Assembly: GCA_006226565.1 (NCBI GenBank)
Contig: SBGO01000356.1
Span: 748 to 64,747 of the forward strand
Reading direction: 5' to 3'
DNA: 64,000 nt
Origin: Deltaproteobacteria bacterium
Lineage (GTDB): Bacteria > Myxococcota_A > UBA9042 > PHBI01
The notes below the pieces were generated by a model, which saw nothing but the letters and a program-made list of their open reading frames with translations, did no database searches and was not told the origin of the DNA. Positions 1 to 64,000 of this stretch are shown here, piece after piece. Numbering within the stretch: position 1 is the first letter of the stretch; the number at the start of each line of letters is the position of its first letter. The translations under genes and the position numbers were made by a program.

Positions 1-188
1 CGCGGGTCGGCCAGCGGGCCGCCTGGAAAGAGCGGCTCGTCCCGTCCGAGGAGGAGGGCGCGGCGTCCGGCCAGCGACACCTGCTCGCCGGCGCGCGCGA
101 GGCCGCCGCTGTAGGCGAGGGTCAGCCCGGGACGCGGCCCGTCGCCGAGGTCGGCGTCGCCCGGGAGGTCGGTCAGCGTGCTGCTCAT
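1..188 (-). CDS. Partial CDS (first ~62 codons; gene continues leftwards out of window). N-terminus MSSTLTDLPGDADLG...LGRDEPLFPGG loosely resembles FHA-domain regulator N-termini
   Basis: ATG at ~186-188 on minus strand, strong GC3 bias, no stop before window edge (absent from ORF track for that reason). Confidence 0.4.
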   Translation of the reverse strand, partial: MSSTLTDLPGDADLGDGPRPGLTLAYSGGLARAGEQVSLAGRRALLLGRDEPLFPGGPLADP

Positions 189-460
189 CCCTCGGAGGGT
201 AGCAGGTCCGTTCGTCGCCGGGGAGCGGTGTCCAAGGTGTCCGCGACGGACACCCGCGGACGTCCGGCGGCGTCGTCCGTGCTGTCCACAGCGGCGGCGT
301 CGGGATGGTGCGGGCACCCGGGGCCGGCCTGTCGTGGGGCCATGGGGCGCTCGCCCAGCGGCGTGCCGGTTCTGGCCCGGCACCTGCAGAGGACAGGCTC
401 GTGGCCGCGGTTCGGTCGGTGGCCGCCCCGCCCAGCAGACCCGCAGCCCCGGAGGACCCC

Positions 461-811
461 ATGTTCCGAGCCTTCGCCCCACCCGCGCCGCAGCACCTCG
501 CGCTGGGCGCCGTCGCGTCGGCGCTCGTCGCGTTCTTCGTCCTCTTCCTGCTGGCCGGCGCCATCTACGTCGCGTGGGACTACGGGCGCGTCACGGCCGA
601 CGTGCGTGCGCCGATGACGGCGCCGCCCGCGGCGCAGGTCGAGCCCGTCGTGCGGTACTACGTGCCGGGCGTCTACGTCATCGGGGTGCGCGCCCCCGCC
701 GGAGCGCCGCAGAGCGCCGTCGTCGACCGTGGGGAGGGCGTGCGATACGCTCAGCCCTCGGTCGCCGAGGACGCCCAGCAGGGCCCCCCCGTCGAAACGC
801 AGGTTCGCTGA
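461..811 (+). CDS. Small membrane protein (one predicted TM helix: ALGAVASALVAFFVLFLLAGAIYVAW), hypothetical
   Basis: In-frame ATG within ORF 305..811; GGAGGA 4 nt upstream; strong GC3 bias. Confidence 0.45.
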   Translation: MFRAFAPPAPQHLALGAVASALVAFFVLFLLAGAIYVAWDYGRVTADVRAPMTAPPAAQVEPVVRYYVPGVYVIGVRAPAGAPQSAVVDRGEGVRYAQPSVAEDAQQGPPVETQVR

Positions 812-821
812 GGAACGTCGC

Positions 822-1811
822 ATGGTGAGCTTCCATCCCCAGTCTCGAACGCTTCGCCGGCCATCGCCGGCGTTCGCCGCGCTCGCGGCGCTCGCGATGG
901 TGGCCTGTGGCCGCTCGCCCGCGCCCAGCGAGCCGGTCCCCGCCGAGGTCGCGATGACGCCCGAGGCGGTCGCGGAGGTCGAGCAGGTCGCGCCGGTGGT
1001 GGCGTCCGCCGACGCGGCGGGCGCCGCGGACGACAACGTCTCGCCGACCCTCGCCGCCGAGGCGGAGCCGGATGCGCCCGCCGTTCACGGGATCCGGATC
1101 ACCGACGACGGCATCATCGGGCCCGGCTTCATGATCACCGGCGACGGCATCATCGCGCCCGGCGTGGAGATCACGAAGAAGCACCTCAAGATCGTCATCA
1201 CCGGGGACGGGCCGGAGCTCGAGGGGCTGCGCGACCGGCTCGAGGCGCTCGGGCCGCGCATCCGCGACGCGGTCAAGGGGCACATCCACGCCGACGGGGG
1301 CGGGCACCTCCGCATCGGCGCCGTCGCGCTCGGGCTCCACGAGGACGGCGGGCTCCGGATCGACATCGACGACAACGGCTCGGACTTCGACGTGCACGTG
1401 AACGTGGACCTCGACGACGTCGCCGAGGAGGTCGCGGCGCTCGACGGCGCGAAGCTGGCCAAGCTCGTGGCGCTGGCGCGGGCGCTCGGGGGCGACGACG
1501 AGGGCGGCGAGCCCGGGCACGCCGAGGGCGGCGAGCGCTTCAGCTGCGCGGCCGGCGAGTGCGAGGTGGAGTGCCCGAAGGGGAAGCCGTGTCGCGCGTC
1601 GTGCGCGGGCGGCGGCTGCCGGCAGACGTGCCACGAGGGGGCCACGTGCCGCCTGACGTGCGCCGGCGGCGACTGCAATCAGCGCTGCGAGGCCGGGGCG
1701 AGCTGCAAGCTCAGCTGCGCAGGCGGCGGGTGTCGGCGCGAGTGCGCCGAGACGGCGAAGTGCGAGATGAGCTGCCTCGGCGACGACTGCGCGACCGTCA
1801 CGCCGCGCTGA
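822..1811 (+). CDS. Cys-rich repeat lipoprotein (signal peptide + lipobox LAMVAC; C-terminal repeated C-x3-C units; N-terminal ITGDGIIxPG repeats)
   Basis: ATG MVSFHPQSRT... inside ORF 729..1811; GAGGAA upstream; signal peptide; GC3 bias. Confidence 0.7.
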   Translation: MVSFHPQSRTLRRPSPAFAALAALAMVACGRSPAPSEPVPAEVAMTPEAVAEVEQVAPVVASADAAGAADDNVSPTLAAEAEPDAPAVHGIRITDDGIIGPGFMITGDGIIAPGVEITKKHLKIVITGDGPELEGLRDRLEALGPRIRDAVKGHIHADGGGHLRIGAVALGLHEDGGLRIDIDDNGSDFDVHVNVDLDDVAEEVAALDGAKLAKLVALARALGGDDEGGEPGHAEGGERFSCAAGECEVECPKGKPCRASCAGGGCRQTCHEGATCRLTCAGGDCNQRCEAGASCKLSCAGGGCRRECAETAKCEMSCLGDDCATVTPR

Positions 1812-1835
1812 CGCTCCCCGAGAGGTTCGCGGGCG

Positions 1836-2870
1836 TCAGGCGTCGGCGACGCGGATGACGAGCTTGCCGAAGTTCTTGCCCTCGAGCTGCCCAATGAAGG
1901 CCTCGGGGGCGTTCTCGAGCCCGTCGACGACGTCCTCTCGGAAGGCGATCTCGCCGGCGGCGACCCAGGCGCCCATCTGCGCGAGGAACTCGCGGAAGCG
2001 GTGGCCGAAGTCGTCGAAGATGATGAAGCCCCGCATCGTGATGCGCTTCTTGAGGAGGGTGGACATCAGGAGCGCGCTCCGGTCGGGGCCGGGCGGGAGC
2101 GAGGTGGCGTTGTACATCGACACGAGGCCGCAGACGGGCACCCGGGCGCGGGCGTTGAGGAGCGGCAGGACGGCCTGGAAGACGGCGCCGCCGACGTTCT
2201 CGAAGTAGACGTCGACGCCGTCGGGGCAGGCGGCGGCGAGGCGGCCGCGGAGGTCGGGGGCGCGGTGGTCGAGGCAGGCGTCGAAGCCGAAGTGCTCGAC
2301 GGCGTAGCGGCACTTCTCCTCGCCGCCGGCGATGCCGATGGCGCGGCAGCCGAGGCGTTTGGCGACCTGCCCGACGACGGAGCCGACGGGGCCGGTGGCC
2401 GCGGCGACGACGACGGTCTCGCCAGGCCGGGGGGCGCCGATCTCGAGGAGCCCGGCCCAGGCGGTGAAGCCCGGCATCCCGAGGACGCCGAGGGCGAGGG
2501 AGGGGCGCGCCATGGCGGGGTCGAGCGGGACGAGGCCGGTGCCGTTGGAGACCGCGTAGTCCTGCCAGCCGGCGTAGGCGAGGACGAGGTCGCCGACGGC
2601 GAAGCGCGGGTGGTTCGAGGCCTCGACCCGGCTGACGGTCCCGCCGACCATGGGGGCGTCGAGGGCGACCGGCTCGGCGTAGGAGGGGGCGTCGCTCATC
2701 CGGCCGCGCATGTAGGGGTCGAGCGAGAGGTAGAGCGTCCGGAGCAGCACCTCGCCGTCGCCGGGCGTGGGCACGGCGACGCGCTCGAGGCGGAAGCTCT
2801 CGGGCGTGGGCGCGCCGACGGGGCGCGAGGCGAGGACGATGCGGCGGTTAATGGCGGGATCCTGGGACAT
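1836..2870 (-). CDS. NADP-dependent oxidoreductase, medium-chain dehydrogenase/reductase family (YncB/CurA/prostaglandin-reductase-like)
   Basis: Start MSQDPAINRRIVLASRP at 2870 inside ORF 1836..3014; Rossmann motif AATGPVGSVVGQ and family-typical N-terminal motifs. Confidence 0.85.
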   Translation of the reverse strand: MSQDPAINRRIVLASRPVGAPTPESFRLERVAVPTPGDGEVLLRTLYLSLDPYMRGRMSDAPSYAEPVALDAPMVGGTVSRVEASNHPRFAVGDLVLAYAGWQDYAVSNGTGLVPLDPAMARPSLALGVLGMPGFTAWAGLLEIGAPRPGETVVVAAATGPVGSVVGQVAKRLGCRAIGIAGGEEKCRYAVEHFGFDACLDHRAPDLRGRLAAACPDGVDVYFENVGGAVFQAVLPLLNARARVPVCGLVSMYNATSLPPGPDRSALLMSTLLKKRITMRGFIIFDDFGHRFREFLAQMGAWVAAGEIAFREDVVDGLENAPEAFIGQLEGKNFGKLVIRVADA

Positions 2871-2976
2871 CGGGGCCTCGGGGCGTCTGGACGCGGCGAG
2901 TCTCGCAGAGCCGGCGGTGGGCGTCGACCGCGGCGGGGTCGTGCTACGGTCGCGGGCGAGGGAAAAGGAGAGGGCG

Positions 2977-4284
2977 ATGTCGGGCGAGGGCGCCGGGGCG
3001 AGGGTGATGATCATCGGCGGGGGCGGCCGCAGCCACGCGCTCGGCGAGGCGCTGCGGGCGAGCCCGTCGGTGGCGCAGGTCGTTTTCGCGCCGGGGACGA
3101 CGGGGCTCGAGTGGCTCGGCTACGAGACGGTGCCGGTGGCGAGCCAGGATCTCCCGGGGCTCGTCGAGCAGGCGATGATGGAGGAGTACGATCTGTCGGT
3201 GGTCGGGCCGAACACGCCGCTCGTCGACGGGATCGTGGACCGATTCGAGGCGGAGGGGCTGCCGATCTTCGGGCCCATGCGGGCGGCGGCGCGGCTCGAG
3301 GGGTCGAAGGCGTTCGCGCGGCTCCTGATGGGGCGGCTCGGGGTGCCGACGCCGCGCTTCGCGGTCTGTGACACGGTCGACCGGGCGCATCACCTGGCGC
3401 AGACCCGGGCGTGGGCGCGGGTCTTCAAGGCCGACGGCATCGCGTACGACAAGGGCGTGCGGGTGACGATGCGGGCGGACGAGGCCGAGCAGGCGCTGCA
3501 CGACGTGATGTACGACAACGTCTACGGGCTGGAGTCGGACCGCATCGTGGTGGAGGAGCGCATCGACGGGGTCGAGGTGACGGTCTTCACGCTGTGCGAC
3601 GGGCGGCACCTGGAGGTGCTGGGGCACGTGCTGAACTACCCGCGGCTCCGCGACGGGGACGCGGGGCCGCCGTCGCGGGGGATGGGGCAGGTGTGCCCGG
3701 CGCCGATGGTGGACGACGCGATGGTGGCGGACATCGTGCGGCGGGCGCTGCAGCCGGTGGTGGACGACCTGGCCGAGGACGGGACCCCGCTGCGCGGGGC
3801 GCTGTTCGTGGACCTGATGCTGTCGCATGGGGCGCCGTACGTCATCGACTACAACGTGCGGTTCGGGGACCCGGCGACGCAGACGATGCTGAGCGCGTAC
3901 TCGGGGGACTTCTATCGGGTGTTGCAGGCGTGTCGGACGGGGGAGGGGCTGGCGGAGGCGGTGGCGGCGCTGACGCGGGACCCGCGGCCGCGGGTGTCGG
4001 TGGTGGCGGTGTGCGAGGGGTATCCGCAGAAGATGGTGCGGGGGGCGCGCGTGACGCTCGACCGGGCGCTCTTCGACGAGGACCCGGACCTGCGGCTCTA
4101 TCTCGACGGCGTGCGCTGGGTCGAGGACGACGGGCTCTACACGACGGGCGGGCGGACGGTGACGGTGGTGGCGGCGGCGGACACGGTGTCGGAGGCGGCG
4201 GCGCGGGCGTATGCGGCGCTCGATCGCGGGGTGCGCTTCGACGGGATGCACGTCCGGCGGGACATCGGGCGCGGATACGAGTGA
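2977..4284 (+). CDS. purD: Phosphoribosylamine--glycine ligase (PurD)-like ATP-grasp enzyme, divergent
   Basis: Start MSGEGAGARVMIIGGGGRSHALGEAL... with GGAAAAGGAGAGG RBS; N-terminal GxGGREHAL-like motif and ATP-grasp core; ~435 aa as for PurD. Confidence 0.7.
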   Translation: MSGEGAGARVMIIGGGGRSHALGEALRASPSVAQVVFAPGTTGLEWLGYETVPVASQDLPGLVEQAMMEEYDLSVVGPNTPLVDGIVDRFEAEGLPIFGPMRAAARLEGSKAFARLLMGRLGVPTPRFAVCDTVDRAHHLAQTRAWARVFKADGIAYDKGVRVTMRADEAEQALHDVMYDNVYGLESDRIVVEERIDGVEVTVFTLCDGRHLEVLGHVLNYPRLRDGDAGPPSRGMGQVCPAPMVDDAMVADIVRRALQPVVDDLAEDGTPLRGALFVDLMLSHGAPYVIDYNVRFGDPATQTMLSAYSGDFYRVLQACRTGEGLAEAVAALTRDPRPRVSVVAVCEGYPQKMVRGARVTLDRALFDEDPDLRLYLDGVRWVEDDGLYTTGGRTVTVVAAADTVSEAAARAYAALDRGVRFDGMHVRRDIGRGYE

Positions 4285-4392
4285 GGCGCGGTCGGAAAAA
4301 TGTGGGAACTTTCTCGGGCGCAGCGCGTAGACCGTGAGCGCGCTTCGCGAGACGACGTGGCGCGCGGGACGAACACGAGGAGAGCAAGGAAG

Positions 4393-5004
4393 ATGCTGGC
4401 TCGACGGGTGATGATCGGGATGGTGCTCGGGGCGATGGCGGTGATCGGGACGGCGGCGCCGGCCTTCGCGGACGACTGTGCGGGGTCGTCACTGAAGATG
4501 GTGCGGTCCGAGGACGCGGCGTATCGGGTGGACATCCGGACGGTGGCGCGCGAGGGCTGGGAGGCGCGCTTCGTGCCGGTGCACGAGCCGGACGGGGCGT
4601 ACACGCGGCTGGCCGAGGTGCCGGGGCACGCGCACCTGATCGTGGCGGTGCCGGGGAAGTCGACGCGCTTCGTGGTGATCCGGGCGGGGGCCGAGCGCGA
4701 GACGACGTCGCGGGTGCTGGTCTACGAGGCGGTCTGGAACCCGCTGAAGAAGGGTCCCCCGGGGCCCGAGGTGAAGCTGGTGAAGGCGTTCGACCTGAAG
4801 GACCTGCTCACGGAGGCGGAGCTCGCGCAGGTGCGGGCGTCGATCTCGCACCTCCACTGGCTCTTCCCGCGGACCGACGGCAAGCCGCCGGTGCGCCTGA
4901 CCGGCGACGACCGGGTGGAGGTGCAGGTCATCGGCGGCCGCGCGGTGGAGCTGGCCCTCGACCACCTGGAGCTGGTGAAGACGCCGTCGGCCCCGAAGCC
5001 CTGA
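4393..5004 (+). CDS. Secreted hypothetical protein (signal peptide MLARRVMIGMVLGAMAVIGTAAPAFA)
   Basis: ATG at 4393 with AGGAGAGCAAGGAAG upstream, inside ORF 4300..5004. Confidence 0.6.
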   Translation: MLARRVMIGMVLGAMAVIGTAAPAFADDCAGSSLKMVRSEDAAYRVDIRTVAREGWEARFVPVHEPDGAYTRLAEVPGHAHLIVAVPGKSTRFVVIRAGAERETTSRVLVYEAVWNPLKKGPPGPEVKLVKAFDLKDLLTEAELAQVRASISHLHWLFPRTDGKPPVRLTGDDRVEVQVIGGRAVELALDHLELVKTPSAPKP

Positions 5005-5046
5005 GCGGCGGGCGGCGCCGACCGCCGCGGCCCGCGCGCGTGACGC

Positions 5047-5075
5047 TTGACACGCGCGCGGCCCCGGTGCAAGTT
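5047..5075 (+). promoter_or_regulatory. Putative sigma-70-type promoter for tRNA-Arg (TTGACA -35, ~17 nt spacer, weak -10 CAAGTT)
   Basis: Perfect -35 hexamer read in sequence upstream of tRNA; -10 is weak. Confidence 0.3.
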
Positions 5076-5089
5076 CCGCCCCACGCTGC

Positions 5090-5166
5090 GCGCGGTTAGC
5101 TCAGCTGGATAGAGCGTCGGCCTCCGGAGCCGAAGGCCACAGGTTCGAATCCTGTACCGCGCACCA
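5090..5166 (+). tRNA. tRNA-Arg (anticodon CCG), 77 nt including 3' CCA
   Basis: Cloverleaf folded by hand: acceptor GCGCGGT/ACCGCGC, D-stem GCTC/GAGC, anticodon stem TCGGC/GCCGA with loop CTCCGGA, T-stem ACAGG/CCTGT, T-loop TTCGAAT. Confidence 0.9.
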
Positions 5167-6493
5167 ACTCGAAGCCGCCTTGGACAACGGTCCCCGTGAC
5201 CCCGTCGAAGGCGGCTTTTTCCGTGTTGGGGGCCCCTGTCTCCAAATCGTCTCCAAAGGTCGTCTCGGAGCCGACGGCGGCGCGGGCCTGCGCGACCTGC
5301 TCCGGCGACTCGGCGACGGCGGCCTCGGCGAAGAAGCGGAGGCGGTTGATCTCCTCGCCCAGGTAGTCGTCGCTCAGGTGCGAGTACAGGTCGATCGTGG
5401 TCTGGATGTCCTTGTGCCGCAGGACGCGCTGGACGAAGGCCAGGGACGCGCCGCGCATGACGAGGATCGACGCCGTCGTGTGCCGGAGGTCGTGCCACCG
5501 GATCGGGCGGACGTTGGCCTTGGGCCAGAGGCGGTGCCCGTGGACCGGGCAGCGGCGGAGGCGGTTGTCGGCGTGGGTCTCGGCGTGCTTGCAGCCCTTC
5601 TTGCGGCAGACGTGCGTGTAGCTGTCGGCGAGGCCGGCGCGGCCGAGGGCGCGGCGGACGACGTCGCAGAGGTCGGCGTCGCGGCGGAACGGGGAGCCGT
5701 CGGGCTGGGCGAAGACGAGGGCGCCGGGCGAGGCGTCGAGGGCGGCGCGCAGGAAGGGGACCAGCTCGTCGGCGATGGGGACGACGCCGTGGTGGCCGTC
5801 CTTGGTGACGGCGCGGTCGTGTGAGCCGCGGATGTAGATGCGGCGGGCCTCGAAGTCGATGTCCCGGCGCTTGAGGGCGAACAGCTCGCCTTTCCGCATG
5901 CCGGTGTAGATGGCTGTCGCGGCGAGCCACCGGTGGTGCGGCTCCATGACGGCCAGGACGGGCGCGACCTCGTTCGGGCGCAGGTAGGTCGGTGGGCGCT
6001 TGGAGACGCGCCGCCGAGTGACCTTCGCGACCGGGCTCACGCCGTGTACGCGGCCGACCTTCGCGGCGGCGTTGAACGCCCGCGACAGGAAGTTCCGTAG
6101 GTGGTTCACCGTCTGCGGGCTCAGGCCCTCGCGGTCCTTGCCGCGCAGGTAGCGCTCGATGACGGCCGGGGTCAGCTCGCGCAGCGGGAGGTCCCAGAGC
6201 TTCGCCGACGCCAGGTGCTTCTGAATCGTCCTCCGGTTGCTCTCGTCCGCCGCGAGCGAGGCGGACACCTCGTCGAGCCACCACTCCATGAGGTCGCCGA
6301 CGGTGTCCTGCGTCTTCTGCGGCAGGGGCTCGAGCCCCTCGCGCTGCCGGTCGGCGTGGAGCTGCAGCTCGGCGGCCATCCGCTCGGCGTCCACCTTGCG
6401 CTTGGCGAGGCGGACCTCCTTCCACCGGCCGTCGGAGCCCTTGTACTTCCCGTACCAGCCGTCGCGGCCCTTCTTCTTGAACACGGTCGTCAT
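5096..6493 (-). CDS. int: Tyrosine-type site-specific integrase (phage integrase family); C-terminal codons run through attL/tRNA sequence
   Basis: Start MTTVFKKKGRDGWYGKY at 6493; C-terminal catalytic region ...WHDLRHT...IDLYSH...; ORF reads toward tRNA. Confidence 0.85.
   Translation of the reverse strand: MTTVFKKKGRDGWYGKYKGSDGRWKEVRLAKRKVDAERMAAELQLHADRQREGLEPLPQKTQDTVGDLMEWWLDEVSASLAADESNRRTIQKHLASAKLWDLPLRELTPAVIERYLRGKDREGLSPQTVNHLRNFLSRAFNAAAKVGRVHGVSPVAKVTRRRVSKRPPTYLRPNEVAPVLAVMEPHHRWLAATAIYTGMRKGELFALKRRDIDFEARRIYIRGSHDRAVTKDGHHGVVPIADELVPFLRAALDASPGALVFAQPDGSPFRRDADLCDVVRRALGRAGLADSYTHVCRKKGCKHAETHADNRLRRCPVHGHRLWPKANVRPIRWHDLRHTTASILVMRGASLAFVQRVLRHKDIQTTIDLYSHLSDDYLGEEINRLRFFAEAAVAESPEQVAQARAAVGSETTFGDDLETGAPNTEKAAFDGVTGTVVQGGFELVRGTGFEPVAFGSGGRRSIQLS
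5120..5166 (+). repeat. attL: 47-nt copy of tRNA-Arg 3' part (direct repeat with 40372..40418)
   Basis: Exact 47-nt identity read in sequence. Confidence 0.75.
5171..5224 (+). terminator. Terminator-like hairpin downstream of tRNA (AAGCCGCC...GGCGGCTT followed by TTTTCC)
   Basis: Inverted repeat plus T-run read in sequence; loop unusually long. Confidence 0.35.
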
Positions 6494-6726
6494 CGGTCGC
6501 CCCTGCGGAGCGGGATCACGGCTCCGGCGTCGCTCTCGCTCCCACCCCGAGCGTACTCGACGACCTCGGCCGGGTCGAACCTGAGGTGCCCTCCGAAACG
6601 CAGATGGGGCAGATCGCCGCGTGCAGCGCGCTCGTAGACCCAGCTCCGGCTCACGCGCAGGTACTCCGCGACCTCGGTGGCCGTCCACAGCCGGGCCGAG
6701 CTCACAGGCATCGTCTTGGTCGTCAT
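6490..6726 (-). CDS. AlpA/excisionase-family HTH DNA-binding protein
   Basis: Start MTTKTMPVSS... with GGGAGGAAG RBS; ATGA overlap with int; HTH TEVAEYLRVSRSWVYERAARGDLP. Confidence 0.7.
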   Translation of the reverse strand: MTTKTMPVSSARLWTATEVAEYLRVSRSWVYERAARGDLPHLRFGGHLRFDPAEVVEYARGGSESDAGAVIPLRRGDR

Positions 6727-6928
6727 CGTCTTCCTCCCTGGCTGGTATGATTGTCGTGCCGCCGCGATGTGGTTGGACCGCGTCGTTGCGGCGCCCAAAG
6801 TTGGTTCCTCGGGTGCTTGAACGGAGCGCTCTGCTCTCGTCCTAGATTTGGCCTCGAGCGCGACCACCGTGTCTGGTCCTGCTCGTACTCGCGCTCGTTA
6901 TTCGGTCCGGCGGCTCTGGTCTCTTCAG

Positions 6929-7190
6929 CTACCCTGCTACCCGCACTACTCCCGCAAGGGACGCAGGAATTCCTCCGTATGCTCGGCAGGTTGCACGCGG
7001 TGCTACCCCTGCTACCCCGCTGGCGCGGTCCACCCCCACCCGTCAAGGGGTCTTCTTCGTTCCGACAAGGTAGATAGGTAGGTGTTCTCTCAAGTAGGGG
7101 TAGTAGGGGTAGTAGATAGAGCGGCAGAGCCGTCGTGGTCGGGATCGTCGGCGCATACCCCTGCGGGTAGTCGCCCGGTAGCAGGGGGAG
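6929..7190. repeat. Iteron-rich non-coding region (tandem TGCTACCCC x2 near 7001-7018; inverted GTAGGGGTA x2 near 7094-7111; further CTACCC/GGTAG units) - putative replication origin of the island
   Basis: Direct and inverted 9-bp repeats read in a lower-GC gap immediately 3' of the DUF927/primase module. Confidence 0.4.
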
Positions 7191-7194
7191 CGCT

Positions 7195-9174
7195 CTAATC
7201 ATTGTCGTCGTCCGGCCATAGACGCCTGGCGTCCACGACCACGACGCTGCGGCGTCTGCCGTGGATGGAACGCTGGACGCTGAACTTGCCGAGGCGGTGT
7301 TGCAGAAGAACACCGCTGTCACGCCAGTCGCGCATGAGTCCTTCGTACGCGAAGCCCTCCAGCAGCACGCGCTCGTGCAATGCGCGGGTCGGAAACGCGA
7401 CCCAGCCCTCCTCCTTGTGGTGCCATGCGATGATGTCGCGTTGCTCTGCGTTTGCTGTCCTGCTCGAGGCGTCCGCGACCTTGTGCGGATTCTCGTCGAC
7501 CCAGCTCGCGACGAGCTCGAGCCCCCGCGCGGCACCGCCGGCATCGTCAATGTCGTTGACGATGCTCGGCCATAGCGCGGTCCATGGCTCAGGGATCGTC
7601 CACCGGCCGTCCGAGTCATCGGGGAGGCTCAGCGCGCGCTCGGCGAGCCGCAGCGTCAGCTCCAGCACCGCCCGGTACCGGACCATGCGTGTTTCCTGAG
7701 AGGACTTCACGTTGGCGAGCAGCGACGACAGGATCTCTTCATACATCTCGGCCAACTCTGCGTCGCCAATCGTCATCATGTGCTGGACGAGGAGCGGCCC
7801 GGCGTGTCCGAAATTCGACTGGAGCGCCACCTCGACCTCAGCGATCAGACCGCGCGCAACCGGCACGTCGAGGCCGTCGAAGGGCGAGCCTTCGACCTCC
7901 ATCGTGCGGGTGCGCTCCCCGCCACCCTCGCTGAAGCTGACCGCAGGGGCTTCGCCCGTAGAGATGCACGTCGTCTGCCACGCGCCGGTCTGCCGCACCT
8001 GAGCGTCCGCGGTGCCTCGACCTCGGCCTCGCCCGTTGCCGATCGTCGACAACAGCGCCGGGACTGTCGTCTTGCCACGGGCGTCCTTCGTGTCGTCGAC
8101 GAACAGGGGAAGGTGCCGACGGCGGCCGATGGTCAGCTCAAGGTAGGTGTATGTGCTCGACCACGAGGTGACGAGAGAGTCCGGGCCCATGAACGGCTGC
8201 CCCCAGATCGACGCTGCGTAGCGAAGCGTCGTCGTCTTGCCCACCGAGGTCGTGCCGTGGAAGTCGACCACGAAGCTCGACGCACGAACGCCCAGGCGGA
8301 AGAGCAGCGGCGCCGCGAACGAAACGAGCAGCGCGAGCGTGATCCGCGGGAGGTACTTGACCCGATCGATCGCGTCGCGCCAGCGCCGGAACTCGCCCTC
8401 GGCCCGAAGCCCTTCGACCCAGCCATCCTCCGAAGTCGACTTCAGGCGGACCCAGCCTGCCGATGCCCATGTCGCGGGGTTCTTGTCATCGGGCTCGACG
8501 ATCGCACGCGGGCTGATGACCTTGTTTCCCCAGATGAAAGTCTCCCGATCAGCCCAGCCCATCGCGGTGGCTCCGCGAGCTGCGGGTAGCTCCGAAAGGT
8601 TGGCCTCCTCGTATGCACCGAGGAACTTGACGAGCCCGGCGGCGTTGTCGGTGCGAACCGGCAGCCCGTAGTCGGCGAGTTGCTTGATCAGTCGCGCATC
8701 GGCGAGGACGCTGCGGACCATGACCCGTTGCTGCCAGCCCGTCGCGCCACGCCACGCGAGCACCATGTGGTTGACGCCGGCATCGTCGACGACGCGGCCC
8801 AGCACCTGCACCGGGCACGACAGCACGGGGATCTCCTCGAACTCATAGCCCGCGGAAGGGTCGCCGTCTGTCGACTTCGATTTCGCCTCCCACCGAGCCA
8901 CGCCCCGGTCGCTGACTGCGTATCCCCTTGGCACGACGAGCTTGGGGGCCGGTGCGTCGGGGCATCCGCGTCCGACTCGGACGAGCGACCCATCCCCTAG
9001 ACCACCATCGCCCAAGGCCCCCGAGTACAGCTCGCGACGCGGCACGTTCTTCGCGTTCACGGTGCGATTTGCCATGGCGGCCGGCTTGACCCGGACAGCG
9101 TCCACGTCCGGCGTTGTCCGTTCCGTGTACGTGCCGTCCACAAAGCGATCGGCGTCGTCCCTACTGCTACTCAT
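7195..9174 (-). CDS. DUF927-like P-loop NTPase (phage/plasmid primase-associated helicase-like replication protein)
   Basis: Start MSSSRDDADRF at 9174 (8-nt overlap with upstream primase); Walker A GTTSVGKTT; architecture as in P4/PICI pri-rep modules. Confidence 0.7.
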   Translation of the reverse strand: MSSSRDDADRFVDGTYTERTTPDVDAVRVKPAAMANRTVNAKNVPRRELYSGALGDGGLGDGSLVRVGRGCPDAPAPKLVVPRGYAVSDRGVARWEAKSKSTDGDPSAGYEFEEIPVLSCPVQVLGRVVDDAGVNHMVLAWRGATGWQQRVMVRSVLADARLIKQLADYGLPVRTDNAAGLVKFLGAYEEANLSELPAARGATAMGWADRETFIWGNKVISPRAIVEPDDKNPATWASAGWVRLKSTSEDGWVEGLRAEGEFRRWRDAIDRVKYLPRITLALLVSFAAPLLFRLGVRASSFVVDFHGTTSVGKTTTLRYAASIWGQPFMGPDSLVTSWSSTYTYLELTIGRRRHLPLFVDDTKDARGKTTVPALLSTIGNGRGRGRGTADAQVRQTGAWQTTCISTGEAPAVSFSEGGGERTRTMEVEGSPFDGLDVPVARGLIAEVEVALQSNFGHAGPLLVQHMMTIGDAELAEMYEEILSSLLANVKSSQETRMVRYRAVLELTLRLAERALSLPDDSDGRWTIPEPWTALWPSIVNDIDDAGGAARGLELVASWVDENPHKVADASSRTANAEQRDIIAWHHKEEGWVAFPTRALHERVLLEGFAYEGLMRDWRDSGVLLQHRLGKFSVQRSIHGRRRSVVVVDARRLWPDDDND

Positions 9175-10264
9175 GACCCACCCCCGGTCGGGAGCGGTAC
9201 ACGTCGCAGCGCCGCCCAATCGTGTCGTAAATGCCTTTGAAGTAGCGCTCTCCCGCAGGATCGTTATCGGTGCGCACGACCACGCGCGAACCGCTCGGGA
9301 CGCGTGCGGCGATTTCGGGCGTCCACGAGCCGGCCACGATCCCGAAGACCGCCCACTCCGGCTGCGCGGCCCAGCAGAGGAAATCGATCTCGCCCTCCGC
9401 GATGGCGACATCGAGAGGCGCGGCGTCGTACTGCAAGACGATCCTCGCGCCCTCGTTCGCCATGACGGCCCCCTTCACGGTTGAGCCCCGAGGCGTCGGG
9501 CACTTCAGCCCGTGCGGCGGCGCGGCGTCGAGGCGGCACCAGCGTGCGCGCAGCGTCACCGGGCGCGGACCGCCTCCGTTCCGCGCGTCGTACACGTAGC
9601 CGGGCATGTACAACGGCACCATCAGGCGCCATCCGGTCCGGTGCCACGCGCGACCGGCGTGTTGAGCCCACGGGGGACGCAGGCCACGACGAAGGTCAAC
9701 GAGCGGTGCCCACGGCGGGAGCACCCGCGCCTCGTCCATCACCGTCAACTCGGCGAGCATTGCGTCGCTCACACCACGGCTGCGCAAGTAGGCGAGTACC
9801 TCGGTGTCGTCCCGGAGGGGCTGTCCGACCTGCCAGAGCGCGTCTACCTCAACGAGGGAGAGGCCACAGGGGGAGTCCGGATCGCGCGGTGCCGTCTCCC
9901 GCGGCTTCGCCCCTTGCACCTGCTTCGAGGCCGTCCACGGCGAATCCTGAAACGCCCTGCGACTCAACCCCATGAGATCGGCCGTGCGGCGTACGACCTG
10001 CTTGAAGTCGCGTCGGACATCCAGCCCATCCACGACGGCGACGAGGTCGAACGCGTCCCCACGGGCGTCGCAGCGGAAGCAGTACCATGTTCCTTCGTTC
10101 AAGCTGAACGTCGGTCGTCCGCCCTCCTTGCACTTCATGGGGCAGTAACCGCGCCAGTTCTCGCCGCGAGTGTTCACGAGCCGGACGCCGAGCGCCACGG
10201 CGAGCTCTCGGCAGTCGCAGTGTTCGCGCACCCGTCGCGCGTCGATGTCCGGACGGTCATTCAT
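9167..10264 (-). CDS. DNA primase, CHC2 zinc finger + toprim domain
   Basis: CHC2 motif YCPMKCKEGGRPTFSLNEGTWYCFRCDARGD; toprim VVVRTDNDPAGE. Confidence 0.8.
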   Translation of the reverse strand: MNDRPDIDARRVREHCDCRELAVALGVRLVNTRGENWRGYCPMKCKEGGRPTFSLNEGTWYCFRCDARGDAFDLVAVVDGLDVRRDFKQVVRRTADLMGLSRRAFQDSPWTASKQVQGAKPRETAPRDPDSPCGLSLVEVDALWQVGQPLRDDTEVLAYLRSRGVSDAMLAELTVMDEARVLPPWAPLVDLRRGLRPPWAQHAGRAWHRTGWRLMVPLYMPGYVYDARNGGGPRPVTLRARWCRLDAAPPHGLKCPTPRGSTVKGAVMANEGARIVLQYDAAPLDVAIAEGEIDFLCWAAQPEWAVFGIVAGSWTPEIAARVPSGSRVVVRTDNDPAGERYFKGIYDTIGRRCDVYRSRPGVGHE

Positions 10265-10273
10265 GAGGCACCG

Positions 10274-10468
10274 CTACTCGTCGCCGTGGGTGTAGGCCGC
10301 GCGGCGATGCGACTTCAGCCACTCCTGGACCTCGGTCGGGTCGAACCGCACGGCCCGCGGGCCGAGGTAGACGCAGGGGATGCGTCGACTCCGGACCCAC
10401 GAGTAGAGCGTCGTCACGCTCACACCCAGCCTCTTCGCCATCTCATCGTACCCGAGCAAGTCGTTCAT
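10274..10468 (-). CDS. AlpA-like HTH transcriptional regulator/excisionase family (64 aa)
   Basis: MAKRLGVSVTTLYSWVRSRRIPCVYLG HTH. Confidence 0.7.
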   Translation of the reverse strand: MNDLLGYDEMAKRLGVSVTTLYSWVRSRRIPCVYLGPRAVRFDPTEVQEWLKSHRRAAYTHGDE

Positions 10469-10802
10469 CGTTGAACCTCCTACAGCTCACGAGAACTAGC
10501 TGTACAAGCCGCCGACCGCTGGGTCACCGGGCGCTAAGTAGGCACTTGCCCTGAGGACCTAGCACCCACCAAGCAAGACCCCGCGCGCAAGACGGCGCTC
10601 AGAACGATGCACTGCGGCCTTGGCGATAGCGCGGGGCGGAGCGGTGGGGGGGCTTCGGCTCATGACGAGGGCGCCGAGGCCCCCGAGGCCGTTCGTGCAC
10701 AGGGACCCCTTGTGCGGGCTGCGTCTCGACCCGTCCCACCAATCACACCCTTGCGATACGCGTTCAAGCTCGACATCCTCGGTTCAGACCGAGGAGGAAC
10801 TC

Positions 10803-11861
10803 GTGGACAAGACCGGCGCAGACGACGCCCGCAGGCGTCTCGACGGGGCACAAGCGAGGCTAGATGCCGCTACCCGCCGGCGCTTGGCGCTCGAACTGTT
10901 CAACCACAGCACCGGAATCGGTGTGAAGGCAGAGGAGCTGGCAGCACGGGAATTCCCACTGACGCCGTGTCGGTCGTGGGACATACAGCATGCTTTCAGG
11001 TTCGCTGAGAGCGCCCGCAGCCGATTCATCGCCAGTGTGAAGGAATTCGAAGCCTCCAAGCGTCAGCTCGGCCGACTCGCGGGTGTCAAGCAATTGCTGG
11101 CCGATGTCGTGATGGACACCGAACCCGCGAGGGCCCACAGCGACGCCTGGACGACGGGGTGGCCGACGCTCAAGATCCACCACGCAGTCAAGCGGCTCCA
11201 ACATGAGTTGGCGAGGGTCGACTCCGAGGTCGTCGAAGCGGTGGCGTCACTGAACTGGCTCAACCATCGCGGCAACGTCGCGCGGCCGTTTGAGCCGGAT
11301 GTGGTGTTCCGCCGAGAGCTCGTGCGATGGCTCCTCGTCGTCCGCAGGGGACAGGCGATCGGGAGGGTCGACGCCTCGAAGCTGTGGAATACGCCCCCCC
11401 CGGCGGGCTTGGAGTCCGTCCCAACCTGGGCGGTCGCCGCGGAGACGAGCGTCGAGGACTTGGCGCGCCCCCACTGGCCTAGCCTGGCAACCGTCGATAG
11501 CGCTGGAGATATTCACCCGGAGTCGTTCAAGGCGATGCAGTACGAGGCTTTGAGGCGGCGCGTCGTCACCGAACAGCGACCTGGTGCATGGTTGACGCAG
11601 GAGGACGTGGCGTTGCTCCTCATCGCCGCGGACGTCGAGAAGGCGAGGCTGAGCGATGTATGCGAGGCTGTGCGACGCGAGTGGCGGGCCATCAAGGCGC
11701 GTGCATTCGAGGCCGAACAGACACCTGAGCGCATCAAGCCGCTGCTTCGCATCCAGCCCCGTCTGGAGCGCGGGCTGGCCAAGGAAAGTCGGAACCCGGT
11801 TCCTGATTCGCGCAATGGGACGGTGGGCATCGCAGCGGACACGTGTGCTGCCGAAGATTAG
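10803..11861 (+). CDS. Hypothetical protein (352 aa), first gene of a two-gene helicase module
   Basis: GTG start with GAGGAGGAA 5 nt upstream inside ORF 10620..11861; stop abuts ATG of next gene; lower GC3 than flanks. Confidence 0.5.
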   Translation: MDKTGADDARRRLDGAQARLDAATRRRLALELFNHSTGIGVKAEELAAREFPLTPCRSWDIQHAFRFAESARSRFIASVKEFEASKRQLGRLAGVKQLLADVVMDTEPARAHSDAWTTGWPTLKIHHAVKRLQHELARVDSEVVEAVASLNWLNHRGNVARPFEPDVVFRRELVRWLLVVRRGQAIGRVDASKLWNTPPPAGLESVPTWAVAAETSVEDLARPHWPSLATVDSAGDIHPESFKAMQYEALRRRVVTEQRPGAWLTQEDVALLLIAADVEKARLSDVCEAVRREWRAIKARAFEAEQTPERIKPLLRIQPRLERGLAKESRNPVPDSRNGTVGIAADTCAAED

Positions 11862-14507
11862 ATGCTGAGCGATTTCCAATACGACCCCGTCGAAGCCGCA
11901 AAACCCCTGCGCCCGTATCAGGTGGAAGCCGTCGCAGCGCTGTCCGCCGCGCTGGCGAACGACACGACGAGGCCGCAGCTCCTGCAGCTCGCGACGGGGG
12001 GCGGCAAGACCCGCGTGGCGAACGACATCGTGGCACGATGGATCCGCGAGCACGGTGGTCCCGTCCTGTGGATCACGAAGGATTGGCGGCTCCTGTACCA
12101 GGCTGCACGAGATGCCTCACGACGCCATCCTGGGCACATTCTGTACCGCATCGGGGGACGCCGGACCGCCTTGGGGGCACTTTCCGAGGTACCCCGCTGG
12201 TGGACTCCGACACGCAGCACCATCCTCTACTCGACATTCCAGACCGTGCTCCGCCGACTTGATGACGGGGTTCTGGACGGCGTGGCGCTTCTTGTCTGGG
12301 ACGAGTCGCATTGGGGCGAGAACGCGAAGGCAGGGAAGATTCTCACGCAGTGTGCGCGTCAGCGGCGCCCTGTTCTTGGCCTCACGGCAACAGCCCGATG
12401 GGATACGCGATACCACGTCGTCTATTCACGAAGCTTCTTTGACCTTGTCCGCGAAGGCTACCTCGCGCAGCCGGAGACGTGGCGGGTGCGGACGGGGCTA
12501 CGCTGGTCGCCCCGACTCTCGCCCGGTGACAGCGACTTTTCCAATGTATCCTTGCGGGTTCTCGCTGAATCAGCAGAGCGAAACGACGCGATCATCAGGA
12601 CGTACGCCGAGAACGCCGACGAGTTCCGGCGGACGATCGTCTTCGCCTGCAACATCGAGCACGCCAACGAACTCGCAGAACGGTTCTCCAGGGATGGCTT
12701 TGCGGCCCACGCCATCCACACGGAAAACGACGACGCAAAGAACAACGCAGCACTGGAGGGTTTCCGCAGAGGGCGAATCCACATCCTCGTCAACGTCGAG
12801 ATGTTGACGCACGGGGTCGACGTGCCAGATGCCAACACGATCTTCCTGTGCCGCCCGACCCGGAGCGACATCCTGTTCGCGCAGATGGTCGGGCGCGGAG
12901 CGCGCAGAGCCGAAGGCAAGACTCACTTCAACATCGTCGAGTTCACGGACAACCTCTCGAAGTACGGCGAGATCCTGCGGACAACCTCATTCTTCTTCGA
13001 TGGGGCCGGTTCAACATCCGCGGTGCCGCGTTTGCGTTCGCGCTCAGCGCCGCGCGTCTCGCAGCACGCGTTTGATCCGCGCGGCGCACCTCGCTGGATA
13101 CCAGACGACGACTCGTTGCCCGAGAGCTGCCGTGGCCTGTGGTACCGCGAAGGCCAGACCTTCGGGCTGGAGCTCGAACTGACCGAGAGCAGTGCGGCGA
13201 TTCCCAGGCCGCACACGGAGCGCTGGAGCGCCGTTGCCACTGCCCTGCTGGAGGCGCTTCGGCGCGCGATCGGCAGCGAGCTGGTCGCAGCCGCCGCGAC
13301 GCCTTGGTACGCGGGCGGTGGCTCCGGTGGCAAGGACTTCTCGGTCTGGAACGTCGAGTGGGACAGCTCTGCCGGGTGGGAGGTGACGAGCCGAATTCTG
13401 TCCGGCGAAGACGGGTTCATCGAGGTCGATGCTGCCTGCGCAGCGCTCGAAGAAGCGGCAGCGATCCACGGTGTACGCGTCAATTATCGGACTGGGACGC
13501 ACCTTCATCTCGGCTGGCGCCGTGACGACATCGGCGCCCTTCGGAATGCGATCAGGCTTGTGGGCTTGTTCGAGCCGGCGCTCGGAACGCTTGTGGCGCC
13601 GTCAAGGCTCGCGCGCTTTGCGGGCGGTGTCTACGACATCAGCACACCGAATCAGTACTGCCAGCCCGTCTCGAAGGCGGTGTCCGAGCACACGCTGCAG
13701 ACGTGCCATTCGGTCACAGAGCTGCTGCACGGGCTTTCGGACTATGGGCTACGATTCGCGACGTTCAACATCAAGCCTCTAGGGACGCACGGCACCGTCG
13801 AGGTGAGACTCCACAGCGGAACCATCGAGGCTCGCAAGGCGCTGGTATGGGTGAGCTTGTGGCAACAGCTCCTATGGGCGGCCGAGAACAAGACTGGAAT
13901 GCCAGAGTTGGAGTACAGGCAGGTCATAGTCCCCGACGCCGACATCATCGAGCTCGCGCGGGAGTGGCTCCCGGCCGCCATCCAGCCCCTGCAAGCGGCG
14001 TTCCTCGCGCGCGTCGCGCGGCGGCGGGCCGAGGTCGTTGACATGTGGCGGGCGCGTCCAGAGCTGGAGCCGTGGACGGGTTTCGCCGATTGCTGGCTCG
14101 AACTGGCCGTAGACGCGCACGGAGCCGAACCAGGAACGCTAGCCCCCCCGTTTCTCGATGCCGTATTCGACCTGCAGGTTCGGAGCGCCAATCATGGCAC
14201 ATGGCATGATGTCGCAGAGATGCTCGCCATGCTTGTTGTAGATGGCCTACTGGTTGAACCAGCGTTTCTTGAGGCTCCGCCGAACGGCCGTGCTGTCGTG
14301 ACTGCGCGAACGTCCGAGGGCATTGTCCCCGTGCTTCATGTGTGGGACCACCCAGTAGGAATGAAGTTCTGGGTGTACGCCACGCCACCGGGGGAAGATC
14401 TCGGACGGGGGCGTGCCGTCTACACCGAGGTCCGCGCTGCGGACCCATCGTGGTGGAGCCAACTGCTTCGGCTACTCAGCACCACACTCACGGAGGGCCC
14501 GGCGTAG
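11862..14507 (+). CDS. SF2 helicase (ResIII/DEAH-type: TGGGKT, DESH, helicase-C QMVGRGAR) fused to ~450-aa C-terminal domain of unknown function
   Basis: Helicase motifs I, II, VI read in translation; 881 aa. Confidence 0.8.
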   Translation: MLSDFQYDPVEAAKPLRPYQVEAVAALSAALANDTTRPQLLQLATGGGKTRVANDIVARWIREHGGPVLWITKDWRLLYQAARDASRRHPGHILYRIGGRRTALGALSEVPRWWTPTRSTILYSTFQTVLRRLDDGVLDGVALLVWDESHWGENAKAGKILTQCARQRRPVLGLTATARWDTRYHVVYSRSFFDLVREGYLAQPETWRVRTGLRWSPRLSPGDSDFSNVSLRVLAESAERNDAIIRTYAENADEFRRTIVFACNIEHANELAERFSRDGFAAHAIHTENDDAKNNAALEGFRRGRIHILVNVEMLTHGVDVPDANTIFLCRPTRSDILFAQMVGRGARRAEGKTHFNIVEFTDNLSKYGEILRTTSFFFDGAGSTSAVPRLRSRSAPRVSQHAFDPRGAPRWIPDDDSLPESCRGLWYREGQTFGLELELTESSAAIPRPHTERWSAVATALLEALRRAIGSELVAAAATPWYAGGGSGGKDFSVWNVEWDSSAGWEVTSRILSGEDGFIEVDAACAALEEAAAIHGVRVNYRTGTHLHLGWRRDDIGALRNAIRLVGLFEPALGTLVAPSRLARFAGGVYDISTPNQYCQPVSKAVSEHTLQTCHSVTELLHGLSDYGLRFATFNIKPLGTHGTVEVRLHSGTIEARKALVWVSLWQQLLWAAENKTGMPELEYRQVIVPDADIIELAREWLPAAIQPLQAAFLARVARRRAEVVDMWRARPELEPWTGFADCWLELAVDAHGAEPGTLAPPFLDAVFDLQVRSANHGTWHDVAEMLAMLVVDGLLVEPAFLEAPPNGRAVVTARTSEGIVPVLHVWDHPVGMKFWVYATPPGEDLGRGRAVYTEVRAADPSWWSQLLRLLSTTLTEGPA

Positions 14508-14606
14508 TCCATCTCTGGATCGCGATGCGGCGCGCAGTCATCGATCCCGAACACTGCGCGTGGAGCGAAGCCATGTTGAGCGGCAGAAGCGGCCCCACGA
14601 CGGGGG

Positions 14607-16205
14607 TCAAACTCGGGCTTCGCCACCTATTGTCGCAACGATGCGGCCCGCGAGAGCCTCGAACACGCTCGCGCTGGCGGGCGCGAATGATGCGTTCCCG
14701 CTGCCGGTTGGTCTGGTGATGACGCGCCCTGTCAAGCCATCGACTCCAATGACCTTCCGGCCGCTGCCGCCGAGTCGAATCTCGCTCGTGCCGTGGACGT
14801 AAGCCTTCCCAATCTGACGCCCCGAGCTCTCATCGTACACGGGGCTACCGGTGTCCACGCCGAAGGTCAGGTGGATTGCCCGATTTTCGACGAGCTGTTC
14901 GCCACGCGCAGACAGCTCGATACTGTCACCCCGAGCAACGAGTAGATCGCCGCGCACCAGTCCGTCGACCATGGCGTCGGCAGCTCGAGCAGACATCCCG
15001 AAAGCGGTCGAGGCAAGCTCGCGAATCTCGGCGCGGGAACGGCCGGTCGCGATCGCCGCATATGACGCCAACTGTTGCAGGGCTCCGACGAGGAACGGGC
15101 GCGCGTCCGCCGTCCCAGGGGGCAATCCCCCGGAGATCTGTGCCACGAGCTTCGCGTATTCCACCGTCCGATCGAAGAGGCCGCCGACGCACACCACACG
15201 GCGTAGCCCGCTGCGACGTCCAGCGCGCCCCGCACGCTGTAGGAACGAGGAAACCCCCGATGGTGCGTCGAAGAGCACGCAGGTATCCACATCCCCGATG
15301 TCGATTCCCACTTCGAGCGTCGTCGTCGCGACGACGAGCCCGACCCGTGCCTTCCGCAGGCGCTCCTCGACGGCCCGTCGTCCGCTGCTGGACAGCGATG
15401 CGTGATGAGCCATGCAATTCTCGCGAAGAAATCCTGTCGAGAGCCAGCCGCAGAGATCCTCGACGCGCCGCTTGCTTCTTGCGAAGCCGATCAACTTTCG
15501 GCTGCCAAGCTCGCGGAGGAAGTCGACAAACGCCTCTCCTCCCTCGCGTCCGGCCCGAACCCAATCGTAGTACGAGACATCCAGTCCCTGCTGGTCCCCA
15601 TCCTCGATGATGATTGGATCTCGCAAGAGCCGCGAGCGCGATGGCAAAGTGAGGTCAGGGATCGTCGCTGAGATACCTATCCTCCGCGCCTTCACCCCCG
15701 ACATGTCGAGGCGCGCTAGCAGCCCCGCGGTCTGAGTACCTCTCGGCCCCTTGAGGAAATCGTGTATTTCGTCGATGAGCACTTCGGTGATGTCGCTGAG
15801 TTCACCAGGACGGCGGCATAGGGTGATATCGAGCCCTTCGGGAGTGCGGATCAGGACGTCGGTCACTTCGTTGTCCCGCACGGTGTTCTTGTCAGACGTG
15901 GCGACGTCGAGCCGCAGCCCCAGTGCTTCGAGGACGGGCGCCATGCGTCGGTGAAGGTCGGACGCGAGGGCGCGCGTCGGAGAGAGTACCAGCGCGCGCG
16001 TCTTCCCCCCTTCGCGTGGCCGATCTAGCAATGCCTCGACCACTGGCAGGAAGGCAGCTTCAGTCTTGCCGCTCCCTGTCGATGCCGTGATCAAACCATC
16101 ACGGTCTGTCCGAAGGCGCTCCAGCGCTTTCTCCTGCACTGGTCGCATCTTTCCACCGAAGCGGCCGAAGAATGCACGCTGTATCCGCTCATGGTTCGCA
16201 GTCAC
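14607..16205 (-). CDS. DExH-box (Lhr/BrxHI-like) helicase
   Basis: Motif I ASTGSGKTEAA, II VLIDEIHDF, III SAT, VI QRAGRAGR; GTG at 16205 gives GTGA overlap with upstream gene; alternative ATG at 16148 has GGTGGA RBS. Confidence 0.75.
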   Translation of the reverse strand: MTANHERIQRAFFGRFGGKMRPVQEKALERLRTDRDGLITASTGSGKTEAAFLPVVEALLDRPREGGKTRALVLSPTRALASDLHRRMAPVLEALGLRLDVATSDKNTVRDNEVTDVLIRTPEGLDITLCRRPGELSDITEVLIDEIHDFLKGPRGTQTAGLLARLDMSGVKARRIGISATIPDLTLPSRSRLLRDPIIIEDGDQQGLDVSYYDWVRAGREGGEAFVDFLRELGSRKLIGFARSKRRVEDLCGWLSTGFLRENCMAHHASLSSSGRRAVEERLRKARVGLVVATTTLEVGIDIGDVDTCVLFDAPSGVSSFLQRAGRAGRRSGLRRVVCVGGLFDRTVEYAKLVAQISGGLPPGTADARPFLVGALQQLASYAAIATGRSRAEIRELASTAFGMSARAADAMVDGLVRGDLLVARGDSIELSARGEQLVENRAIHLTFGVDTGSPVYDESSGRQIGKAYVHGTSEIRLGGSGRKVIGVDGLTGRVITRPTGSGNASFAPASASVFEALAGRIVATIGGEARV

Positions 16206-17413
16206 CGCTTGCGGCCGCCGTGGTACCTTCGGTGATCCATCGCGGCAATCGCGTGCCGGACTATCTCGCGCGTCCCGTCGTTGACATGCTGCGACTTGAC
16301 TTCCTTGACGATCTCCTGGGCAGGAAACGCTACCTTGGTCCCATGTGCAGACTTGTACAAGTCGTGGATTTGACCGACGAGGGCTTCGATGCCGTGGTGA
16401 TCGAACGGGGTGAGCTGGAGCGGTGTGGCGCACACGTCTCGACTAATCGACCGTGCCAAGCCATAGGCGTGCGTGAAAGCCATGACAACGTGGATCCGTG
16501 ATGGGCTCTGCCCAAGATACCGCGGAGAGTAGGAATCGCGGTAGTGCTTGAGGCCACTCGTGTCCATGTTGCTCGCTGCCAGCGCCAAGCCGACCATGAC
16601 GTCCCAGGCCCGTCCAGCCCGATACGACGTACTCGCCCATTCGGTCCGCTCGGCCTCGTCGAGGATCATGACCAATCCTGGGACGCCGGCGTGTGCGAGT
16701 TCATGCGCCAGCCAGTTGATCTTATTCACCGCGTGGTTTGCCGCAGTCATCGCGTTGGGAACGTCTACATGCAAGTGGGCGGCAAGATCTGGTAAGTACT
16801 GAAAACCGAACCTCGCCCAGGTCACCGGAATGTCTCGCTGAAGACGGTCAAACCGCTTCATGATCGCATTCGGTCCGGGGAACTCACGGTAGACACTCTC
16901 GAGAAGGTCATTCTCGGCGGTGAAGTGAAAGCCGCCCCGGCGAAGCGCTCGCAGGAGAATTCCGAGCGCGTCTGAGCCCGCCAGCCTTCGGCCGTCAATG
17001 CGCACGGCGAATGCGCGAGGAAGGGCCATGACCAAGGATCTCGGGTGCTCGGCCGAATTGCTGGACGACCCCATCTCCAGTCGTATGACCGCGTAACCCT
17101 CTTCTTCGGCGCGCAGTGCCAATAGCTCGCACAGATGCGACTTGCCGCTACCGTACTGGCCGACAAGCACCTGGGTGGAGCCGCCGGGACTCCTGCGAAA
17201 GCCGTTGAGAAGTTGGGCGAGTTCAGCATCGCGACCGTATGTGGCGTGTCGGACAACGGCCCGATTCACCACGCCGGCACGCATGGCTTCGAGTGCGGCC
17301 CTCGCCTCGAAGCGACTCGCGAAATCTTCGGTCCTCTTGATGGAGTTCGCGAGCCTGGTTCTCTCCATCAGAAAAGAACGTAGGAGTTCCGCCATCTCAC
17401 GCCGGCCACTCAT
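16202..17413 (-). CDS. P-loop NTPase, BrxD-like (DUF2791-like) paralog B
   Basis: Walker A GQYGSGKSHL, Walker B LVMILDEAE; GGAGGCGAGAAGG RBS. Confidence 0.75.
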   Translation of the reverse strand: MSGRREMAELLRSFLMERTRLANSIKRTEDFASRFEARAALEAMRAGVVNRAVVRHATYGRDAELAQLLNGFRRSPGGSTQVLVGQYGSGKSHLCELLALRAEEEGYAVIRLEMGSSSNSAEHPRSLVMALPRAFAVRIDGRRLAGSDALGILLRALRRGGFHFTAENDLLESVYREFPGPNAIMKRFDRLQRDIPVTWARFGFQYLPDLAAHLHVDVPNAMTAANHAVNKINWLAHELAHAGVPGLVMILDEAERTEWASTSYRAGRAWDVMVGLALAASNMDTSGLKHYRDSYSPRYLGQSPSRIHVVMAFTHAYGLARSISRDVCATPLQLTPFDHHGIEALVGQIHDLYKSAHGTKVAFPAQEIVKEVKSQHVNDGTREIVRHAIAAMDHRRYHGGRKR

Positions 17414-17440
17414 GCCTTCTCGCCTCCGTCGTGGAGTTCG

Positions 17441-18682
17441 CTACCTCGCGTCCGTCACGAAGTTCGAGATTTCGGAGTCGCTAGGCGGACCGGCACTGCG
17501 CGCATGGTACAGGGCCTTGATGAACGTCTTGACGAACATCCGCCGAAAAGAAACATCGACGGTCTCGCGTAGCACGGCCCGTGCGACACGCTCAGCAATC
17601 CGAGCGCCGTCGCCGTCCGAAAGCTTCGGACTCAGACCGGCTGCATTGAACAGGGCAAGCAGCCGCTCGCCCAACGCGACGCAGAATCGCGTCTTGCTTC
17701 CGTCATCCTGGTAGCGATCGTCCAGAACGATCCGCGGCGCCGGAGGCAAGGTGGGGAAGCCTGTCGTCCGGACCCGCTGGTCGAGGGCCTGGTTGTCGGC
17801 GCTCAACATGCTCTTGAATTCGGTCCACCCCGGAATCGAATAGAGGAACATGACTCCGGGCCAGTCCGAGCCCTTGAGGGTCTCGTTGATGATCTGCACG
17901 AGGTTGTTCGAAGCGGTCTTTCGCTCCTTCGTGTTTGCGATGGACAGGGAGCGGTCCCCTTCGTCCATGATGAGAAGCAACCCCGGATAGCCGATCTGTC
18001 GGAGCCACACAGCGAGGGTGCGAATCGCCAGGGAACCACTGCGCACGTCGACCTTCTCGAGAACCCCCTTCCTCTTCAGCGCCGGGGCGATCATGCCCGA
18101 GTTGAGGTAGACCATGACCTCGTCGTATGTGGTGCTGTCACCCGACGCAACCGCGAGACCTGCGAGTTGGATGGCGATCCGCATGCTCGACAGTGGCAGG
18201 TCCCCCGCCTTTTGGAGCACCGACTGGGCGTACTGGACGCTATCACCGTCCCAGTCTGCAGGTGGTTCGACCCATGTCCGAATGATCTCTCCGATGCCGC
18301 GAGCGTTCGGGTGCCCTGGGCGCGGTGCCGTCAGCTGCTTGACGACGCTACTGTAGATGAGATCGAAGCGCGTAAGCGGGCAGGAGTCCTTGTTGAGCTC
18401 AATGAAAGCGCTTGCGAACCCGTGGCGGTGGGCTAGGCGCTCTACCGCCCGCAAATAGTGGGTCTTGCCACCACCGTAGTACGCTTCGACGAGCTTGAAG
18501 GTCCCCTGGTCCGTGTGGCGCAGAAGCCCATCCTCTCCGAAGTACTCCTCCTCGAACACGCGCAAATCGTCATCGATGCCAACCGAGATGAGGTTCGTCA
18601 CGCTGGGCGACGGTGCGACTCCGCCCACCAAGCTCTCGATCGCAGCGCGTGCATCATATCGATTGAGATCGGAAATGGTCAT
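17441..18682 (-). CDS. P-loop NTPase, BrxD-like (DUF2791-like) paralog A
   Basis: Walker A YYGGGKTHYL, Walker B LLLIMDEGD; AAGGAGA RBS; ATGA overlap with upstream gene. Confidence 0.75.
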   Translation of the reverse strand: MTISDLNRYDARAAIESLVGGVAPSPSVTNLISVGIDDDLRVFEEEYFGEDGLLRHTDQGTFKLVEAYYGGGKTHYLRAVERLAHRHGFASAFIELNKDSCPLTRFDLIYSSVVKQLTAPRPGHPNARGIGEIIRTWVEPPADWDGDSVQYAQSVLQKAGDLPLSSMRIAIQLAGLAVASGDSTTYDEVMVYLNSGMIAPALKRKGVLEKVDVRSGSLAIRTLAVWLRQIGYPGLLLIMDEGDRSLSIANTKERKTASNNLVQIINETLKGSDWPGVMFLYSIPGWTEFKSMLSADNQALDQRVRTTGFPTLPPAPRIVLDDRYQDDGSKTRFCVALGERLLALFNAAGLSPKLSDGDGARIAERVARAVLRETVDVSFRRMFVKTFIKALYHARSAGPPSDSEISNFVTDAR

Positions 18683-19494
18683 CGGTCGGTCTCCTTGCGT
18701 TTCGCGCTGAGATTGATCGCGGCGATTGGGCTGTGCTGCGACGGCTTCCGTGGATTGTCGTTCTTGGGAATGGAGACGTAGCGCGCTGGGTCTTTCGTGA
18801 CGTGTTGGGTCGCCCCCCTGAACGTCAGCTCCGGGTAGCCTTCGTCACGTCCATCGATAGCAAGACGCTGGATTCGCGCCAGGACATACCCGAACGCCTC
18901 GCGGGTGAGTTTGATCTTTGGAAATCCCGTGCCCGTGCCCAACTCCCGGCGTGCATCTTTTCCATAGATGCAGAACAGCCGCACCAGATTGACCGGGTGC
19001 TCCGTGGGCTCCGAGTATACTGCGTTCAGCCAATCGAGCCCGGCCGTGAGTCCCTTTGCTGCGTCCTGGACAAGCAGGAGAGCGTTCTCGATTCCCCTAA
19101 TAATCTCGAGCGCCGCTTCCGCCAGCTCTTCGGCACGCGTCGCTTCGATCTTCGCGACCGAGATGGTATCCAAGACCGTCAGATTCCATCGGCTCTCCCG
19201 CTCTTCATGCATCTCAACGCAGCCGAATGTTATCCGTGGCGGCCTGTACTCGAAGAAGCACTGTTCCCGCTCGGCGATCTGGCGCAGGTTCTTTCCTAGG
19301 TCCCGCCGCAGGTCCTCGGCCCGCTGCGAAGCGTCCGAGATCCAGCCATTCACGACTCCATCTGGAATGCCGAGAGCTTCTTGGACCCTGCGCGCGGCGC
19401 CCTCGAATCCAGAGACGTCACCCCGCTCCTTGAGAGCTTCCAAGGCAGACGCAACTTCATCGGTCTTGCGCGAGAAATCGACGGAAACGCGCAT
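18679..19494 (-). CDS. Hypothetical protein (271 aa), first gene of the BrxD-like/helicase module
   Basis: Start MRVSVDFSRKTDEV inside ORF 18679..19665; coupled to next gene. Confidence 0.55.
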   Translation of the reverse strand: MRVSVDFSRKTDEVASALEALKERGDVSGFEGAARRVQEALGIPDGVVNGWISDASQRAEDLRRDLGKNLRQIAEREQCFFEYRPPRITFGCVEMHEERESRWNLTVLDTISVAKIEATRAEELAEAALEIIRGIENALLLVQDAAKGLTAGLDWLNAVYSEPTEHPVNLVRLFCIYGKDARRELGTGTGFPKIKLTREAFGYVLARIQRLAIDGRDEGYPELTFRGATQHVTKDPARYVSIPKNDNPRKPSQHSPIAAINLSAKRKETDR

Positions 19495-20035
19495 CTTCGG
19501 ACCTAGCCCCCCTCGGCCTTTGGTGCTCAATCTGATCCTCGTTGTACTCTGGTTCTGTCGGGTTCCGTCCGTGAAGGCGGTACCCTCGCGGACGTTGGCA
19601 TCTTGGTGCTGACGCGCTCGGCGCTCGCAGCTGCGAGGCGACCACGAGACGCGCTCGCGTGTCAACGACCCGGAGTCTCCGAAATGTTACCAACAAGCGG
19701 ATGGCTGGTCGCTTTCGACCTCCAATCTGGTCGGATCGGGACCAGGCCAGCGGGAGCGAGTGTTGGGGCTGCATCCAGCGGGACCCGACGTTCTCGGACC
19801 AAGGGGGTCACGGTGCTGGCTGCAGCGACCTAGAGCCAAGCATCGCGATCGCGGAGCGAAGACGTTGAACCGTGGCGGGGGTGTCGGAGCGTCAGTACGT
19901 CGGAGACTCGGATTATGGGAACGACATCGAAGCCGTGCGGGAATGAGTTCCGCGAGCGTGCCGTGCTACGCTGATTGAAGACTCGGCTCCGCAAGCTCCA
20001 TGCCGACACAGCTGCCAGTAGCTGTCCTGGCTCGG

Positions 20036-20806
20036 TCATGACATTGCCGACACGGCCTTCAGCGTGACGGCGAGCTCGTACTCGAGCAACATGACATCGG
20101 CGACCTGAGACACCGCGTAGCGGATCCGGTCCGTGATGTGACCGGCGACGATGACTCCCCGGACCGGCTTGCCAACGGCCAGATGGTGGACGACCCAGCC
20201 CTTGTAGCGAAGCACCTGGCCGACGACCGCGTCCGGCCCCTTGCTGACCTTCAGCTCGATCACAACCAGCCCCTCGTTCGCGTCCTGGGCCAGGATGTCG
20301 ATGCGACCAACGGGCGTGGTGTACTCGACTCCGGCGTTCCCGTCTTCGTCGGCGTATAGGGACAGCCCCGGCTCGATGAGCTCCAAGTGGTCCGCTAGGT
20401 AGTCTCGGAGGTGGGCCTCAGCCGCAAAGATGCCCGACTCCGAAGGCACCGGCTCGGGCGCGTCAATGCGCCGGACCAGGTTGCGGCCATCTTCTTGCTC
20501 GACGATCTCCCAATCGCCGTGCTTCGCGGAATCGAAGAGCTCGAGTTCGCCCCGGGTCGGCCGGAACAGGAAGTCGTACTGGAGGTTCGCCTTCCGGGGC
20601 TTCTTGTTCTCCGGGTAGTGGACCCGCGAAGCGTGGTTCACCGTGCAAACGATGATCTGACAGGAGATGGTGTTCCGGTTGGTATCCGGCCAGCGCTCGA
20701 GGATCCAGTTTCGTACGGCGACGTTTGTCGTGGACGGTCCCAACTCGTCCACGGCGCGGCGGATCATCTGCCAGACGTAGGGGCGGTCTTCCGCGTTGGC
20801 GGTCAT
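20036..20806 (-). CDS. PD-(D/E)xK nuclease, NucS/DUF91-like C-terminal fold (GRIDILAQD...VVIELKVSKG)
   Basis: Nuclease motif in translation; AGGAGAG RBS. Confidence 0.65.
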   Translation of the reverse strand: MTANAEDRPYVWQMIRRAVDELGPSTTNVAVRNWILERWPDTNRNTISCQIIVCTVNHASRVHYPENKKPRKANLQYDFLFRPTRGELELFDSAKHGDWEIVEQEDGRNLVRRIDAPEPVPSESGIFAAEAHLRDYLADHLELIEPGLSLYADEDGNAGVEYTTPVGRIDILAQDANEGLVVIELKVSKGPDAVVGQVLRYKGWVVHHLAVGKPVRGVIVAGHITDRIRYAVSQVADVMLLEYELAVTLKAVSAMS

Positions 20807-20871
20807 AGGGAACTCTCCTGGGAACTCGTCGCCTCACCGGGATAGGCATCTCATCCTTCGCAAGGAGATGG

Positions 20872-21321
20872 TCAGTCGTCCTTCCATGCGAGGCGCTTCG
20901 GCTCCTCCTCGCCCCTCATCACGCGAACGAGGAAGTCGTAGTCGTCCTCCGTGACCTCGATGATGCCGCCCTTGCAGTAGATGTAGTTCGACGGTGTCGT
21001 CTTCATTTCGCTCGGGAAGCACGACAGCGACCACAGAGTGTCGGCCACCGGGCGGGCGAAGCCGGACTCGGTGAAGGCCACATTGCAGCGGTGCTCATAG
21101 ACCTTGCCGCCCGAGAAGATGGGCGTGTCGTCCACGAAGGTCTCGCCAGCAACCGTGCCGATGCCGTCGAGCTGCTGCACCCGCGAGAGGTACGCGAGGA
21201 ACGGGTCGCCGACGGAGAGCTCCTTCAAGAGCTTTCGGGCGCCTGTGCGGACGCCGATGGTGCGGTGCGCCTTCACGTCCCCGTACGTCTCGGGGCGGAA
21301 CATCATCAGCCAGTATTTCAT
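20872..21321 (-). CDS. EVE (PUA-like) domain protein
   Basis: Start MKYWLMMFRPETY with GGAGGG RBS; EVE-typical N-terminal motif; ~149 aa. Confidence 0.65.
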   Translation of the reverse strand: MKYWLMMFRPETYGDVKAHRTIGVRTGARKLLKELSVGDPFLAYLSRVQQLDGIGTVAGETFVDDTPIFSGGKVYEHRCNVAFTESGFARPVADTLWSLSCFPSEMKTTPSNYIYCKGGIIEVTEDDYDFLVRVMRGEEEPKRLAWKDD

Positions 21322-21443
21322 GTCGTCCCTCCGTCGAATTGGCGCCTCAGCAACGCCATGCACAGTGAGTCAGCCTAGACGGCGTTGTGCTTCGCCTCTG
21401 GAGCTGCAGGATGCCGGGTCCCGAGTCTCTCGCCGTACGCACA

Positions 21444-22187
21444 TCAGAGACCGCCTCGTTCAAGTTCTACGAAGTCGGTGTCCAGGCCCTGTCGATGCAC
21501 TCGGAACTGCGACATGCCGCGGATGTGGCTTGAGTTCACGTCGACCTCAAAGGGGAACATGGCAGGATGCCCGGTCAGCTGGTCAATGGGGACCGACGCA
21601 TCCTCGGCGTCCACGAGAAGCGCCTCGAGGAGCAGGGTGCCGACTGCTGGCCCGACCTTCCTTCGCCATGGCGCAGCCTCATACATCCCGCGAATGGCCG
21701 TGTCCCGGAGGACGCCCCACTGGACCATCGAGCGGACGATCCGCTGCCCGGCACGTACAAGTGTCGAGCGGCCACCCCACGCGCCAACGAGGCGCCGCGT
21801 CAGGTGCGCGAGTGTGAAGCTTCCTTGGAGGGTCAGGAGACGCCCGATCGCTGCGGCGGCGTCCGTGAACACCGGGTAGGTACCGACCATCATCGCCCAA
21901 TGGATGGCGATGCGCGCGTCCGGCTCGCTCCCCGCGAGCTGAGCTATCGCCCTCACACGGAGCGGCGCTGCCGGTTCGGGGACTTCACCCCAGATGTGAT
22001 TCAAGACGGTGACCGTCTTGCCTCGAGCACTGTTGGACTTGTCTCCGCTCACGACGCCGTCGAGCAGATTCCAGAGGTAGGCGCGCATGTCGTCGTTCGG
22101 TGCGCCCGCAGCGGCTTGAGCTGCGGCAGCATCAAGCCAATCGAGATCGATTCGTCGATCGAAGCCGATGTTCGCCCGTCGGTTCAT
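21444..22187 (-). CDS. Hypothetical protein, positional equivalent of BrxA in type-3 BREX (247 aa)
   Basis: ATGA overlap with pglZ stop; assignment by position/size only. Confidence 0.5.
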   Translation of the reverse strand: MNRRANIGFDRRIDLDWLDAAAAQAAAGAPNDDMRAYLWNLLDGVVSGDKSNSARGKTVTVLNHIWGEVPEPAAPLRVRAIAQLAGSEPDARIAIHWAMMVGTYPVFTDAAAAIGRLLTLQGSFTLAHLTRRLVGAWGGRSTLVRAGQRIVRSMVQWGVLRDTAIRGMYEAAPWRRKVGPAVGTLLLEALLVDAEDASVPIDQLTGHPAMFPFEVDVNSSHIRGMSQFRVHRQGLDTDFVELERGGL

Positions 22188-24214
22188 CGGGACTCCGTGA
22201 TGCGCACAAACGGGACCATGACCTCTTCTAGCGCGATGCCGCCGTGGCTCACAGATTCCTTGCCCTCCGGCATGAAGCAGGCACCGTACGGCGCGATCAG
22301 CGGGAAGTAGTCATGAGGAAGGCCGATCTGCGGCCACTCGACAGCGTCGGGGTACATGGGCGCGGTGTTGTCGCGGAAGTGCTTGTCGCGGAAGATGTGC
22401 GCGCGCTCACCGCGCTGCTGCGCTGTGGCTCCGACATCGGGCTTCCCGAAGCCTCGTCCGAAAACGTTGCCGTGGTCCGCCGTGATGAACACAGCAAACC
22501 CGCGTTGAATCAGTCCATCCACAAGGCCGGCGAGCTGCCCGGTTCGAGCCCACACTTCCACGAGACCGTGCAGCCCAGGCGTCCCAAGCCCGACTTGGTG
22601 CATGTTCTGGTCGATGAGGCCAATCACCGCGCCGATGACGCGGACAGCGTAGTCGTCGGCAGCGCGCAAGATGTCCGCCTCGATGGGCTCGAACGACTCC
22701 TTCTTCCCCTGAGGCTTCAGATACTGGATGGCCCGCTCCGGTAGACCTCGGTCCTGCCAGAAGTTGAACCAGTGCTGAAGCTCTCGGTGCGTGCCCTCGA
22801 TACTGGTTGCGAACTCCATGGGAACGCGTCCAGAGAAGATAGCTTGACGACCGATCTGCGTCAGAGTCGGGATCCAACTGAAGATCGCGTGCTCGTCGAC
22901 GTGGTGGCGTTCGAGAGTAGGCCGCAGGATGCGCCACTGGTCGATCGCCATTCCGTCGATGACGAGGAGCGCCACACGCTCTGTGCCGGCCTGTCCGAGG
23001 TGGTGCGCGAGGTAGTGCGGCACCTGATGTCCGAGCACCGGATGCGGTAGGTAGGGAAGCGTGGACATCGGCCCGAAGCGCCGCAGGAGCCATGTGGAGA
23101 ACGCCGCCTGCACACGGTCGACAAACGCGACCGCGTCTGCTTCGCTCTGGGGATCTCGGTCCGGGAAGGTCTGCCATCGCAGGCGCACCCAGGTGCCCCA
23201 TCGAAGGCTATAGTCCTGCCAATCCTGGTGCGTCGCGCAGTCGGCGTCAGGGAGCGTCGAGTCGAGCTCGCCGAGCAGGTGGATGAACCGGCCGTCGGCG
23301 CTCGACGCGGGTGACCCCGCAATGCCGACACCAAACCAGCGGTCGTCGTCGATCGGGCGTACGGCGGCCGTTGGTTCGAGCAGCCCCTCGACGAAGAGGT
23401 TGTCCATGTAGACGCGAACGTCGTCGTGGTCGAACGGCAGATTCATGGGCCCCGAGATGCTCGGGCCCGCCGGCTCGCGTCCAACCTCCACCTCCAAACC
23501 CTGGCCTTGGAGGAAGCGCGGCCACCGCTCACCCAAGAACGCCAGGAACGCCTCGCGATCCGGCACGATCCGTTCGAGTGGCCACGACCGCCACTTCTCG
23601 TCTCGAGTGAGAATCTCGATGAAGCGCGCGTCGAGGCCATCTGGAAGGGTCTGCGATCGATAGTGGCGACGAAGCAGAACACGAAGAAGGTCAGCCGGTT
23701 GCTTGATCAGCTCGGGAGCAATCTCGAAGACATGGCGCAGTATGAAGTCTCGGGTGCTATTGGTTCCGAGGTTGTCAGGGTCGGCCTTGTCTAGCGCGCG
23801 GGCGAGCGCATCGAAATGCTGCGGGTCCAGCTCCGCTACAGCGTTGGGTGCCAGCGCCGGGAAGATGTGAACGAGGCTGAACGACAATACGCGTCCGTTC
23901 TCCTGAGCCTCTTCGAGCAGGTCGTGCGGGATATGCTTCGGATCACCATGGTCAGTGCGAATCACCACGACAAGGTGCGTGGCTTCACCTCGGTCCCAGT
24001 GCTGCCGGAAGCGGCTCTCGTAGGCGTAGCGGAAGGCGATCGGGTCCCCGAAGGTGATGAGCTCGAACCCGCGGGCAGCCAAGCGCTCGACAACGCCGGG
24101 CTCAGTGAGTAGCTCATCGGGGTCGCTCACCACAGTGAGCCTGCCAGCCTTGGCGCTGGCCTCGCTGAAGTGCTGCAGGATTGGACCGCGCCAGCCGTCG
24201 CGTCGCTGCGTCAC
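22184..24214 (-). CDS. pglZ: PglZ-domain protein (alkaline-phosphatase superfamily; ITADHGN motif)
   Basis: PglZ motifs; GTGA overlap with upstream helicase gene. Confidence 0.85.
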   Translation of the reverse strand: MTQRRDGWRGPILQHFSEASAKAGRLTVVSDPDELLTEPGVVERLAARGFELITFGDPIAFRYAYESRFRQHWDRGEATHLVVVIRTDHGDPKHIPHDLLEEAQENGRVLSFSLVHIFPALAPNAVAELDPQHFDALARALDKADPDNLGTNSTRDFILRHVFEIAPELIKQPADLLRVLLRRHYRSQTLPDGLDARFIEILTRDEKWRSWPLERIVPDREAFLAFLGERWPRFLQGQGLEVEVGREPAGPSISGPMNLPFDHDDVRVYMDNLFVEGLLEPTAAVRPIDDDRWFGVGIAGSPASSADGRFIHLLGELDSTLPDADCATHQDWQDYSLRWGTWVRLRWQTFPDRDPQSEADAVAFVDRVQAAFSTWLLRRFGPMSTLPYLPHPVLGHQVPHYLAHHLGQAGTERVALLVIDGMAIDQWRILRPTLERHHVDEHAIFSWIPTLTQIGRQAIFSGRVPMEFATSIEGTHRELQHWFNFWQDRGLPERAIQYLKPQGKKESFEPIEADILRAADDYAVRVIGAVIGLIDQNMHQVGLGTPGLHGLVEVWARTGQLAGLVDGLIQRGFAVFITADHGNVFGRGFGKPDVGATAQQRGERAHIFRDKHFRDNTAPMYPDAVEWPQIGLPHDYFPLIAPYGACFMPEGKESVSHGGIALEEVMVPFVRITESR

Positions 24215-27042
24215 GCCGCACCTCCGGTTCGTGCGACCGCGACGAGGAGCATGGGGCTCAGCTCGGGAAGGCCGTGTTCACGGGCCTCGCGGTCGCGCCG
24301 CCAGGCGGCCTCTTCGTCTGCGAGTTGTGCCAGCCGGTGATTGCGGACCTGCGGCAGCCCGAGTCGCTCGATCGCGCGCCGCCGAGCGGAGAAGGCGACG
24401 TTCATCTTCCGCGATTCTTTCGCCAGGCGCTCGCGGTGCCGCTGCAGAAGCTCGTGGAATGCAGCCTTCCCGTGCTGCTCCGCAGCAGTTCGGGACTGCT
24501 CGAACGCCTGCTCCGCTGCTCCGTCCGTCGTCGCAGCCGTTGGCAGCACCTCGATCCCTTCGACTAGCTCGACCAAGCGGTCCCACACCACGCGCGCCGT
24601 GGGGCCGAGCGTCTGTCCTTCCGGCGTGACGAAGATCGGTAGAACGCGCTGCTCCCGGCCGTCGAAAGTCGAGAGAGACACGCGCCACAAGGACCAGAAG
24701 CCGGCGACCTTGTCCGATACACCAGGGATCACGAGCTGCGCGACTCGCATTCCGGGCGCATACGGCGGAACCCGCGTGGTGAGGCCACGAACGCGCGGAT
24801 CCTCGATGGTGAGGAGCGTCTTGCTGGGATCAGCGGATGCCGAACGACTGAACGACGCTCCGGCAGTCCTCCCCCCGTCGGGCCACGAGATGTCGTAGAC
24901 TCCTGGCGAGTCGCTTCTGATGGAGGCTCCACGGGCGGCCTGCGAGCGCAACCACGCGAGGGTCATCCGTTCGGTCCAGAACGGCATCCGGTGCCCAGCG
25001 ACCTTCTTGGCTGCCGATGGGTCCAGCTCCTCGGTGGCGGCCAGCACCGACGAGCCTTCGCGAGCCGATCGTGCTCGCGCTCGAATGGACTCGGCCAGCG
25101 CTTCCGCTCGCGCCTCGGCTTCCTCGGGCGAAAGCACTGCACCGAAATAGAGCTGCTCGAAGTCGACACCACCCTCCTCGGAGTCCAGCACGTCGGAGAG
25201 CTTGTCTACCCCGAACTCCTCGAGGATGCGCTGGAGCTTCTCCTCGAGAACCTCACGCACCCGCAGCTCGACCGTGTCCTCAAGGGCGAAGTTGAGCGCC
25301 CGTACGATGTGCTTCTGCCCGATGCGGTCGACGCGCCCGATTCGCTGCTCCAGCTTCATCGGATTCCACGGTAGGTCGTAGTTCACGATGACGTGGCAGA
25401 ACTGTAGGTTGAGGCCCTCGCCGCCGGCGTCGGTCGAGATGAGCACCTGCGCGTCTCCGGCGAAGGCGTGCTGCACCGACTTGCGAGCCTCGAGGTCCAT
25501 CGAGCCGTTGAGGCAAGCCACTGTGTAGCCACGTTGCTCCAGAAACTCGGCGAGCATCGCCTGCGTCGGAACGAACTCCGTGAAAACGAGCACCTTGAGC
25601 GACGGGTCGTTTTCTTCGCGTTGCAGCTTCTGTATCCACGCGAGAAGCGTCTCGGCCTTGCCGTCTGGAGCCCGCGCCTCGCATCGCCGGGCGGCTGAGA
25701 GGAGGAGCTCGACCTCGGCGCGTTCACTCTTCAACCCCTTCAGCCTGCTCTGAAGGAGCGATTCCATCTGCTCTTGCCCGTCGAGCTCGACCCAGTCGTC
25801 GCCCACCTCCTCGCCGAAGAGCGAGAGCTGCCCGGATGGAAGCTCGAGCACCTCGAGCCGCCGCTCGAGCGCCGTTCGAATCGCGGCCGTGCTCGATGTC
25901 ACCAACCGCTGCATCAGGATCATCAAGAACCCGATCGCGTTACGTTTCTCGCGCACCGCCTGGTTGTAGCCTTCGCGCACATACTCTGTGACGGCATCGT
26001 ACAGCGCCCGCTGCTCATGGCGCGATGCGTCCCACTCCACCGAGACGATCTGGGTGAAGCGGGGCAGGAAGAGGGGCTTGCCGTCAGCGTCGATGGCGCG
26101 CCGCTTCTCGGTCCGGATGACATACGGCGCTACGTTCTCGCGGGTGACTGACTCGTCGTCGGGAAGCGCATCTGCGTCGAGGAACGCCACCAGCCGACGG
26201 AATGCGTCGGTCTTGCCTTGGTGCGGAGTCGCTGAGAGCAGGAGCAAGTACGGCGCTGCCTGGGCGAGCGCGTCACCGAGCCGATAGCGGGCGACCTGCT
26301 CCGTGCTGCCCCCAAGCCGATGGGCCTCGTCGATGATCACCAGGTCCCAGCCGGCGGACACAACGTCTTCGAAGCGCTCGCGGTTGTAACGAGCTGTCTG
26401 CTCTCGCGACCAACCGCGGCGGGCATCCATCGGTTTGATCGAATCGAGCGGACAGACGACCTGATCGTGCAGTCGCCAGAGGTTCTCCTTCTCGTCGACA
26501 CCAGACAGCTGCCGCCAAGCCTGGAAGTTGCCAGGCTGCACGAGCCGGAAATCCTCGCTGAAGTGGGTCTCCATCTCGCTGACCCACTGGCTCGTGAGTC
26601 CCGCAGGCGCCACGACGAGGATACGGCGTGCCAAGCCTCGAACCTTGAGCTCCCGCAGGATGAGACCCGCCTCGATCGTCTTGCCGAGGCCGACCTCGTC
26701 GGCGAGCAGGTACCGGACGCGATCTCCCGACATCGCCCGCTGGAGCGCGTAGAGCTGGTGCGGAAGTGGGATGACCGAACCTTCGAGCGGCGCCACCAGT
26801 GCGTCATGCTCGAGTGCGTCGAGGATACGCGCAGCCGCGGCAACGTAGCTGAGCTGATTCAGCGATGGCGGATCCGCATCCGCGAGCGGCTTGATGCGAC
26901 TTCGGTGCAAGCGCACGACGGAATCGCGTCGGGCGAGCCACACGTGCGCCGTCTCCGTACCCCACACGGAGTCCACCGTGATGACGCGGCACGGCTCGTC
27001 GTGGTCGATGCTGAAGCACCAGTCGCCCCCAGCCACGCCCAT
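24211..27042 (-). CDS. brxHII: SNF2-family helicase (BrxHII-like)
   Basis: SNF2_N motifs GLGKTIEA, VIIDEAHRLGG, LLLSATPHQGK; helicase-C DLPWNPMKLEQRIGRVDRIGQ. Confidence 0.85.
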   Translation of the reverse strand: MGVAGGDWCFSIDHDEPCRVITVDSVWGTETAHVWLARRDSVVRLHRSRIKPLADADPPSLNQLSYVAAAARILDALEHDALVAPLEGSVIPLPHQLYALQRAMSGDRVRYLLADEVGLGKTIEAGLILRELKVRGLARRILVVAPAGLTSQWVSEMETHFSEDFRLVQPGNFQAWRQLSGVDEKENLWRLHDQVVCPLDSIKPMDARRGWSREQTARYNRERFEDVVSAGWDLVIIDEAHRLGGSTEQVARYRLGDALAQAAPYLLLLSATPHQGKTDAFRRLVAFLDADALPDDESVTRENVAPYVIRTEKRRAIDADGKPLFLPRFTQIVSVEWDASRHEQRALYDAVTEYVREGYNQAVREKRNAIGFLMILMQRLVTSSTAAIRTALERRLEVLELPSGQLSLFGEEVGDDWVELDGQEQMESLLQSRLKGLKSERAEVELLLSAARRCEARAPDGKAETLLAWIQKLQREENDPSLKVLVFTEFVPTQAMLAEFLEQRGYTVACLNGSMDLEARKSVQHAFAGDAQVLISTDAGGEGLNLQFCHVIVNYDLPWNPMKLEQRIGRVDRIGQKHIVRALNFALEDTVELRVREVLEEKLQRILEEFGVDKLSDVLDSEEGGVDFEQLYFGAVLSPEEAEARAEALAESIRARARSAREGSSVLAATEELDPSAAKKVAGHRMPFWTERMTLAWLRSQAARGASIRSDSPGVYDISWPDGGRTAGASFSRSASADPSKTLLTIEDPRVRGLTTRVPPYAPGMRVAQLVIPGVSDKVAGFWSLWRVSLSTFDGREQRVLPIFVTPEGQTLGPTARVVWDRLVELVEGIEVLPTAATTDGAAEQAFEQSRTAAEQHGKAAFHELLQRHRERLAKESRKMNVAFSARRRAIERLGLPQVRNHRLAQLADEEAAWRRDREAREHGLPELSPMLLVAVARTGGAA

Positions 27043-27050
27043 CGTTCACC

Positions 27051-29828
27051 TCACTCGTCCCCGAGGCGCGTTAGTGCAACATCATAGTAGAGCAACAGTT
27101 GCTCATCCTCGTCCAATAGGCGTTGCGGCAATCGACTGGAGATCGTCTTGATGAGCTTGTAGTCACCTCGTTTCATTGCCGCCGAGAACCCGAGGCGAAT
27201 CGCCTCGCTCCTCACCTCTTTGAGCCGCTTGCTCCCCTGCCGATAGGCATCGAATTCACGCAATAACTGCCGGTTCCGAACCTTCTCGATATCCGCTTGA
27301 TTCTCCGGGTTTGGCACGTACCACCGATTCGTCGCGACGCCCTGCAGCCGAGAATCACTCGTCAACACTGCCCCGGTTGCGTCCACTTCACACTGCTCGA
27401 CCAGAGGACGGAGCGCGGAAGACTGGCGCAAATAGCCGGCGATCTGCGCCGCGATCTTCTCGGTGCTGTCGTGGCAGAGGAAGTTCTCTCTCAATAGCTC
27501 AGACAACTCCAGCGGCCGTTCGTACTTTTGCCACTGGCGAATCTCCCGTATGAAGTCGGGCGAAATCTCCTGATACGTCTGCGGTTTGCGCTGCAGCCGA
27601 TCTCGCAGCCATCGGATGGCACTGGCTTCATCGACTATGAATAGTGATTCTTGTCCGCCATACGAGACCTTCATTCTCGCGCGATCGTACTCAAGAACCT
27701 GAGCGGAAAGGAAGTACATCGAGCCGCGACTGGGGTACCGCTGCGCGAGCCGCTGGAGGAATTCGGCACTTGAGAGGTCGACCGGCACGCCAGCACTTAG
27801 TGATGCCGCTACCCAGCGATCGAATAGAATCGGTGCGGTTCGCTCTTGCACGTCGACCAACTCCCCCCCAATCATTTGGACGACAGGCAGTCGTGCCAGA
27901 TGCTCGTTGATGAAGTCCCACACCGCTTCCGGTCGTTGCGCCGCGCTTCGCACCAGCCCGGCGGTCGCCAGAGAGGGCTTGTAGCACGAGATGACCAGGT
28001 CCTGCTTGACCGCGGTGGCCGTTGTTACGGCGCGGTAGCCCTTGTGCTCCTTCTCCAACGCGGCGACGCTGGCGACGATGAATCCTGCACGTTGAATGGC
28101 AACCTGAATCGCGTTCCATACTTTCGCCTTTGTGTTTGAGAACTCAACCGTCATCCAGGCACCGGGCTTGAGTACTCGGAAACACTCCCGAAAGGACTGC
28201 TCCATCAGGTGTTGATAGGACATGAGCGTCTTGCTGCGAGCTCGGTTCTCGACAGCTTCGAGTTCGTGTGCCGTGCTGCATTGCAGCCACGATTCCCAGA
28301 GGACATTCAGCTCGGAATACTGAATGTTCGCCCCGAAAGGCGGATCTGTGAAGATGTAGTCGACTGAGTTAGCGGGGACCGGCACATCCGTCGCCGAGCC
28401 CGTTGTCACAAAGGAGCTGTGGCTGGGCGCCGTGTGCGGCACAGAGGAGATGCGAAGTCGGAATCGTTCTATGAGATTTGTCTCGATGCTCAGCGAACTC
28501 ACATAGAGCGTTCCCTGGAGGGTCTGCCCGATAACGCCGCCGCGTCTCTGGAAGTAATTCGAGGTCAGGAGTCGGTTCAGCCTCGTGCCCCAAGCGTGCG
28601 TGGAGGTGAACCACATGCCCAGCGCGGGAACTACATCAAGTTGCGCCCAAATGAGCTCCCTCAGTTTGGACAGCACGTGGAGATTTCGCCGGGTGTAGAA
28701 GTGATGGACGTGGGTCAAACCCATGGGGTCGTTTCGCCGTGTTTCCCCTCCCTCTGGCATTCGAGCCACTGGATACCACGAGCGAAGTCGCAGGCTCTCG
28801 ACTCGCCGCAGCGTATCAAGATCCCGTGCGTCAGGCATCTTCTCCAGTCGGCCTGGAATGCCATCCACGACGTAGTTGATGAGAACAGGGACTTGCTTTG
28901 CCTGCCGAACTGTCTCGCCGATCCCATCGTCTACGACAGTCTCGAAGACTCGTTCCAGATGTGCCTTGGTTACCGAGACTCCGCACTTGCTGCACGCGAA
29001 CTCGTCCTTCACGCCACCCGCTTCTGCATCCACCGCCACATCCCAAAAGACGATCTCGTGTGCGCATTCCGGGCACGAGAAGACATCGCTCCACAGCACG
29101 TACTGCACCGTTCCATCGCGTCCATCTGTGTGCTTGGTCTGGTACATCCATGAGAATTCTGCCTCCGCCTGGTTCAGAATCCGAGTCGCGCACTCTTCGA
29201 ACTGTAGCCTGTCAGTTGGTGTGGTGAACTTGTGTGCTATGAACGTGGCCGCAGGAGCAAGGTCCCCGAGAATTGCTTTGCGTTCACCCCACTCGATGGG
29301 ACCAAGGCCACTCTCCCGAAACTCGCTCTCAACTTGGAGCTTGAAGTCCGCATCGACCCCTCCGCAGGCCGATGCGGCTACTCCGGTCATGCCGGTTCCT
29401 GCGAACGGATCGAAAACCACGTCGCCAGGAGATGAGTAGTGGAGAAGGAACCTCATGATCGCCTTGTGAGGTACCTTGGTGTGGTAGGAATGAGCGTTGT
29501 AGATTGGGTCGTTCTTGCCCTCTTTCACGTCGGCAACTAGGGGGGCGACGTGTTTAGGGGCAGCCTTGGTGTAGATCGTCGCCGAGGGAAGGAATGGGTT
29601 GGGGCACGCGGTGAAGTACGGCGGATCCGATAGCTGGAGAATTGCTACATCAGTTGCGACTGGGAACCCGGGGGTCTTACGGAACTCCGGGTCCTGGAGC
29701 TTCTCTCGGAGCTGGTTGAGGAAGTGCGCTCGACGCGCGTCATCGTTCTCAAAGGTCATCCCGAGGCACTCGACGGGGCCGTCGTACGCTTGAGGTTTCG
29801 CAAAGCCAAGATCCTGCTGATTACTCAT
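27051..29828 (-). CDS. pglXI: N6-adenine DNA methyltransferase, PglXI-like (beta-class order: DPPY then DPFAGTGMTG; second DPPF motif downstream)
   Basis: MTase motifs IV and I read in translation; 925 aa; lower GC3. Confidence 0.8.
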   Translation of the reverse strand: MSNQQDLGFAKPQAYDGPVECLGMTFENDDARRAHFLNQLREKLQDPEFRKTPGFPVATDVAILQLSDPPYFTACPNPFLPSATIYTKAAPKHVAPLVADVKEGKNDPIYNAHSYHTKVPHKAIMRFLLHYSSPGDVVFDPFAGTGMTGVAASACGGVDADFKLQVESEFRESGLGPIEWGERKAILGDLAPAATFIAHKFTTPTDRLQFEECATRILNQAEAEFSWMYQTKHTDGRDGTVQYVLWSDVFSCPECAHEIVFWDVAVDAEAGGVKDEFACSKCGVSVTKAHLERVFETVVDDGIGETVRQAKQVPVLINYVVDGIPGRLEKMPDARDLDTLRRVESLRLRSWYPVARMPEGGETRRNDPMGLTHVHHFYTRRNLHVLSKLRELIWAQLDVVPALGMWFTSTHAWGTRLNRLLTSNYFQRRGGVIGQTLQGTLYVSSLSIETNLIERFRLRISSVPHTAPSHSSFVTTGSATDVPVPANSVDYIFTDPPFGANIQYSELNVLWESWLQCSTAHELEAVENRARSKTLMSYQHLMEQSFRECFRVLKPGAWMTVEFSNTKAKVWNAIQVAIQRAGFIVASVAALEKEHKGYRAVTTATAVKQDLVISCYKPSLATAGLVRSAAQRPEAVWDFINEHLARLPVVQMIGGELVDVQERTAPILFDRWVAASLSAGVPVDLSSAEFLQRLAQRYPSRGSMYFLSAQVLEYDRARMKVSYGGQESLFIVDEASAIRWLRDRLQRKPQTYQEISPDFIREIRQWQKYERPLELSELLRENFLCHDSTEKIAAQIAGYLRQSSALRPLVEQCEVDATGAVLTSDSRLQGVATNRWYVPNPENQADIEKVRNRQLLREFDAYRQGSKRLKEVRSEAIRLGFSAAMKRGDYKLIKTISSRLPQRLLDEDEQLLLYYDVALTRLGDE

Positions 29829-30138
29829 CCCAGATTCGCTCCTAGGTGCTGCACGAGGCGGCGGTCCTTTCAGCCTACTCGACGCGATAGCGGGCGAGCA
29901 CTTCGACCGTCTTGAGGGACGCCGTCACGTGCTCTGATATCGTCCGCCCGACAGGCGAACCGTGCGGTGACGTGCGTAGCCATTCTTGTCAGCGTTGTCG
30001 TAGTACATGAGAAGCTTCTCGTCTTCTTGGGTGCACATTGTCGGGGAGCTTCTCGGCGCCCTTGACGAACGTACCGTCGTCACGTTCCTGCCAGCATGCC
30101 TTTGAAGCCCGCCCGCGCCAGTAGTTCCGGCTGACTAC

Positions 30139-32067
30139 TCATCCCGACTTCTCCCGTAGGTGCGGCGCGAGGCGGTAGTTCGACTCATCGTGATCGATCA
30201 GGACTTGAAGCAGAAGGTAGTCGATCGCCCTGACTAGAGTCTCGAGGTCGAGACCCGTCTGTGACTCAAGGGCCGAGAGGGTAGCATTAGGGGTATTGGC
30301 GACCGCATTCAGCACAGCGGCCTGCTGCTGGGTCAGATGCACTCCTACCCGCGACTTCCATGCACTATCGACGTCGAGTGCGCCTTCCGACCAGTCTAGT
30401 GTTAGTGTGAAGGTGTTCGCGTCCTTGTCGCTCTCAAATACTGGTGACCGTCGCTTGGCCTGCTGGCAGGCGCGGTGGACGGCCCGGATTCCAGAACCCG
30501 ATATCTCGGCAAAGCCGAGCAAACGCAGCGCGCGTGCGATCAGCGGGTTGCGCGATTGGGTCTTGCCTCCGTCGAGCAGCCTATCGGTGGCTACAAGCGA
30601 GTAGCCCATGTTCGAGACGACCATCTTCGTCGCGTGAATCTCGATGTGACCGGCAGCCCTCGTGTCCTGATAGTCTTGGTGCACGGTCTGGTTCACGAAG
30701 ATCTCGCGAAGCGTGAGGTAGTCGAGCGAACCTTCGGTCTTGCGAAGGTCCTCAGGCACCACCTCGCGCATTCCGGTCTGCTCCGCGAAGAATCTCACGG
30801 CACGCTTGAGCGCCTCGAGGATGTTCGCGGATTCGACGATATCTCGCCTCGACGGCCGCATCGTATCGGGGTCAATGACGCGCAGGTCGAGCACGTCCCG
30901 CTGAAGCTCGGATCGAACCGTCGACGGGCGGCCGAAGAGTAGCCTGAGCTGGCGCCGCTCGTCGGGCTCGACGTGACGCCGTCCGTCAAGAAGACGATTG
31001 CCTATCGTCGCATGGGCGTCGGTTGTCCCCGGCTCGAGGAGTCCAGCGAACCACTTGACAGTCGTTGGCTCGAAGGCTTGCCAGTCTACGAGTCCGTCAT
31101 GGCGGCGCCCGCTCTCTTCGATGTGCTCTCGGATGGTCGCCCATTCGCTGGCGAGGTGTCGGCCGTCGATGAGGATGACTGTGTCGGGTACCCGCCGAGC
31201 CCCCGCGAGGAGTTGCCGCGTCGACTCCGCTATGCCGTCGCTCCGGCGCTGCTCACTTCCGTCGAGCGTGCAATAGCGGACCCTCGGTCCGTCAACTGCA
31301 TCAAGGAAGAGCAGCGCGAAGTTCTGCCTGTCTTGATCAATCCCCCAGATCAGCCAGGGGGGAAGCTGAAGGCAACTCTTGTTGACCGCGATGTACGGCG
31401 TGCCGGTCTCCCCGACTCCGCCCGTCTGGTGTTCGACCTTGATGGATTCGGGTGCTGGGTCCGACGACTCACCCATTAGGAGCAGACGACGGACCACGAG
31501 AGCCTCGCGAGTCCACTGCTGGTCTTCGACCACGAAGAGCGGCTTCGAAAGGACTGCTTCGACGCCATCGAGCGCTTCAACGAGGAGCGTCGCAGGGGCC
31601 CTTGTGGCCTCGATCGCGGCGGCCTTGGCCTCATCGAGGTTCCGAAGCTCGTGCCCCAGATCGTTGCGAAGTTCGAGCAGCGAGACCAGCGCGCTATCCG
31701 TCTTGCCTCGCAACGTCTCCTTGTTCCGTTTCGTCACCTTGAAGCCCTGGGCGAGCAAGGGCGCGACGGGATGGTCCCCCTTGGCGCCTGCCACTTCTTG
31801 CACAATCGTCAGGAAGTGGCCGAAGGAGAGGTTGCCGCTTACCTCACTGAGCTTGGCCTCCGTCTCGTCGGCTCGCGACGCAAAGGAAGCCATAGCCACG
31901 GCCGCCAGGTATCGGGTGAGGACCTCGGCGGCCTTGAGACAAGCGTTGACGCGTTCGGCGGCTGTCCGCGCACGCAGGACTCGGCCGCACGCGATCGCTA
32001 CTGGCGTCGGGTAGATGAGGCTGCCACGGCGCAGCGGCCACTGTTCGGCTCCGGACTCTGTCATCAT
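30139..32067 (-). CDS. HATPase_c_4/RecG-C-terminal-like protein (NPLIARALRLLGFAEISGSGIRAV) with C-terminal wHTH and N-terminal region carrying HEPN-like RNDLGHE motif
   Basis: Start MMTESGAEQW overlapping brxC stop (TGATG); domain motifs in translation. Confidence 0.65.
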   Translation of the reverse strand: MMTESGAEQWPLRRGSLIYPTPVAIACGRVLRARTAAERVNACLKAAEVLTRYLAAVAMASFASRADETEAKLSEVSGNLSFGHFLTIVQEVAGAKGDHPVAPLLAQGFKVTKRNKETLRGKTDSALVSLLELRNDLGHELRNLDEAKAAAIEATRAPATLLVEALDGVEAVLSKPLFVVEDQQWTREALVVRRLLLMGESSDPAPESIKVEHQTGGVGETGTPYIAVNKSCLQLPPWLIWGIDQDRQNFALLFLDAVDGPRVRYCTLDGSEQRRSDGIAESTRQLLAGARRVPDTVILIDGRHLASEWATIREHIEESGRRHDGLVDWQAFEPTTVKWFAGLLEPGTTDAHATIGNRLLDGRRHVEPDERRQLRLLFGRPSTVRSELQRDVLDLRVIDPDTMRPSRRDIVESANILEALKRAVRFFAEQTGMREVVPEDLRKTEGSLDYLTLREIFVNQTVHQDYQDTRAAGHIEIHATKMVVSNMGYSLVATDRLLDGGKTQSRNPLIARALRLLGFAEISGSGIRAVHRACQQAKRRSPVFESDKDANTFTLTLDWSEGALDVDSAWKSRVGVHLTQQQAAVLNAVANTPNATLSALESQTGLDLETLVRAIDYLLLQVLIDHDESNYRLAPHLREKSG

Positions 32068-35000
32068 CAGCGCTCCACGACGACGCGCACGCGGTTGGCG
32101 TCCTTGCCCTTGGTCAGGTCGGCGACGAAGGCAGCGAAGCGCTCTCTTAGTTCGTCGACCGTACAAGGGACGCCACCGTCCGTGAGCGCGGAGCGGAGCC
32201 GCGCTTCGGTCAACACGACCTTCTCGAGCCCGCTCAGGATCTCCTGAATGGCCTTCACGAAGGCAGGGCTCACCGGGTCGGGCAGGCTGTTGCTCTTGAG
32301 GAAAGCCTCGACGGCGTCACGACCTTCACCGGCGCCGACGAGATTGATGTTGCCGGACACCGTCGGGTCCTGGAGGTTTGCGAGCAGCGTATTCGTCCAA
32401 TTCTGCACCAGGTCGTCGAGCTCGGCGTCGAGCTGACCGATCCGGTCCCCCGCCTTCGTTCCCCCACGCATCGGATCGGCAGGCTCCTCGACGGGGCGGA
32501 ACGTGCAGTGCGGACAGATGGGATCGGCGTCGAGGTCTTGCTTCGTGAGGGCGAAACACGTCTTCAAGCCGAAGAGCGCGTTCTGGAGGTCGCGCAGCTG
32601 CTGGGTTGGCATCATCTCAACGGTCGAGAGTAGCTGGAGTTGCTTGAGACGAGGATCCTGCCCGAGACGTGCTTTGCGCTGGTCGTCGGTCGCTCCTAGG
32701 CGCGCCTGCGCGTGGCTCTTGAGGTAGGCGTCCTGGTAGGCCGTCTTGAGCTCAGCCAGCGCCTGCCCGAGGGCACGCTGGAAACTCGAATCGGCGCGGT
32801 GCTTCGGGCTCGTGATCTTGGCCATCAGCTCGCCGCGTCGCTCCCGCATCTGGTCCACCCAGGGGTGGCCAGCCTCGAGCACGGCCTCTGCCTTACCCAG
32901 GTAGGATGTCGTTGGCCCGACTTGCTGTACGAGCTCTCCCAGCTCCTCGACCTCGCGCACCTGCGCGAGCCCATGCCGCTGTGCTTGGATGGCGGCAACG
33001 TCGTGCGGGAAGCTCTTCAGCTTTCCGGCCGTGTTGAACGCCTGGAGCGACTCCAGGAAGCGCTTCAGATCGCCGAGGCGCTGCCGCCACTCGGTCTGCT
33101 CCTGCTCCGAGAGGATGGGCTTGCCCCACAGCACCATGTCGGCGACGTGGGCGTGGGCGAGCACCGTCTTGTTGACCAGCTCGGCGACCTTGCCCTGGAG
33201 CTGGGTCACCGCGTCGTCGCGCTTGGCCGGGTTGACGATCAGCCCCTTGGGCACGCCGAGCAGGTCGAAGAGCTCCTGCAGCGCACCGAGCGGTAGGTCG
33301 CGCGGGCGCTCGATGTGCTTGAACTGCGCGACGTCGTTCACCGAGAGCTTCGCGAACTGGTCGATGGCCCCAGCGTCGATCTTCTTCCCAGTGATGCTCA
33401 TGACCACGTCGCCGCTGTGGACGAGCCCGGCCAGGACCACGGCGAGGAACTCCGGCTCGAGCCGGAAGCGGCTCCAGTAGTCGACCCCGGCCTGCTCCTG
33501 AACCAGCTCGGAGCGGTTGAGCACCTGGCCTTCGCCCTTGGCGCCGAGCTGCTCGATGATGTGCTTCGCGTAGCGAGACTCGCGCGGTCGAAGCTGGTCG
33601 CCGTCGAGCATCTCGAGCGCGTCGAGAACAGCGGCGCCGAGCTTGCTCTTCACGCTCCCGGCGATCCACCGCAGGGCATCCTGCGCCGCCTGCCCGCGGT
33701 TCGCTCGGGTGATGGGCGTGTCGAAGATCGGATAGCCGGGCGCGGTGTCGGTGAAGTGGGTGGACAACGACACCGCCGCCGCGACGTCGACGTAGTCCCG
33801 AACGCCGCCGCGCGATGGGGCGCGAGCGAAGAGTGTCTGGAGCGCCTCGCCCAGGCTTCGGGCCTTGCCCTGGTACGTGACCTCGTAGACGGTGGTCAGC
33901 TTCTCCTGCAGCCAGCGGGTCATGGTCCGCAGGTGCTCGAGCGCCTTGTCGTCGTAGACCTTCTTGTTGCTGCCTGACGCGGTGGCCGACAGCTCGCGCG
34001 CCCCGGCGTAGAGCTTGAGCGCGCGGTCGAACTCCTCGTCCCGGTGCGTCAGCCGGAAGAAGACCTCGTCGGGCTTGCGCTCGTCCTTGAAGTACGGCGC
34101 TTCGAACGGCTGGATGAAGTAGATGTAGAAGTCGCGGGGCGGCTGGGCGGTGGAGCGCTCGTTGGGGGCGCCGAAGAAGAGATAGCCACTGCGGCCCGCC
34201 TTGCGCTCGCGCCACTCCAGCTCGTGCTCCCAGATGCGGTAGCCGGAGACGTAGGGCGGCGCCTCTGGGTCTTCGAGCACGACGCGGCGCAGACCGTCGA
34301 AGTAGTAGCGATCGAGTTGGGAGTCGCTCAGCGACTCCGCGCGCTTCTCGATGAGCGAGTCGAAGTCGATGTCCTTCTTGAGGTCGAGGTAGTACTGGCC
34401 GTTCTCGCGATTGTAGGAAAGGAACTGCCCGCTGACCGTCTTCACGATCTCGCGGAGCACGGTCTCGACGACGGTCTTGAGGAACTCTGCGTCGCGTTCC
34501 GGTAGCGGCAGGAGCACGCATAGGTCGTCGCGGAGCTCCTCGGCGGTCGCGCCAATGGGGGCGAAGATGTCGCTGGTCGTCAGCCGGTGTACCGAGAGCG
34601 CATGGATGATGCGTAGCGCGGCTGGGCGGTACTGCGGCCGCGTGAACGCCTGCTGGATGCGCGCTTCGACGACATCGGCTTTCTCGATGACATCGCGGAT
34701 CTCCGGGACCGAGCGGAACGACGGGTTGTCCTTCAGGCTCAGCCAGTACGAGTCGTAGGCGATGAGGCCAGGCTCGTTGGCGGGTACGGCCTCCGTGAGC
34801 ATCCGGCGGATGGCCGCGCTCAACGTCTTGAGCACCTCGCGCTTCTCTGCGACGTACACCCGCTCGAAGGTGTCGAGGTAGGCCGGGTGCACCGGGAAGA
34901 GGCGGACGAATTCGTCCATCCGCTCGTTCATCGACCCGTAGAGCGGCGCGAACTGGGTCAGATGCTCGCGCACCAGCGCCTGCTGTCTCGCGTCCTTCTT

Positions 35001-35777
35001 GAGAAGCCGCTCGGCGACGACGTGAGCCACATCCTCGCGAGCGATGCGCATCTGCTCGAAGCGGTCCCTGACGCGTCGGAGGCTGTCCGCAGCGAACTGG
35101 AAGCGCGGGTTGTCGAAGAGGCTCTCCTGGACGCCTGCGATGAAGCGGAAGCGCGAGCCTTTGGCGAACTCTCCGACCGCTCGCAGGAAGTTCAGGTTGC
35201 GCATCAGCTCCTGCTCTCGGTTGGAGCGGAGGTAGTCGAGCAGCTCGTCGAGGACGAAGAGGAGCCCCTTGTCGGGGAACTTCGCCGTGAACGCCGCCAT
35301 CATGGAAGCGAACACGTCCTTGTGGTTCCTGACCTGGTCCTCGGGTGGAACGTCGAAGCGCACGCCATGTTCCGACAGGTGGTCCTGGAGCGTCTCCATG
35401 ACGAACTGGCGAAGCGGCATCGCCGAGTTGATTTCCGCGCGGATGACGAAGAAGCGCCCGGCGACGAGCGATGCCTTGTCCGCCACCTTGGGGTTTGTGA
35501 GCGCGTTCGCGAGGTCGGCGTGCTCCGCGATGGCGGAGATGACCGCCATGAGGTGCGACTTGCCGGTGCCGTAGTTGCCGACGACGAGAAGGCCCTTGTT
35601 GTCGGCCGGGGTCTCGAACTGAAGTTGCGGGAGCACGAGGTCTGCGAGCTGCTCGCCCATCCGGTCGGAGATGACGAAGGTCTCGACGAGACGACGAGCG
35701 CTTGCCGCGCGGTCGGCTTCGCGGAGCTGAACGACGGTCTCGATGGGGTCGAACTGAATGAGGTCCGCGTACTTCAT
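32067..35777 (-). CDS. brxC: BREX BrxC/PglY large P-loop ATPase
   Basis: N-terminal BrxC-like region with GNYGTGKSHLMAVISAI Walker A; 1236 aa; ATGA overlap with brxF. Confidence 0.85.
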   Translation of the reverse strand: MKYADLIQFDPIETVVQLREADRAASARRLVETFVISDRMGEQLADLVLPQLQFETPADNKGLLVVGNYGTGKSHLMAVISAIAEHADLANALTNPKVADKASLVAGRFFVIRAEINSAMPLRQFVMETLQDHLSEHGVRFDVPPEDQVRNHKDVFASMMAAFTAKFPDKGLLFVLDELLDYLRSNREQELMRNLNFLRAVGEFAKGSRFRFIAGVQESLFDNPRFQFAADSLRRVRDRFEQMRIAREDVAHVVAERLLKKDARQQALVREHLTQFAPLYGSMNERMDEFVRLFPVHPAYLDTFERVYVAEKREVLKTLSAAIRRMLTEAVPANEPGLIAYDSYWLSLKDNPSFRSVPEIRDVIEKADVVEARIQQAFTRPQYRPAALRIIHALSVHRLTTSDIFAPIGATAEELRDDLCVLLPLPERDAEFLKTVVETVLREIVKTVSGQFLSYNRENGQYYLDLKKDIDFDSLIEKRAESLSDSQLDRYYFDGLRRVVLEDPEAPPYVSGYRIWEHELEWRERKAGRSGYLFFGAPNERSTAQPPRDFYIYFIQPFEAPYFKDERKPDEVFFRLTHRDEEFDRALKLYAGARELSATASGSNKKVYDDKALEHLRTMTRWLQEKLTTVYEVTYQGKARSLGEALQTLFARAPSRGGVRDYVDVAAAVSLSTHFTDTAPGYPIFDTPITRANRGQAAQDALRWIAGSVKSKLGAAVLDALEMLDGDQLRPRESRYAKHIIEQLGAKGEGQVLNRSELVQEQAGVDYWSRFRLEPEFLAVVLAGLVHSGDVVMSITGKKIDAGAIDQFAKLSVNDVAQFKHIERPRDLPLGALQELFDLLGVPKGLIVNPAKRDDAVTQLQGKVAELVNKTVLAHAHVADMVLWGKPILSEQEQTEWRQRLGDLKRFLESLQAFNTAGKLKSFPHDVAAIQAQRHGLAQVREVEELGELVQQVGPTTSYLGKAEAVLEAGHPWVDQMRERRGELMAKITSPKHRADSSFQRALGQALAELKTAYQDAYLKSHAQARLGATDDQRKARLGQDPRLKQLQLLSTVEMMPTQQLRDLQNALFGLKTCFALTKQDLDADPICPHCTFRPVEEPADPMRGGTKAGDRIGQLDAELDDLVQNWTNTLLANLQDPTVSGNINLVGAGEGRDAVEAFLKSNSLPDPVSPAFVKAIQEILSGLEKVVLTEARLRSALTDGGVPCTVDELRERFAAFVADLTKGKDANRVRVVVER

Positions 35778-36286
35778 GCCGAGTGCTCCTGGGTCGCCGT
35801 CGTCCCGCTGTTGCCGGGGGGGCCGCTGGAAACGACGAGCGCCTGAGGTTGGTCGTAGCGTCGGAATTCGGGATGGTCGGGAGCCGCGTACGTCAGCAAC
35901 GAGCCCATGTATGCACCGCGCCACGCTGTCACGATGGTGCGGTTGCGCGAGAGGCTCTGAAGGAGGCGTAGCGGATCCTGCTTCAGGTCGGGGTGAAAGA
36001 GCATCTCGATGTTGTCGAGGAGGACGGTGTCGCCGGCCTGTTCCTGGACGATGTCATCGACGAGCCTCGCGACCCGAAGCGCACGCTGCTTCACTGTGAG
36101 CTCGAGCAACCGCTCCGAGAGCGCGAGGTTGATATTCACGAGCGGCCAGCTGTTCGCGCTGTGCAAGTCGCGGAACGCGCTGGTCTTTCCAGAGCGTGGT
36201 GGACCGGCGACGATGACGAGCCGATGGTAGAGCTGACTCGCCTTCTCGACTTGCTCAGCGACTAGGTGTGAAAGCGGCGGCGCCAT
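35774..36286 (-). CDS. brxF: Small P-loop ATPase, BrxF-like
   Basis: Start MAPPLSHLV with AGGAGG RBS; Walker A AGPPRSGKTS. Confidence 0.65.
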   Translation of the reverse strand: MAPPLSHLVAEQVEKASQLYHRLVIVAGPPRSGKTSAFRDLHSANSWPLVNINLALSERLLELTVKQRALRVARLVDDIVQEQAGDTVLLDNIEMLFHPDLKQDPLRLLQSLSRNRTIVTAWRGAYMGSLLTYAAPDHPEFRRYDQPQALVVSSGPPGNSGTTATQEHSA

Positions 36287-36561
36287 GCAGCCTCCTGGTG
36301 TGCCCTGACAGAGGGCGAGATCGCTGCTGGGCGGGGATACGGCGCGGGTTCGCGCCATCGCCGCGACACGTCGTCCGGCTGTCGCATGGGCTCAGGTGGT
36401 GTCCTCACATCTCGCTGTCCACAATCCATCGCAGGCCGTTCTCCGACGCTGGCGACCGTTAGTCTCTATCAATCTGTACCGGCTCACTGTCAACCGAGCC
36501 CGTGAACTGTTCCGGGTCCTTCGAAGACTCTGAGCGTTGGCATGGCTCTGACCATGCGAAC

Positions 36562-37757
36562 CTATTCGGCCGCCGATACGATGAAGGACACGGTTGACGG
36601 TGGTCGCGCGGGTGCCGTGGCGCGGTCGTTCACAAGCTCGGGGGCGGGGCCGACTGCGCGCGGGTGAGCGGCCGCCCAAGGATCGGGAAGCGGCACGTCG
36701 AGCATGGAATCGGGCCAGCGTCGAGTACAGTCGAGCTGCTGGGCAGTGGCGTCCTTCTCGACCCGATAGAGCTTGCCGATGAGCTGGATGGGCCAGGCAG
36801 CGCGCGGCTCGGTGTCCTTGAGCTGGAAGAACTTCCTTCGGGCGTGCGCCCAGCACCCGACCTCTGACGCCGAGGCGACCTTGCCGTTGAAGAGCTGGTC
36901 GAAGGTGTTGCTGGCGTCGGCCTGGACGTAGCCGGTCCGGCCGGCGAAGAAGCCCCATGGCCCGTCCTCGCCGGTCCCGGTCTTCGCGTACTCGAAGACG
37001 GTCCAGCGGCGGTCGCCGACGTAGCACCACATCGTGCCGCGACGAATGCCCTCGGGATGGTCGCGGTCGAGGACCTTCAAGCCGCTCGCGTCAGTCTGGA
37101 CGAGGTGTGCCGCATGGACGCGCTCGGTGATGCGGCGGACGAGCGGCTCGACGAGGTCGGCGACCGCGGCGACCTGGTCGCTGAGCGTGGACACTGGGAT
37201 GTTGACGCCACGGCGCGCGTAGATGCCTTGCAGGCGGTGCAGCGGCAGGTGGTCCATGTACTTTGAGCACAGGAGTCCGGGCTCGGCGAAGCCGCCTGGG
37301 ACGACCTTGTCGGGGCCGGCCGCGGTCGTGACCCCGTCCTTGCAGTGCGGGCAGGCGTACTTGGCGACGATGTGCCGCTTGACGATGAACTGAGCGGGCA
37401 CGAGGTCGAGCGTCTCGCTGACGTCTCGTCGCCGATGTGCTGGAGCGCGCCGTGACAGGCCGTGCATGTGCGCCCGCCGGCGTCGACGTCGTAGCGATGC
37501 TCGTCGCGCGACAGGTGCTCGGGGAGCTTGCGCCGCTTGGGCTTCCACTTCGGCGGGCCCTCGTCGGTCGGCACGACGCTGCCGGTGTCGTCCTCGTCGA
37601 CCGGCACGTCTTCGTCGATAGGCTCGCTGCTCTCGTCGCCGCCGGCCTGAGCCAACATCAGCGAGAGCTGGGCGCTGTCGACCTTCTCGCTACGTCGACC
37701 GGCGTTCGCGCGCCGCTCGATGAGGAAGCGCAGCTCCAGCTCCGTCTCGCGGCCCAT
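36562..37757 (-). pseudogene. IS66-family transposase (TnpC) remnant, frameshifted near 37440-37550 and 3'-truncated
   Basis: N-terminal zinc-finger part in ORF 37077..37757; DDE part (LPLHRLQ, MWCYVG, GCWAHARRKF) in ORF 36562..37548 in another frame. Confidence 0.7.
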
Positions 37758-38089
37758 GGACCGGTGGCGAGCGAGAGCGCGGTCTCGACGACCACTTCGT
37801 CGCGCCCCTCCGAGAGCGCTCCGACGAGCCAGCCCCGCAGCTCGTCCAAGCCCTTCTGCTCTTGGGCGGCGCGGTCAGTCACACCCAGGGTAGAACATCA
37901 TCGTCTCTGCGCGTCAAGAGCTTGGTGGATGCGGGATCCAACGCGGTCTGCGGTGCGTGCCGTGGATGGCGATGCCCTCCACCACCAGGGGCAGCTCCGC
38001 CCAGTCCTCATCGGCCTTCAGCTCCGCCGCAGTCATCATCCACCTCCGGTTCCTACGGACGTGGAAACGTCTCGTACGGCGTTGCGCCG

Positions 38090-39130
38090 TCACACGGGGC
38101 GCGGCGATGACATACGTCGAAGGCGCTCCACCGAAGGGCCAGAGAATTGGTCATTCTCGTACCAAAGGACTCCAAACCCCCGATCGTCGAGCAGGTAGTC
38201 GACCAGCCACTGCAGAGATGGCTTCGCGGAGAGCACGACCCACAACGATGCAGAAACATCGTAAAGGTACCGGTATTCGTGCAGTTGACTCACAGCATGG
38301 CGGATCTGCGCCAACTCATTCTTTTCGTGAATGCTCTTCACCTCGAAGAACGCAATCCCGTCGCCGAGCATGCAGAATGTGTCGACGAGACGGTCTTCAG
38401 CCGGCGCGTGGCCAAGACCATGCAGATAATCCTTGAGGCGCTTCACAGTTTCTTCGTGAATCTCATTCCCGCGTTCACGCAACGCCCTGGCGGCGACCGA
38501 CACGATGTAGGGGTCGTCGTCGTCTTGCTCCTTCTGCCCGGTCGAACGGTTGTGCCCAAGACGCAAGGGTCGAAGCACGAGTCGTTTCGACCGATTGGCT
38601 GGTCTGTCGCCAGGCGCGTCCGCTCCATCGCGACTTGGCTCGTCTGCTCCGTCTTCTTCCAGACGGACGGCACCGTCGGGGAGATGGGGACCCGCCCCGC
38701 TCGGAACCCGGTGAGGATCACGAACGCGACCTTCGTCAATCAGCTTCTGGAATCGAAGTCGCCAGCGGCGAGCATTCTTCCCGCCGACGTTTCTGAGGGC
38801 AACAACGACCTTATCTTCGAGACCTTCATACTCGAAGAGGCGATGGGTGTGTTTGATGAAGTTTGCCCAGTCTCTGCGCTCGAAGAGCTCGACGAGAAGC
38901 TCCTGAGGATCCACACCTAGTTCGCTAGCCCAGGCTTCTCCGTAGTGCTTGATGCTCGAGAGAATCGTAACGATTTCACCATTTGCGCGGAGTCGCGCCA
39001 CAGCATCCGAAAGCTGGAGCCTGACTCCTGATGGTGGTATCGACGAACGACTCGCAAGCGCAAGCGCCTTCTTGAGGTGGTTCTCCTCAAGCAACTCCAA
39101 CACTCTCACTCGGATTTCGTCGCCTGTCAT
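38090..39130 (-). CDS. Hypothetical protein with C-terminal PD-(D/E)xK-like nuclease motif (MLGDGIAFFEVKS)
   Basis: Start MTGDEIRVRVLELL inside ORF 38090..39232. Confidence 0.6.
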   Translation of the reverse strand: MTGDEIRVRVLELLEENHLKKALALASRSSIPPSGVRLQLSDAVARLRANGEIVTILSSIKHYGEAWASELGVDPQELLVELFERRDWANFIKHTHRLFEYEGLEDKVVVALRNVGGKNARRWRLRFQKLIDEGRVRDPHRVPSGAGPHLPDGAVRLEEDGADEPSRDGADAPGDRPANRSKRLVLRPLRLGHNRSTGQKEQDDDDPYIVSVAARALRERGNEIHEETVKRLKDYLHGLGHAPAEDRLVDTFCMLGDGIAFFEVKSIHEKNELAQIRHAVSQLHEYRYLYDVSASLWVVLSAKPSLQWLVDYLLDDRGFGVLWYENDQFSGPSVERLRRMSSPRPV

Positions 39131-39481
39131 AGCGGCCCCACAGCGTCTTGACGGCCAGACTAGAGAACGCCACGGGAAGTAGCAACCATGTCCATCGCGT
39201 GCAAGATGGAACGGGCTGGCGAAGCCCCGCAAGTAGTTACACCTGCTACCTTTCCGCCCGGTGGTGCCATGACGAACGGCGGTGACGGCGTTCGCGCGGT
39301 GCCGGGGGCCACGACAACGCCCTGGCAGAGACCACCGCCGGCTTCTACGAGGCTGAACTCATCCGCAAGAGGAGCCCCAGGGAGAGCGTCGAGGCCGTCG
39401 AGTCGGCGACCATCGACTGGGTCCACTGGTTCAACTGCACAGGCTGATGGAGCCTCTCGGGTATGTTCCCCCGGCTGAGTG

Positions 39482-39682
39482 CTACTTGCTGTCCCCGGTG
39501 TCAAACTCGTCGAACCTGAGGTACTTCGCGGCGTCGGCCGCGAGGAGCAGGATCTCGGCGACCTCTTCGTCGGTCATCTCATCCGGGGGCGCGTCGGTCG
39601 CGGGCCCGCGGCCGCAGACTCGGCAGACGCCGTCCGTGGTCGTGGTCAGGCGATCGAGTCTCTTGCGGTCAGCGCTTCGCAT
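39482..39682 (-). CDS. Hypothetical small protein (66 aa, contains CRVCGRG)
   Basis: ATG MRSADRKRLDR with GGAGGA 4 nt upstream; overlaps end of preceding small gene. Confidence 0.4.
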   Translation of the reverse strand: MRSADRKRLDRLTTTTDGVCRVCGRGPATDAPPDEMTDEEVAEILLLAADAAKYLRFDEFDTGDSK

Positions 39683-39971
39683 GGGGTCCTCCAGCGGTTG
39701 TCGTATCTCGGCTCTCGAGTGCGGCCTCCAGGGCGTCGAGGCGGTCGGCGATCTCGGCGATGTCATGTGCGCGCAAGGCGACGGAGGCGAGTTGGCCGAC
39801 GCAGTTCGCGATCTTGTGGCTCAGCTTGCCGGCCAGCACGTAGCGCGCCATGCGGTGCAGCGACACAGCGACGAGCTTCGGATCGTCCAGGCGGATGCCT
39901 CGCAACTGGCCGGCCGAGAGCACGCGCTCGTCGAGGGGGGGAGGGGGCTCGGGTTTCTCGCGTTGATTCAT
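39669..39971 (-). CDS. Hypothetical small protein (100 aa)
   Basis: GGAGGA upstream; GC3 bias. Confidence 0.4.
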   Translation of the reverse strand: MNQREKPEPPPPLDERVLSAGQLRGIRLDDPKLVAVSLHRMARYVLAGKLSHKIANCVGQLASVALRAHDIAEIADRLDALEAALESRDTTTAGGPHAKR

Positions 39972-40014
39972 GGGCTTGTCATCCTCCGGGCGGCCGGTTT
40001 TCGACCGACTACAG

Positions 40015-40246
40015 TCACCGAGAGCTCCGTGCGACGTACGCGTCGAGGTCGCCTCCGCGGACGCGGATGCTGTTGCTGACGCGCACGCTCGGGAGGTCGC
40101 CGTCCTTCACGAGGCGGTAGACCGTCGCCCGGGAGACCTTGAGCCGATTTGCGACCTCGGCGACGGTCAGGAGGCTCCGTGCTCGGTCATGGACGACGCG
40201 GAGGCCCGACGCATGGGCCGCTCCTGCCCGCCGGCGTGTCTCCAAA
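40015..40246 (-). CDS. xis: Excisionase-family HTH DNA-binding protein (LLTVAEVANRLKVSRATVYRLVKDGDLPSVRV...DLDAYV); start uncertain (TTG/GTG)
   Basis: Strong match to excisionase-family HTH pattern; ORF-track N-terminus is just translated att/tRNA repeat. Confidence 0.55.
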
Positions 40247-40371
40247 TGGTCTCCAAAACCGTTCCCACGAGTCGGGAGATCTGGGACGGACTGGGATCTG
40301 CGGCCTCGCTCAACCTGTTGATTTCGCACGATCTGGGACAGGCTGGGACGGGCTGGTGATGGCGTTGAAGC

Positions 40372-40418
40372 GCCTCCGGAGCCGAAGGCCACAGGTTCGA
40401 ATCCTGTACCGCGCACCA
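40372..40418 (+). repeat. attR: 47-nt tRNA-Arg 3' fragment (direct repeat of 5120..5166)
   Basis: Exact identity read in sequence. Confidence 0.75.
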
Positions 40419-40419
40419 A

Positions 40420-40460
40420 GAAGCCGGCCCGACCAAGCGTCGAGCCGGCTTCTTCCGTTT
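40420..40460 (+). terminator. Hairpin GAAGCCGGC-15 nt-GCCGGCTTC followed by TTCCGTTT (likely original tRNA terminator)
   Basis: Perfect 9-bp inverted repeat immediately after attR. Confidence 0.4.
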
Positions 40461-40501
40461 GGGGCCGCTCGGAGCCAGCGGTTCTGCAATCGCCTGCGGA
40501 G

Positions 40502-41104
40502 CTACCTCGGCAGGCCCGCGGGAAGGTGTAGGGCCGCGAGCACCTCGGTCACGATGGCGTCCGGGGGCAGCTGGCCGTCGACCGGGAGGAAGCGCCCGGC
40601 CACGGAAAGAGGCGCGCGGCTCTGGTACTCGGCGAGGAGGCGGGTATCGGCGCGTTCGTCCAGCGTTTCGCGGTCGGCCGACGAGATTCCCCGCTGGGCG
40701 AGGCGCGCACGTCGAACGGGCAGCGGAACGTCGAGGAACACGGTCAGGTCCGCCGGGTGAAGGTGACGCCCGACGGCATCGAGCTCGAGCACCGTGCCGC
40801 GGAAGGCCGCGTACGCCTGCGTAGACAAGAAGTATCGGTCCACCACGACCGACCGGCCGGCGCTCACGAGGCTGGCGACTTGTGTCGAGGCGTCGAACAC
40901 CGTGGAGAGGTAGAAGAGCTGCGCCGCCTCCTGGTTGCCGGCGAAGCTCGCGATGAGGTCGTCGCGATAGGCGCGTACGGCGGGCGAGGGCGTGGTCAGG
41001 AAGACGGCGTCGAGCTGGTCGGCCACGAGCTGGGCGCAGGTGCTCTTGCCCGAGCCGTCGAGACCCTCAAATACGACGAAGACAGGGGGATGAGTTCCGT
41101 TCAT
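40502..41104 (-). CDS. tmk: Thymidylate (dTMP) kinase-family protein
   Basis: Start MNGTHPPVFVVFEGLDGSGKST (P-loop), DRYFLSTQAY motif; ATGA overlap with upstream radical SAM gene. Confidence 0.8.
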   Translation of the reverse strand: MNGTHPPVFVVFEGLDGSGKSTCAQLVADQLDAVFLTTPSPAVRAYRDDLIASFAGNQEAAQLFYLSTVFDASTQVASLVSAGRSVVVDRYFLSTQAYAAFRGTVLELDAVGRHLHPADLTVFLDVPLPVRRARLAQRGISSADRETLDERADTRLLAEYQSRAPLSVAGRFLPVDGQLPPDAIVTEVLAALHLPAGLPR

Positions 41105-42444
41105 GCGACCTCCTTTTCGGGGTCCGGTTGGAAGCGAGAGATGGAAGGCTCGAGCCCCTCGGCGAGCCGTTTGAGGTCGCCGAGAGAGGCCGGATGGCGC
41201 CCTTCCGTGACCTTGAGCGCCTCCGAGAGCTGCGCCATCGCGCGCCACGCGGCGTAGTCGAAGGTCTTGGAGGACACGACCATCGGCATGTCGCCGCCGG
41301 AGTCGCGGAGCCCCCAGCGGCTGCGGTCGCGGTCCACCGCGGTCCCGCGGAGCAGCAAGAGTGGGAAGGCCTTGATGACGGGAACCCGCCGCTCGAGGCA
41401 CCAGCTCACGCTCGCCTCGAAGGACGCCAGGGTCTGCTCCGGGAGCCCGAAGATGAGGGAGACCTCGTGGGGCAGGTCGTGCCGTCGAACCTCCGACAAC
41501 GCGCGGTCGACCCCGGGCAGATTGTTGTTGCGGTGGATAGCGCGGCTCTCCGTCAGGTGAATCGTCTGCAGGCCGAGCTCGAGGCGGACATTCAAGCGCG
41601 CCGCGGCGTCGAGGAACGGTGGAGTGATTGCCTCCGCTCGGCACTGCAGCGACAGGCGTCCCGCGAACCCGCGCGCACCGAACCGCTCGAGGACGGCCGT
41701 GGCGTGCGGGGCCATGTTGAAGATGGGGTCGAGGACGGCGATGTCGTCGACCCCGTGGTCGCAGAAGAGGTCGATCTCGGCCTCGATGCGCGAAAGGGCG
41801 AGCTCACGGCTGCGGAGGCGCGCTCCGGCCTCCTTGTGCTGACAGAAGGAGCATCGGAAGGGGCATCCACGCTGGGTCTCCCAGCGGACGAACTTCTGGC
41901 CCGTGAGCGGGATGAGCCCCGTGAGCCACGGAGAGGACAGGCACTCGAGGTCTACGTCGGCGCGGGAGGTCGTGTCCCGCGACCCAGCCCAGTGAACCCC
42001 CGCGATTCGCTGCCGGTCGGGCGACCGGACAATCGCTCGTAGCGCCTCCTCACCGTACCCGCGCACGAAGGCGTCGGCCTCCGGGTAGAGGGCCTCGAGG
42101 CCGGGGCCAGCGTAGGACACCTGCGGCCCGCCGAGGATGATGCGACCACCGAAGCCGCGCCGCCGGAGCTCGGCGAGCGTTCCGCGCAGCAGAGATTCGT
42201 TCCAGACGTAGGCCCCGAAGGCGACGTCGATGTCCGCAGCGCGAAGCGCTCCGGCTTCCGCTTGGATGAGGTCGGCGAGCACGTCAGGGCGACCGCCACG
42301 TCCGTTCACCGGAGCCACCACGCTCCGCACGTCGATGTCGGGCTCCGCGGCGAGCGTCGCGACGATGGAGGCGTGTCCGAGGGGCACGCGCGGGTCCTTG
42401 TCGCGGCTCCAGTTCATCGCCACGACGACGACTCGACGCGTCAT
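41101..42444 (-). CDS. B12-binding-domain radical SAM protein (class B; CPFRCSFCQ cluster)
   Basis: Start MTRRVVVVAMNW at 42444; CxxxCxxC motif and N-terminal B12-binding-like region. Confidence 0.8.
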   Translation of the reverse strand: MTRRVVVVAMNWSRDKDPRVPLGHASIVATLAAEPDIDVRSVVAPVNGRGGRPDVLADLIQAEAGALRAADIDVAFGAYVWNESLLRGTLAELRRRGFGGRIILGGPQVSYAGPGLEALYPEADAFVRGYGEEALRAIVRSPDRQRIAGVHWAGSRDTTSRADVDLECLSSPWLTGLIPLTGQKFVRWETQRGCPFRCSFCQHKEAGARLRSRELALSRIEAEIDLFCDHGVDDIAVLDPIFNMAPHATAVLERFGARGFAGRLSLQCRAEAITPPFLDAAARLNVRLELGLQTIHLTESRAIHRNNNLPGVDRALSEVRRHDLPHEVSLIFGLPEQTLASFEASVSWCLERRVPVIKAFPLLLLRGTAVDRDRSRWGLRDSGGDMPMVVSSKTFDYAAWRAMAQLSEALKVTEGRHPASLGDLKRLAEGLEPSISRFQPDPEKEVA

Positions 42445-42712
42445 CGACCACCTCCGCGAGGCCCGCAGGCCGTCGCGCGCCTGCGAGGTTCCACGTTCGA
42501 GCTGACCGTCGTGCCCTGCTCCATGCTCCACCTCCGCGTGTGTGGAGGAGACGGCGGCGGCCGCGCCAAGCGGACAGTGTTTCGTCCGGCGCGCATCAAA
42601 CTGGCTGGTCGGTGCGCCGATGGGACGAAGCTGGCCTACGAGCTGGCTCGACGGCTTGTGGGCCTCGGGGCCCCGGTGTAGCGTCGCATCGGACGGAGAC
42701 ACGAGGCCGCAG

Positions 42713-43435
42713 GTGAACCGGACAGCCCGAGACGAGGTGTTGCGCATCCTCCAGTCGCAGCTCGCCTGGTTGGAGGCCAGCTGCAGGAAGCGGATGGGCG
42801 CCGACCGCTGGGCGGACGTCTACCAGAGCGTGCTCGTCGGCTTCCTCGAGCGCCTGGAGCGCGGCTGGTTCGAGCAGGCTCCGACGGTCAGTCGCGAGGC
42901 CCAGGTCCGCAACCTCTTGAACAACCTTCTCCGCAACAAGGGCGACTGGCGCCGGCAGGAGGCGGCGAAGGACGAGCTCGACGAAGGGCGGCACGCCGTC
43001 GACGCCGAGAGCCCCGAGCAAGTCGCGACGCGGAGGGACGCCTGGCGCCGGCTCCAGTCGCTGCCGGACGAGGTACGAAAGCACACGAACGCGACACGAG
43101 CCATCTGCGTGTTGACCCACTACACGCCAGAGGCCGTGACGACGAAGGACCTCGAATCTGCAGCGGCGCACACGGCGGGCGGTGCGCGCATGCCGACGCG
43201 GCCCGTGACGGAGGCCCGTGAGCTCCTCGATGAGGCCCTCCCTCGGTACGACGAGGGCCTACCGGATGCGGACTGGAAGCGCGTCGTCGCGGAGATCCTC
43301 CGCGGGACCGGCCCGATGGGGAGCACCGCCGCGGACGAGCTCGCGAAGTTCGTGGACTCCTACTCGCGCACCCTCCGGCGCGGGCTCAAGGACCTCGCCG
43401 AGACCCTCTCCGCGGACCCGGAGGACTGGTCATGA
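42713..43435 (+). CDS. Sigma-70/ECF-like protein (tentative), first gene of 4-gene operon
   Basis: Region-2-like ADVYQSVLVGFLERLERG...RNLLNNLLRNKGDWRR; GTG start inferred. Confidence 0.45.
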   Translation: MNRTARDEVLRILQSQLAWLEASCRKRMGADRWADVYQSVLVGFLERLERGWFEQAPTVSREAQVRNLLNNLLRNKGDWRRQEAAKDELDEGRHAVDAESPEQVATRRDAWRRLQSLPDEVRKHTNATRAICVLTHYTPEAVTTKDLESAAAHTAGGARMPTRPVTEARELLDEALPRYDEGLPDADWKRVVAEILRGTGPMGSTAADELAKFVDSYSRTLRRGLKDLAETLSADPEDWS

Positions 43436-44001
43436 GCGGTCGTGGTGAGCTGCGATTCGTGCCCATGTTCTCCGATCCGCGACGAGGCAGCGCAGGGCTC
43501 ATCTACCACACTGTGAAGCACTTCCTGTCGGACGAGGAGCGCTGGCACGAGCTCCAGCCCCGCGACGCCGCTCGTCCGGAGCCGACGATAGAGCGCCTCG
43601 TCGCGGCTGGAGCGCGCCGCGCGTCGCTCGCGCTGAAGGACCCCGAAGAGGCACGAGAAGATTGGTGGAAGGCGCCGTTTCGTGGCGCCTTGGAGCACGC
43701 GCACGAGCATGGGTACAAGCCCCGCTACCTGCGTCTGGCTCGACGGGCCGGTGACCCCGCGTCCAGTGCGTCCAAGTGGCGGCGCGAGGCGCAGGGGAAG
43801 CTCCTCGCGGAAGTCGATGGCTACAAGGTCTGCCTCGGCCGTGACCATCTCGTGCTGAGCGCCTATCGCAGCTACGTCACCCCAGAGGGCTCTCACGAGC
43901 CGCTCAGGGAAAATCCCTTCGCGAACAGTCCGGTTCTGAAGCGAATCGCGTCTTCACTGCTGGATGGAGCGTCGCGCTCCAACACGGAAGGTGCCCCATG
44001 A
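43432..44001 (+). CDS. Hypothetical protein (189 aa)
   Basis: ATGA overlap with neighbours; GC3 bias. Confidence 0.55.
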   Translation: MSGRGELRFVPMFSDPRRGSAGLIYHTVKHFLSDEERWHELQPRDAARPEPTIERLVAAGARRASLALKDPEEAREDWWKAPFRGALEHAHEHGYKPRYLRLARRAGDPASSASKWRREAQGKLLAEVDGYKVCLGRDHLVLSAYRSYVTPEGSHEPLRENPFANSPVLKRIASSLLDGASRSNTEGAP

Positions 44002-45029
44002 CCGCTGACATCGTCGAGCGAGCCCGGCTTCTCGGACAGGAGCTCGCCGACGCGGCCGGAGACCTGGAGAGGACGGGTTCCGCGCGAGCCGCCGTCGTCC
44101 TGTTGGATCGTCGCCGACGCTGCGCGCGCTACCCGGCCGAGATCCTCGAGGCCGCCGGGCTCACGGAGGCGGTCCTGCTCGCGAGCGAGCTCTCGCCAGC
44201 GAGCCTCGCGGAGATGGGGCGCCTGGCCGCGGAGTCCCTCGACCTGTCTGGGCTCGTCAATCGCTTCGCGCGCGTCGCGGACGGCGCGCTCGACACCCCG
44301 ACCGATTGCGGGCTGGACTTGTTGCTCGTGGCGGAGCTCGCAGACGATCTCCCGCTTCGAGCGCGAACGGAATGCTACACGACCGTCAGCGATTCCCTGT
44401 CGTGGGTCGACTCACATCCCCATCGCTTCCTGACCCTCCCGGAGCTGGCGTCCGACCGGTGTGACCTCGAGCTCGCCGACCAGGGCGGCGAGCTCGTCGT
44501 TCGCGTGCTCGATGCATTCTCGAACGTCGCCGCCTCCGCCATCGAGGTTCGAGAGATCGAAGACCTGGCCGCACGCGACGGCGTCTCGAACGGGGCGCAG
44601 GCGATGTTCGACGCGTTGGTCTCGCGTCCAAGGACGCGCCCCGCGCTGGCCAAGTGGGCCGATTTCCTGCGGGACCGCTGCGCCGATCTCGCGGGGTGGC
44701 TCGGGAGCCTCGCCGACGCCCCGGAGCCGGCCCTCGCCGACGACGGCGCCGAGGGGCCACTCCTGCCGCCCGCCGTCCTCTACTCGGGCGCCGAATTCGA
44801 GGTGCTCCTCGCATACGATGCGGGCAGGCTCCGTATCGAGCTGCACGGGGAACGGGTCGCCCTGCCATACCGCGTCAGGCTCGATGACGCGCAGCTGGCC
44901 AGGCTGCCGTTGACCGAGGACGTCCCGGGGCTGCGAGCGGCGTGGGAGCTTCCGGCCACGCCGCCCGCGGGCTGGACGCACCTGTGGCTCGAGTCGGACG
45001 ACGGCGTGACCGACATCGCGATGCCTTGA
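43998..45029 (+). CDS. Hypothetical protein (343 aa)
   Basis: ATGA overlap; GC3 bias. Confidence 0.55.
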   Translation: MTADIVERARLLGQELADAAGDLERTGSARAAVVLLDRRRRCARYPAEILEAAGLTEAVLLASELSPASLAEMGRLAAESLDLSGLVNRFARVADGALDTPTDCGLDLLLVAELADDLPLRARTECYTTVSDSLSWVDSHPHRFLTLPELASDRCDLELADQGGELVVRVLDAFSNVAASAIEVREIEDLAARDGVSNGAQAMFDALVSRPRTRPALAKWADFLRDRCADLAGWLGSLADAPEPALADDGAEGPLLPPAVLYSGAEFEVLLAYDAGRLRIELHGERVALPYRVRLDDAQLARLPLTEDVPGLRAAWELPATPPAGWTHLWLESDDGVTDIAMP

Positions 45030-45030
45030 G

Positions 45031-46689
45031 ATGGCCAGCCTCGCCCACATTGCCTCGTTGTGGCGCTACGCGCCCGGCAGCTATCGGCGGAGTCTTCCGG
45101 ATTCGCCGGCCGCGCGGGCGCGAGCGGCGGTGCAGGCCCCCTTGCTCGACACCCGCGCCGCCGTGGGCGCGGCCTGGTTCCCGGCCGTCTACGAGGGCGA
45201 CGAGAGCGGGCGACTTCCGGGCTTCCTGGTCAGGGTGCGCGCCGGGCTCGACCTGCCTGGGCAGACGGTGACGGAGCCAAGCTGGAGCAGCATCCTCGCT
45301 TGGGTCGCGGGGCTCGCAGGAGTCGGTCCCGAGACGTTCCCGTCCGGGTTGAGGCTGGTCCTCGACCCGCCACCGCCGACCCCCATCAGGGGGCCATCGC
45401 TCGAGCTCGCCGGTGCGGCCGCCGTCATCTCGCTCTTGACGGGGCGAATGCCCGCAGAGGCGCCGATTGCTTCGGCGAAGCTCAGTCCGGACGGGGGCGA
45501 CGCCATCGCCGCGATTCACAACGCGGAGCTCAAGCGCGAGATCATCCGACGAGAGGCGCCGTCGTGCGCTGCGCCCCTCGTGGCCGGGCGCGACGGACGT
45601 GCCGCCGCCTGGTTGGCCGGCCTCTTCGGCGCGGACTGGCGGGATGCGCTGATTCGAGCGTGCGAGCGGACCCCCGAGTCCCTCGTGCGCGAGGCCTGGC
45701 GGGCGCACAACGCTCGCAACCACGGGCCGGCGGTTCGGCTGGCGACGGCCGCGCTCGACACGACCCGCGGGGTGCATCGCGCGCTCGCGCTGTGGATCGT
45801 GGGCGCGGATGACCTCCATCGTGGTCAGGCCGGTCAGGGGCTGCAGCGACTCGTCGAGGCGCGCGAGCTCCTCGCGGTGCCCTCGGACGAGGAGGTCGCC
45901 GAGCATGACGTGCTCCTCGAGGAGCACCTCGCGGCGCACCTCGGAATCGGGCTCCTCGACAACCTCCGGATACGCTCGGCGATCGACGTTCTCGGGGCCG
46001 CCCTCGAGCGGCTGGCAGACTCGCAGGTCCGCCACGGACGGCGCTGGCGGAGCGTCGGGACGCAGGTCGCAGGCAGCCTGTGTCGCGCCCTCCGCGTTGC
46101 GGGTGAATTCGAGCGCGCCGCGACGACGCTCGAAGCGTGGAGCCTGGGCCGGGCCGCGCTTCCCGAGGAGCGCGCCCGGTCACTCCAGGGCCTGGCGGCC
46201 ATCCAGCTCGCGTCCGGGCGCCGCGAAAGGGCCGTCGAGACGCTCGAAGCTGCCCGGCGGGCGCTGCCGGACGCCATGCCGGACGAGCGGCTGTCGACCG
46301 CCGGCTACATTCGCCTCACCCGCATCCGGGCCGGCGTCGACGCGGTCGAGCCCTGCGAGGGCCTTCCGCCGGCGCCCGACTGGCGGCATCCGCTGAAGAC
46401 GCTCGAGACGCTCGAGCGGCTGGCCCGCTCCGACGCCGAGCTCGTCTCGCAGTGGTTCGAGCGCCACGTCGTCGCGTCACGGTCCGAGGTGACGCCGCCG
46501 GTCCTCATGCTCTTCCTCCGCCTGCTGGCAGCCCATGCCGGCGCTCCGGCCCTCGGCGCGACGACGCGTGAGCTCATCCGGGGCCTGCGAGCCGTGCCCG
46601 GCGGAGAGCTCGACGGCGCCCCGAACGACGCGCTCAGCGCGCTCGAGGGCGGAATCGGCGCTCCCTGGCTCGCCCTCTGTCCGTACTGA
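45031..46689 (+). CDS. Hypothetical protein (552 aa) with possible Lon-like GPS..AG serine-peptidase-type motif and helical repeat C-terminus
   Basis: Starts 2 nt after previous stop; motif IRGPSLELAGAAAVISLLTG. Confidence 0.55.
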   Translation: MASLAHIASLWRYAPGSYRRSLPDSPAARARAAVQAPLLDTRAAVGAAWFPAVYEGDESGRLPGFLVRVRAGLDLPGQTVTEPSWSSILAWVAGLAGVGPETFPSGLRLVLDPPPPTPIRGPSLELAGAAAVISLLTGRMPAEAPIASAKLSPDGGDAIAAIHNAELKREIIRREAPSCAAPLVAGRDGRAAAWLAGLFGADWRDALIRACERTPESLVREAWRAHNARNHGPAVRLATAALDTTRGVHRALALWIVGADDLHRGQAGQGLQRLVEARELLAVPSDEEVAEHDVLLEEHLAAHLGIGLLDNLRIRSAIDVLGAALERLADSQVRHGRRWRSVGTQVAGSLCRALRVAGEFERAATTLEAWSLGRAALPEERARSLQGLAAIQLASGRRERAVETLEAARRALPDAMPDERLSTAGYIRLTRIRAGVDAVEPCEGLPPAPDWRHPLKTLETLERLARSDAELVSQWFERHVVASRSEVTPPVLMLFLRLLAAHAGAPALGATTRELIRGLRAVPGGELDGAPNDALSALEGGIGAPWLALCPY

Positions 46690-46729
46690 TCGGGCACCCG
46701 CGTCTGCCTCCACAGCAAGGAGGCGTCAC

Positions 46730-46972
46730 GTGAAGTTCACCAAGCACGGCACCCGAGTCTCCCGCGCCCTGATCGACGTGATCGCGGCCGCGGTAGCTGA
46801 TGGCGCCACGCCCGAGGACCTCCGCGAAGCGGTGGCGATGGCGGTGGCCCTGGTCGTTCGCGACGAGGACGAGCTCGACCGCGTCATGATGATGGTCGAC
46901 GAGCTCCGCACGCTTCACCTGGCCCTCCGAACGGGCGGCTTCCCGGTCTGGGTCAGACGCGGCGAGGCGTAG
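46730..46972 (+). CDS. Small hypothetical protein (80 aa)
   Basis: GTG with AAGGAGG 6 nt upstream. Confidence 0.5.
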   Translation: MKFTKHGTRVSRALIDVIAAAVADGATPEDLREAVAMAVALVVRDEDELDRVMMMVDELRTLHLALRTGGFPVWVRRGEA

Positions 46973-47143
46973 GGCGGAGCGCGGCGCCGCCGTTGTGGGC
47001 GTCCGCGCGTACCTATGTCAGAGCAATTGCAGCATTCGGGGTGTAGGATGGGCTCCCGCCTCTCCTGAGGGGGCACCGGATTCGCGGGTAGTCTGGTGGG
47101 GTTCTTCGTGGTTGCGCTGCACAGCGCGTAGAGGTTCGAGCTC

Positions 47144-50044
47144 ATGGTTCGCCGCCACCCCGGGTCCGTACTTCCCTGTTCGCTCCTCTTCTGGATGGCT
47201 GTCGTCACTTCGGCCGGCGCTTTGCTCGGCGCGTGCGGCGCAGACACCGCGGCCGTGAACGACGTGAGCTGGAGCGACGACGTCGTGCCCGACACCGGCG
47301 TGTGCGCGACGTGCGACGCCGTCGACGCCGGGGATGCCGGCGCCGATGCCGACGCCCCCGTGGTCGGGGACGACGCCGACGTGCCCGTACAGACCGCCGA
47401 CACCGCGGTCGCGGAGGACGCTGGCGAGACGGACGCGACCGCGAGCGGTGACGACGCCGACGTCGCGATGGACGCTGGCGAGGCGGACACGACCCTCGAG
47501 GACACGGACAGCGACAGCCTCGACGCCGACGCCGGCCTCCCGGAGGACGCCGATGCGCTGCCCGAGGACACGAGCCCCGCCGACACCACGACGGGCCCCG
47601 CCGACACCACGACGAGTCCCGCCGACACCACGACGGCCGACACCACGCAAGACACGACGCCGGCCTGTCAGGACGAGTGCGCCGTCGACGCGACCGAGTG
47701 CGTCGACGGTCAGCTCCGCACCTGTGGCGACTTCGACGGCGACCCCTGCCGGGAGTGGTCCCCCCTCGCGGCCTGCCCAACCGGCCTCGTCTGCGACCCC
47801 GACACCGACACCTGCCGTGAGCCCTGCGGCGACTTCTGCGATCCGTTCTCCGTCATCCTGCTCCCCGACACGCAGAACTACACGAATCTCCAGCCGAACA
47901 ACGCGAGCAACACCTACCGGAAGCAGACGAAGTGGGTCGTCGACCACCGCGACTCCCACGCCATCCAGTTCGTCATCCACCTCGGCGACATCACCAACAA
48001 CAACACCCCCGAGCAGTGGGAGGTCGCCGACGCCGCCCACGCCCTCCTCGACGCCGCCGGCGTCCCCTACAGCGTCACGACCGGCAACCACGACTACGAC
48101 CGCGGCGACGGGCTCGACCGCGGCAGCAGCCTCTTCAACGACTACTTCGGCCCGAGCCGCTTCGCCGGCCGCCCCTGGTACGGCGGCTCGATCGGCTCGA
48201 GCAACGTCAACAACTACGCGTTCTTCGAGGTCGGCCCCATGAAGTTCATGGTCCTGAGCATCGAGTACGCGCCCCGCAAGCAGACCCTCTGCTGGGCCGA
48301 GGAGATGATCGCCGCCCACCCCGACCACCGCGTCATCATCGCCACCCACTGCTACATCGGCCGCAGCGGCGCCTACATCACCAGCTGCCCCACCGACGAC
48401 TACAACACCGTCGGCGCCGACGGCGCGACCATCTGGGAGGAGCTCGCCTCCCGCCACAGCAACGTCTTCCTCGTCGTCGCCGGCCACACCGGCGCCTCCA
48501 AGCACAAGACCACGACCGGCAACACCGGCAACACCGTCCACGAGCTCGTCGTCGACTACCAGTTCGAGGGGCCGTGCGCCGCCTCGACCGCCGCCGCCTG
48601 CACCAACAACTGCCGCGCCGGCGGCCACACCGGCAACGGCTGGATGCGCGAGCTCGTCTTCGACCCGCGCACCAACCGCGTCGCCGGCCACACCTTCACC
48701 GTCGAGGACGGCAACACCAGCCTCTTCCCCGGCGGACACCCGACCTTCTTCTGTAGCCCCCTCTTCGCCCCCCCCGACCCCGACGCCTCCGGCGGGAACT
48801 ACTACCCCTCCGACCCCACCGCCTCCGCCCACGAGTTCAGCTTCGCCTACGACATGGCCGCCGCGCCCCAGGGCCTCTCCGACGACCTCGGCGACCACGC
48901 CTTCCTCGACCAGGTCATCAACGGCGTCGGCGCCGGCAACCAGCTCCGCCCCCGCGTCGCCATGGACGGCACCGGCCGCTTCGTCGCCGTCTGGGAGGAC
49001 GACTCCTCCTCCGCCGACGGCGCCGGGAACCACGACATCCGCGCCCGCGGCTTCGCGCCCGGAGGGTGCGTCGACGACCCCGACTTCACCGTCAACCCCG
49101 ACACCGACGGGCAGCAGCAGACGCCGTCCGTCGCCATGGACGCCGCCGGCAACTACGTCGTCACCTGGGCCGACGACAAGGACGGCAACGGCGCCTTCCA
49201 GATCTACGCCCGCGGCTTCTACGACGACGGCACCCAGCGGTTCCCGCGCTTCACCGTCAACAGCGCCGCGACCGGTCAGCAGCTCCACCCCGTCGTCGGG
49301 ATGGCCCCGGACGGCCGCTTCGTCGTCGCCTGGGAGGACGACCCGGAGCGAGACGGCACCTACCAGGTGCTCATGCGCGGCTTCAACGCCGACGGCACCG
49401 AGCGCTTCTCGGACCGGAACGCGCGCAGCACCACCGACGGGGACGCGCGGCGCCCCGCCGTCGCCCTCGACGACGCCGGCAACTTCGTCGTCGCGTGGGA
49501 GGACGACACGGACGGCAACGGGGGCTACCAGATCCACGCCCGCGGGTTCTCGGCCAACGGCGCCCAGCGCTTCGCGCGGCTCACCGTCAACAGCGTTGCC
49601 AAGGGGCAGCAGCGCGAGCCGACCCTCGGCCTGGCCGGCAACGGCGACTTCGTCGTCGCCTGGGAGGACGACCCCGAGAGCGACGGCCACAGCGTCATCC
49701 TGGCCCGCGCCTTCCACGCCAACGGGAGCGAGAAGGTCGCCGACTTCACCGTCTCCGCCGCCACCGGCGTCCAGGTCGACCCGGAGGTCTCCGTCGCGCC
49801 GAGCGGCGCCTTCGTCCTGACCTGGGCGGCCGACTTCGACGACAACGGCGTCTTCCAGATCCACGCCCGGGGCTACGCCGCGTCCGGCGCCCAGCTGCTC
49901 CCGCGGTGGACCGTGAACCGCGACGCCTCCGGCGCACAGGACCGACCGCACGTCGCGCTCAACGACGACGGGACGATGGTCTTCGTCTGGGAGGACGACA
50001 TCGACGGCAACGGCTACACCCAGATCCTCGGGCGCGGCCTATAG
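47144..50044 (+). CDS. Lipoprotein calcineurin-like metallophosphoesterase (GDITNN...GNHDYD) with acidic low-complexity linker and seven C-terminal ~55-aa tandem repeats
   Basis: Signal/lipobox LLGACG; metallophosphoesterase motifs; repeats (VAWEDD...G.YQI.ARGF...G..RF..NS...G.Q..P). Confidence 0.85.
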   Translation: MVRRHPGSVLPCSLLFWMAVVTSAGALLGACGADTAAVNDVSWSDDVVPDTGVCATCDAVDAGDAGADADAPVVGDDADVPVQTADTAVAEDAGETDATASGDDADVAMDAGEADTTLEDTDSDSLDADAGLPEDADALPEDTSPADTTTGPADTTTSPADTTTADTTQDTTPACQDECAVDATECVDGQLRTCGDFDGDPCREWSPLAACPTGLVCDPDTDTCREPCGDFCDPFSVILLPDTQNYTNLQPNNASNTYRKQTKWVVDHRDSHAIQFVIHLGDITNNNTPEQWEVADAAHALLDAAGVPYSVTTGNHDYDRGDGLDRGSSLFNDYFGPSRFAGRPWYGGSIGSSNVNNYAFFEVGPMKFMVLSIEYAPRKQTLCWAEEMIAAHPDHRVIIATHCYIGRSGAYITSCPTDDYNTVGADGATIWEELASRHSNVFLVVAGHTGASKHKTTTGNTGNTVHELVVDYQFEGPCAASTAAACTNNCRAGGHTGNGWMRELVFDPRTNRVAGHTFTVEDGNTSLFPGGHPTFFCSPLFAPPDPDASGGNYYPSDPTASAHEFSFAYDMAAAPQGLSDDLGDHAFLDQVINGVGAGNQLRPRVAMDGTGRFVAVWEDDSSSADGAGNHDIRARGFAPGGCVDDPDFTVNPDTDGQQQTPSVAMDAAGNYVVTWADDKDGNGAFQIYARGFYDDGTQRFPRFTVNSAATGQQLHPVVGMAPDGRFVVAWEDDPERDGTYQVLMRGFNADGTERFSDRNARSTTDGDARRPAVALDDAGNFVVAWEDDTDGNGGYQIHARGFSANGAQRFARLTVNSVAKGQQREPTLGLAGNGDFVVAWEDDPESDGHSVILARAFHANGSEKVADFTVSAATGVQVDPEVSVAPSGAFVLTWAADFDDNGVFQIHARGYAASGAQLLPRWTVNRDASGAQDRPHVALNDDGTMVFVWEDDIDGNGYTQILGRGL

Positions 50045-50068
50045 CCACGGCTCCGGTCGACGGCCGGC

Positions 50069-51352
50069 CTACCAGGACGAGCTGGCCCCGCCGCCGCCCG
50101 AGGAGCCGCCGCCGCCGGACCACGAGCTCGAGCTCGAGCTGCTGCTCGACCAGGACGAGGACGACGACGACGAGTACGAGCTCGACGAGGAGCGGTAGCT
50201 CGACCCCGACGAGCTCCCGCCGCTGCTCGGCGCGCCGGCGCCCGCCACCAGGCCGGCCCAGAAGCCGGTGGTCGCGAGCGCCACGAGCGCATAGCCGTAG
50301 ACCTCCTCGGGGAGGGTGATGAGGTTGCCCGTGGCGTGGGCGACGGCCGGGTCCGGCGCGCCCGCGCCCTGGAACAACGCGTAGACCAGCGCGCCGACCC
50401 CGGCGGCCGAGGGGATGAGCCAGAACCAGCGCCCGATGGGCATGTGCTGCCACAGGGCGACGCCGATGAGGCCGATCAGGACCCAGCACATCCACGCGAC
50501 GAACCACGCGAACGGCGCCCCCATCCCGGGGTGGGCGAGGATCATCACCAGCACCGGCGCGACCACGAAGAGCGCCAGGGTCTCGAAGATGGTGCGGAGG
50601 CGCTGGGCGCTCGCGCGGACCGCCGCTTCTTCGACCCCGGGCAGGTCGGGTACGACCGCCGCGAACCCCTTCTTCTTCTTCTTCTTCTTCTGCTGCTTCG
50701 CCTGCCGCTTGGCGTGGGCGGCGCGGCGGGAGGCGGCGTCGAGGCGCGCCAACCACGTCGCGCCGCCGGCCAGGGCGACGAGCATCATCCCCAGGTAGAA
50801 CCACGGGCTCCGCGAGAGCGGCGCCCCGATGGGGGCGGCCGGGGTGATGTCGTCGGTCGCCGCCCAGACGGCGTCGATGAGCTGGATCGAGGCGTCGGCG
50901 TAGCGCGCCTCGCGCAGCAGCGGCCGCAGGTCGACGAGCATGTCGAGCGCCATGCCGTCGGAGATGTGGCCTTCGAGCCCGTAGCCCACCTCGAGGCGGT
51001 TGGCGCGGTCGTCGATGGCGAGGACGAAGAGCGCGCCGTCGTTGCGCTCCTTCGAGCCGCCGCCCCAGGCGCGGAAGACGCGGTTGGTCCAGTCGTCGAT
51101 GGGGGCGTCGGTGGAGTCGACGATCACGACCGCGAGCTGCACGCCGGTGGCCTCGCGGTAGGCGACCAGGCGGGCGGCGACGCGCTCCTCCTCGGCGGGG
51201 GTGAGGACGCCCGCGAGATCGGTCACCGGCGTCGTGATGGTGACGTTGTGAACGGCGTGGGCGCCAGGCGTCGCGGCGAGCCAGGCGACGCCGAAGACGA
51301 GCAGCGCCACGACCGGATGGGCGAGGGCGCGTCGGGTGCGGGGCGCGGTCAC
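50069..51352 (-). CDS. TPM-domain (TLP18.3/Psb32/MOLO-1) membrane protein with poly-Lys segment and Ser/Gly-rich C-terminal tail
   Basis: TPM motif VTDLAGVLTPAEEERVAARL...; GTG start with GAGGGAGG RBS; TM segments. Confidence 0.75.
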   Translation of the reverse strand: MTAPRTRRALAHPVVALLVFGVAWLAATPGAHAVHNVTITTPVTDLAGVLTPAEEERVAARLVAYREATGVQLAVVIVDSTDAPIDDWTNRVFRAWGGGSKERNDGALFVLAIDDRANRLEVGYGLEGHISDGMALDMLVDLRPLLREARYADASIQLIDAVWAATDDITPAAPIGAPLSRSPWFYLGMMLVALAGGATWLARLDAASRRAAHAKRQAKQQKKKKKKKGFAAVVPDLPGVEEAAVRASAQRLRTIFETLALFVVAPVLVMILAHPGMGAPFAWFVAWMCWVLIGLIGVALWQHMPIGRWFWLIPSAAGVGALVYALFQGAGAPDPAVAHATGNLITLPEEVYGYALVALATTGFWAGLVAGAGAPSSGGSSSGSSYRSSSSSYSSSSSSSWSSSSSSSSSWSGGGGSSGGGGASSSW

Positions 51353-51936
51353 CAGCCACCTCCCTCGTTCGAGAGCGGCACCTGCGGCGGCAGGCCGCGG
51401 AGCGTCGCCCAGAGCGCGCCCGGGAAGCCGTCGACGCGCTGGTTGTAGGCGGTGGCCGCGGCGTCGTAGTCGCGGCGCGCGATGCGCACGCGGTTCTCGG
51501 CGCCGGCGAGCTCGGCGGCGGCCTGCTCGCCGGCGGCGGCGTCGAAGGTCGCTCGGGTCGCGCGCTGGCGGTCCATCACGTTGACGACCTGGGCGCGCTG
51601 CTGCAGGACGGCGTGGTGGGCGTCGGCGACGGCGCCGCAGTCGACGAAGGCGAAGAGGCCGACGAGGGCGACCGCGGTGAGCGTGCCCCAGGTCCACAGC
51701 TGGCGTCGGCGACGGCGGGCGGCGCCGGCGGCGAGGGCCGCCGTGCGCCGGCGGCGGAGCTCGGCGATCGCCGGGCCGACGTATTGCTCGGGGATGTCGA
51801 GGTCGCGCGCGACCTCGTGGAGCTCCTCCACGCTGAGGCGCTCGGAGTCGACGGCCTGCAGCTCGGCGGCGACGCCGATGATGTCGTCGACGTCCTCGTA
51901 GTCGATGTCGCGCCTCGGGCGCAGCGCGGGGCTCAT
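51349..51936 (-). CDS. lemA: LemA-family protein
   Basis: LemA motifs ...AQVVNVMDRQRATRATFDA...NQRV..FP; operon with TPM genes. Confidence 0.8.
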   Translation of the reverse strand: MSPALRPRRDIDYEDVDDIIGVAAELQAVDSERLSVEELHEVARDLDIPEQYVGPAIAELRRRRTAALAAGAARRRRRQLWTWGTLTAVALVGLFAFVDCGAVADAHHAVLQQRAQVVNVMDRQRATRATFDAAAGEQAAAELAGAENRVRIARRDYDAAATAYNQRVDGFPGALWATLRGLPPQVPLSNEGGGW

Positions 51937-52397
51937 CGGTGATCTCCGGAGGGCGGCGCGCCTTGGGTCACGCGGTTGGGGAGCTCGTCGCCGTGGACGT
52001 CCTCGCCCGGGGCCGCCTCACAGAGCAGCGCGCCGACCTCGGTCAGCGCCTCCTCGAGGCCGGCGGCCGGGTCGCCGCCCGCGAACCCGCGCGCCACGGC
52101 GTCGGTCACGCCCTTCCAGAAGCCGGGCGCGCCGGCCCCGTGCACCCCGGGGCCGGCGAAGACGGCCGCCTTGCGGTCCTCGAGCGCGACGTACAGGAGG
52201 ACGCCCGTGCCCTCCGCGGTGCGCTCGAGCCCGAGGGCGGTGAAGAGCTCGGCCGCGCGGGCGAGCGGCCCGTCGCCCGGGTAGCGCTCCTCGACGTGGA
52301 CGGCGATTTCACCGCGGTGCCCGCGCTCGGCCGCGCCGATGGCCGCGACGACCCGGCGCTCCACGGCGCGGCTCAACAGTCGACGGGATTGCCACAT
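51933..52397 (-). CDS. TPM-domain-like small protein
   Basis: Typical third member of LemA/TPM clusters; ATGA overlap. Confidence 0.55.
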   Translation of the reverse strand: MWQSRRLLSRAVERRVVAAIGAAERGHRGEIAVHVEERYPGDGPLARAAELFTALGLERTAEGTGVLLYVALEDRKAAVFAGPGVHGAGAPGFWKGVTDAVARGFAGGDPAAGLEEALTEVGALLCEAAPGEDVHGDELPNRVTQGAPPSGDHR

Positions 52398-52719
52398 GGC
52401 GCGACGATCTCACGTTCGTCCGCGCCCAACAACCCGCCCCACTGCGGCGCGGTGTCACGGCGGTCCAGGGCTCGCGGGAGGTCCGCGTCGCGCCCTGTCC
52501 GCGGTGCGTGCTCGTCCCGGCAGCGCGATCCATGGTGCGCCGCATTGCGCAAAAGGTCGTTTTCTCATGGCTTATTGTCGGGCACGGGCGCGCCGGCGTG
52601 TTGCGCATGCGGCATGGGCGCTGCTAGTCTTCAGGCGCGGGCACACAGCTGAACTCTCTCCTTGCCATGTCGACCTGGAGCGGCGACGGCCGGTACCGCG
52701 TCATGGCCGGGAGCTGCCC

Positions 52720-55700
52720 ATGAAGCCAGCGCACGTCACCGTCGTCACGAGCCTCTTGCTCGTCGCCGCGGTGAACGGGCCGGCCCACGCCGCGAACGAC
52801 GCGCTGTGCGGGGCGACCCTCACCGAGAGCCTCACGCTCACCGCGGACATCGACTGCACCGGCTACACCGGGACGGCCCTCACCATCGGGGCGGACGGGG
52901 TCGTCATCGACGGCAACGGCCACCGCCTGCTCGCCCCGGACGCCGCCTACGCCATCTTCTCCAGCGCCTTCGACGACCTGACCGTCCGCAACCTCGACGT
53001 GGCCGGCTGGTGCGGCGGCGTAGGCGTCTACTTCGTCAACGGCACCGGGCTGACCCTCGAGAACGTCCACGCCGATGGCCGCACGACCGGCTTCTCCATC
53101 AGCGGCGCCACGGACGTCACCCTGCGCCACCTCACGGCCGACAGCGCGAAGACCTACGGGCTCGCGCTGACGAGCGTCACCCTCCCGCTGCAGATCGAGG
53201 ACGTCCGCCTCACGAACGCCGGGACCGGGCTCTATCTCGCCACGATCACCGGCCCCCTCACCCTCGACGCGATCGCCTTCCCCGACCTCCGGGGCGACGA
53301 CACCAGCATCAACCTCGCCGCCAACGTCCACGACGTCACCTTCGACGGGCTCGTCCTCGACGGGGCGGCCTACGGCGTCACGGCCAGCTCCGTCACCAAC
53401 AGCGGCCTCGTCTTCCGGGACGTCGACGTCTCCGGCACCAGCGGCGCCGGCTACGGGCTCTACCTCGGCGGCAGCCAGCAACGCCTCGAGCGCGTCACCG
53501 CCGACCGGCGCGCCTACGGGGTCTACACCACCGGGGTCAGCGACCTCGCGCTCGACGACGTCCGGGCGGCCGGCGCCACCAACGACGGCATCTACCTCGC
53601 GAACACGGTCGCCCCGCTCACGCTCCGCAAGATCTCGGTCCCGAACTGCGACTACGGGCTCTACATCAGCGGCTACGAAGCGCCGATCGGCTCCCCGCTC
53701 GTCATCGACAGCTACGTGCCGGCGACCGAACTCGGCGTCCTCGCCGATACCTCCGGCTGTGACGCGCCGCTCCTCCTCATCAACGTGCAGCACGCCTCGG
53801 TCGGCGACCCTCCGACCGCCCCGCCGCTCCGCCTCGACGGCGCCACGTACGGCATCCACGCCTACAGCACGACCAACGCGGACCTCACCTTCCGCCACCT
53901 CGACCTGAGCGGCCGGGACGGCACCGGCACCGGCCTCTACCTCGCCGGCAGCCAGCTCACCGTCGAGGACGTCGCCACCGACCGGCGCAGCATCGGCTAC
54001 GACATCCGCCTGGCGGCCGACGTCACCCTGCGCGACGTCCGCGCCGACAACTGCGCCACCACCGGGCTGTCGCTCACCACCATCACCCCGCCGCTCGTCC
54101 TCGAGCAGCTCGCGCTCGCGAACAACTCCCGCGGCCTCCTCATCAACGGCCTCGCCTCACCGGTCGGCGCCCCGCTGGACCTCGGTCCGTGGGTCGACGG
54201 CGTCGGCGGGGCGATCGCGGCCATCGGCGGTGCCGACGTCTCGGTCGCGCTCAGCAACGTCCAGAACGTGCTGGTCCACGACCTCGTCCTCGACGGCCGC
54301 AGCAACGGCCTCGACGCCTACGTCGCGTCGAACACCGGGATCCGCGTCGTCGATGTCGACGTCTCCGGGTACCACGCGGGCCGGGGCGTGATTCTGGCGG
54401 GCTCGGGGCACGAGCTCACGCGCGTGACCGCCGACAACCGCGCCAACGGCATCTACCTCGTCACGGCCAGCGACGTCGCCATCACCGACCTCACCGCGCG
54501 CCGCTGCGCCGAGGCGCTGAAGTTCCTCGCCTACACCACCGCCCAGACGCCGCCGACCCTGTCGGGGCTGACCCTCACCGACAACTCCACGGCGCTCACC
54601 TACGACACCGTCAACGCCCCGTGGACCCTCGACGGCGCCGCCGCCGGGCTGAACGTGAGCGGGTCCCGGACCGGCCTGGCGATCACGAAGTCGAGTCAGC
54701 TCACCTTTCAGAACGCGAGCTTCCCCGCCGAGGGTGTCACCGGCATCAGCGTGGGCGCCACCAACTCGGCGCTCACCTTCGACACCGTCGACGTCAGCGG
54801 CCACGGCGCCGGCAGCGGCATGCTCATCGCGAGCGGCGCGGACTTCACGCTGACCGACGTGACCGCCAACCACCGCTCCATCGGCGTCCGCGCCACCGGC
54901 ACGAGCAACCTCGTCGTCACCAACCTCGTCGCTCGCCACAACGCGAGCTACGGGCTGCTCCTCGAGCAGTCGAGCGCGGCTTCGGGCCACATCGCCCCGA
55001 CCCTGTCCGGCCTCGATCTCCGCGACAATGACGTCGCCCTCTACCTCGGCGGGTGGTCGCTCCCGATCACCCTCGACGGCGCGACCAGCCTCGGCCTCGA
55101 CACCACCGGAAGCGCCACCGGCGTCGCCCTCGCCGGCGCCTCCGACGTGACCCTCGCCCACCTCACCCTCGACAACGTCGCCTTCGGGGTCGACGTGCGC
55201 ACCAGGAGCGACCGCCTCACGATCGCCCACGTCGACGTCTCGGCGCACGGCCGCGGCACCGGCCTCCGGCTCGGCGTCAGCACCAGCGGCACGAGCCGCG
55301 CCGGCGTCGATCTGGTCCTCACGGACGTGACCGCCAACCGCCGCCTCACCGGCGTCGCGACCATCGGCGCCGACAACCTCCTCATCGACGGCCTCACCGC
55401 GACCGGCAACAAGACGGCGGGGCTGTCCATCACCGACAGCACCGCGGACGCCGGGCTCGTGCTCCGCGATCTCACCCTCTCCGACAACGGCACCGGCCTG
55501 AGCCTCACCACCGTCAGCGGCACCGCCGTCAACCCGGTCGTCATCGATCCCTTCGACGGCACGAGCGGCGCCATCACCGACCTCTCCGGTTGCGACACCG
55601 GGATCTACGTCGTCGGGTCGAGCGGGCTGACCTTCACCGGCCTCGCGATCGACGGCGTCGACTACGGCATCAACGCCGCCGGCGGGGCCACCGACCTGAC

Positions 55701-58700
55701 GTTCTCGGGCGTCGACGTGTCGGGCGCCGTCGGGCTCGGCGACGGCATCCACCTCAACGGCGGCACCCACACCCTCGTCGACGTCACCGCGAACCGCCGC
55801 GCCAACGGCGTCTACGCGACCGCGGTCACCGACCTCGCGATCACCCACCTCTCGGCCGATCTCTGTGGCATCGGCCTCGCCATCTCCAGCGTCACGCTCC
55901 CGCTGACCCTCTCGGACGTCTCCGCCACGCGCTGCACGACCGGCGTCTCCTTGAGGACGTTCGCCGGGCCCTTCAACGTCGGACCGACCGCCATCACCAG
56001 CCTCGCCGGCAGCGACACCGGCCTCTACCTCTACGGGACCAGCGACCTCCGCGTCCACGACCTCGACCTCGCGGGCCAGAACCGCAGCTTCGCCGTCAAC
56101 GCCGCCACCACGGTCGCCACGACCCTCGAGCACCTCGACGTCTCCGGCACCGGCCAGGGCGTCGGCATCAACCTGACCGGCGCCGACCACGTCGTCCGCG
56201 ACGTCGACGCCCATCAGCGCGCGACCGGCGTGGCCGCCAACGCCGTCACCAACGTCACGCTCGACACGATCCGCGCCCGCGGCGCCCGCTCGTACGGGAT
56301 CTCACTCACCAGCGCGACCCTCCCGGCGACGCTCGCCGCGCTCACCCTCGAGGACGACGCCACCGGCCTCTACCTCACGGGCGGCGCGGGCGGACCCCTG
56401 ACGCTCGGTCCCACCCACGTCGCGAGCCTGGCCGGCACCGGCACTGCCATCTACGACTCGTCCAGCGCGTTCATCGTCGACGACGCCGGGCTCGGCCTCG
56501 TCGCCGCCGGCGCCAGCCACTACACGACGCCGGTGCGCACCTCCGGGTCGCCGGGCCCCGACCCGGACTGCGGCGCGCCGCTCGACGGGGTGACGCCCCC
56601 CCTCGGCGCCGCCCTCACGCTGAACGCCGCCACGAAGACGTACACGCTCGTGGCGGACCTCGACTGCAGCCTCACCATCGATCCCGCCCTGGACGTGGTG
56701 GCCGACGACGTGGTCGTCGACGGCGCCGGCTTCGCGGTCTTCGCCCCCTTCGCCACCGCCGCCGTGCGCGTCTTCGGGCGCGCCAACGTCACCGTTCGGG
56801 ACCTCGACGTCTCCGCGAGCTACGGCGCGGGGGTCGGGGTGCTGGTCGACGGTGGTACGAATGTCAACCTGGTTGACGTCATCGCCAACGACCGCTACCG
56901 CGGCGTGGATGCCAAGAACCTGAGCGAGCTGACGGTGACCGGGCTCGTGGCCGACCGCTCGAGCTTTGCCGGCCTCGACCTCACCAACGTGAGCCTGCCC
57001 CTGACCCTGGGCGGCCTCTCGCTGACCCGTGGCGCCGGGAGCGGGCTCCGGTTCACCGGCTTCGACGGCGATCCGCTCGTCACGGGCGCGCGCTTCGTCG
57101 TGGACGCCGCCGCCGTCACCGACCTCACCGGCAACGACGTCGCGATCGGGCTCGCCGGCACGGTCACCGCGCTCACCCTCACCGGCGCGGCCGGCGCGCC
57201 GCTCGTCCTCGACGGCGCCGAGCATGGCGTCCTCGGCGCCAGCGCGACCCTCGACCACGTCGACCTGCGCTATCTCGACGTCTCCGGTCCGCGCATCGGA
57301 AAGGGCGTCGAGATCGGCGGCGCGGCGGTCACCGTCGCCGACCTCACCGCGCGGGACCGGTCGACCGGGATCGAGACCGGCCCCTCGGCGAGCGACCTCA
57401 CGCTCTCGGACCTGACCGTCAGCGGCGCCTGGAGCCGCGCGGTCTACCTCAACCACGTCACGCCCCCGGTCGCGCTGACCGGCCTCACCCTCACCGACTC
57501 CAACGTCGCCCTCGACGTCAACGACCTCGTCGGCGTCCCGGGCACGCCCACGGTCATCGACACCGCCAGCCTCGCCGACGTCGGCGGCAGCCTCGTCGGC
57601 GTCAAGCTCACCGCCGCCTCGGACGTCACCGTCGCGGGCTACCCGCCGGCCGACCGGCTGCTCCTCACCAACGTGGACGGCGGCGTGGTCGCCACCAGCG
57701 CCCTCAACCACGACCTCGTCTTCACCGGGCTCGACGTGTCGGGCCGCTCGGGTGACGCCAAAGGGCTCTGGGCCTACGGCGACGACATCACGGTGGACGA
57801 CGTCATCGCCGATCGCCGGGCCACCGGGATCCACGTCCAGACGGGCGCCAACCCGACCGTCACCGGTCTGCAGGTGTCCGACGCGAGCGCCGAGGCCCTC
57901 AGCCTCGGGACCCTGACCGGGACCTTCACCCTCTCCGGTCTCGCGCTGACGAACAGCACCATCGGCCTCAAGATCGACGCGTTGAGCCCGACGACGCGGC
58001 TCGTCATCGACGGCACCACGGTGACGAGCTTCGCCGGCAACGCCACGTGCATCTCCGTCTCCGCCTCGTCGAACCTCGGCTTCGCCGACCTCACGCTGCC
58101 CTGCGACGACTACGGGGTCAGCGCGTACAGCGCCACGAACAGCGACCTCCGCTTCGAGCGCCTCGACGCCTCCGGCAGTCGCCACGAGGGCTACGGCATC
58201 CGGACCTGGGGCGCGGACACGGTGCTCGTCGACGTGATCGCCAACGACCGCGCCTACGGCGTCGACATCACCTCGGCGCCGGGCCTCGTCATCGACGGCC
58301 TCGTCATCGACGGCGCCACCAACGGGACGACGAGCGGCGTCGGGCTCAGCATCACGACCGTCCCGGCACCGCTGACCCTGACCGGGCTCTCGCTCACGAA
58401 CAACGGCACCGATCTCAAGCTCAACGGCGTGTCCGGGACCGACGTCGCGCCCCTCGTCCTGGGCCCGACCCAGATCACCGCCATCGGCGGCGACAGCGGC
58501 ACGAACGTCGCGCTCACGAACGTGCAGTACGTCACCGTGAGCGGCCTCACCCTCGACGGCTGGACCTACGCGGTGGACGGTCGCAGCGCGTCCAACGCCC
58601 ACGTCGTCATCGCCGGCTGCGACCTCTCGGGGATGGTCGTGCAGGGCCTCGGCGCCCACCTCTACGGGCAGGACATCGCCGTCACGGGCTGCGTCTCCAA

Positions 58701-61700
58701 CGATCGCGCCTACGGCGTCGACTTCCAGAGCGTCGACGGCTTCACCCTCACCGACTTCAGCGCGGCCCGGAACACCACGGGCGTTTACGTCTACCTCTAT
58801 CCAGCGACGCAGGCCGCGCCGACCTTTGCCGGCCTGCACCTGCACGACAACGCCACCGCGCTCCAGCTCGCCGGCTTCACCCACCCCTACGTCTTCGATG
58901 GCGATCCGGGCCTCGCCTCGCCCCTCGGCCTCGACCTCGCGGGCAACCAGAACGACATCGTCGTCTCCAGCGGCTCGTCGGGGCTCACCTTCAAGAACCT
59001 GGCCCTCCACGGGTGGGGGGCCGGCTTCAAGTCGGACAACGCCCTCAACTCGGACCTGACGCTCGACACCGTGGACCTCTCCGGCTCGCGCCTCGGCGAC
59101 GGGGCGTATTTGAAGGGCTCGAACCTCACCGTCTCCAACGTCACGGTCGACGGCCGCCGCTACGCCCTCGACGTGTACAGCGTGAGCGGGTTCGACCTCA
59201 GCGACGTCAGCCTGACGAACAGCTACGTGGGCCTGTTCCTCCACGGCTTCGGGGCGCCGCTGGTCGCGCCGACCCTGAGCGGCCTGACGCTGTCCGGGCT
59301 GAGCTACGCCATCGCGATGCGGGACACCCCCGGCCCGCTCGTCCTGGACGGCCAGGCCCAGGGCATCACCATCGCCGACAGCAATATCGGCCTGTGGTGC
59401 TACCCCCCCGTGTCGAACGTCACCTTCCAGCACTTCGACCTGAGGGGCGCGCGCAACGAGGCCATCACGTTCTACAACGGCGCCGTGTCGGGGTGTGTCA
59501 TCGACGACGTCGACGCCTCCGGGCCGATGCGCGGCAAGGGCGTCTCCCTGTCCGGTCCGGGCCACACCGTCACGAACGTCACCGCGAACGACCGCGACTA
59601 CGGTGTCTGGGGCTCCGCCGGGCTCACCGGGCTGACCCTGTCCGCGGTCGAGGCGCGCCGCGCCAACACAGCCGGCGTCTACCTCTCCGGCGCGACCGCC
59701 CCGACCCTGAGCGGGCTCGACGTCGCCGGCAGCACCATCGGGCTCCAGCTCGCCAGCGTCACCGGCCCCGAGACCGTCGACGCGTCGGTGCTCTCCGCGA
59801 CCGGCGCCCGGACGGCGCTCCTGGTGGCCGGCTCCCAGGACCTCACGTTCTCGGACCTCGTGCTGCCGAACAACGTCGCCGTGAGCGCTGGGGACCGCTA
59901 CAACCGCGACCTCACCTTCGAGCGCCTCGACGTGACCGGCTCGTGCCTCGGCTACGGGCTCGCGATCGGCGGCGAGGGGGCCCTGGTCGATCACGTCGTC
60001 GCCGGCCGCCGGGACAAGGCGATCTGGGCCTACGTGGGCGACGACCTCGTCATCCGAAACAGCGTCATGGGCGCCAGCGCCACCGGCCTCGACGCGAGCA
60101 GCGCCTCGCTCCGCCTCGACAGCGAGGTCGCCGACGTGGCGACGAACACGACGGCCTACCTCCGACTCCTGCAATCGACCACCAGCGTGAACCTCGATCT
60201 TGGCGAGACGGTCCGGGTCAGCCTGCCGGGGGGCGACGAGGACGTCACGGTCATCGCGAAGTCCAGCTACTACATCACCGTGAGCCCCGCGCTCACCCAG
60301 GTCCCCCCTGCCGGGACGCCGGTCCGCGCGCTCGACGCCGGCGGCGACCGGGTCCTCGTCGAGAGCTCCGACATCTGCGCCAACACGACCGGGCTCCTGG
60401 CCGCCGCGCAGCAGACGCACGCCGTCGGCAACTACTGGCGCTCGTCGACCGGCCCCACCCACGCGAGCAACCCGGGCGGCACCGGCGACCTCGTCAACGC
60501 GACCAACACCGCCTTCGTCCCCTTCGTCCTGGTCCCGAGCGACAAGGACAACGACTACTGCAACCAGGCCCCGGTGGCCGACGCCGGGGCGCCGCAGACG
60601 GTGTGCGAGGGGGACGTCGTGACGCTCGACGCGAGCGCCTCCTCCGACCCCGACGTCGAGCCGCTGACCTACGCCTGGACGCAGCTCGCGGGCACCGCCG
60701 CGACGCTGACGAACGCGGACACGGCGACGCCGACCTTCGTCGCGCCGACGCCGGCGTCCCCGCCCGAGACGCTCACCTTCGAGGTGACCGTGGCCGATGA
60801 CGTGCTCGAGCGCGCCGCCACCGTCGAGGTGGCCGTCGAACTCGGGAACCCGCTGCCCACCGCGGTCGCGGGGACGGACCAGACGGTGGACGAGGGCGCC
60901 CCGGTCACGCTCTCGGCGGCGGGCAGCTTCGACCCCGACGGGACGGCGCTGACCTACGTCTGGGTACAGACCGCCGGGCCGTCGGCGACCCTGACCGGCG
61001 CCGACACGGCGAGCCCGTCGTTCACCGCGCCGGCGGTCGGCCCCGGCGGCGGCCCGCTCAGCGCGACCCTGACCTTCGTGCTGACCGTCACCGACCAGCT
61101 GCCGGCGGGCTACTGCGGGGGCCCCAAGAGCGCCGCCGACAGCGTCGATGTGGTTGTCAACAACATTGACAATGCGCCGAGCGCGGCCGCCGGCGCCGAT
61201 CAGACCGTCGACGAGGGGACGCTCGTGACGCTCGACGCGAGCGGCAGCAGCGACCCGGACGGCGACACGCTGAGCTACGCGTGGGTCCAGACCGGAGGCA
61301 CGTCGGTCACGCTGAGCGGCGCGAGCACGGCCGCGCCGACGTTCACCGCCCCCGAGCAGCCCGATCTCGGGAGCGAGGTGCTGACCTTCTCGGTCACCGT
61401 GAGCGACGGCTTCGGCGGGGTGGCCAGCGACAGCGTCAGCGTCACGGTCGAGGACGTCTGCCCGGACACCGACGGGGACGGGGTCGTCGACTGCCTCGAG
61501 ACCTGCGACACCGATCCGCTCAAGCTCGAGCCCGGCCTGTGCGGCTGCGGCGTGCCCGACGACGACAGCGACGGGGACGGCACGCCGGACTGTGTCGACG
61601 GCTGCCCGGCGGACCCGAACAAGACCGACCCCGGGGTGTGCGGCTGTGGCGCGCTCGATACGGACAGCAACAACAACGGGACGCCGGATTGCGCCGAGGA

Positions 61701-62028
61701 CTGCGGCGGTCAGCCGGACGGCACCGTGGTCGCGGCCGGCGTCCCCTGCGGCAGCGGCGCGTGCGGGGACATCACGGCGGACATCACCTGCGAGGGCGGG
61801 GTGGCGGTGAGCGGGTGCGACGCGGCGATCGCGCAGATCCCCGACGACACCTGCCCGCCGGATGCGCCGGTGGTAGCGTACGCGATCGTGTACGACGCGG
61901 CGGGGGCGGCGGTGGGGACGATCCGCTGCAGCCACGAGCCGTCGACGGGCGCCATCGCCTGTGACGAGAGCGCGCCGGGGACGCTGACGGTGTACCCCGG
62001 CCTCTTCTGCCCAGGGGTGTCCCCGTGA
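52720..62028 (+). CDS. Giant secreted protein (3103 aa): signal peptide, >10 tandem right-handed beta-helix (NosD/pectate-lyase-like) modules, three C-terminal cadherin/PKD-like repeats and thrombospondin-type-3-like Ca-binding D-x-D-x-DG repeats
   Basis: Start MKPAHVTVVTSLLLVAAVNGPAHA; periodic DVSG...G.GL.L.G..H.L..V.A repeats; uninterrupted ORF. Confidence 0.85.
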   Translation: MKPAHVTVVTSLLLVAAVNGPAHAANDALCGATLTESLTLTADIDCTGYTGTALTIGADGVVIDGNGHRLLAPDAAYAIFSSAFDDLTVRNLDVAGWCGGVGVYFVNGTGLTLENVHADGRTTGFSISGATDVTLRHLTADSAKTYGLALTSVTLPLQIEDVRLTNAGTGLYLATITGPLTLDAIAFPDLRGDDTSINLAANVHDVTFDGLVLDGAAYGVTASSVTNSGLVFRDVDVSGTSGAGYGLYLGGSQQRLERVTADRRAYGVYTTGVSDLALDDVRAAGATNDGIYLANTVAPLTLRKISVPNCDYGLYISGYEAPIGSPLVIDSYVPATELGVLADTSGCDAPLLLINVQHASVGDPPTAPPLRLDGATYGIHAYSTTNADLTFRHLDLSGRDGTGTGLYLAGSQLTVEDVATDRRSIGYDIRLAADVTLRDVRADNCATTGLSLTTITPPLVLEQLALANNSRGLLINGLASPVGAPLDLGPWVDGVGGAIAAIGGADVSVALSNVQNVLVHDLVLDGRSNGLDAYVASNTGIRVVDVDVSGYHAGRGVILAGSGHELTRVTADNRANGIYLVTASDVAITDLTARRCAEALKFLAYTTAQTPPTLSGLTLTDNSTALTYDTVNAPWTLDGAAAGLNVSGSRTGLAITKSSQLTFQNASFPAEGVTGISVGATNSALTFDTVDVSGHGAGSGMLIASGADFTLTDVTANHRSIGVRATGTSNLVVTNLVARHNASYGLLLEQSSAASGHIAPTLSGLDLRDNDVALYLGGWSLPITLDGATSLGLDTTGSATGVALAGASDVTLAHLTLDNVAFGVDVRTRSDRLTIAHVDVSAHGRGTGLRLGVSTSGTSRAGVDLVLTDVTANRRLTGVATIGADNLLIDGLTATGNKTAGLSITDSTADAGLVLRDLTLSDNGTGLSLTTVSGTAVNPVVIDPFDGTSGAITDLSGCDTGIYVVGSSGLTFTGLAIDGVDYGINAAGGATDLTFSGVDVSGAVGLGDGIHLNGGTHTLVDVTANRRANGVYATAVTDLAITHLSADLCGIGLAISSVTLPLTLSDVSATRCTTGVSLRTFAGPFNVGPTAITSLAGSDTGLYLYGTSDLRVHDLDLAGQNRSFAVNAATTVATTLEHLDVSGTGQGVGINLTGADHVVRDVDAHQRATGVAANAVTNVTLDTIRARGARSYGISLTSATLPATLAALTLEDDATGLYLTGGAGGPLTLGPTHVASLAGTGTAIYDSSSAFIVDDAGLGLVAAGASHYTTPVRTSGSPGPDPDCGAPLDGVTPPLGAALTLNAATKTYTLVADLDCSLTIDPALDVVADDVVVDGAGFAVFAPFATAAVRVFGRANVTVRDLDVSASYGAGVGVLVDGGTNVNLVDVIANDRYRGVDAKNLSELTVTGLVADRSSFAGLDLTNVSLPLTLGGLSLTRGAGSGLRFTGFDGDPLVTGARFVVDAAAVTDLTGNDVAIGLAGTVTALTLTGAAGAPLVLDGAEHGVLGASATLDHVDLRYLDVSGPRIGKGVEIGGAAVTVADLTARDRSTGIETGPSASDLTLSDLTVSGAWSRAVYLNHVTPPVALTGLTLTDSNVALDVNDLVGVPGTPTVIDTASLADVGGSLVGVKLTAASDVTVAGYPPADRLLLTNVDGGVVATSALNHDLVFTGLDVSGRSGDAKGLWAYGDDITVDDVIADRRATGIHVQTGANPTVTGLQVSDASAEALSLGTLTGTFTLSGLALTNSTIGLKIDALSPTTRLVIDGTTVTSFAGNATCISVSASSNLGFADLTLPCDDYGVSAYSATNSDLRFERLDASGSRHEGYGIRTWGADTVLVDVIANDRAYGVDITSAPGLVIDGLVIDGATNGTTSGVGLSITTVPAPLTLTGLSLTNNGTDLKLNGVSGTDVAPLVLGPTQITAIGGDSGTNVALTNVQYVTVSGLTLDGWTYAVDGRSASNAHVVIAGCDLSGMVVQGLGAHLYGQDIAVTGCVSNDRAYGVDFQSVDGFTLTDFSAARNTTGVYVYLYPATQAAPTFAGLHLHDNATALQLAGFTHPYVFDGDPGLASPLGLDLAGNQNDIVVSSGSSGLTFKNLALHGWGAGFKSDNALNSDLTLDTVDLSGSRLGDGAYLKGSNLTVSNVTVDGRRYALDVYSVSGFDLSDVSLTNSYVGLFLHGFGAPLVAPTLSGLTLSGLSYAIAMRDTPGPLVLDGQAQGITIADSNIGLWCYPPVSNVTFQHFDLRGARNEAITFYNGAVSGCVIDDVDASGPMRGKGVSLSGPGHTVTNVTANDRDYGVWGSAGLTGLTLSAVEARRANTAGVYLSGATAPTLSGLDVAGSTIGLQLASVTGPETVDASVLSATGARTALLVAGSQDLTFSDLVLPNNVAVSAGDRYNRDLTFERLDVTGSCLGYGLAIGGEGALVDHVVAGRRDKAIWAYVGDDLVIRNSVMGASATGLDASSASLRLDSEVADVATNTTAYLRLLQSTTSVNLDLGETVRVSLPGGDEDVTVIAKSSYYITVSPALTQVPPAGTPVRALDAGGDRVLVESSDICANTTGLLAAAQQTHAVGNYWRSSTGPTHASNPGGTGDLVNATNTAFVPFVLVPSDKDNDYCNQAPVADAGAPQTVCEGDVVTLDASASSDPDVEPLTYAWTQLAGTAATLTNADTATPTFVAPTPASPPETLTFEVTVADDVLERAATVEVAVELGNPLPTAVAGTDQTVDEGAPVTLSAAGSFDPDGTALTYVWVQTAGPSATLTGADTASPSFTAPAVGPGGGPLSATLTFVLTVTDQLPAGYCGGPKSAADSVDVVVNNIDNAPSAAAGADQTVDEGTLVTLDASGSSDPDGDTLSYAWVQTGGTSVTLSGASTAAPTFTAPEQPDLGSEVLTFSVTVSDGFGGVASDSVSVTVEDVCPDTDGDGVVDCLETCDTDPLKLEPGLCGCGVPDDDSDGDGTPDCVDGCPADPNKTDPGVCGCGALDTDSNNNGTPDCAEDCGGQPDGTVVAAGVPCGSGACGDITADITCEGGVAVSGCDAAIAQIPDDTCPPDAPVVAYAIVYDAAGAAVGTIRCSHEPSTGAIACDESAPGTLTVYPGLFCPGVSP

Positions 62029-63293
62029 GCCGCTTCGTCGCGGTCGTGCTCGCGAGCCTGGCGCTGACGGGACTCGCGGCGTGCCAGCGCGACGCGTCGC
62101 GTCCGGTCGCGGCGTCGGCGCACCTCGCGGTGGCGGTGCAGCCGCTGTCGCTGGCGGGGATCGGGGACGCGGACTACACGCTTCAGGTCTACAACGGGGA
62201 CCCTGCGGGCGGGGGCGAGCTGGTGGCAGAGGCCGCGCACATCACGTCGGAGCGCTACGGAGACGGAGCGGGGTCGCTGAGCTACGTGATGCCGTGCGAC
62301 CCGTCGTCGGGCACGAGCTACGTGCGCCTGGTGCTCAACGGGCTGACCGACAGTGATGGCGCGCCGGTCGATCCCGGGACGTACCGGAACCCGACGCCGC
62401 TCCTGAAGCCGGTGACGTGCGTGGAGGGCGTGGACACGCCTGTCGAGCTCAACCTGACGGTGGCGCGCGACGCGACGCAGGGCTTCTTCGACGTCGCGGT
62501 GAGCATCACGGACAGCTTCTGCGCGGCGAAGTACGACTGCCTGGGGGGCGACGGCGACCCGCTGACGCTGCTCCACGACCCGCTGACGGGCGAGCGCAGC
62601 ACGACCATGGTCTTGGCGTTCGCTTGCGCGTCGGGCAGCGGGGACGCGACCTGGCTCCACATGACGGACGTGTACGTGGTGTGTGCCGATGGCGGTCAGA
62701 CCACGCCGTACTGGCTGTCGCCGGCGGGCACGCAGGGCAACCACGGGCCCGTGCCGCCGCTCTTCTTCCAGACGGCGCTCTACAACGGCGACGAGCAGCT
62801 GCCCGGCGGGGACAAGTGCTACTGGAACCTCGCGCTCGGCCTCGAGGCCGCTGCGCCCGCGAACTGCACCCTGGTGGTCGACGCGACGGTCAGTAGTGAT
62901 TCGTGGCTCGAGCGGGCAGGGCAGTCGCCTGCGGATACGGTCTACCCCTACATCCACTACGAGGTGCCCTTCACGAACGCCGAAGGGCTGCTCGCGTGCG
63001 ACCGCCACGCCCTGGACGCGCCCGACCTGCGCGTCTCGACGGCGTACACCGACTTCGTCGGCGGGACCTTCGCCTACGAGCGTGCGTGCGGGACCGAGCC
63101 GGGGGCCATCTCGGAGGCGCCACGGCTCGGCTGCGGCGGGGACCTCGTCGGCCTCGGGCCGACCGACTGCGTCTTCTCGCAGAGCCCGAGCGGCGTCTCG
63201 GTCGACTTCGGCGGCACCCGCAGCACCACCTACGGCCTCCCGCCCGGGCTGCGCCTCGGCGGCTGCTGCCTCAACCCCTGCTGCCAGCAGTGA
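62025..63293 (+). CDS. Hypothetical lipoprotein (lipobox LTGLAAC), translationally coupled (GTGA) to giant gene
   Basis: Signal peptide; overlap with upstream stop. Confidence 0.7.
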   Translation: MSRFVAVVLASLALTGLAACQRDASRPVAASAHLAVAVQPLSLAGIGDADYTLQVYNGDPAGGGELVAEAAHITSERYGDGAGSLSYVMPCDPSSGTSYVRLVLNGLTDSDGAPVDPGTYRNPTPLLKPVTCVEGVDTPVELNLTVARDATQGFFDVAVSITDSFCAAKYDCLGGDGDPLTLLHDPLTGERSTTMVLAFACASGSGDATWLHMTDVYVVCADGGQTTPYWLSPAGTQGNHGPVPPLFFQTALYNGDEQLPGGDKCYWNLALGLEAAAPANCTLVVDATVSSDSWLERAGQSPADTVYPYIHYEVPFTNAEGLLACDRHALDAPDLRVSTAYTDFVGGTFAYERACGTEPGAISEAPRLGCGGDLVGLGPTDCVFSQSPSGVSVDFGGTRSTTYGLPPGLRLGGCCLNPCCQQ

Positions 63294-63344
63294 GGGTTCG
63301 GCCCCGGGGGGCCGGGCGCCGGATTCTCCTGCCGGGGGCTTCGT

Positions 63345-64000
<656 letters not shown>

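What the first reader, a model, noticed from the sequence alone, without database searches (positions are those of the whole stretch)
14607..19494. Stand-alone four-gene module: unknown 271-aa protein, two paralogous BrxD-like P-loop ATPases, DExH (Lhr/BrxHI-like) helicase
Four tightly coupled genes (ATGA/GTGA overlaps) lie apart from the BREX core. The two ~410-aa ATPases are clear paralogs (Walker A YYGGGKTHYL vs GQYGSGKSHL; Walker B LLLIMDEGD vs LVMILDEAE). A DExH helicase with all SF2 motifs follows. In described BREX types 2 and 6, BrxD (DUF2791-like ATPase) and BrxHI (Lhr-like helicase) occur together with pglX/pglZ. Here a duplicated BrxD pair plus helicase plus an unknown lead gene occur without their own methyltransferase or phosphatase, next to a type-3 BREX that normally lacks them. 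It could be an uncharacterised accessory/sensor module or an independent undescribed defence system.
Basis: partly seen in the sequence, partly recalled or inferred. Interest (0 to 1): 0.8.

Follow-up and report, generated by a model that had tools for sequence, protein, structure and literature searches.

The report
Four-gene ATPase–helicase candidate defence cassette
A rare, always-together set of four genes (a new DNA-binding-type protein, two distantly related BrxD-like ATPases and a helicase) that looks like an unnamed relative of the Shango and BREX-2 anti-phage modules and tends to sit beside methylation-based defence systems.

Summary
Four minus-strand genes fill 14607-19494: A (271 aa), B (413 aa), C (403 aa) and D (532 aa). 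A/B overlap by ATGA and C/D by GTGA.

- **B and C** are full-length but deeply diverged paralogues of the BrxC_BrxD family (PF10923).
- **D** is a DExH helicase, about equally distant from Shango SngC and BREX-2 BrxHI.
- **A** belongs to a new small family with no Pfam, PADLOC or NCBIfam hit. A confident AF2 model shows a C-terminal winged-helix domain. It is not TerB-like.

The order A-B-C-D is kept in every related locus found (about 14 distinct, all metagenomes or MAGs). Two remote variants have the same layout.

Neighbours differ between loci:
- BREX-3 (this window) and a BREX-1-like locus.
- DISARM directly upstream (four loci).
- Inside an Hma/DUF499 operon.
- Type I RM, and a Zorya-like locus.
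- No defence neighbours at all (three loci).

So the cassette is a portable unit, not a piece of BREX type 2 or 6. Trees put B and D outside the BrxD/SngB and BrxHI/SngC groups.

My best reading is an unnamed Shango/BrxD-BrxHI-like module: a WH protein plus two AAA+ ATPases that load or switch a helicase on foreign DNA. Defence function is inferred, not shown. Whether it acts alone or as an add-on is unresolved. I rate it a new variant of a known kind.

The parts
18679..19494 (-). Gene A: 271-aa lead protein of a new family (NCBI TNF32501.1, 'hypothetical protein'). It has an N-terminal three-helix region, a five-stranded beta-meander, a helical hairpin and a C-terminal winged-helix-like domain.
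   Evidence: - No Pfam, PADLOC or NCBIfam hit.
- 43 cluster representatives among 1.84 billion proteins.
- AF2 full-length model: pLDDT 93.4, pTM 0.88.
- Foldseek against PDB found nothing.
- Always lies immediately upstream of B.
- No invariant set of catalytic-type residues.
17441..18682 (-). Gene B: 413-aa BrxD-like P-loop/AAA+ ATPase (TNF32500.1).
   Evidence: - Pfam PF10923 BrxC_BrxD: 87.9 bits (gathering score 22.2).
- PADLOC BrxD 9.4e-25, SngB 3.3e-12.
- NCBIfam BREX_BrxD: 84 bits against a cut-off of 350.
- Walker A GGGKT and Walker B DE are invariant in 15 homologues.
- The B clade has 97% bootstrap support and is sister to BrxD+SngB at 80%.
16202..17413 (-). Gene C: 403-aa second, deeply diverged BrxD-family ATPase (TNF32499.1).
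   Evidence: - PF10923: 59.9 bits, N-terminal region only; AAA_16: 37 bits.
- Full-length homology to the B family by hhalign: 99.3% probability, E 7.8e-21.
- Walker A G-Y-G-x-G-K, Walker B D252 E253, and R265/R382/R386/R396 are invariant.
- Forms a separate clade with 97% support that includes the C genes of remote variants L025 and L026.
14607..16205 (-). Gene D: 532-aa SF2 DExH helicase of the Lhr/BrxHI/SngC type. It lacks the C-terminal ~180 aa of BrxHI.
   Evidence: - Pfam DEAD 1.3e-28 and Helicase_C 1.2e-18.
- PADLOC SngC 3.3e-59 and BrxHI 2.5e-57.
- Best PDB sequence hits are mycobacterial Lhr 5v9x and 7lhl.
- All SF2 motifs are invariant.
- Aligns to BrxHI residues 10-523 of 702.
19495..20035 (-). 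541-nt non-coding spacer upstream of gene A. It separates the cassette from the EVE and NucS-like genes and from BREX-3, and probably holds the cassette's own promoter.
   Evidence: Seen directly in the sequence. The sigma-70 consensus scan found nothing convincing here, which is not informative for this high-GC organism. No Rfam family matched.

Best explanation
The four genes form one portable, horizontally transferred NTPase-helicase module. It is an unnamed member of the group that includes Shango (SngB-SngC) and the BrxD-BrxHI pair of BREX types 2 and 6, and it most likely serves anti-phage or anti-plasmid defence.

Proposed working (inferred):
1. Protein A uses its winged-helix domain to bind DNA, or a DNA-associated cue, of an invader.
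2. The two catalytically intact BrxD-type ATPases B and C assemble with A as a hetero-oligomeric ATP-dependent switch or loader. The literature classes BrxD as an ORC/Cdc6-clade AAA+ ATPase without its own DNA-binding domain.
3. This complex recruits or activates the Lhr-type DExH helicase D on that DNA.
4. Translocation or unwinding by D then blocks replication, or exposes the DNA to nucleases encoded elsewhere. The cassette has no recognisable nuclease or toxin.

Shown here: gene content, homologies, conserved synteny, intact active sites, the fold of A, and mobility between contexts. Inferred: defence function, complex formation, the loader role and the target.
For: **The cassette is an obligate unit.**
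- Loci retrieved through B alone (L009-L019, L020-L024) all carry A directly upstream, and C and D downstream where the contig allows.
- Spacing is tight: overlaps or gaps under 80 nt.
- Remote variants L025 and L026 (B 31-35% identical) keep lead + B-type + C-type + helicase. Their lead genes match the A profile weakly but colinearly (hhalign 48% and 34%).

**It is homologous to validated defence components.**
- PF10923, PADLOC BrxD/SngB and SngC/BrxHI hits.
- Shango is experimentally anti-phage (bioRxiv 10.1101/2022.05.11.491447; 10.1101/2022.11.11.516204).
- BrxD and BrxHI are a tightly linked pair. BrxD is an ORC/Cdc6-type AAA+ ATPase proposed to load BrxHI (PMC12839542).

**Its contexts and distribution fit a mobile defence module.**
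- Neighbours: BREX-3, a BREX-1-like locus, DISARM DrmA/B/C, inside Hma, type I RM plus TA plus CHAT, Zorya-like, TerY-P-like.
- In the window it lies on a low-GC island with a tRNA-Arg, an integrase and a DUF927 primase.
- It is patchy and rare: Deltaproteobacteria/Myxococcota, Competibacteraceae and Deinococcales MAGs. Only 3 loci were found in 185,579 species genomes.

**The enzymes look functional.** Walker and SF2 motifs are invariant in B, C and D.

Against: - There is no experimental evidence for any member. All are 'hypothetical protein' from MAGs or metagenomes.
- No effector (nuclease, toxin, membrane protein) is present, so how infection would be stopped is unknown. The same is true of Shango.
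- Three loci (L011, L017, L022) show housekeeping, metabolic or mobile-element neighbours rather than defence genes.
- Frequent tight linkage to methyltransferase-based systems could mean the cassette is not autonomous.
- The ORC/Cdc6 classification of BrxD comes from a paper and was not tested here.
Confidence: 0.55

Rival explanations
1. The cassette is not autonomous. It is a plug-in accessory for methylation-based, RM-like defence systems (BREX, DISARM, Hma/DUF499, type I RM). It would play the role that BrxD-BrxHI plays in BREX type 2/6, for example loading a helicase on unmodified DNA recognised by the partner system.
For: - Eight distinct loci lie directly beside or inside such systems:
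  - the window (BREX-3);
  - the P0010 contig (BrxB/BrxC downstream);
  - L003, L009, L012 and L014, where A lies directly after drmC (measured in L009 at 10-45 nt) and DrmB and/or DrmA lie upstream;
  - L004, inserted between hmaB and HEPN-hmaC with 28-nt and 75-nt gaps;
  - L020, after hsdRSM, flanked by remnants of DrmC and BrxA.
- The partner systems belong to four different families, so several associations arose independently.
- In BREX-2, brxD overlaps pglZ in the same tight way.
Against: - L011 (70-kb Deinococcales contig), L017 and L024 show 8-10 kb on both sides without BREX, DISARM, Hma or RM.
- The DISARM-linked loci form one clade (88-100% bootstrap), so they count as one event.
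- Independent systems are commonly embedded in or next to BREX and RM loci (PMC12839542, section 35), so adjacency alone does not show dependence.
- In the window the cassette is separated from brxA by two unrelated genes and a 541-nt spacer.
- Shango, the stand-alone relative, works by itself.
Confidence: 0.28
2. It is a replication or maintenance module of a mobile element. Two ORC/Cdc6-type initiator ATPases, a winged-helix protein and a helicase would act together to initiate replication of the island or plasmid that carries them.
For: - The component logic resembles ORC/Cdc6 + Cdt1 (WH) + helicase.
- The window copy lies on an integrative island.
- L017 is flanked by recombinase-, transposase- and ParA-like genes.
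Against: - The window island already has its own DUF927 helicase-primase and CHC2 primase genes.
- The cassette sits inside defence operons (Hma, after drmC), not next to integrases or origins.
- No relative was found in 2.9 million IMG/VR viral contigs or 50,697 phage genomes. Gene A has no match in 72,556 plasmids.
- PF10923 members are known only from defence systems.
- WH hits of similar Z cover many unrelated families.
Confidence: 0.07
3. It is a DNA-repair or RNA-DNA hybrid-processing helicase system of the host, like Lhr-MPE or ligase-associated Lhr, that lies in islands by coincidence.
For: The best PDB and NCBIfam helicase hits are Lhr-type repair helicases (5v9x, 7lhl; TIGR04121 at 172 bits). 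Some loci have housekeeping neighbours (L011: RelA/SpoT and phosphoglucomutase).
Against: - All NCBIfam Lhr-type scores are far below the curated cut-offs (172 vs 850).
- There is no MPE, ligase or nuclease partner.
- The cassette is extremely sparse and spread patchily across phyla.
- Most neighbourhoods are defence loci.
Confidence: 0.05

Closest known systems
Shango (SngA-SngB-SngC; e.g. Klebsiella plasmid NZ_CP047708, locus L028)
   Same: - A stand-alone operon of lead protein, PF10923-type ATPase and Lhr-like DExH helicase, with no nuclease.
- PADLOC SngC is the best model for D (3.3e-59), and SngB hits both B and C.
- Found in defence islands and validated as anti-phage (10.1101/2022.05.11.491447; 10.1101/2022.11.11.516204).
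   Different: - The lead protein differs. SngA is 769 aa with TerB-N/TerB. A is 271 aa with no TerB signal and hhalign probability 0.4% against SngA.
- This cassette has two ATPases, not one.
- D is about 200 aa shorter than SngC and matches only SngC profile positions 11-363 of 720.
- B and D fall outside the BrxD+SngB and BrxHI+SngC groupings.
BrxD-BrxHI pair of BREX type 2 (Pgl) and type 6 (L029 Polaromonas, L030 Streptomyces)
   Same: - An adjacent, translationally coupled PF10923 ATPase and DExH helicase.
- B matches the BrxD models over about 300 residues.
- D aligns with BrxHI residues 10-523.
- The pair is proposed to act as helicase loader plus helicase (PMC12839542).
   Different: - In BREX-2/6 the pair follows pglZ within a complete pglW/X/Y/Z locus. 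This cassette is never in such a locus.
- B scores 84 bits against the NCBIfam BrxD equivalog cut-off of 350, and C scores 41.5.
- The cassette adds the paralogue C and the lead protein A.
- D lacks the BrxHI/Lhr-type C-terminal domain.
Deinococcus psychrotolerans plasmid module (L027): LRV/HEAT-repeat protein + 451-aa unknown + BrxD-like ATPase + helicase + HNH
   Same: It is another non-BREX home of a BrxD-like/BrxHI-like pair, with unrelated lead genes.
   Different: - Its ATPase and helicase group with true BrxD/BrxHI (194-298 bits) rather than with B/D (68 and 113 bits).
- It has a single ATPase and an HNH nuclease.
- Its lead proteins are unrelated to A.
ORC/Cdc6 - Cdt1 - MCM helicase-loading machinery (analogy only)
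   Different: There is no sequence relationship. The helicase is a monomeric-type SF2 DExH enzyme, not a ring AAA+ helicase. WH matches of equal score occur in many unrelated families. This is a working analogy, not a claim of membership.

Membership tests
Pfam PF10923 BrxC_BrxD (formerly DUF2791) ATPase family | Score above the Pfam gathering threshold (22.2 bits) | tested here: met
   B scores 87.9 bits and C scores 59.9 bits. B and C profiles are homologous over their full length (hhalign 99.3%).
BrxD proper (NCBIfam NF033438 equivalog) | Score at or above the curated cut-off of 350 bits | tested here: not met
   B scores 84.3 bits and C scores 41.5 bits. The NJ tree places true BrxD with SngB in a 97% clade that excludes B and C.
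BREX type 2 / type 6 system | BrxD-BrxHI encoded within a locus that has its own PglZ, PglX and BrxC/PglY (plus PglW in type 2) | tested here: not met
   The neighbouring BREX is type 3 (PglXI, BrxHII-type helicase). Other copies lie by DISARM, Hma, RM I or a Zorya-like locus, or have no defence genes nearby. No PglW was seen in any locus.
Shango | Lead gene SngA with TerB-N/TerB domain | tested here: not met
   - A has no Pfam or PADLOC hit at E<=0.1.
- hhalign of the A family against Klebsiella SngA gives probability 0.4%.
Shango | One SngB ATPase and one SngC helicase, three genes in all | tested here: not met
   There are four genes with two ATPases. This is conserved in all loci and in the remote variants. 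The SngB model scores lower than the BrxD model for B (44 vs 86 bits). SngC matches only the helicase core of D.
Lhr-type SF2 DExH helicases | SF2 motifs Q, I, Ia, II (DExH), III, V and VI | tested here: met
   All motifs are present and invariant in 11 homologues. Lhr structures 5v9x and 7lhl are the best PDB sequence hits.
Lhr-type SF2 DExH helicases | Equivalog-level similarity, including the Lhr C-terminal domains | tested here: not met
   TIGR04121 scores 172 bits (cut-off 850) and PRK09751 scores 87.5 bits (cut-off 1496). D ends at about position 524 of the 698-position BrxHI model and lacks the C-terminal domain.
ORC/Cdc6 clade of AAA+ ATPases | Helix insert after strand 2, arginine finger, C-terminal helical lid | not tested
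   This is taken from PMC12839542 for BrxD. Here only the Walker A/B motifs and conserved arginines were checked (B: R244, R303, R381; C: R265, R382, R386). No structure of B or C was predicted.
Winged-helix (wHTH) DNA-binding domains (protein A, residues ~140-262) | Three-helix core plus beta-hairpin wing that superposes on known WH domains | tested here: inconclusive
Anti-phage defence system (functional class) | Protection against phage when expressed | not testable with these tools
   Only homology and neighbourhood evidence is available.

The most novel reading that the evidence does not exclude
A-B-C-D is a previously unnamed anti-phage system. A winged-helix protein and two ancient paralogous ORC/Cdc6-type ATPases act as a dedicated loader for an Lhr-type helicase on foreign DNA. 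It would be a bacterial immune counterpart of ORC/Cdc6-Cdt1 helicase loading. It works as a portable add-on that can be bolted onto BREX, DISARM, Hma or type I RM, and would thereby explain what the enigmatic BrxD-BrxHI pair does in BREX type 2/6.
Probability: 0.2. Interest if true: 0.75.

Novelty: new variant of a known kind. Interest (0 to 1): 0.55.

Why it matters
The BrxD-BrxHI pair of BREX-2/6 and Shango are validated or accepted defence components whose mechanism is unknown.

This cassette is a third, older branch of the same ATPase-helicase partnership. It has a different and structurally tractable lead protein (WH domain) and an obligatory second ATPase. It also moves between four kinds of methylation-based systems.

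If it confers immunity, it gives a compact four-protein model for asking how PF10923 ATPases and Lhr-like helicases sense and stop phage DNA. It could also show whether such modules act alone or boost BREX and DISARM. It would add a system that current annotation tools do not call: PADLOC 2.0 models and NCBIfam label all four genes as unknown or only generically.

Tried and rejected
- **TerB/SngA-like lead protein:** rejected. There are no HMM hits, hhalign gives 0.4%, and no TerB structure appears among the fold matches.
- **A as a nuclease or other enzyme:** no invariant acidic/His/Lys constellation. The only invariant residues are P86, G91, R198, A228, P243 and P248.
- **Full-length A against PDB:**
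  - Foldseek: best E 0.59.
  - Only the truncated model gave a coherent WH signal.
  - The beta-meander plus hairpin part stays unmatched.
- **AlphaFold-database fold search:** the library was unavailable.
- **Genome scan with the A-family alignment:** The B alignment was used instead.
- **Recent B/C duplication:** rejected. B is closer to BrxD/SngB than to C.
- **DrmC as a fifth cassette gene:** rejected. Where it is present it follows DrmB, and DrmA in L014, as in DISARM. It is absent from the window, L001, L004 and L011.
- **Promoter/terminator and Rfam scans of the region:** nothing informative.
- **Phage or viral origin:** no relatives in IMG/VR or INPHARED.
- **Literature searches** for DUF2791, SngB/SngC, 'BrxD-like' and Lhr+TerB operons found no description of this cassette. 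The library does not hold subscription-only papers such as Anantharaman et al. 2012.


Full report
**1. What is in the sequence**

On the minus strand of 14607-19494 there are four co-directional ORFs:

| Gene | Coordinates | Length | Junction |
|---|---|---|---|
| A | 19494..18679 | 271 aa | ATG start |
| B | 18682..17441 | 413 aa | ATGA overlap with A |
| C | 17413..16202 | 403 aa | 27-nt gap after B |
| D | 16205..14607 | 532 aa | GTGA overlap with C |

- The GTG start of D is backed by conserved residues upstream of the first in-frame Met.
- A 541-nt spacer precedes A.
- D converges on an 881-aa helicase-amidoligase gene that ends at 14507.
- NCBI annotates A, B and C as hypothetical proteins of a Deltaproteobacteria MAG (TNF32501/500/499).

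**2. What the proteins are**

*B and C.*
- Both pass the Pfam gathering score for PF10923 BrxC_BrxD (87.9 and 59.9 bits).
- Both hit PADLOC BrxD and SngB.
- Both are far below the NCBIfam BrxD equivalog cut-off (84 and 41.5 bits vs 350).
- Pairwise they share only 26% identity over 94 residues. Their family profiles align over 336 columns with 99.3% probability.
- They are therefore true but ancient paralogues.

*D.*
- It has DEAD and Helicase_C domains.
- Its best PADLOC models are SngC (3.3e-59) and BrxHI (2.5e-57).
- Its best solved relatives are mycobacterial Lhr.
- It stops at about position 524 of the 698-position BrxHI model, so it lacks the BrxHI/Lhr C-terminal domain.

*Active sites.* Walker A/B of B and C and all SF2 motifs of D are invariant across 11-15 homologues.

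*A.*
- It has no hit in Pfam, PADLOC or NCBIfam.
- An exhaustive profile search found 43 cluster representatives among 1.84 billion proteins, nearly all 250-285 aa.
- With a 38-sequence alignment, AF2 gave a confident model (pLDDT 93.4, pTM 0.88). It has three N-terminal helices, a five-stranded meander carrying the conserved PPxVxxGC...WxLSVLD motif, a helical hairpin, and a C-terminal helix/strand unit.
- The whole model has no PDB neighbour.
- The invariant R198 opens the putative recognition helix, and the conserved GATQxxTxxPxRY motif lies in the wing.
- A is not TerB-like and shows no enzyme-like invariant residues.

**3. The cassette is a unit**

- Searching with B alone found about 50 homologues above 44% identity, all from metagenomes or MAGs. 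It also found 3 loci in 185,579 species genomes and 8 in JGI metagenomes.
- In every locus, A lies immediately upstream of B. C and D follow wherever the contig continues.
- Gene calls show overlaps or short gaps.
- Two remote loci, L025 and L026 (B 31-35% identical), have the same four-gene layout with longer helicases (654 and 663 aa). Their lead genes match the A profile weakly but colinearly (hhalign 48% and 34%).
- A bootstrapped NJ tree gives three 97% clades:
  - B-type, including L025 and L026.
  - C-type, including L025 and L026.
  - BrxD+SngB plus a Deinococcus BrxD-like protein.
- B-type is sister to the third clade at 80%. The two-ATPase design is therefore old and not derived from BREX-2 or Shango.
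- Helicase scores agree. D against BrxHI or SngC gives 124-135 bits, while BrxHI against SngC gives about 200.

**4. Where it lives**

| Locus | Neighbourhood |
|---|---|
| Window | Type-3 BREX upstream, separated by an EVE gene, a DUF7669+NucS_C gene and the spacer. All lie on a low-GC island with tRNA-Arg, a tyrosine integrase, DUF927/CHC2 primase genes and IS66. |
| P0010 contig | BrxB/BrxC (BREX-1-like) directly downstream |
| L003, L009 (=L013), L012, L014 | DISARM genes directly upstream: DrmC in all four, DrmB in L003, L009 and L014, DrmA in L014. A starts 10-45 nt after drmC in L009. |
| L004/5/18 | Inserted between hmaB and HEPN-DUF499 hmaC |
| L020/21 | After hsdR-S-M, with a DrmC remnant upstream and a BrxA C-terminal remnant downstream |
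| L001 | Zorya-like genes |
| L024 | VWA/PP2C/kinase (TerY-P-like) |
| L011, L017, L022 | Housekeeping, mobile-element or metabolic neighbours |

- No relatives occur in IMG/VR or phage genomes.
- A has no match in 72,556 plasmids.
- The DISARM-linked copies are one clade, so they represent one association event.
- Even so, links to BREX-3, BREX-1, DISARM and Hma are separate events.

**5. Interpretation**

The ATPases belong to no housekeeping family, and the cassette is never inside a type-2/6 BREX locus.

The best-supported reading is a portable module of the Shango/BrxD-BrxHI kind. Shango is validated (10.1101/2022.05.11.491447; 10.1101/2022.11.11.516204). BrxD is described as an ORC/Cdc6-type AAA+ ATPase lacking a DNA-binding domain and proposed to load BrxHI (PMC12839542).

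On that basis I propose that A supplies DNA recognition through its WH domain, B and C form the ATP-driven switch or loader, and D is the motor on invader DNA. No effector is encoded in the cassette, so the killing or blocking step is unknown.

The main rival is that the cassette is an accessory of methylation-based systems. The tight linkage to four such families favours it. The three loci without them, and the general habit of defence genes to nest in BREX and RM loci, argue against it. Replication-module and repair readings are unlikely.

**6. Novelty and score**

- No searchable paper describes this cassette, and current defence HMM sets do not call it.
- Because the ATPase-helicase core is a recognised kind, I class it as a new variant of a known kind with a new lead-protein family.
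- Interest is 0.55. The candidate is real, well delimited and experimentally approachable, and it bears on the open question of what BrxD-BrxHI and Shango do. Its function rests on inference, and it is rare.

Noticed in passing
window 20036-21363 (minus strand): Two small genes lie between brxA and the cassette. One is a 163-aa EVE-domain protein (20872-21363). The other is a 256-aa DUF7669 + NucS_C nuclease-like protein (20036-20806) that hits PADLOC candidate PDC-S02. They may form a modified-base-directed restriction pair. Neither is conserved next to the cassette elsewhere.
   Followed up: partly
window 10620-14507 (plus strand): An 881-aa fusion of an SF2 helicase (ResIII/Helicase_C) with an Amidoligase_2 domain (PF12224). 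It is preceded, with no gap (11861/11862), by a 413-aa protein with no family hit, and it converges on gene D. This is an unusual architecture and a possible separate conflict system.
   Followed up: partly
window 30139-32166 (minus strand): A 675-aa gene inserted between pglXI and brxC of the type-3 BREX. It has a HATPase_c_4 domain and a weak PADLOC Aga_SIR2-PNTD hit. It may correspond to the Schlafen/histidine-kinase-like add-ons reported for BREX loci in PMC12839542.
   Followed up: no
window 5090-6688, 7195-10264 and 36562-37757; GC profile ~6000-40000: The whole defence region is a low-GC (0.58-0.68 vs 0.72-0.75) integrative island. It carries:
- tRNA-Arg(CCG) at 5090-5166, abutting a tyrosine integrase (5096-6688);
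- a DUF927 helicase-primase and a CHC2 zinc-finger gene;
- IS66 transposase pieces just upstream of brxC, where brxF would be expected.

   Followed up: partly
L020/L021 8948-9127 and 14212-14334: The cassette is bracketed by gene remnants. A 62-aa DrmC fragment lies upstream of A. A 41-aa fragment resembling the BrxA C-terminus lies downstream of D. This suggests an ancestor flanked by DISARM and BREX that were later lost or replaced by type I RM.
   Followed up: partly
L004/L005/L018 1-8265: The cassette is inserted inside an Hma (DUF499, 'BREX-related type 1') operon. It sits between the methylase hmaB and a HEPN-fused hmaC, on the same strand, with 28-nt and 75-nt gaps.
   Followed up: partly
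L027 (Deinococcus psychrotolerans plasmid NZ_CP034187, 38023-52345): A different non-BREX home of a true BrxD-like ATPase plus BrxHI-like helicase. It is preceded by an 851-aa LRV/HEAT-repeat protein and a 451-aa unknown protein, and followed by a small HNH gene. Most of the module is tandemly duplicated.
   Followed up: partly
L025 9165-14606 and L026 9110-14785: Remote four-gene variants: lead protein of 279/294 aa, B-type ATPase, C-type ATPase and a 654/663-aa helicase. They lie in non-defence-looking neighbourhoods (Ser/Thr kinase-FGE-sulfatase and peptidase S66 in L025; gyrA and ParA-like in L026). The family is therefore wider than the window's clade.
   Followed up: partly
window 52339-62028 (plus strand): A very long ORF (3229 aa) lies in the high-GC flank outside the island. 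It was not examined.
   Followed up: no

Follow-up and report, generated by a model that had tools for sequence, protein, structure and literature searches.

The window, that is, the whole stretch of 64,000 nucleotides that was analysed, carries on its minus strand an operon with the gene order brxF-brxC-[accessory]-pglXI-brxHII-pglZ-brxA. Profile searches recovered brxF, brxC, pglXI, brxHII, pglZ and brxA, in agreement with the order and identities proposed by the initial annotation of this DNA, and confirmed that the one gene added to the published type 3 BREX order lies between brxC and pglXI. The first gene, brxF (35774-36286, with its ATG at 36286 preceded by AGGAGG), encodes a small P-loop protein of 170 aa, which scored 179 bits with the NCBIfam model BREX_3_BrxF (cut-off 50) and 184 bits (E 3e-55) with PADLOC BrxF. 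The product of brxC/pglY (32067-35777) is a 1236-aa ATPase with the Walker A sequence GNYGTGKSHL. It aligned with the full length of Pfam DUF6079 (1564 bits, positions 1-1238 of 1238) and with PADLOC BrxC (1760 bits), and it shares 87-94% identity with the BrxC proteins of the closest loci.

Downstream of the accessory gene, pglXI (27051-29828) encodes a 925-aa N6-adenine DNA methyltransferase with a nested target-recognition insert. PADLOC PglXI matched it over the full length (1150 bits), and Pfam N6_N4_Mtase matched it as two stretches. Motifs I (FDPFAGTG, residue 139) and IV (DPPF, residue 495) were both conserved on alignment. The enzyme had been described as a beta-class N6-methyltransferase; its assignment to the N6_N4_Mtase family held, whereas the motif order (I, an insert of ~340 aa, IV) turned out to be permuted relative to the beta class. 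The following gene, brxHII (24211-27042), encodes a 943-aa SNF2/RapA-like helicase (PADLOC BrxHI|BrxHII 1365 bits, full length; Pfam SNF2-rel_dom and Helicase_C). It is followed by pglZ (22184-24214), whose 676-aa product is an alkaline-phosphatase-fold protein with the sequence ITADHGN, matched by NCBIfam BREX_PglZ_3 (630 bits, cut-off 250), PADLOC PglZ (701 bits) and Pfam PglZ (67 bits). At the 3' end of the operon, brxA (21444-22187, type 3 variant) encodes 247 aa and scored 197 bits (E 6e-59) with PADLOC BrxA. No Pfam family matched this protein, so that its identity rests on the PADLOC model and on its position. Hence, among the families expected for the locus, PglZ and BrxC (both far above curated cut-offs), SNF2 and N6_N4_Mtase were recovered in the searches, and DUF1819 was not recovered with Pfam.

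Start and stop codons overlap at four of the six BREX junctions (brxF/brxC ATGA, brxC/accessory TGATG, brxHII/pglZ GTGA and pglZ/brxA ATGA). The remaining two are gaps, of 8 nt between pglXI and brxHII and of 310 nt between the accessory gene and pglXI, and the view that almost every junction overlaps was therefore somewhat overstated. The 310-nt gap (29829-30138, minus strand) is a non-coding recombination scar, as revealed by blastn. Its parts are, one after the other, a start codon region resembling that of pglXI, a frameshifted 3'-end fragment of a different pglXI allele and fragments from both ends (5', then 3') of a copy of the accessory gene. Gap nucleotides 20-147 match the pglXI 3' ends of three related loci (L001, L006 and L027) with 84% identity and showed no blastn similarity to the 3' end of the window's own pglXI, and nucleotides 192-256 and 279-310 match 5' and 3' regions of the accessory gene. 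No ORF longer than 52 aa is present in the gap. A small ORF with an ATGA overlap with the accessory gene was considered as a gene and discarded, being only 20 codons long and corresponding to the pglXI pseudogene start. In L001, L003, L009, L027 and L086, the accessory gene and pglXI overlap by 4 nt, compared with the 310-nt gap in the window.

The PglXI of the window shares only 42-46% identity with PglXI of the sampled and closest type 3 loci, whereas the other proteins of the closest loci are 79-94% identical to their window counterparts. L086 is the only sampled locus sharing the window's pglXI allele (85% identity). Such low identity in an otherwise alike operon, with an allele common to L086 only, is suggestive of pglXI allele replacement. 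The sequence comparison thus points to the window's pglXI having replaced an earlier allele, with the scar as its trace.

The operon lies within an island of ~35.3 kb. The 3' part of a tRNA-Arg(CCG) gene (5090-5166, ARAGORN) forms attL (5120-5167, plus strand), and a direct repeat of this part, attR (40371-40419, plus strand), closes the island. The two share an exact 29-bp match, none being expected by chance, which extends to a 48-bp direct repeat. An integrase gene adjoins attL (5096-6688, minus strand, Pfam match), and G+C is 0.58-0.68 inside the island compared with 0.72-0.75 outside. The BREX locus is thus cargo on a mobile 35-kb island at tRNA-Arg in a high-G+C, myxobacterium-like MAG. 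A remnant of an IS66 transposase lies directly upstream of brxF. At least 25 of 76 loci have a small HTH_17 gene upstream of brxF; loss of this gene via IS66 was considered as a significant event and set aside, since the gene occurs in about one third of the loci only and the closest relatives are also without it. A consensus scan for promoters and terminators stayed at chance level, with no sigma-70-like promoter above chance, and was uninformative for this organism. Expression in this genome is not guaranteed, because the coupling between the accessory gene and pglXI was lost with the 310-nt scar and because of the IS66 remnant upstream.

The pseudogene fragments between the accessory gene and pglXI, the transposase remnant and the outcome of the promoter scan would all be compatible with a decaying, non-functional BREX remnant. 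We regard this as very improbable, as all seven ORFs are full length, uninterrupted and aligned end to end with family profiles, the overlapping junctions are preserved and the catalytic motifs are intact (Walker A, DEAH, ITADHGN and methyltransferase motifs I and IV). The scan, moreover, was not informative here. The locus is therefore best described as a complete, intact and apparently functional type 3 BREX system. It shares with this type the six defining genes in the published order, scores above the cut-offs of the type-3-specific PglZ and BrxF models, a RapA-like SNF2 BrxHII and a PglXI with a nested insert. It differs by a seventh gene between brxC and pglXI, by a divergent pglXI allele in otherwise near-identical loci and by the pseudogene scar 5' of pglXI. 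Type 3 BREX is reportedly a class from Goldfarb et al. 2015. It has been re-analysed more recently (PMC12839542).

Two further minus-strand genes follow brxA. The first, 122 nt after brxA, encodes a 149-aa EVE-domain protein (20872-21321; Pfam EVE, 28.5 bits), and the second, after a gap of 65 nt, a 256-aa PD-(D/E)xK nuclease with DUF7669 and NucS_C domains (20036-20806; Pfam; PADLOC PDC-S02, 74 bits). The initial annotation took both as a continuation of the operon, and this did not hold: in 0 of 80 related type 3 loci were the two genes found downstream of brxA, and the nuclease has homologues that occur as solitary genes amid unrelated neighbours. On the same grounds, we have rejected a modification-dependent restriction pair tied to BREX as a conserved association. 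The EVE and NucS-like genes are neighbours and not conserved parts of BREX, the DUF7669-NucS_C protein being a candidate single-gene defence protein.

The accessory gene (30139-32067, minus strand) encodes 642 aa and is translationally coupled to brxC, whose stop codon its start overlaps. The HATPase_c_4 domain already noted in its product was confirmed with Pfam (E 1e-11). In the structure model, the N-terminal half is predicted to comprise a HEPN-fold domain (residues 1-173), a small beta-barrel (177-275) and a helical linker (279-390). In the predicted layout of the C-terminal half, HATPase_c_4 (~393-560) is followed by a MarR-like winged helix (wHTH, 566-641). The modelled N-terminus appears helical and HEPN-like, unlike the Schlafen fold. 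For the N-terminal 440 aa, no relevant match came from Pfam (at E 10), NCBIfam or PADLOC, and a profile built from 16 sequences had no match among all PDB sequences. Neither SLFN_AlbA_2 nor DUF4145 was detected in the protein even at E 10, and phmmer with four SLFN N-termini did not match genes of the accessory family.

The predicted HEPN domain carries the motif ELRNDLGH, with R134-N135-x3-H139. RNases of the HEPN superfamily are metal-independent and have an R-x4-6-H motif, in which the R is commonly followed by N, H or D. The three residues are invariant in 32 homologues and are kept in 96-98 of 99 family representatives across architectures. The accessory protein resembles HEPN RNase effectors of defence systems, such as Csm6, LsoA/RnlA, HEPN-MNT toxins and HEPN domains fused to DUF499 ATPases in BREX-related systems, in its R-x4-H motif and the N after the R; it may also have their helical fold, and would share with them the role of a back-up effector accompanying restriction-modification-like systems. 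It differs from them by the fusion of HEPN to a beta-barrel, HATPase_c_4 and wHTH. We did not find this fusion described in the literature consulted.

To see how the brxC-pglXI junction is occupied elsewhere, we have scored it in 74 of 80 type 3 loci. As the 80 loci were chosen by similarity to BrxC of this clade, the frequencies are not unbiased: brxC directly adjoined pglXI in 23 loci, a full-length accessory homologue occupied the slot in 16, a protein with Schlafen (SLFN_AlbA_2), HATPase_c_4 and wHTH domains in 21, and other cargo in 14 (YhcG nuclease, DUF1828, Fic, SF1 helicase and S8 peptidase). The HEPN-type and Schlafen-type proteins stand side by side in two loci (L004 and L031). The family comprises 214 accessory homologues, mostly of 636-645 aa, and members were found between brxC and pglXI in Archangium, Rhodopseudomonas and Thiococcus. 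The accessory gene had been read as a singular insertion; with ~70% of the sampled loci holding cargo in the slot, it is instead a recurrent occupant and a member of a conserved ~640-aa family. In two close relatives (L012 and L013) it is deleted or broken. The brxC-pglXI junction is thus a recombination-active cargo slot.

Proteins consisting of Schlafen, a minimal histidine kinase and wHTH are linked to BREX in 1017 taxa (PMC12839542) and represent the commonest bacterial Schlafen architecture (bioRxiv 10.1101/2025.07.24.666596). The accessory protein is like them in its C-terminal half, that is, HATPase_c_4 (the "minimal histidine kinase") and winged helix. It differs in its head, which has no detectable AlbA_2 and is modelled as a HEPN fold with RNxxxH plus a beta-barrel. 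The BREX system itself is known, and the HEPN-headed protein is a new form of a known accessory.

An ATP-binding protein with a MarR-like wHTH might also be a transcriptional regulator of the BREX operon with a BrxR-like role, its HEPN-like domain being non-catalytic. This is quite improbable: a domain without catalysis would hardly account for the near-complete conservation of R-N-x3-H, the gene lies within the operon and neither upstream nor divergent, nucleases are what otherwise occupies the slot, and the separate HTH_17 gene upstream of brxF is a better candidate. From its architecture, motif conservation and genomic linkage, and from the defence context of its HEPN and barrel module elsewhere, the accessory protein is most likely a second-line RNase effector.

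Whether such an effector would depend on BREX is a separate matter. BxaP is a HEPN-like DUF4145 protein found as an insertion in type 3 BREX; it confers abortive infection alone and protects E. coli lacking BREX, independently of BREX (PMC10799925). Like the accessory gene, its gene is an addition to the canonical set within a type 3 BREX locus, and its N-terminal domain is of a HEPN-related kind, as is predicted for the accessory protein. It lies, however, between pglXI and brxHII instead of brxC and pglXI, has a HEAT-like C-terminus, is rare, being present in 0.29% of the MAGs that bear BREX, and shows no detectable sequence similarity to the accessory protein. By analogy, the accessory gene might be an autonomous abortive-infection gene for which the junction is only a safe harbour or expression site, with no functional tie to BREX. 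Besides BxaP, this would be supported by the unrelated cargo that fills the same slot in other loci, by the occurrence of the HEPN and barrel module in non-BREX neighbourhoods, and by L012 and L013, which keep the rest of BREX with this gene deleted or broken. On the other side, the ~640-aa form lies within type 3 BREX in all five loci looked up from family homologues and at every occurrence in the BrxC-based sample, and the gene overlaps both neighbours by 1 nt and 4 nt in most loci. Moreover, this one slot holds Schlafen and HEPN heads on a common HATPase_c_4-wHTH chassis, which hints that the chassis is of importance at this site. We consider autonomy a genuine possibility, if an unlikely one.

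Taking the accessory protein as a second-line RNase effector, the following course may be envisaged. By family membership, PglXI would mark host DNA through N6-adenine methylation, and BrxC, BrxF, PglZ, BrxHII and BrxA would block replication of unmarked phage DNA. The ATP-binding and wHTH half of the accessory protein could sense a nucleic-acid or BREX-related signal, and its HEPN RNase activity would be released, in an abortive-infection-type response, once the first line of exclusion has failed or been inhibited. Both the trigger and a coupling to BREX are conjectural; BxaP acts without BREX, and the N-terminal module is found in non-BREX settings as well. A bolder proposal, which we hold to be rather unlikely, is that HATPase_c_4 and wHTH form a docking or sensing chassis specific for BrxC-PglXI, on which swappable Schlafen or HEPN heads guard the methylation/recognition complex, type 3 BREX being natively two-layered in most lineages. 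The RNase head would then fire once phage DNA engages this complex or the complex is inhibited. For the locus as a whole, the explanation we favour, with good confidence, is a complete type 3 BREX on an island, with a second-line RNase accessory and the scar of a pglXI replacement.

To our knowledge, no other major BREX type has been studied as little as type 3, whose definition still comprises six genes. In our sample, brxC and pglXI were adjacent in only about one third of the loci, and half carried one of two related proteins. If the guarding role held, most type 3 BREX lineages would combine exclusion with abortive infection and would not be six-gene systems. The two proteins, with a common ATP-binding/winged-helix half and different putative RNase heads, represent a natural domain-swap experiment, and offer a concrete way to approach the question of whether, and how, back-up effectors are coupled to BREX. 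Finally, the scar, together with a ~45%-identical PglXI in a ~90%-identical operon, suggests that the specificity-determining methyltransferase was exchanged as a cassette, which matters for the prediction of methylation motifs from BREX type alone.

Nine consecutive minus-strand ORFs at 20036-36286 were identified by Pfam, PADLOC and NCBIfam searches. They encode BrxF (35774-36286; NCBIfam BREX_3_BrxF, 179 bits, cut-off 50), BrxC (32067-35777; DUF6079, 1564 bits; PADLOC BrxC, 1760 bits), an extra protein (30139-32067; Pfam HATPase_c_4), PglXI (27051-29828; PADLOC PglXI, 1150 bits), BrxHII (24211-27042; SNF2; PADLOC, 1365 bits), PglZ (22184-24214; NCBIfam BREX_PglZ_3, 630 bits, cut-off 250), BrxA (21444-22187; PADLOC, 197 bits; no family matched in the Pfam search), an EVE protein (20872-21321; Pfam EVE) and a DUF7669 + NucS_C nuclease (20036-20806; PADLOC candidate PDC-S02). 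The type 3 BREX gene set of the window is complete, as the initial annotation had proposed, and its motifs are intact. The start/stop coupling described at almost every junction held for four core junctions, namely brxF/brxC (ATGA), brxC/extra (TGATG), brxHII/pglZ (GTGA) and pglZ/brxA (ATGA), but not for pglXI/brxHII (8-nt gap, with GAGGTGA within) or extra/pglXI (310-nt gap). The EVE gene followed brxA after 122 nt and the nuclease gene followed after a further 65 nt. The BREX core is therefore tightly coupled save at one junction, with the EVE and nuclease genes set apart.

The extra gene, first described as an insertion into the type 3 order, proved to be recurrent. We have detected 214 homologues of its product, mostly full length and of 636-645 aa. 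In the type 3 loci of Archangium violaceum, Rhodopseudomonas palustris and Thiococcus pfennigii, brxC and pglXI flank the homologue, which shares a 4-nt overlap with pglXI. Using a BrxC alignment to scan one genome per species, we have obtained 80 further type 3 loci (BrxC 50-94% identical), onto which the window proteins were mapped, and the brxC-pglXI slot was scored in the 74 non-redundant loci showing both genes. A full-length family member occupied the slot in 16 of the 74, an SLFN_AlbA_2 + HATPase_c_4 (+ MarR/Fic-like_C winged helix) protein by Pfam in 21, and other cargo in 14 (including a YhcG/DUF1016 PD-(D/E)xK nuclease, DUF1828, Fic and a 1200-aa SF1 helicase), the two genes being adjacent in the remaining 23; these frequencies are indicative only, as the sample is biased to the window's BrxC clade and three loci (L001, L003, L004) were found via the extra gene. 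Related type 3 loci also proved to be in flux at this point of the operon. Schlafen-type and HEPN-type HATPase_c_4 genes stood in tandem in two loci (L004, 7992-11597; L031, 13709-16872), and in another (L049) the family member sat between pglXI and brxHII. The gene was broken in L013 and reduced to its first 66 codons in L012 (13701-13886). Separately, eight loci with cargo in the slot (L035, L039, L041, L059, L065, L079, L083, L084) carried pglZ directly 3' of pglXI, and brxHII was not matched in them when the window proteins were mapped, in agreement with the reported BrxHII prevalence of 77% (PMC12839542).

The extra gene is embedded in the operon and translationally coupled, and encodes a HATPase_c_4/wHTH body that bears a HEPN-like head, the head being interchangeable with Schlafen in the same slot. 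The HEPN assignment of the N-terminus was supported neither by Pfam, NCBIfam or PADLOC profiles nor by a 16-sequence profile run against all PDB sequences. The HEPN-type R-N-x3-H motif is present: ELRNDLGH (R134-N135-x3-H139) was invariant in a 32-sequence alignment. A profile of residues 1-300 retrieved only 186 relatives among 1.84 billion cluster representatives, indicating a small family, and among the 99 relatives covering the site R was retained in 98, N in 98 and H in 96. Taking the predicted fold together with the motif, the N-terminus is best read as a putative HEPN RNase head. Some relatives of this module carry HTH-domain arrays or HTH_40 in place of HATPase_c_4; in four proteins of about 1000 aa (P0388, P0391, P0395, P0420), the HEPN + beta-barrel module is fused to long HTH arrays, and it also occurs unfused, in proteins some 450 aa long.

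The BREX operon has a single long intergenic gap, that of 310 nt (29829-30138), which is a mosaic of pseudogene fragments; in four related loci (L001, L009, L027, L086) the stop of the extra gene overlaps the pglXI start. After the extra gene's stop comes a pglXI-like start, ATGAGTAGTCAGCC. Next, a frameshifted stretch of 128 nt matches the final 150 nt of pglXI from L001, L006 and L027 at 84% identity; its piecewise translation (ARAGFK..WQERDDGTFVKGAEKLPDNV..QEDEKLLMYYDN) can be compared with the PglXI C-terminus of L006, VRVGFKACWQERDYGTIVKVAEKLPDAVLQEDEKLLMYYDNALTRLGDE, and it showed no similarity to the 3' end of the window's own pglXI. Then come fragments that match extra-gene homologues, in their 5' region (72-82% identity) and at their 3' end, and the intact pglXI follows. 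On sequence grounds, the gap is an apparent recombination scar. In line with this, the window PglXI was only 42-46% identical to that of loci otherwise close to it (BrxC 87-94%, BrxHII 83-90%, PglZ 79-87%), being well conserved only in its first 50 and last 25 residues. The same allele (85%) was found in a single locus, the metagenomic L086, where the arrangement is clean and identity across the other proteins is 74-90%. In the clade generally, no core protein varies more than PglXI (47-88%), and L054 carries two complete pglXI genes in tandem (14005-19338). The simplest reading is that the pglXI allele of the window was replaced by recombination, perhaps via a tandem intermediate. Motifs I (FDPFAGTG, residue 139) and IV (DPPF, residue 495) of PglXI were conserved in a 15-sequence alignment. 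Their order, I-insert-IV, is unlike that of the beta class to which the enzyme had been assigned and fits the published description of type 3 BREX methyltransferases, in which the target-recognition domain is nested (PMC12839542).

The G+C content of the window is 0.72-0.75, but falls to 0.58-0.68 across 6-42 kb. A tRNA-Arg(CCG) gene (5090-5166) adjoins a tyrosine integrase gene (5096-6688), and its 3' 48 bp are repeated directly at 40371-40419, bounding a 35.3-kb integrative island of lower G+C. Besides BREX, the island carries the integrase, a DUF927 helicase and a DnaG-like primase, and nearly all its cargo looks defence-related. Related BREX loci likewise lie beside integrases or primases (A. 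violaceum, R. palustris, T. pfennigii). The EVE and nuclease genes, initially taken to continue the operon, were not found beside the 80 other type 3 loci, except in L060, where an EVE gene lies upstream of brxF, and homologues of the NucS-like nuclease are solitary genes; we have treated both as separate island cargo. Directly upstream of brxF lies an IS66-family transposase remnant (36562-37757, minus) split over two frames (zf-IS66/DDE_Tnp_IS66 and LZ_Tnp_IS66); the small HTH_17 gene located there in at least 25 of 76 related loci is absent from the window.

Just downstream of BREX, a second, tightly coupled four-gene operon (14607-19665, minus; ATGA and GTGA overlaps) encodes two BrxD-like ATPases that are paralogues (NCBIfam BrxD scores of 84 and 41 bits, well short of the 350-bit cut-off), an Lhr/Ski2-like DEXH helicase (PADLOC SngC 199 bits, BrxHI 192 bits) and a 328-aa protein matching no family; it resembles a candidate defence system of the BrxD/BrxHI or Shango kind. 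The island also contains an unusual pair (10620-14507, plus), in which a 413-aa ORF that matched no family precedes the gene for an 881-aa fusion of an SF2 helicase with an Amidoligase_2 domain. Outside the island, 52339-62028 (plus) is a single 3229-aa ORF with a third-position G+C of 0.95.

The BREX system itself is of a known type, and embedded accessory effectors are already documented. One gene with a DUF4145 domain, BxaP, is found as an insertion in type 3 BREX and, also when BREX is absent, protects E. coli through a mechanism resembling abortive infection (PMC10799925). A catalogue of auxiliary effectors in BREX loci lists HEPN, Schlafen and PD-(D/E)xK proteins (PMC12839542). The HEPN forms in that catalogue are only stand-alone or MNT-fused modules and fusions to DUF499 ATPases, unlike the extra protein, which combines HEPN, beta-barrel, HATPase_c_4 and wHTH. 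In the literature searched, we have found no description of this fusion or of a brxC-pglXI junction where it alternates with the Schlafen version, and accession numbers of the family were not found in the searchable supplements of PMC12839542. HTH-array or stand-alone relatives of the N-terminal module lie in non-BREX, defence-like neighbourhoods (L091-L093), next to nSTAND, DUF6361, PAPS reductase, DEAD helicase and AAA_15 genes. The accessory gene could be autonomous cargo with no dependence on BREX, a reading we hold to be possible but rather unlikely; that its product is purely regulatory seems improbable. From established BREX knowledge, PglXI would methylate host DNA and the remaining BREX proteins would exclude unmethylated phage DNA. 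By analogy with BxaP and the auxiliary BREX effectors (PMC10799925, PMC12839542), the accessory protein would most likely be an RNase acting as a back-up, in the manner of abortive infection.

Follow-up and report, generated by a model that had tools for sequence, protein, structure and literature searches.

A standalone EVE-domain gene and a DUF7669-NucS_C nuclease gene behind a type 3 BREX operon

EVE proteins and nucleases beside BREX and Hma operons

Standalone EVE proteins have been described in archaea in a 'recurrent partnership' with an operon encoding a COG1743 methylase, a DUF499 protein and a SWI2/SNF2 helicase-nuclease, and also with type I restriction-modification systems (Bell, Wolf & Koonin 2020, PMC7641849). 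In that proposal, the EVE protein singles out foreign DNA that carries modifications, which the helicase-nuclease then restricts. The COG1743-DUF499-SNF2 operon corresponds to the system designated Hma by PADLOC, which is also named BR. Three components of type 3 BREX, the ATPase BrxC, the methylase PglXI and the SNF2 helicase BrxHII, are homologous to components of the DUF499 BR (Hma) systems, and PD-(D/E)xK restriction endonucleases are the commonest auxiliary nucleases beside BREX and BR loci (2026 survey, PMC12839542). An association between EVE and BREX itself was found in neither of these two publications. The main text of the survey names EVE only in its reference to Bell et al.; in the accessible portion of its supplements, EVE, NucS, DUF91, PUA and ASCH are absent as terms.

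A small, portable EVE reader found repeatedly at the tails of BREX and Hma operons would offer an accessible way into the question of how BREX detects and halts phage DNA. The role of such a reader also bears on whether BREX and Hma respond to DNA modifications other than the methyl mark that they lay down themselves. The locus described here fits two known patterns, a standalone EVE gene on a BREX-related operon and a PD-(D/E)xK nuclease beside BREX. A previous sequence-only reading had interpreted the two genes as a split pair, a modified-base reader and the nuclease that it serves, appended to the BREX operon. The analysis presented here favours another interpretation, namely that these are probably two separate accessory genes at the BREX-3 tail, an EVE reader and an autonomous nuclease, and not a dedicated two-gene restriction system.

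The BREX-3 operon and its two tail genes

The window, the whole 64,000-nucleotide stretch of DNA that was analysed, is part of a high-GC contig of a metagenome-assembled genome (MAG) with the source label 'Deltaproteobacteria bacterium'. The GC content is lower between ~6 kb and 44 kb, a region dense in defence and mobile-element genes. This island is a mosaic that carries an IS66 fragment, DUF927/primase genes and the drop in GC content. All six core genes of the type 3 BREX operon were found, co-directional and in the order brxF-brxC-[COG2865-like, HATPase_c_4/HTH]-pglXI-brxHII-pglZ-brxA, where the bracketed gene is an insertion (Table 1). As the sequence-only reading had it, both open reading frames are present and lie directly behind brxA of this complete operon. 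The distance from the brxA stop codon to the EVE start codon is 122 bp, and the nuclease gene follows the EVE gene on the same strand after 65 bp. A scan of positions 19400-22400 identified no promoter-like or minus-strand terminator-like sites between brxA, the EVE gene and the nuclease gene. The leader GACGGAGG, similar to the Shine-Dalgarno sequence of the window EVE gene, is located ahead of the EVE homologs in two other loci (L001 and L004, see below). A separate module starts ~370-540 bp beyond the nuclease gene; it encodes an unknown 328-aa protein, two BrxD/SngB-like ATPases and a SngC/BrxHI-like helicase.

Table 1 Features of the BREX-3 operon and of the two genes behind it (window coordinates).
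Feature	Coordinates	Strand	Evidence or remark
Type 3 BREX operon	21444..36358	-	Pfam, PADLOC, NCBIfam
BrxF	36358-35774	-	NCBIfam BREX_3_BrxF, E 6e-53
BrxC/DUF6079	35924-32067	-	PADLOC BrxC, E 0
Inserted HATPase_c_4 + HTH gene	32166-30139	-	Extra gene within the BREX-3 operon
PglXI	29828-27051	-	N6_N4_Mtase
BrxHII (SNF2 helicase)	27042-24211	-	SNF2 helicase match
PglZ	24214-22184	-	BREX_PglZ_3, E 4e-189
brxA, last core gene of BREX-3	21444..22187	-	PADLOC BrxA, E 5.8e-59
Shine-Dalgarno-like GGAGGG, separated from the EVE start codon by 5 nt	21327..21332	-	Sequence inspection
Gene for the standalone EVE protein (149 aa, predicted reader of modified bases)	20872..21321	-	Pfam, AF2 + Foldseek, homologs, dN/dS
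Shine-Dalgarno-like AGGAGA, separated from the nuclease start codon by 7 nt	20814..20819	-	Sequence inspection
DUF7669 + NucS_C nuclease gene, 256 aa	20036..20806	-	Pfam, AF2, PADLOC
DUF7669 N-terminal domain, aa 11-87	20546..20776	-	Pfam DUF7669, E 5.8e-16
NucS_C-type PD-(D/E)xK catalytic domain, aa 130-228	20123..20419	-	Pfam NucS_C, E 3e-13

The product of the first tail gene, 149 aa long, consists of a standalone EVE (PUA-like) domain. The Pfam EVE profile PF01878 matches it with 28.9 bits, above the cut-off of 23 (E 1.3e-6), the match covering only profile positions 1-87 of 145, i.e. the N-terminal 60%, and the profile of the EVE family in turn finds PH1033 by sequence (E 1.7e-5). An AF2 model built from an alignment of 15 close homologs is of moderate confidence (pLDDT 66, pTM 0.68), with residues 93-116 poorly modelled. 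Foldseek comparison of this model yielded 69 matches at E <= 1e-3 with TM scores of about 0.6-0.66, all of them PUA-like readers. The best match is PH1033 (E 9e-9, TM 0.63-0.66), and others include MJECL36, PSPTO5229 (PDB accession number 2EVE), human THYN1 with 5mC DNA, YTH m6A readers and VcaM4I. The domain call of the sequence-only reading, and the PUA/EVE fold on which it had made its interpretation depend, are therefore borne out by the above-threshold profile match and by the resemblance of the model to solved EVE/PUA-like structures. The dN/dS ratio against eight homologs is 0.14-0.31, which indicates a real gene under purifying selection. The predicted function of the protein is recognition of a modified base flipped out from nucleic acid.

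The 256-aa protein comprises two domains. Its assignment as a NucS-like nuclease was upheld by the Pfam NucS_C match and by conservation of the NucS active-site residues; Asp170, Glu184, Lys186, Gln197 and Tyr201 do not vary among 32 homologs, and in alignments they fall on the active-site positions of Pyrococcus abyssi NucS and of EndoMS. The AF2 model (pLDDT 90) matches EndoMS/NucS (PDB accession numbers 5GKE and 2VLD, E about 1e-7) and the nuclease domains of Can2 and Card1. The N-terminal DUF7669 domain is modelled as three helices and short strands in a winged-helix-like arrangement, and is probably DNA-binding. Its fold has only a weak match, to the Rok DNA-binding domain at rank 48 of the structure search, and no sequence relative was found among solved structures. 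Residues Asn57, His58, Ser60, Arg61 and Asp78 of this domain are likewise invariant. No mention of DUF7669 was found in the literature. The PADLOC profile PDC-S02 matches the nuclease with E 2e-21 over profile positions 174-305 of 308, which represent the nuclease domain, and only along the C-terminal 130 residues.

Two other assignments of the 256-aa protein were rejected. It is not a true NucS/EndoMS, as its N-terminal domain is a different one (DUF7669) and its scores with the NCBIfam NucS equivalog profiles, 58.7 and 45.1, fall far short of the respective cut-offs, 216 and 252. Nor is it a Shedu protein, with neither a SduA match in PADLOC nor a DUF4263 match in Pfam (E <= 0.01). Judged from its sequence, the protein is best read as an autonomous nuclease with an intact predicted active site and with its own DUF7669 domain, presumably for DNA binding.

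Contexts of the EVE lineage and of the nuclease family

The EVE subfamily is small. A word-indexed search returned 15 clusters, with close homologs 60-100% identical, and 82 representatives (E <= 1e-3, 50% identity) were obtained among 1.84 billion proteins; a metagenome scan gave three EVE loci. Eight distinct EVE contexts were compared, the window and seven recovered loci with homologs 60-86% identical. Several of these contexts are on contigs of 2-4 kb, and all come from high-GC metagenomes (GC 0.63-0.71). In seven of the eight, the window included, the EVE gene directly follows, on the same strand, the terminal gene of a BREX or Hma/DUF499 system, the gap between the upstream gene and EVE being -4 to 137 bp. 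The BREX systems ahead of EVE are of types 1 and 3 and of a BrxHI-containing type. The co-directional gene before EVE encodes an HmaB/PglXI-family methyltransferase in L001, the C-terminus of HmaC in both L003 and L028, and BrxHI (E 1e-190) in L004, where its stop codon overlaps the EVE start by 4 nt. BrxL of BREX-1 and then a standalone MrcB_N/DUF3578 reader precede EVE in L002, again co-directionally. HmaB followed by HmaC is found before EVE in L007/L008, with Septu farther upstream and a Gabija-like pair downstream, and the genes before EVE in L006 are without annotation.

What recurs beside this EVE lineage is the upstream BREX or Hma operon itself. An all-versus-all BLAST of the EVE neighbourhoods revealed no other recurrent partner, the shared items being EVE itself with its alternative-frame shadows, HmaB, HmaC and the BrxHI-like helicase. 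EVE copies behind different systems are 80-85% identical to each other, and the window EVE is 82% identical to copies behind an Hma-type methylase, BrxL and BrxHI. Because copies belonging to different systems are this similar and are intermixed in sequence, the gene has moved between systems. The contexts sampled possibly represent one lineage, and the association with BREX and Hma could partly reflect shared island ancestry. In some loci EVE is also translationally coupled to downstream genes, to a 260-aa gene and the Gabija-like pair in L005/L008 and to a 587-aa unknown gene in L028, so that EVE may serve or belong to the downstream unit instead. Searches for EVE on phages (tblastn) and on plasmids gave no matches.

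Among distant relatives of the EVE protein (E 1e-4 to 1e-6), P0215 is fused to HNH (PADLOC mREase_IV), P0192, P0189 and P0173 are fused to a REase_II-like domain with the motif IDVIWL...FEVEHTT, and P0202 is a fusion with Mrr_cat-DndB/DpdB-AlbA_2. Fused EVE-nuclease homologs, for which the sequence-only reading had suggested a search, consequently exist for HNH, REase_II-like and Mrr nucleases, but never for NucS_C; none of the EVE relatives examined for fusions carries NucS_C or DUF7669. These fusions place the EVE family among defence readers, without a link to the DUF7669-NucS_C nuclease.

The nuclease belongs to a large family: at least 615 clusters of homologs were obtained, and every one of them combines DUF7669 with NucS_C. 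A scan of a genome collection with the single nuclease sequence (no alignment) gave 10 loci, and about 16 distinct contexts were examined, with 21 loci and 264 kb in total. Homologs occur in housekeeping neighbourhoods, in a PIN/HEPN toxin-antitoxin cluster, in eight MAG loci, beside a mad8-like giant protein, and beside an IS1-like gene with ZacA/PLD-like genes. Three plasmid loci have Abi/IS, large-methylase or NHEJ/repair neighbours, the plasmid relatives being only 30-45% identical, and tblastn gave no matches on phages. DUF7669-NucS_C proteins form a large uncharacterised set of solitary nucleases, for which the pipeline label 'NucS' is misleading.

Homologs of the window nuclease were detected in none of the seven other EVE contexts (phmmer and BLAST), and neither EVE, searched with a narrow or a broad profile, nor the BREX proteins of the window were detected in any of the 21 nuclease loci. 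A type IV system would be recognised by a reader and a nuclease that are either fused or conserved as an operon pair across genomes; these two genes are not conserved in this manner, and an obligate EVE-nuclease pair was accordingly rejected. The pairing claimed by the sequence-only reading recurs in no other locus, and cooperation of the two proteins in this one locus is conceivable. It is unlikely that they constitute a split type IV-like module here, in which EVE would target the DUF7669-NucS_C nuclease to modified phage DNA and thereby back BREX. The two genes do have the layout of such a module, being adjacent and co-directional with a short intergenic distance, their own ribosome binding sites and no terminator-like site between them, and distant EVE relatives are fused to nucleases; however, the nuclease already possesses an N-terminal domain of its own and is overwhelmingly solitary, and the two genes co-occur in none of the other EVE contexts and in none of the ~16 nuclease contexts. 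Downstream of EVE, L001 has a gene with a weak PLD-like match and L005/L008 one with a weak UDG-like match, which hints at a 'reader + variable effector' arrangement, but both matches are below the Pfam cut-offs and no same-strand gene is found downstream of EVE in L002 and L003. A precedent for type IV restriction alongside BREX is provided by BrxU/GmrSD, as cited in PMC12839542.

That the two genes are cargo unrelated to BREX or to each other, with EVE a mobile cassette at operon ends expressed by read-through, appears quite unlikely. Were they such passengers, the locus would be an instance of ordinary defence-island mosaicism, and the mosaic composition of the window island would agree with this. 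Conservation around EVE ends at the coding sequence and a short leader: ~47 nt upstream of EVE are common to L001 and L004 though the upstream genes differ, and no conserved flanking DNA, repeats or cassette boundary was found round EVE beyond this short leader with its ribosome binding site. One EVE lineage also stands behind at least four different kinds of system. Nonetheless, the upstream neighbour is BREX or Hma/BR in seven of the eight contexts even though Septu, Gabija-like and IetA-like genes share the islands, and the association is therefore far more specific than random insertion among defence genes would produce. Moreover, Bell et al. (PMC7641849) independently saw the same partnership in archaea.

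A probable EVE accessory and a probable autonomous nuclease compared with known systems

According to the favoured interpretation of two separate accessory genes, the EVE lineage would be a promiscuous operon-tail accessory of methyltransferase-based defence systems, co-expressed with the upstream system and supplying modification reading in trans. Since the EVE gene has a ribosome binding site, has no recognisable promoter and is coupled to the upstream gene in one locus (L004), its expression is probably by read-through. As far as we can infer its ligand, the partners of both proteins and any defence activity, EVE would most likely mark phage DNA containing non-host base modifications for the helicase/effector machinery of the system itself, a role modelled on the proposal of Bell et al. 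for the homologous DUF499-methylase-SNF2 systems. Most plausibly, it would widen the range of the upstream system to include phages whose DNA is hypermodified. Independent action through DUF7669 is probable for the nuclease, and in the window it may be island cargo or an auxiliary nuclease/effector beside BREX. A broader proposal is tentative: the standalone EVE lineage might be a portable plug-in for the BREX/Hma superfamily, attached at the 3' end of BREX-1, BREX-3, BrxHI-containing BREX and Hma operons, that senses modification, either of hypermodified phage DNA escaping methylation-based discrimination or in the form of the system's own m6A mark, joined in the window perhaps by a NucS-type effector.

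It is very improbable that EVE reads the host's own N6-methyladenine, the PglXI/HmaB mark, for self/non-self discrimination or for regulation of the upstream system: N6-adenine methyltransferases are present in all the recurrent partner systems, PUA-like YTH relatives, which are among the structural matches of the EVE model, read m6A, and a YTH-McrB fusion binds 6mA DNA (PMC12707154), yet the best structure and sequence matches are EVE proper (PH1033, 2EVE, THYN1 with 5mC, VcaM4I) and not YTH, the binding pocket is obscured by the poorly modelled segment, and most BREX and Hma systems have no EVE protein, which is thus not needed for self-recognition.

The window nuclease resembles NucS/EndoMS in its C-terminal PD-(D/E)xK domain with the D / E-x-K / Q / Y constellation, and differs in that DUF7669 replaces the N-terminal domain and that its contexts are mobile or solitary, with no conserved repair locus. 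The auxiliary nucleases of BREX/BR loci, PDC-S02 and the 'sensor + nuclease' systems of the Shedu type share with it a layout in which one polypeptide carries a PD-(D/E)xK domain at the C-terminus behind an N-terminal domain that varies. Unlike the auxiliary BREX nucleases, the sampled homologs of the window nuclease are not enriched beside BREX, and unlike PDC-S02 the window nuclease leaves the N-terminal part of that profile unmatched.

The predicted reader has the same fold as the readers of type IV EVE-nuclease enzymes such as VcaM4I (EVE-HNH) and EVE-McrB. In contrast to these enzymes, the window EVE is unfused and has no conserved nuclease partner, and the neighbouring nuclease is of the NucS_C type with an N-terminal domain of its own. 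A modification-sensing part appended to BREX, so that phages with modified DNA are covered as well, is also seen in BrxU/GmrSD with BREX-1 (Picton et al. 2021, as cited in PMC12839542). BrxU is, in that account, a single ParB-HNH enzyme of demonstrated activity, whereas the window EVE has no nuclease domain and is a reader predicted from sequence and model.

The closest resemblance is to the standalone EVE proteins associated with Hma by Bell et al. In both cases an operon for a methylase, an ATPase and an SNF2 helicase ends with a co-directional gene for a small protein that contains EVE only, and close homologs of the window EVE are indeed located behind HmaC or HmaB (L003, L007, L028 and L001). 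Unlike the EVE proteins of that study, which are from diverse archaea, those described here form a tight bacterial lineage of high-GC genomes, and the modest, incremental point added by this analysis is that this one lineage is attached to BREX-1, BREX-3, BrxHI-containing BREX and Hma.

EVE homologs in other loci and in fusion proteins

The ~47 nt directly 5' of the EVE start, which include a GGAGG ribosome-binding site, are ~85% identical between two loci carrying EVE homologs, L001 (2960-3011) and L004 (1655-1703). The genes preceding this common leader differ, a methylase in L001 vs BrxHI in L004, and conservation of the leader despite the different upstream genes suggests that leader and coding sequence together constitute a small mobile unit. 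In the BREX-1 locus L002, the brxL stop overlaps the start of a 215-aa protein that comprises a full-length standalone MrcB_N/DUF3578 domain (E 7e-46); the EVE homolog comes next, such that the BREX tail carries two consecutive modified-DNA readers, both without a nuclease.

Four proteins distantly related to the window EVE protein (P0192, P0189, P0173 and P0182) combine an N-terminal EVE domain with a fused C-terminal domain that lacks Pfam annotation and contains the motif IDVIWL...FEVEHTT(A/S)IYSGLLRM. The C-terminal domains of the first three weakly match a PADLOC type II REase model. The four proteins probably represent an uncatalogued EVE-REase type IV family.

Homologs of the nuclease

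The nuclease homolog on a Hydrogenophaga plasmid (locus L031) is distant, with 37% identity, and its gene row could reflect an RM-like use of the DUF7669-NucS-type family. The homolog in L026 follows a large protein with a mad8-like C-terminus, mad8 being a component of MADS (methylation-associated defence). The homolog in L017 is probably a pseudogene.

Features of the window and of the homolog loci
Feature	Locus	Coordinates	Strand	Setting
DUF927 and DnaG-Zn-ribbon primase-like genes	window	7195-10264		
881-aa SF2 helicase-Amidoligase_2 fusion and preceding unannotated 413-aa ORF	window	10620-14507	+	
328-aa unannotatable ORF, two BrxD/SngB-like ATPases, SngC/BrxHI-like helicase	window	14607-19665	-	begins directly after nuclease
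69-aa ORF	window	19830-20039	-	ATGA overlap, start on nuclease stop codon
675-aa HATPase_c_4 protein with MarR-type HTH	window	30139-32166	-	BREX-3 operon, between brxC and pglXI
IS66-type fragment	window	37077-37757		
Overlapping, very long ORFs, 3229 aa (+) and 1877 aa (-)	window	52339-62028	both	high-GC flank
brxL, standalone MrcB_N/DUF3578 protein, EVE homolog	L002	2112-3276		BREX-1
1830-aa protein, then nuclease homolog (67% identical)	L026	322-6750		
GAF-domain protein, distant DUF7669-NucS-type nuclease, 1176-aa DNA methyltransferase, in a row	L031	6274-11350		plasmid NZ_CP044976.1
Nuclease homolog broken across two frames	L017	7995-8779		

The surrounding island and the downstream module

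Between ~6000 and 44000 of the window the GC content falls to 0.58-0.69 from about 0.73, and the block as a whole resembles a mobile island of defence genes. Within the BREX-3 operon, the HATPase_c_4 portion of the additional protein is of the COG2865, 'RecG C-terminal'-like type, and this protein may be a regulator or sensor. The helicase portion of the Amidoligase_2 fusion is ResIII/Helicase_C and is classified as PbeA-like by PADLOC; the joining of SF2 helicase and Amidoligase_2 in a single protein is an unusual architecture, and it resides in the same island as BREX-3. The 69-aa ORF lacks homolog evidence and could be an artefact of the high GC content.

A BrxHI-like helicase is encoded downstream of the window nuclease, and in L004 a BrxHI gene lies before the EVE homolog. 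The window's DEAD-box helicase (608 aa), the two paralogous ATPases (413 and 403 aa) and the 328-aa ORF form a module of Shango-like or BrxD-BrxHI-like type, encoded on the BREX-3 strand.
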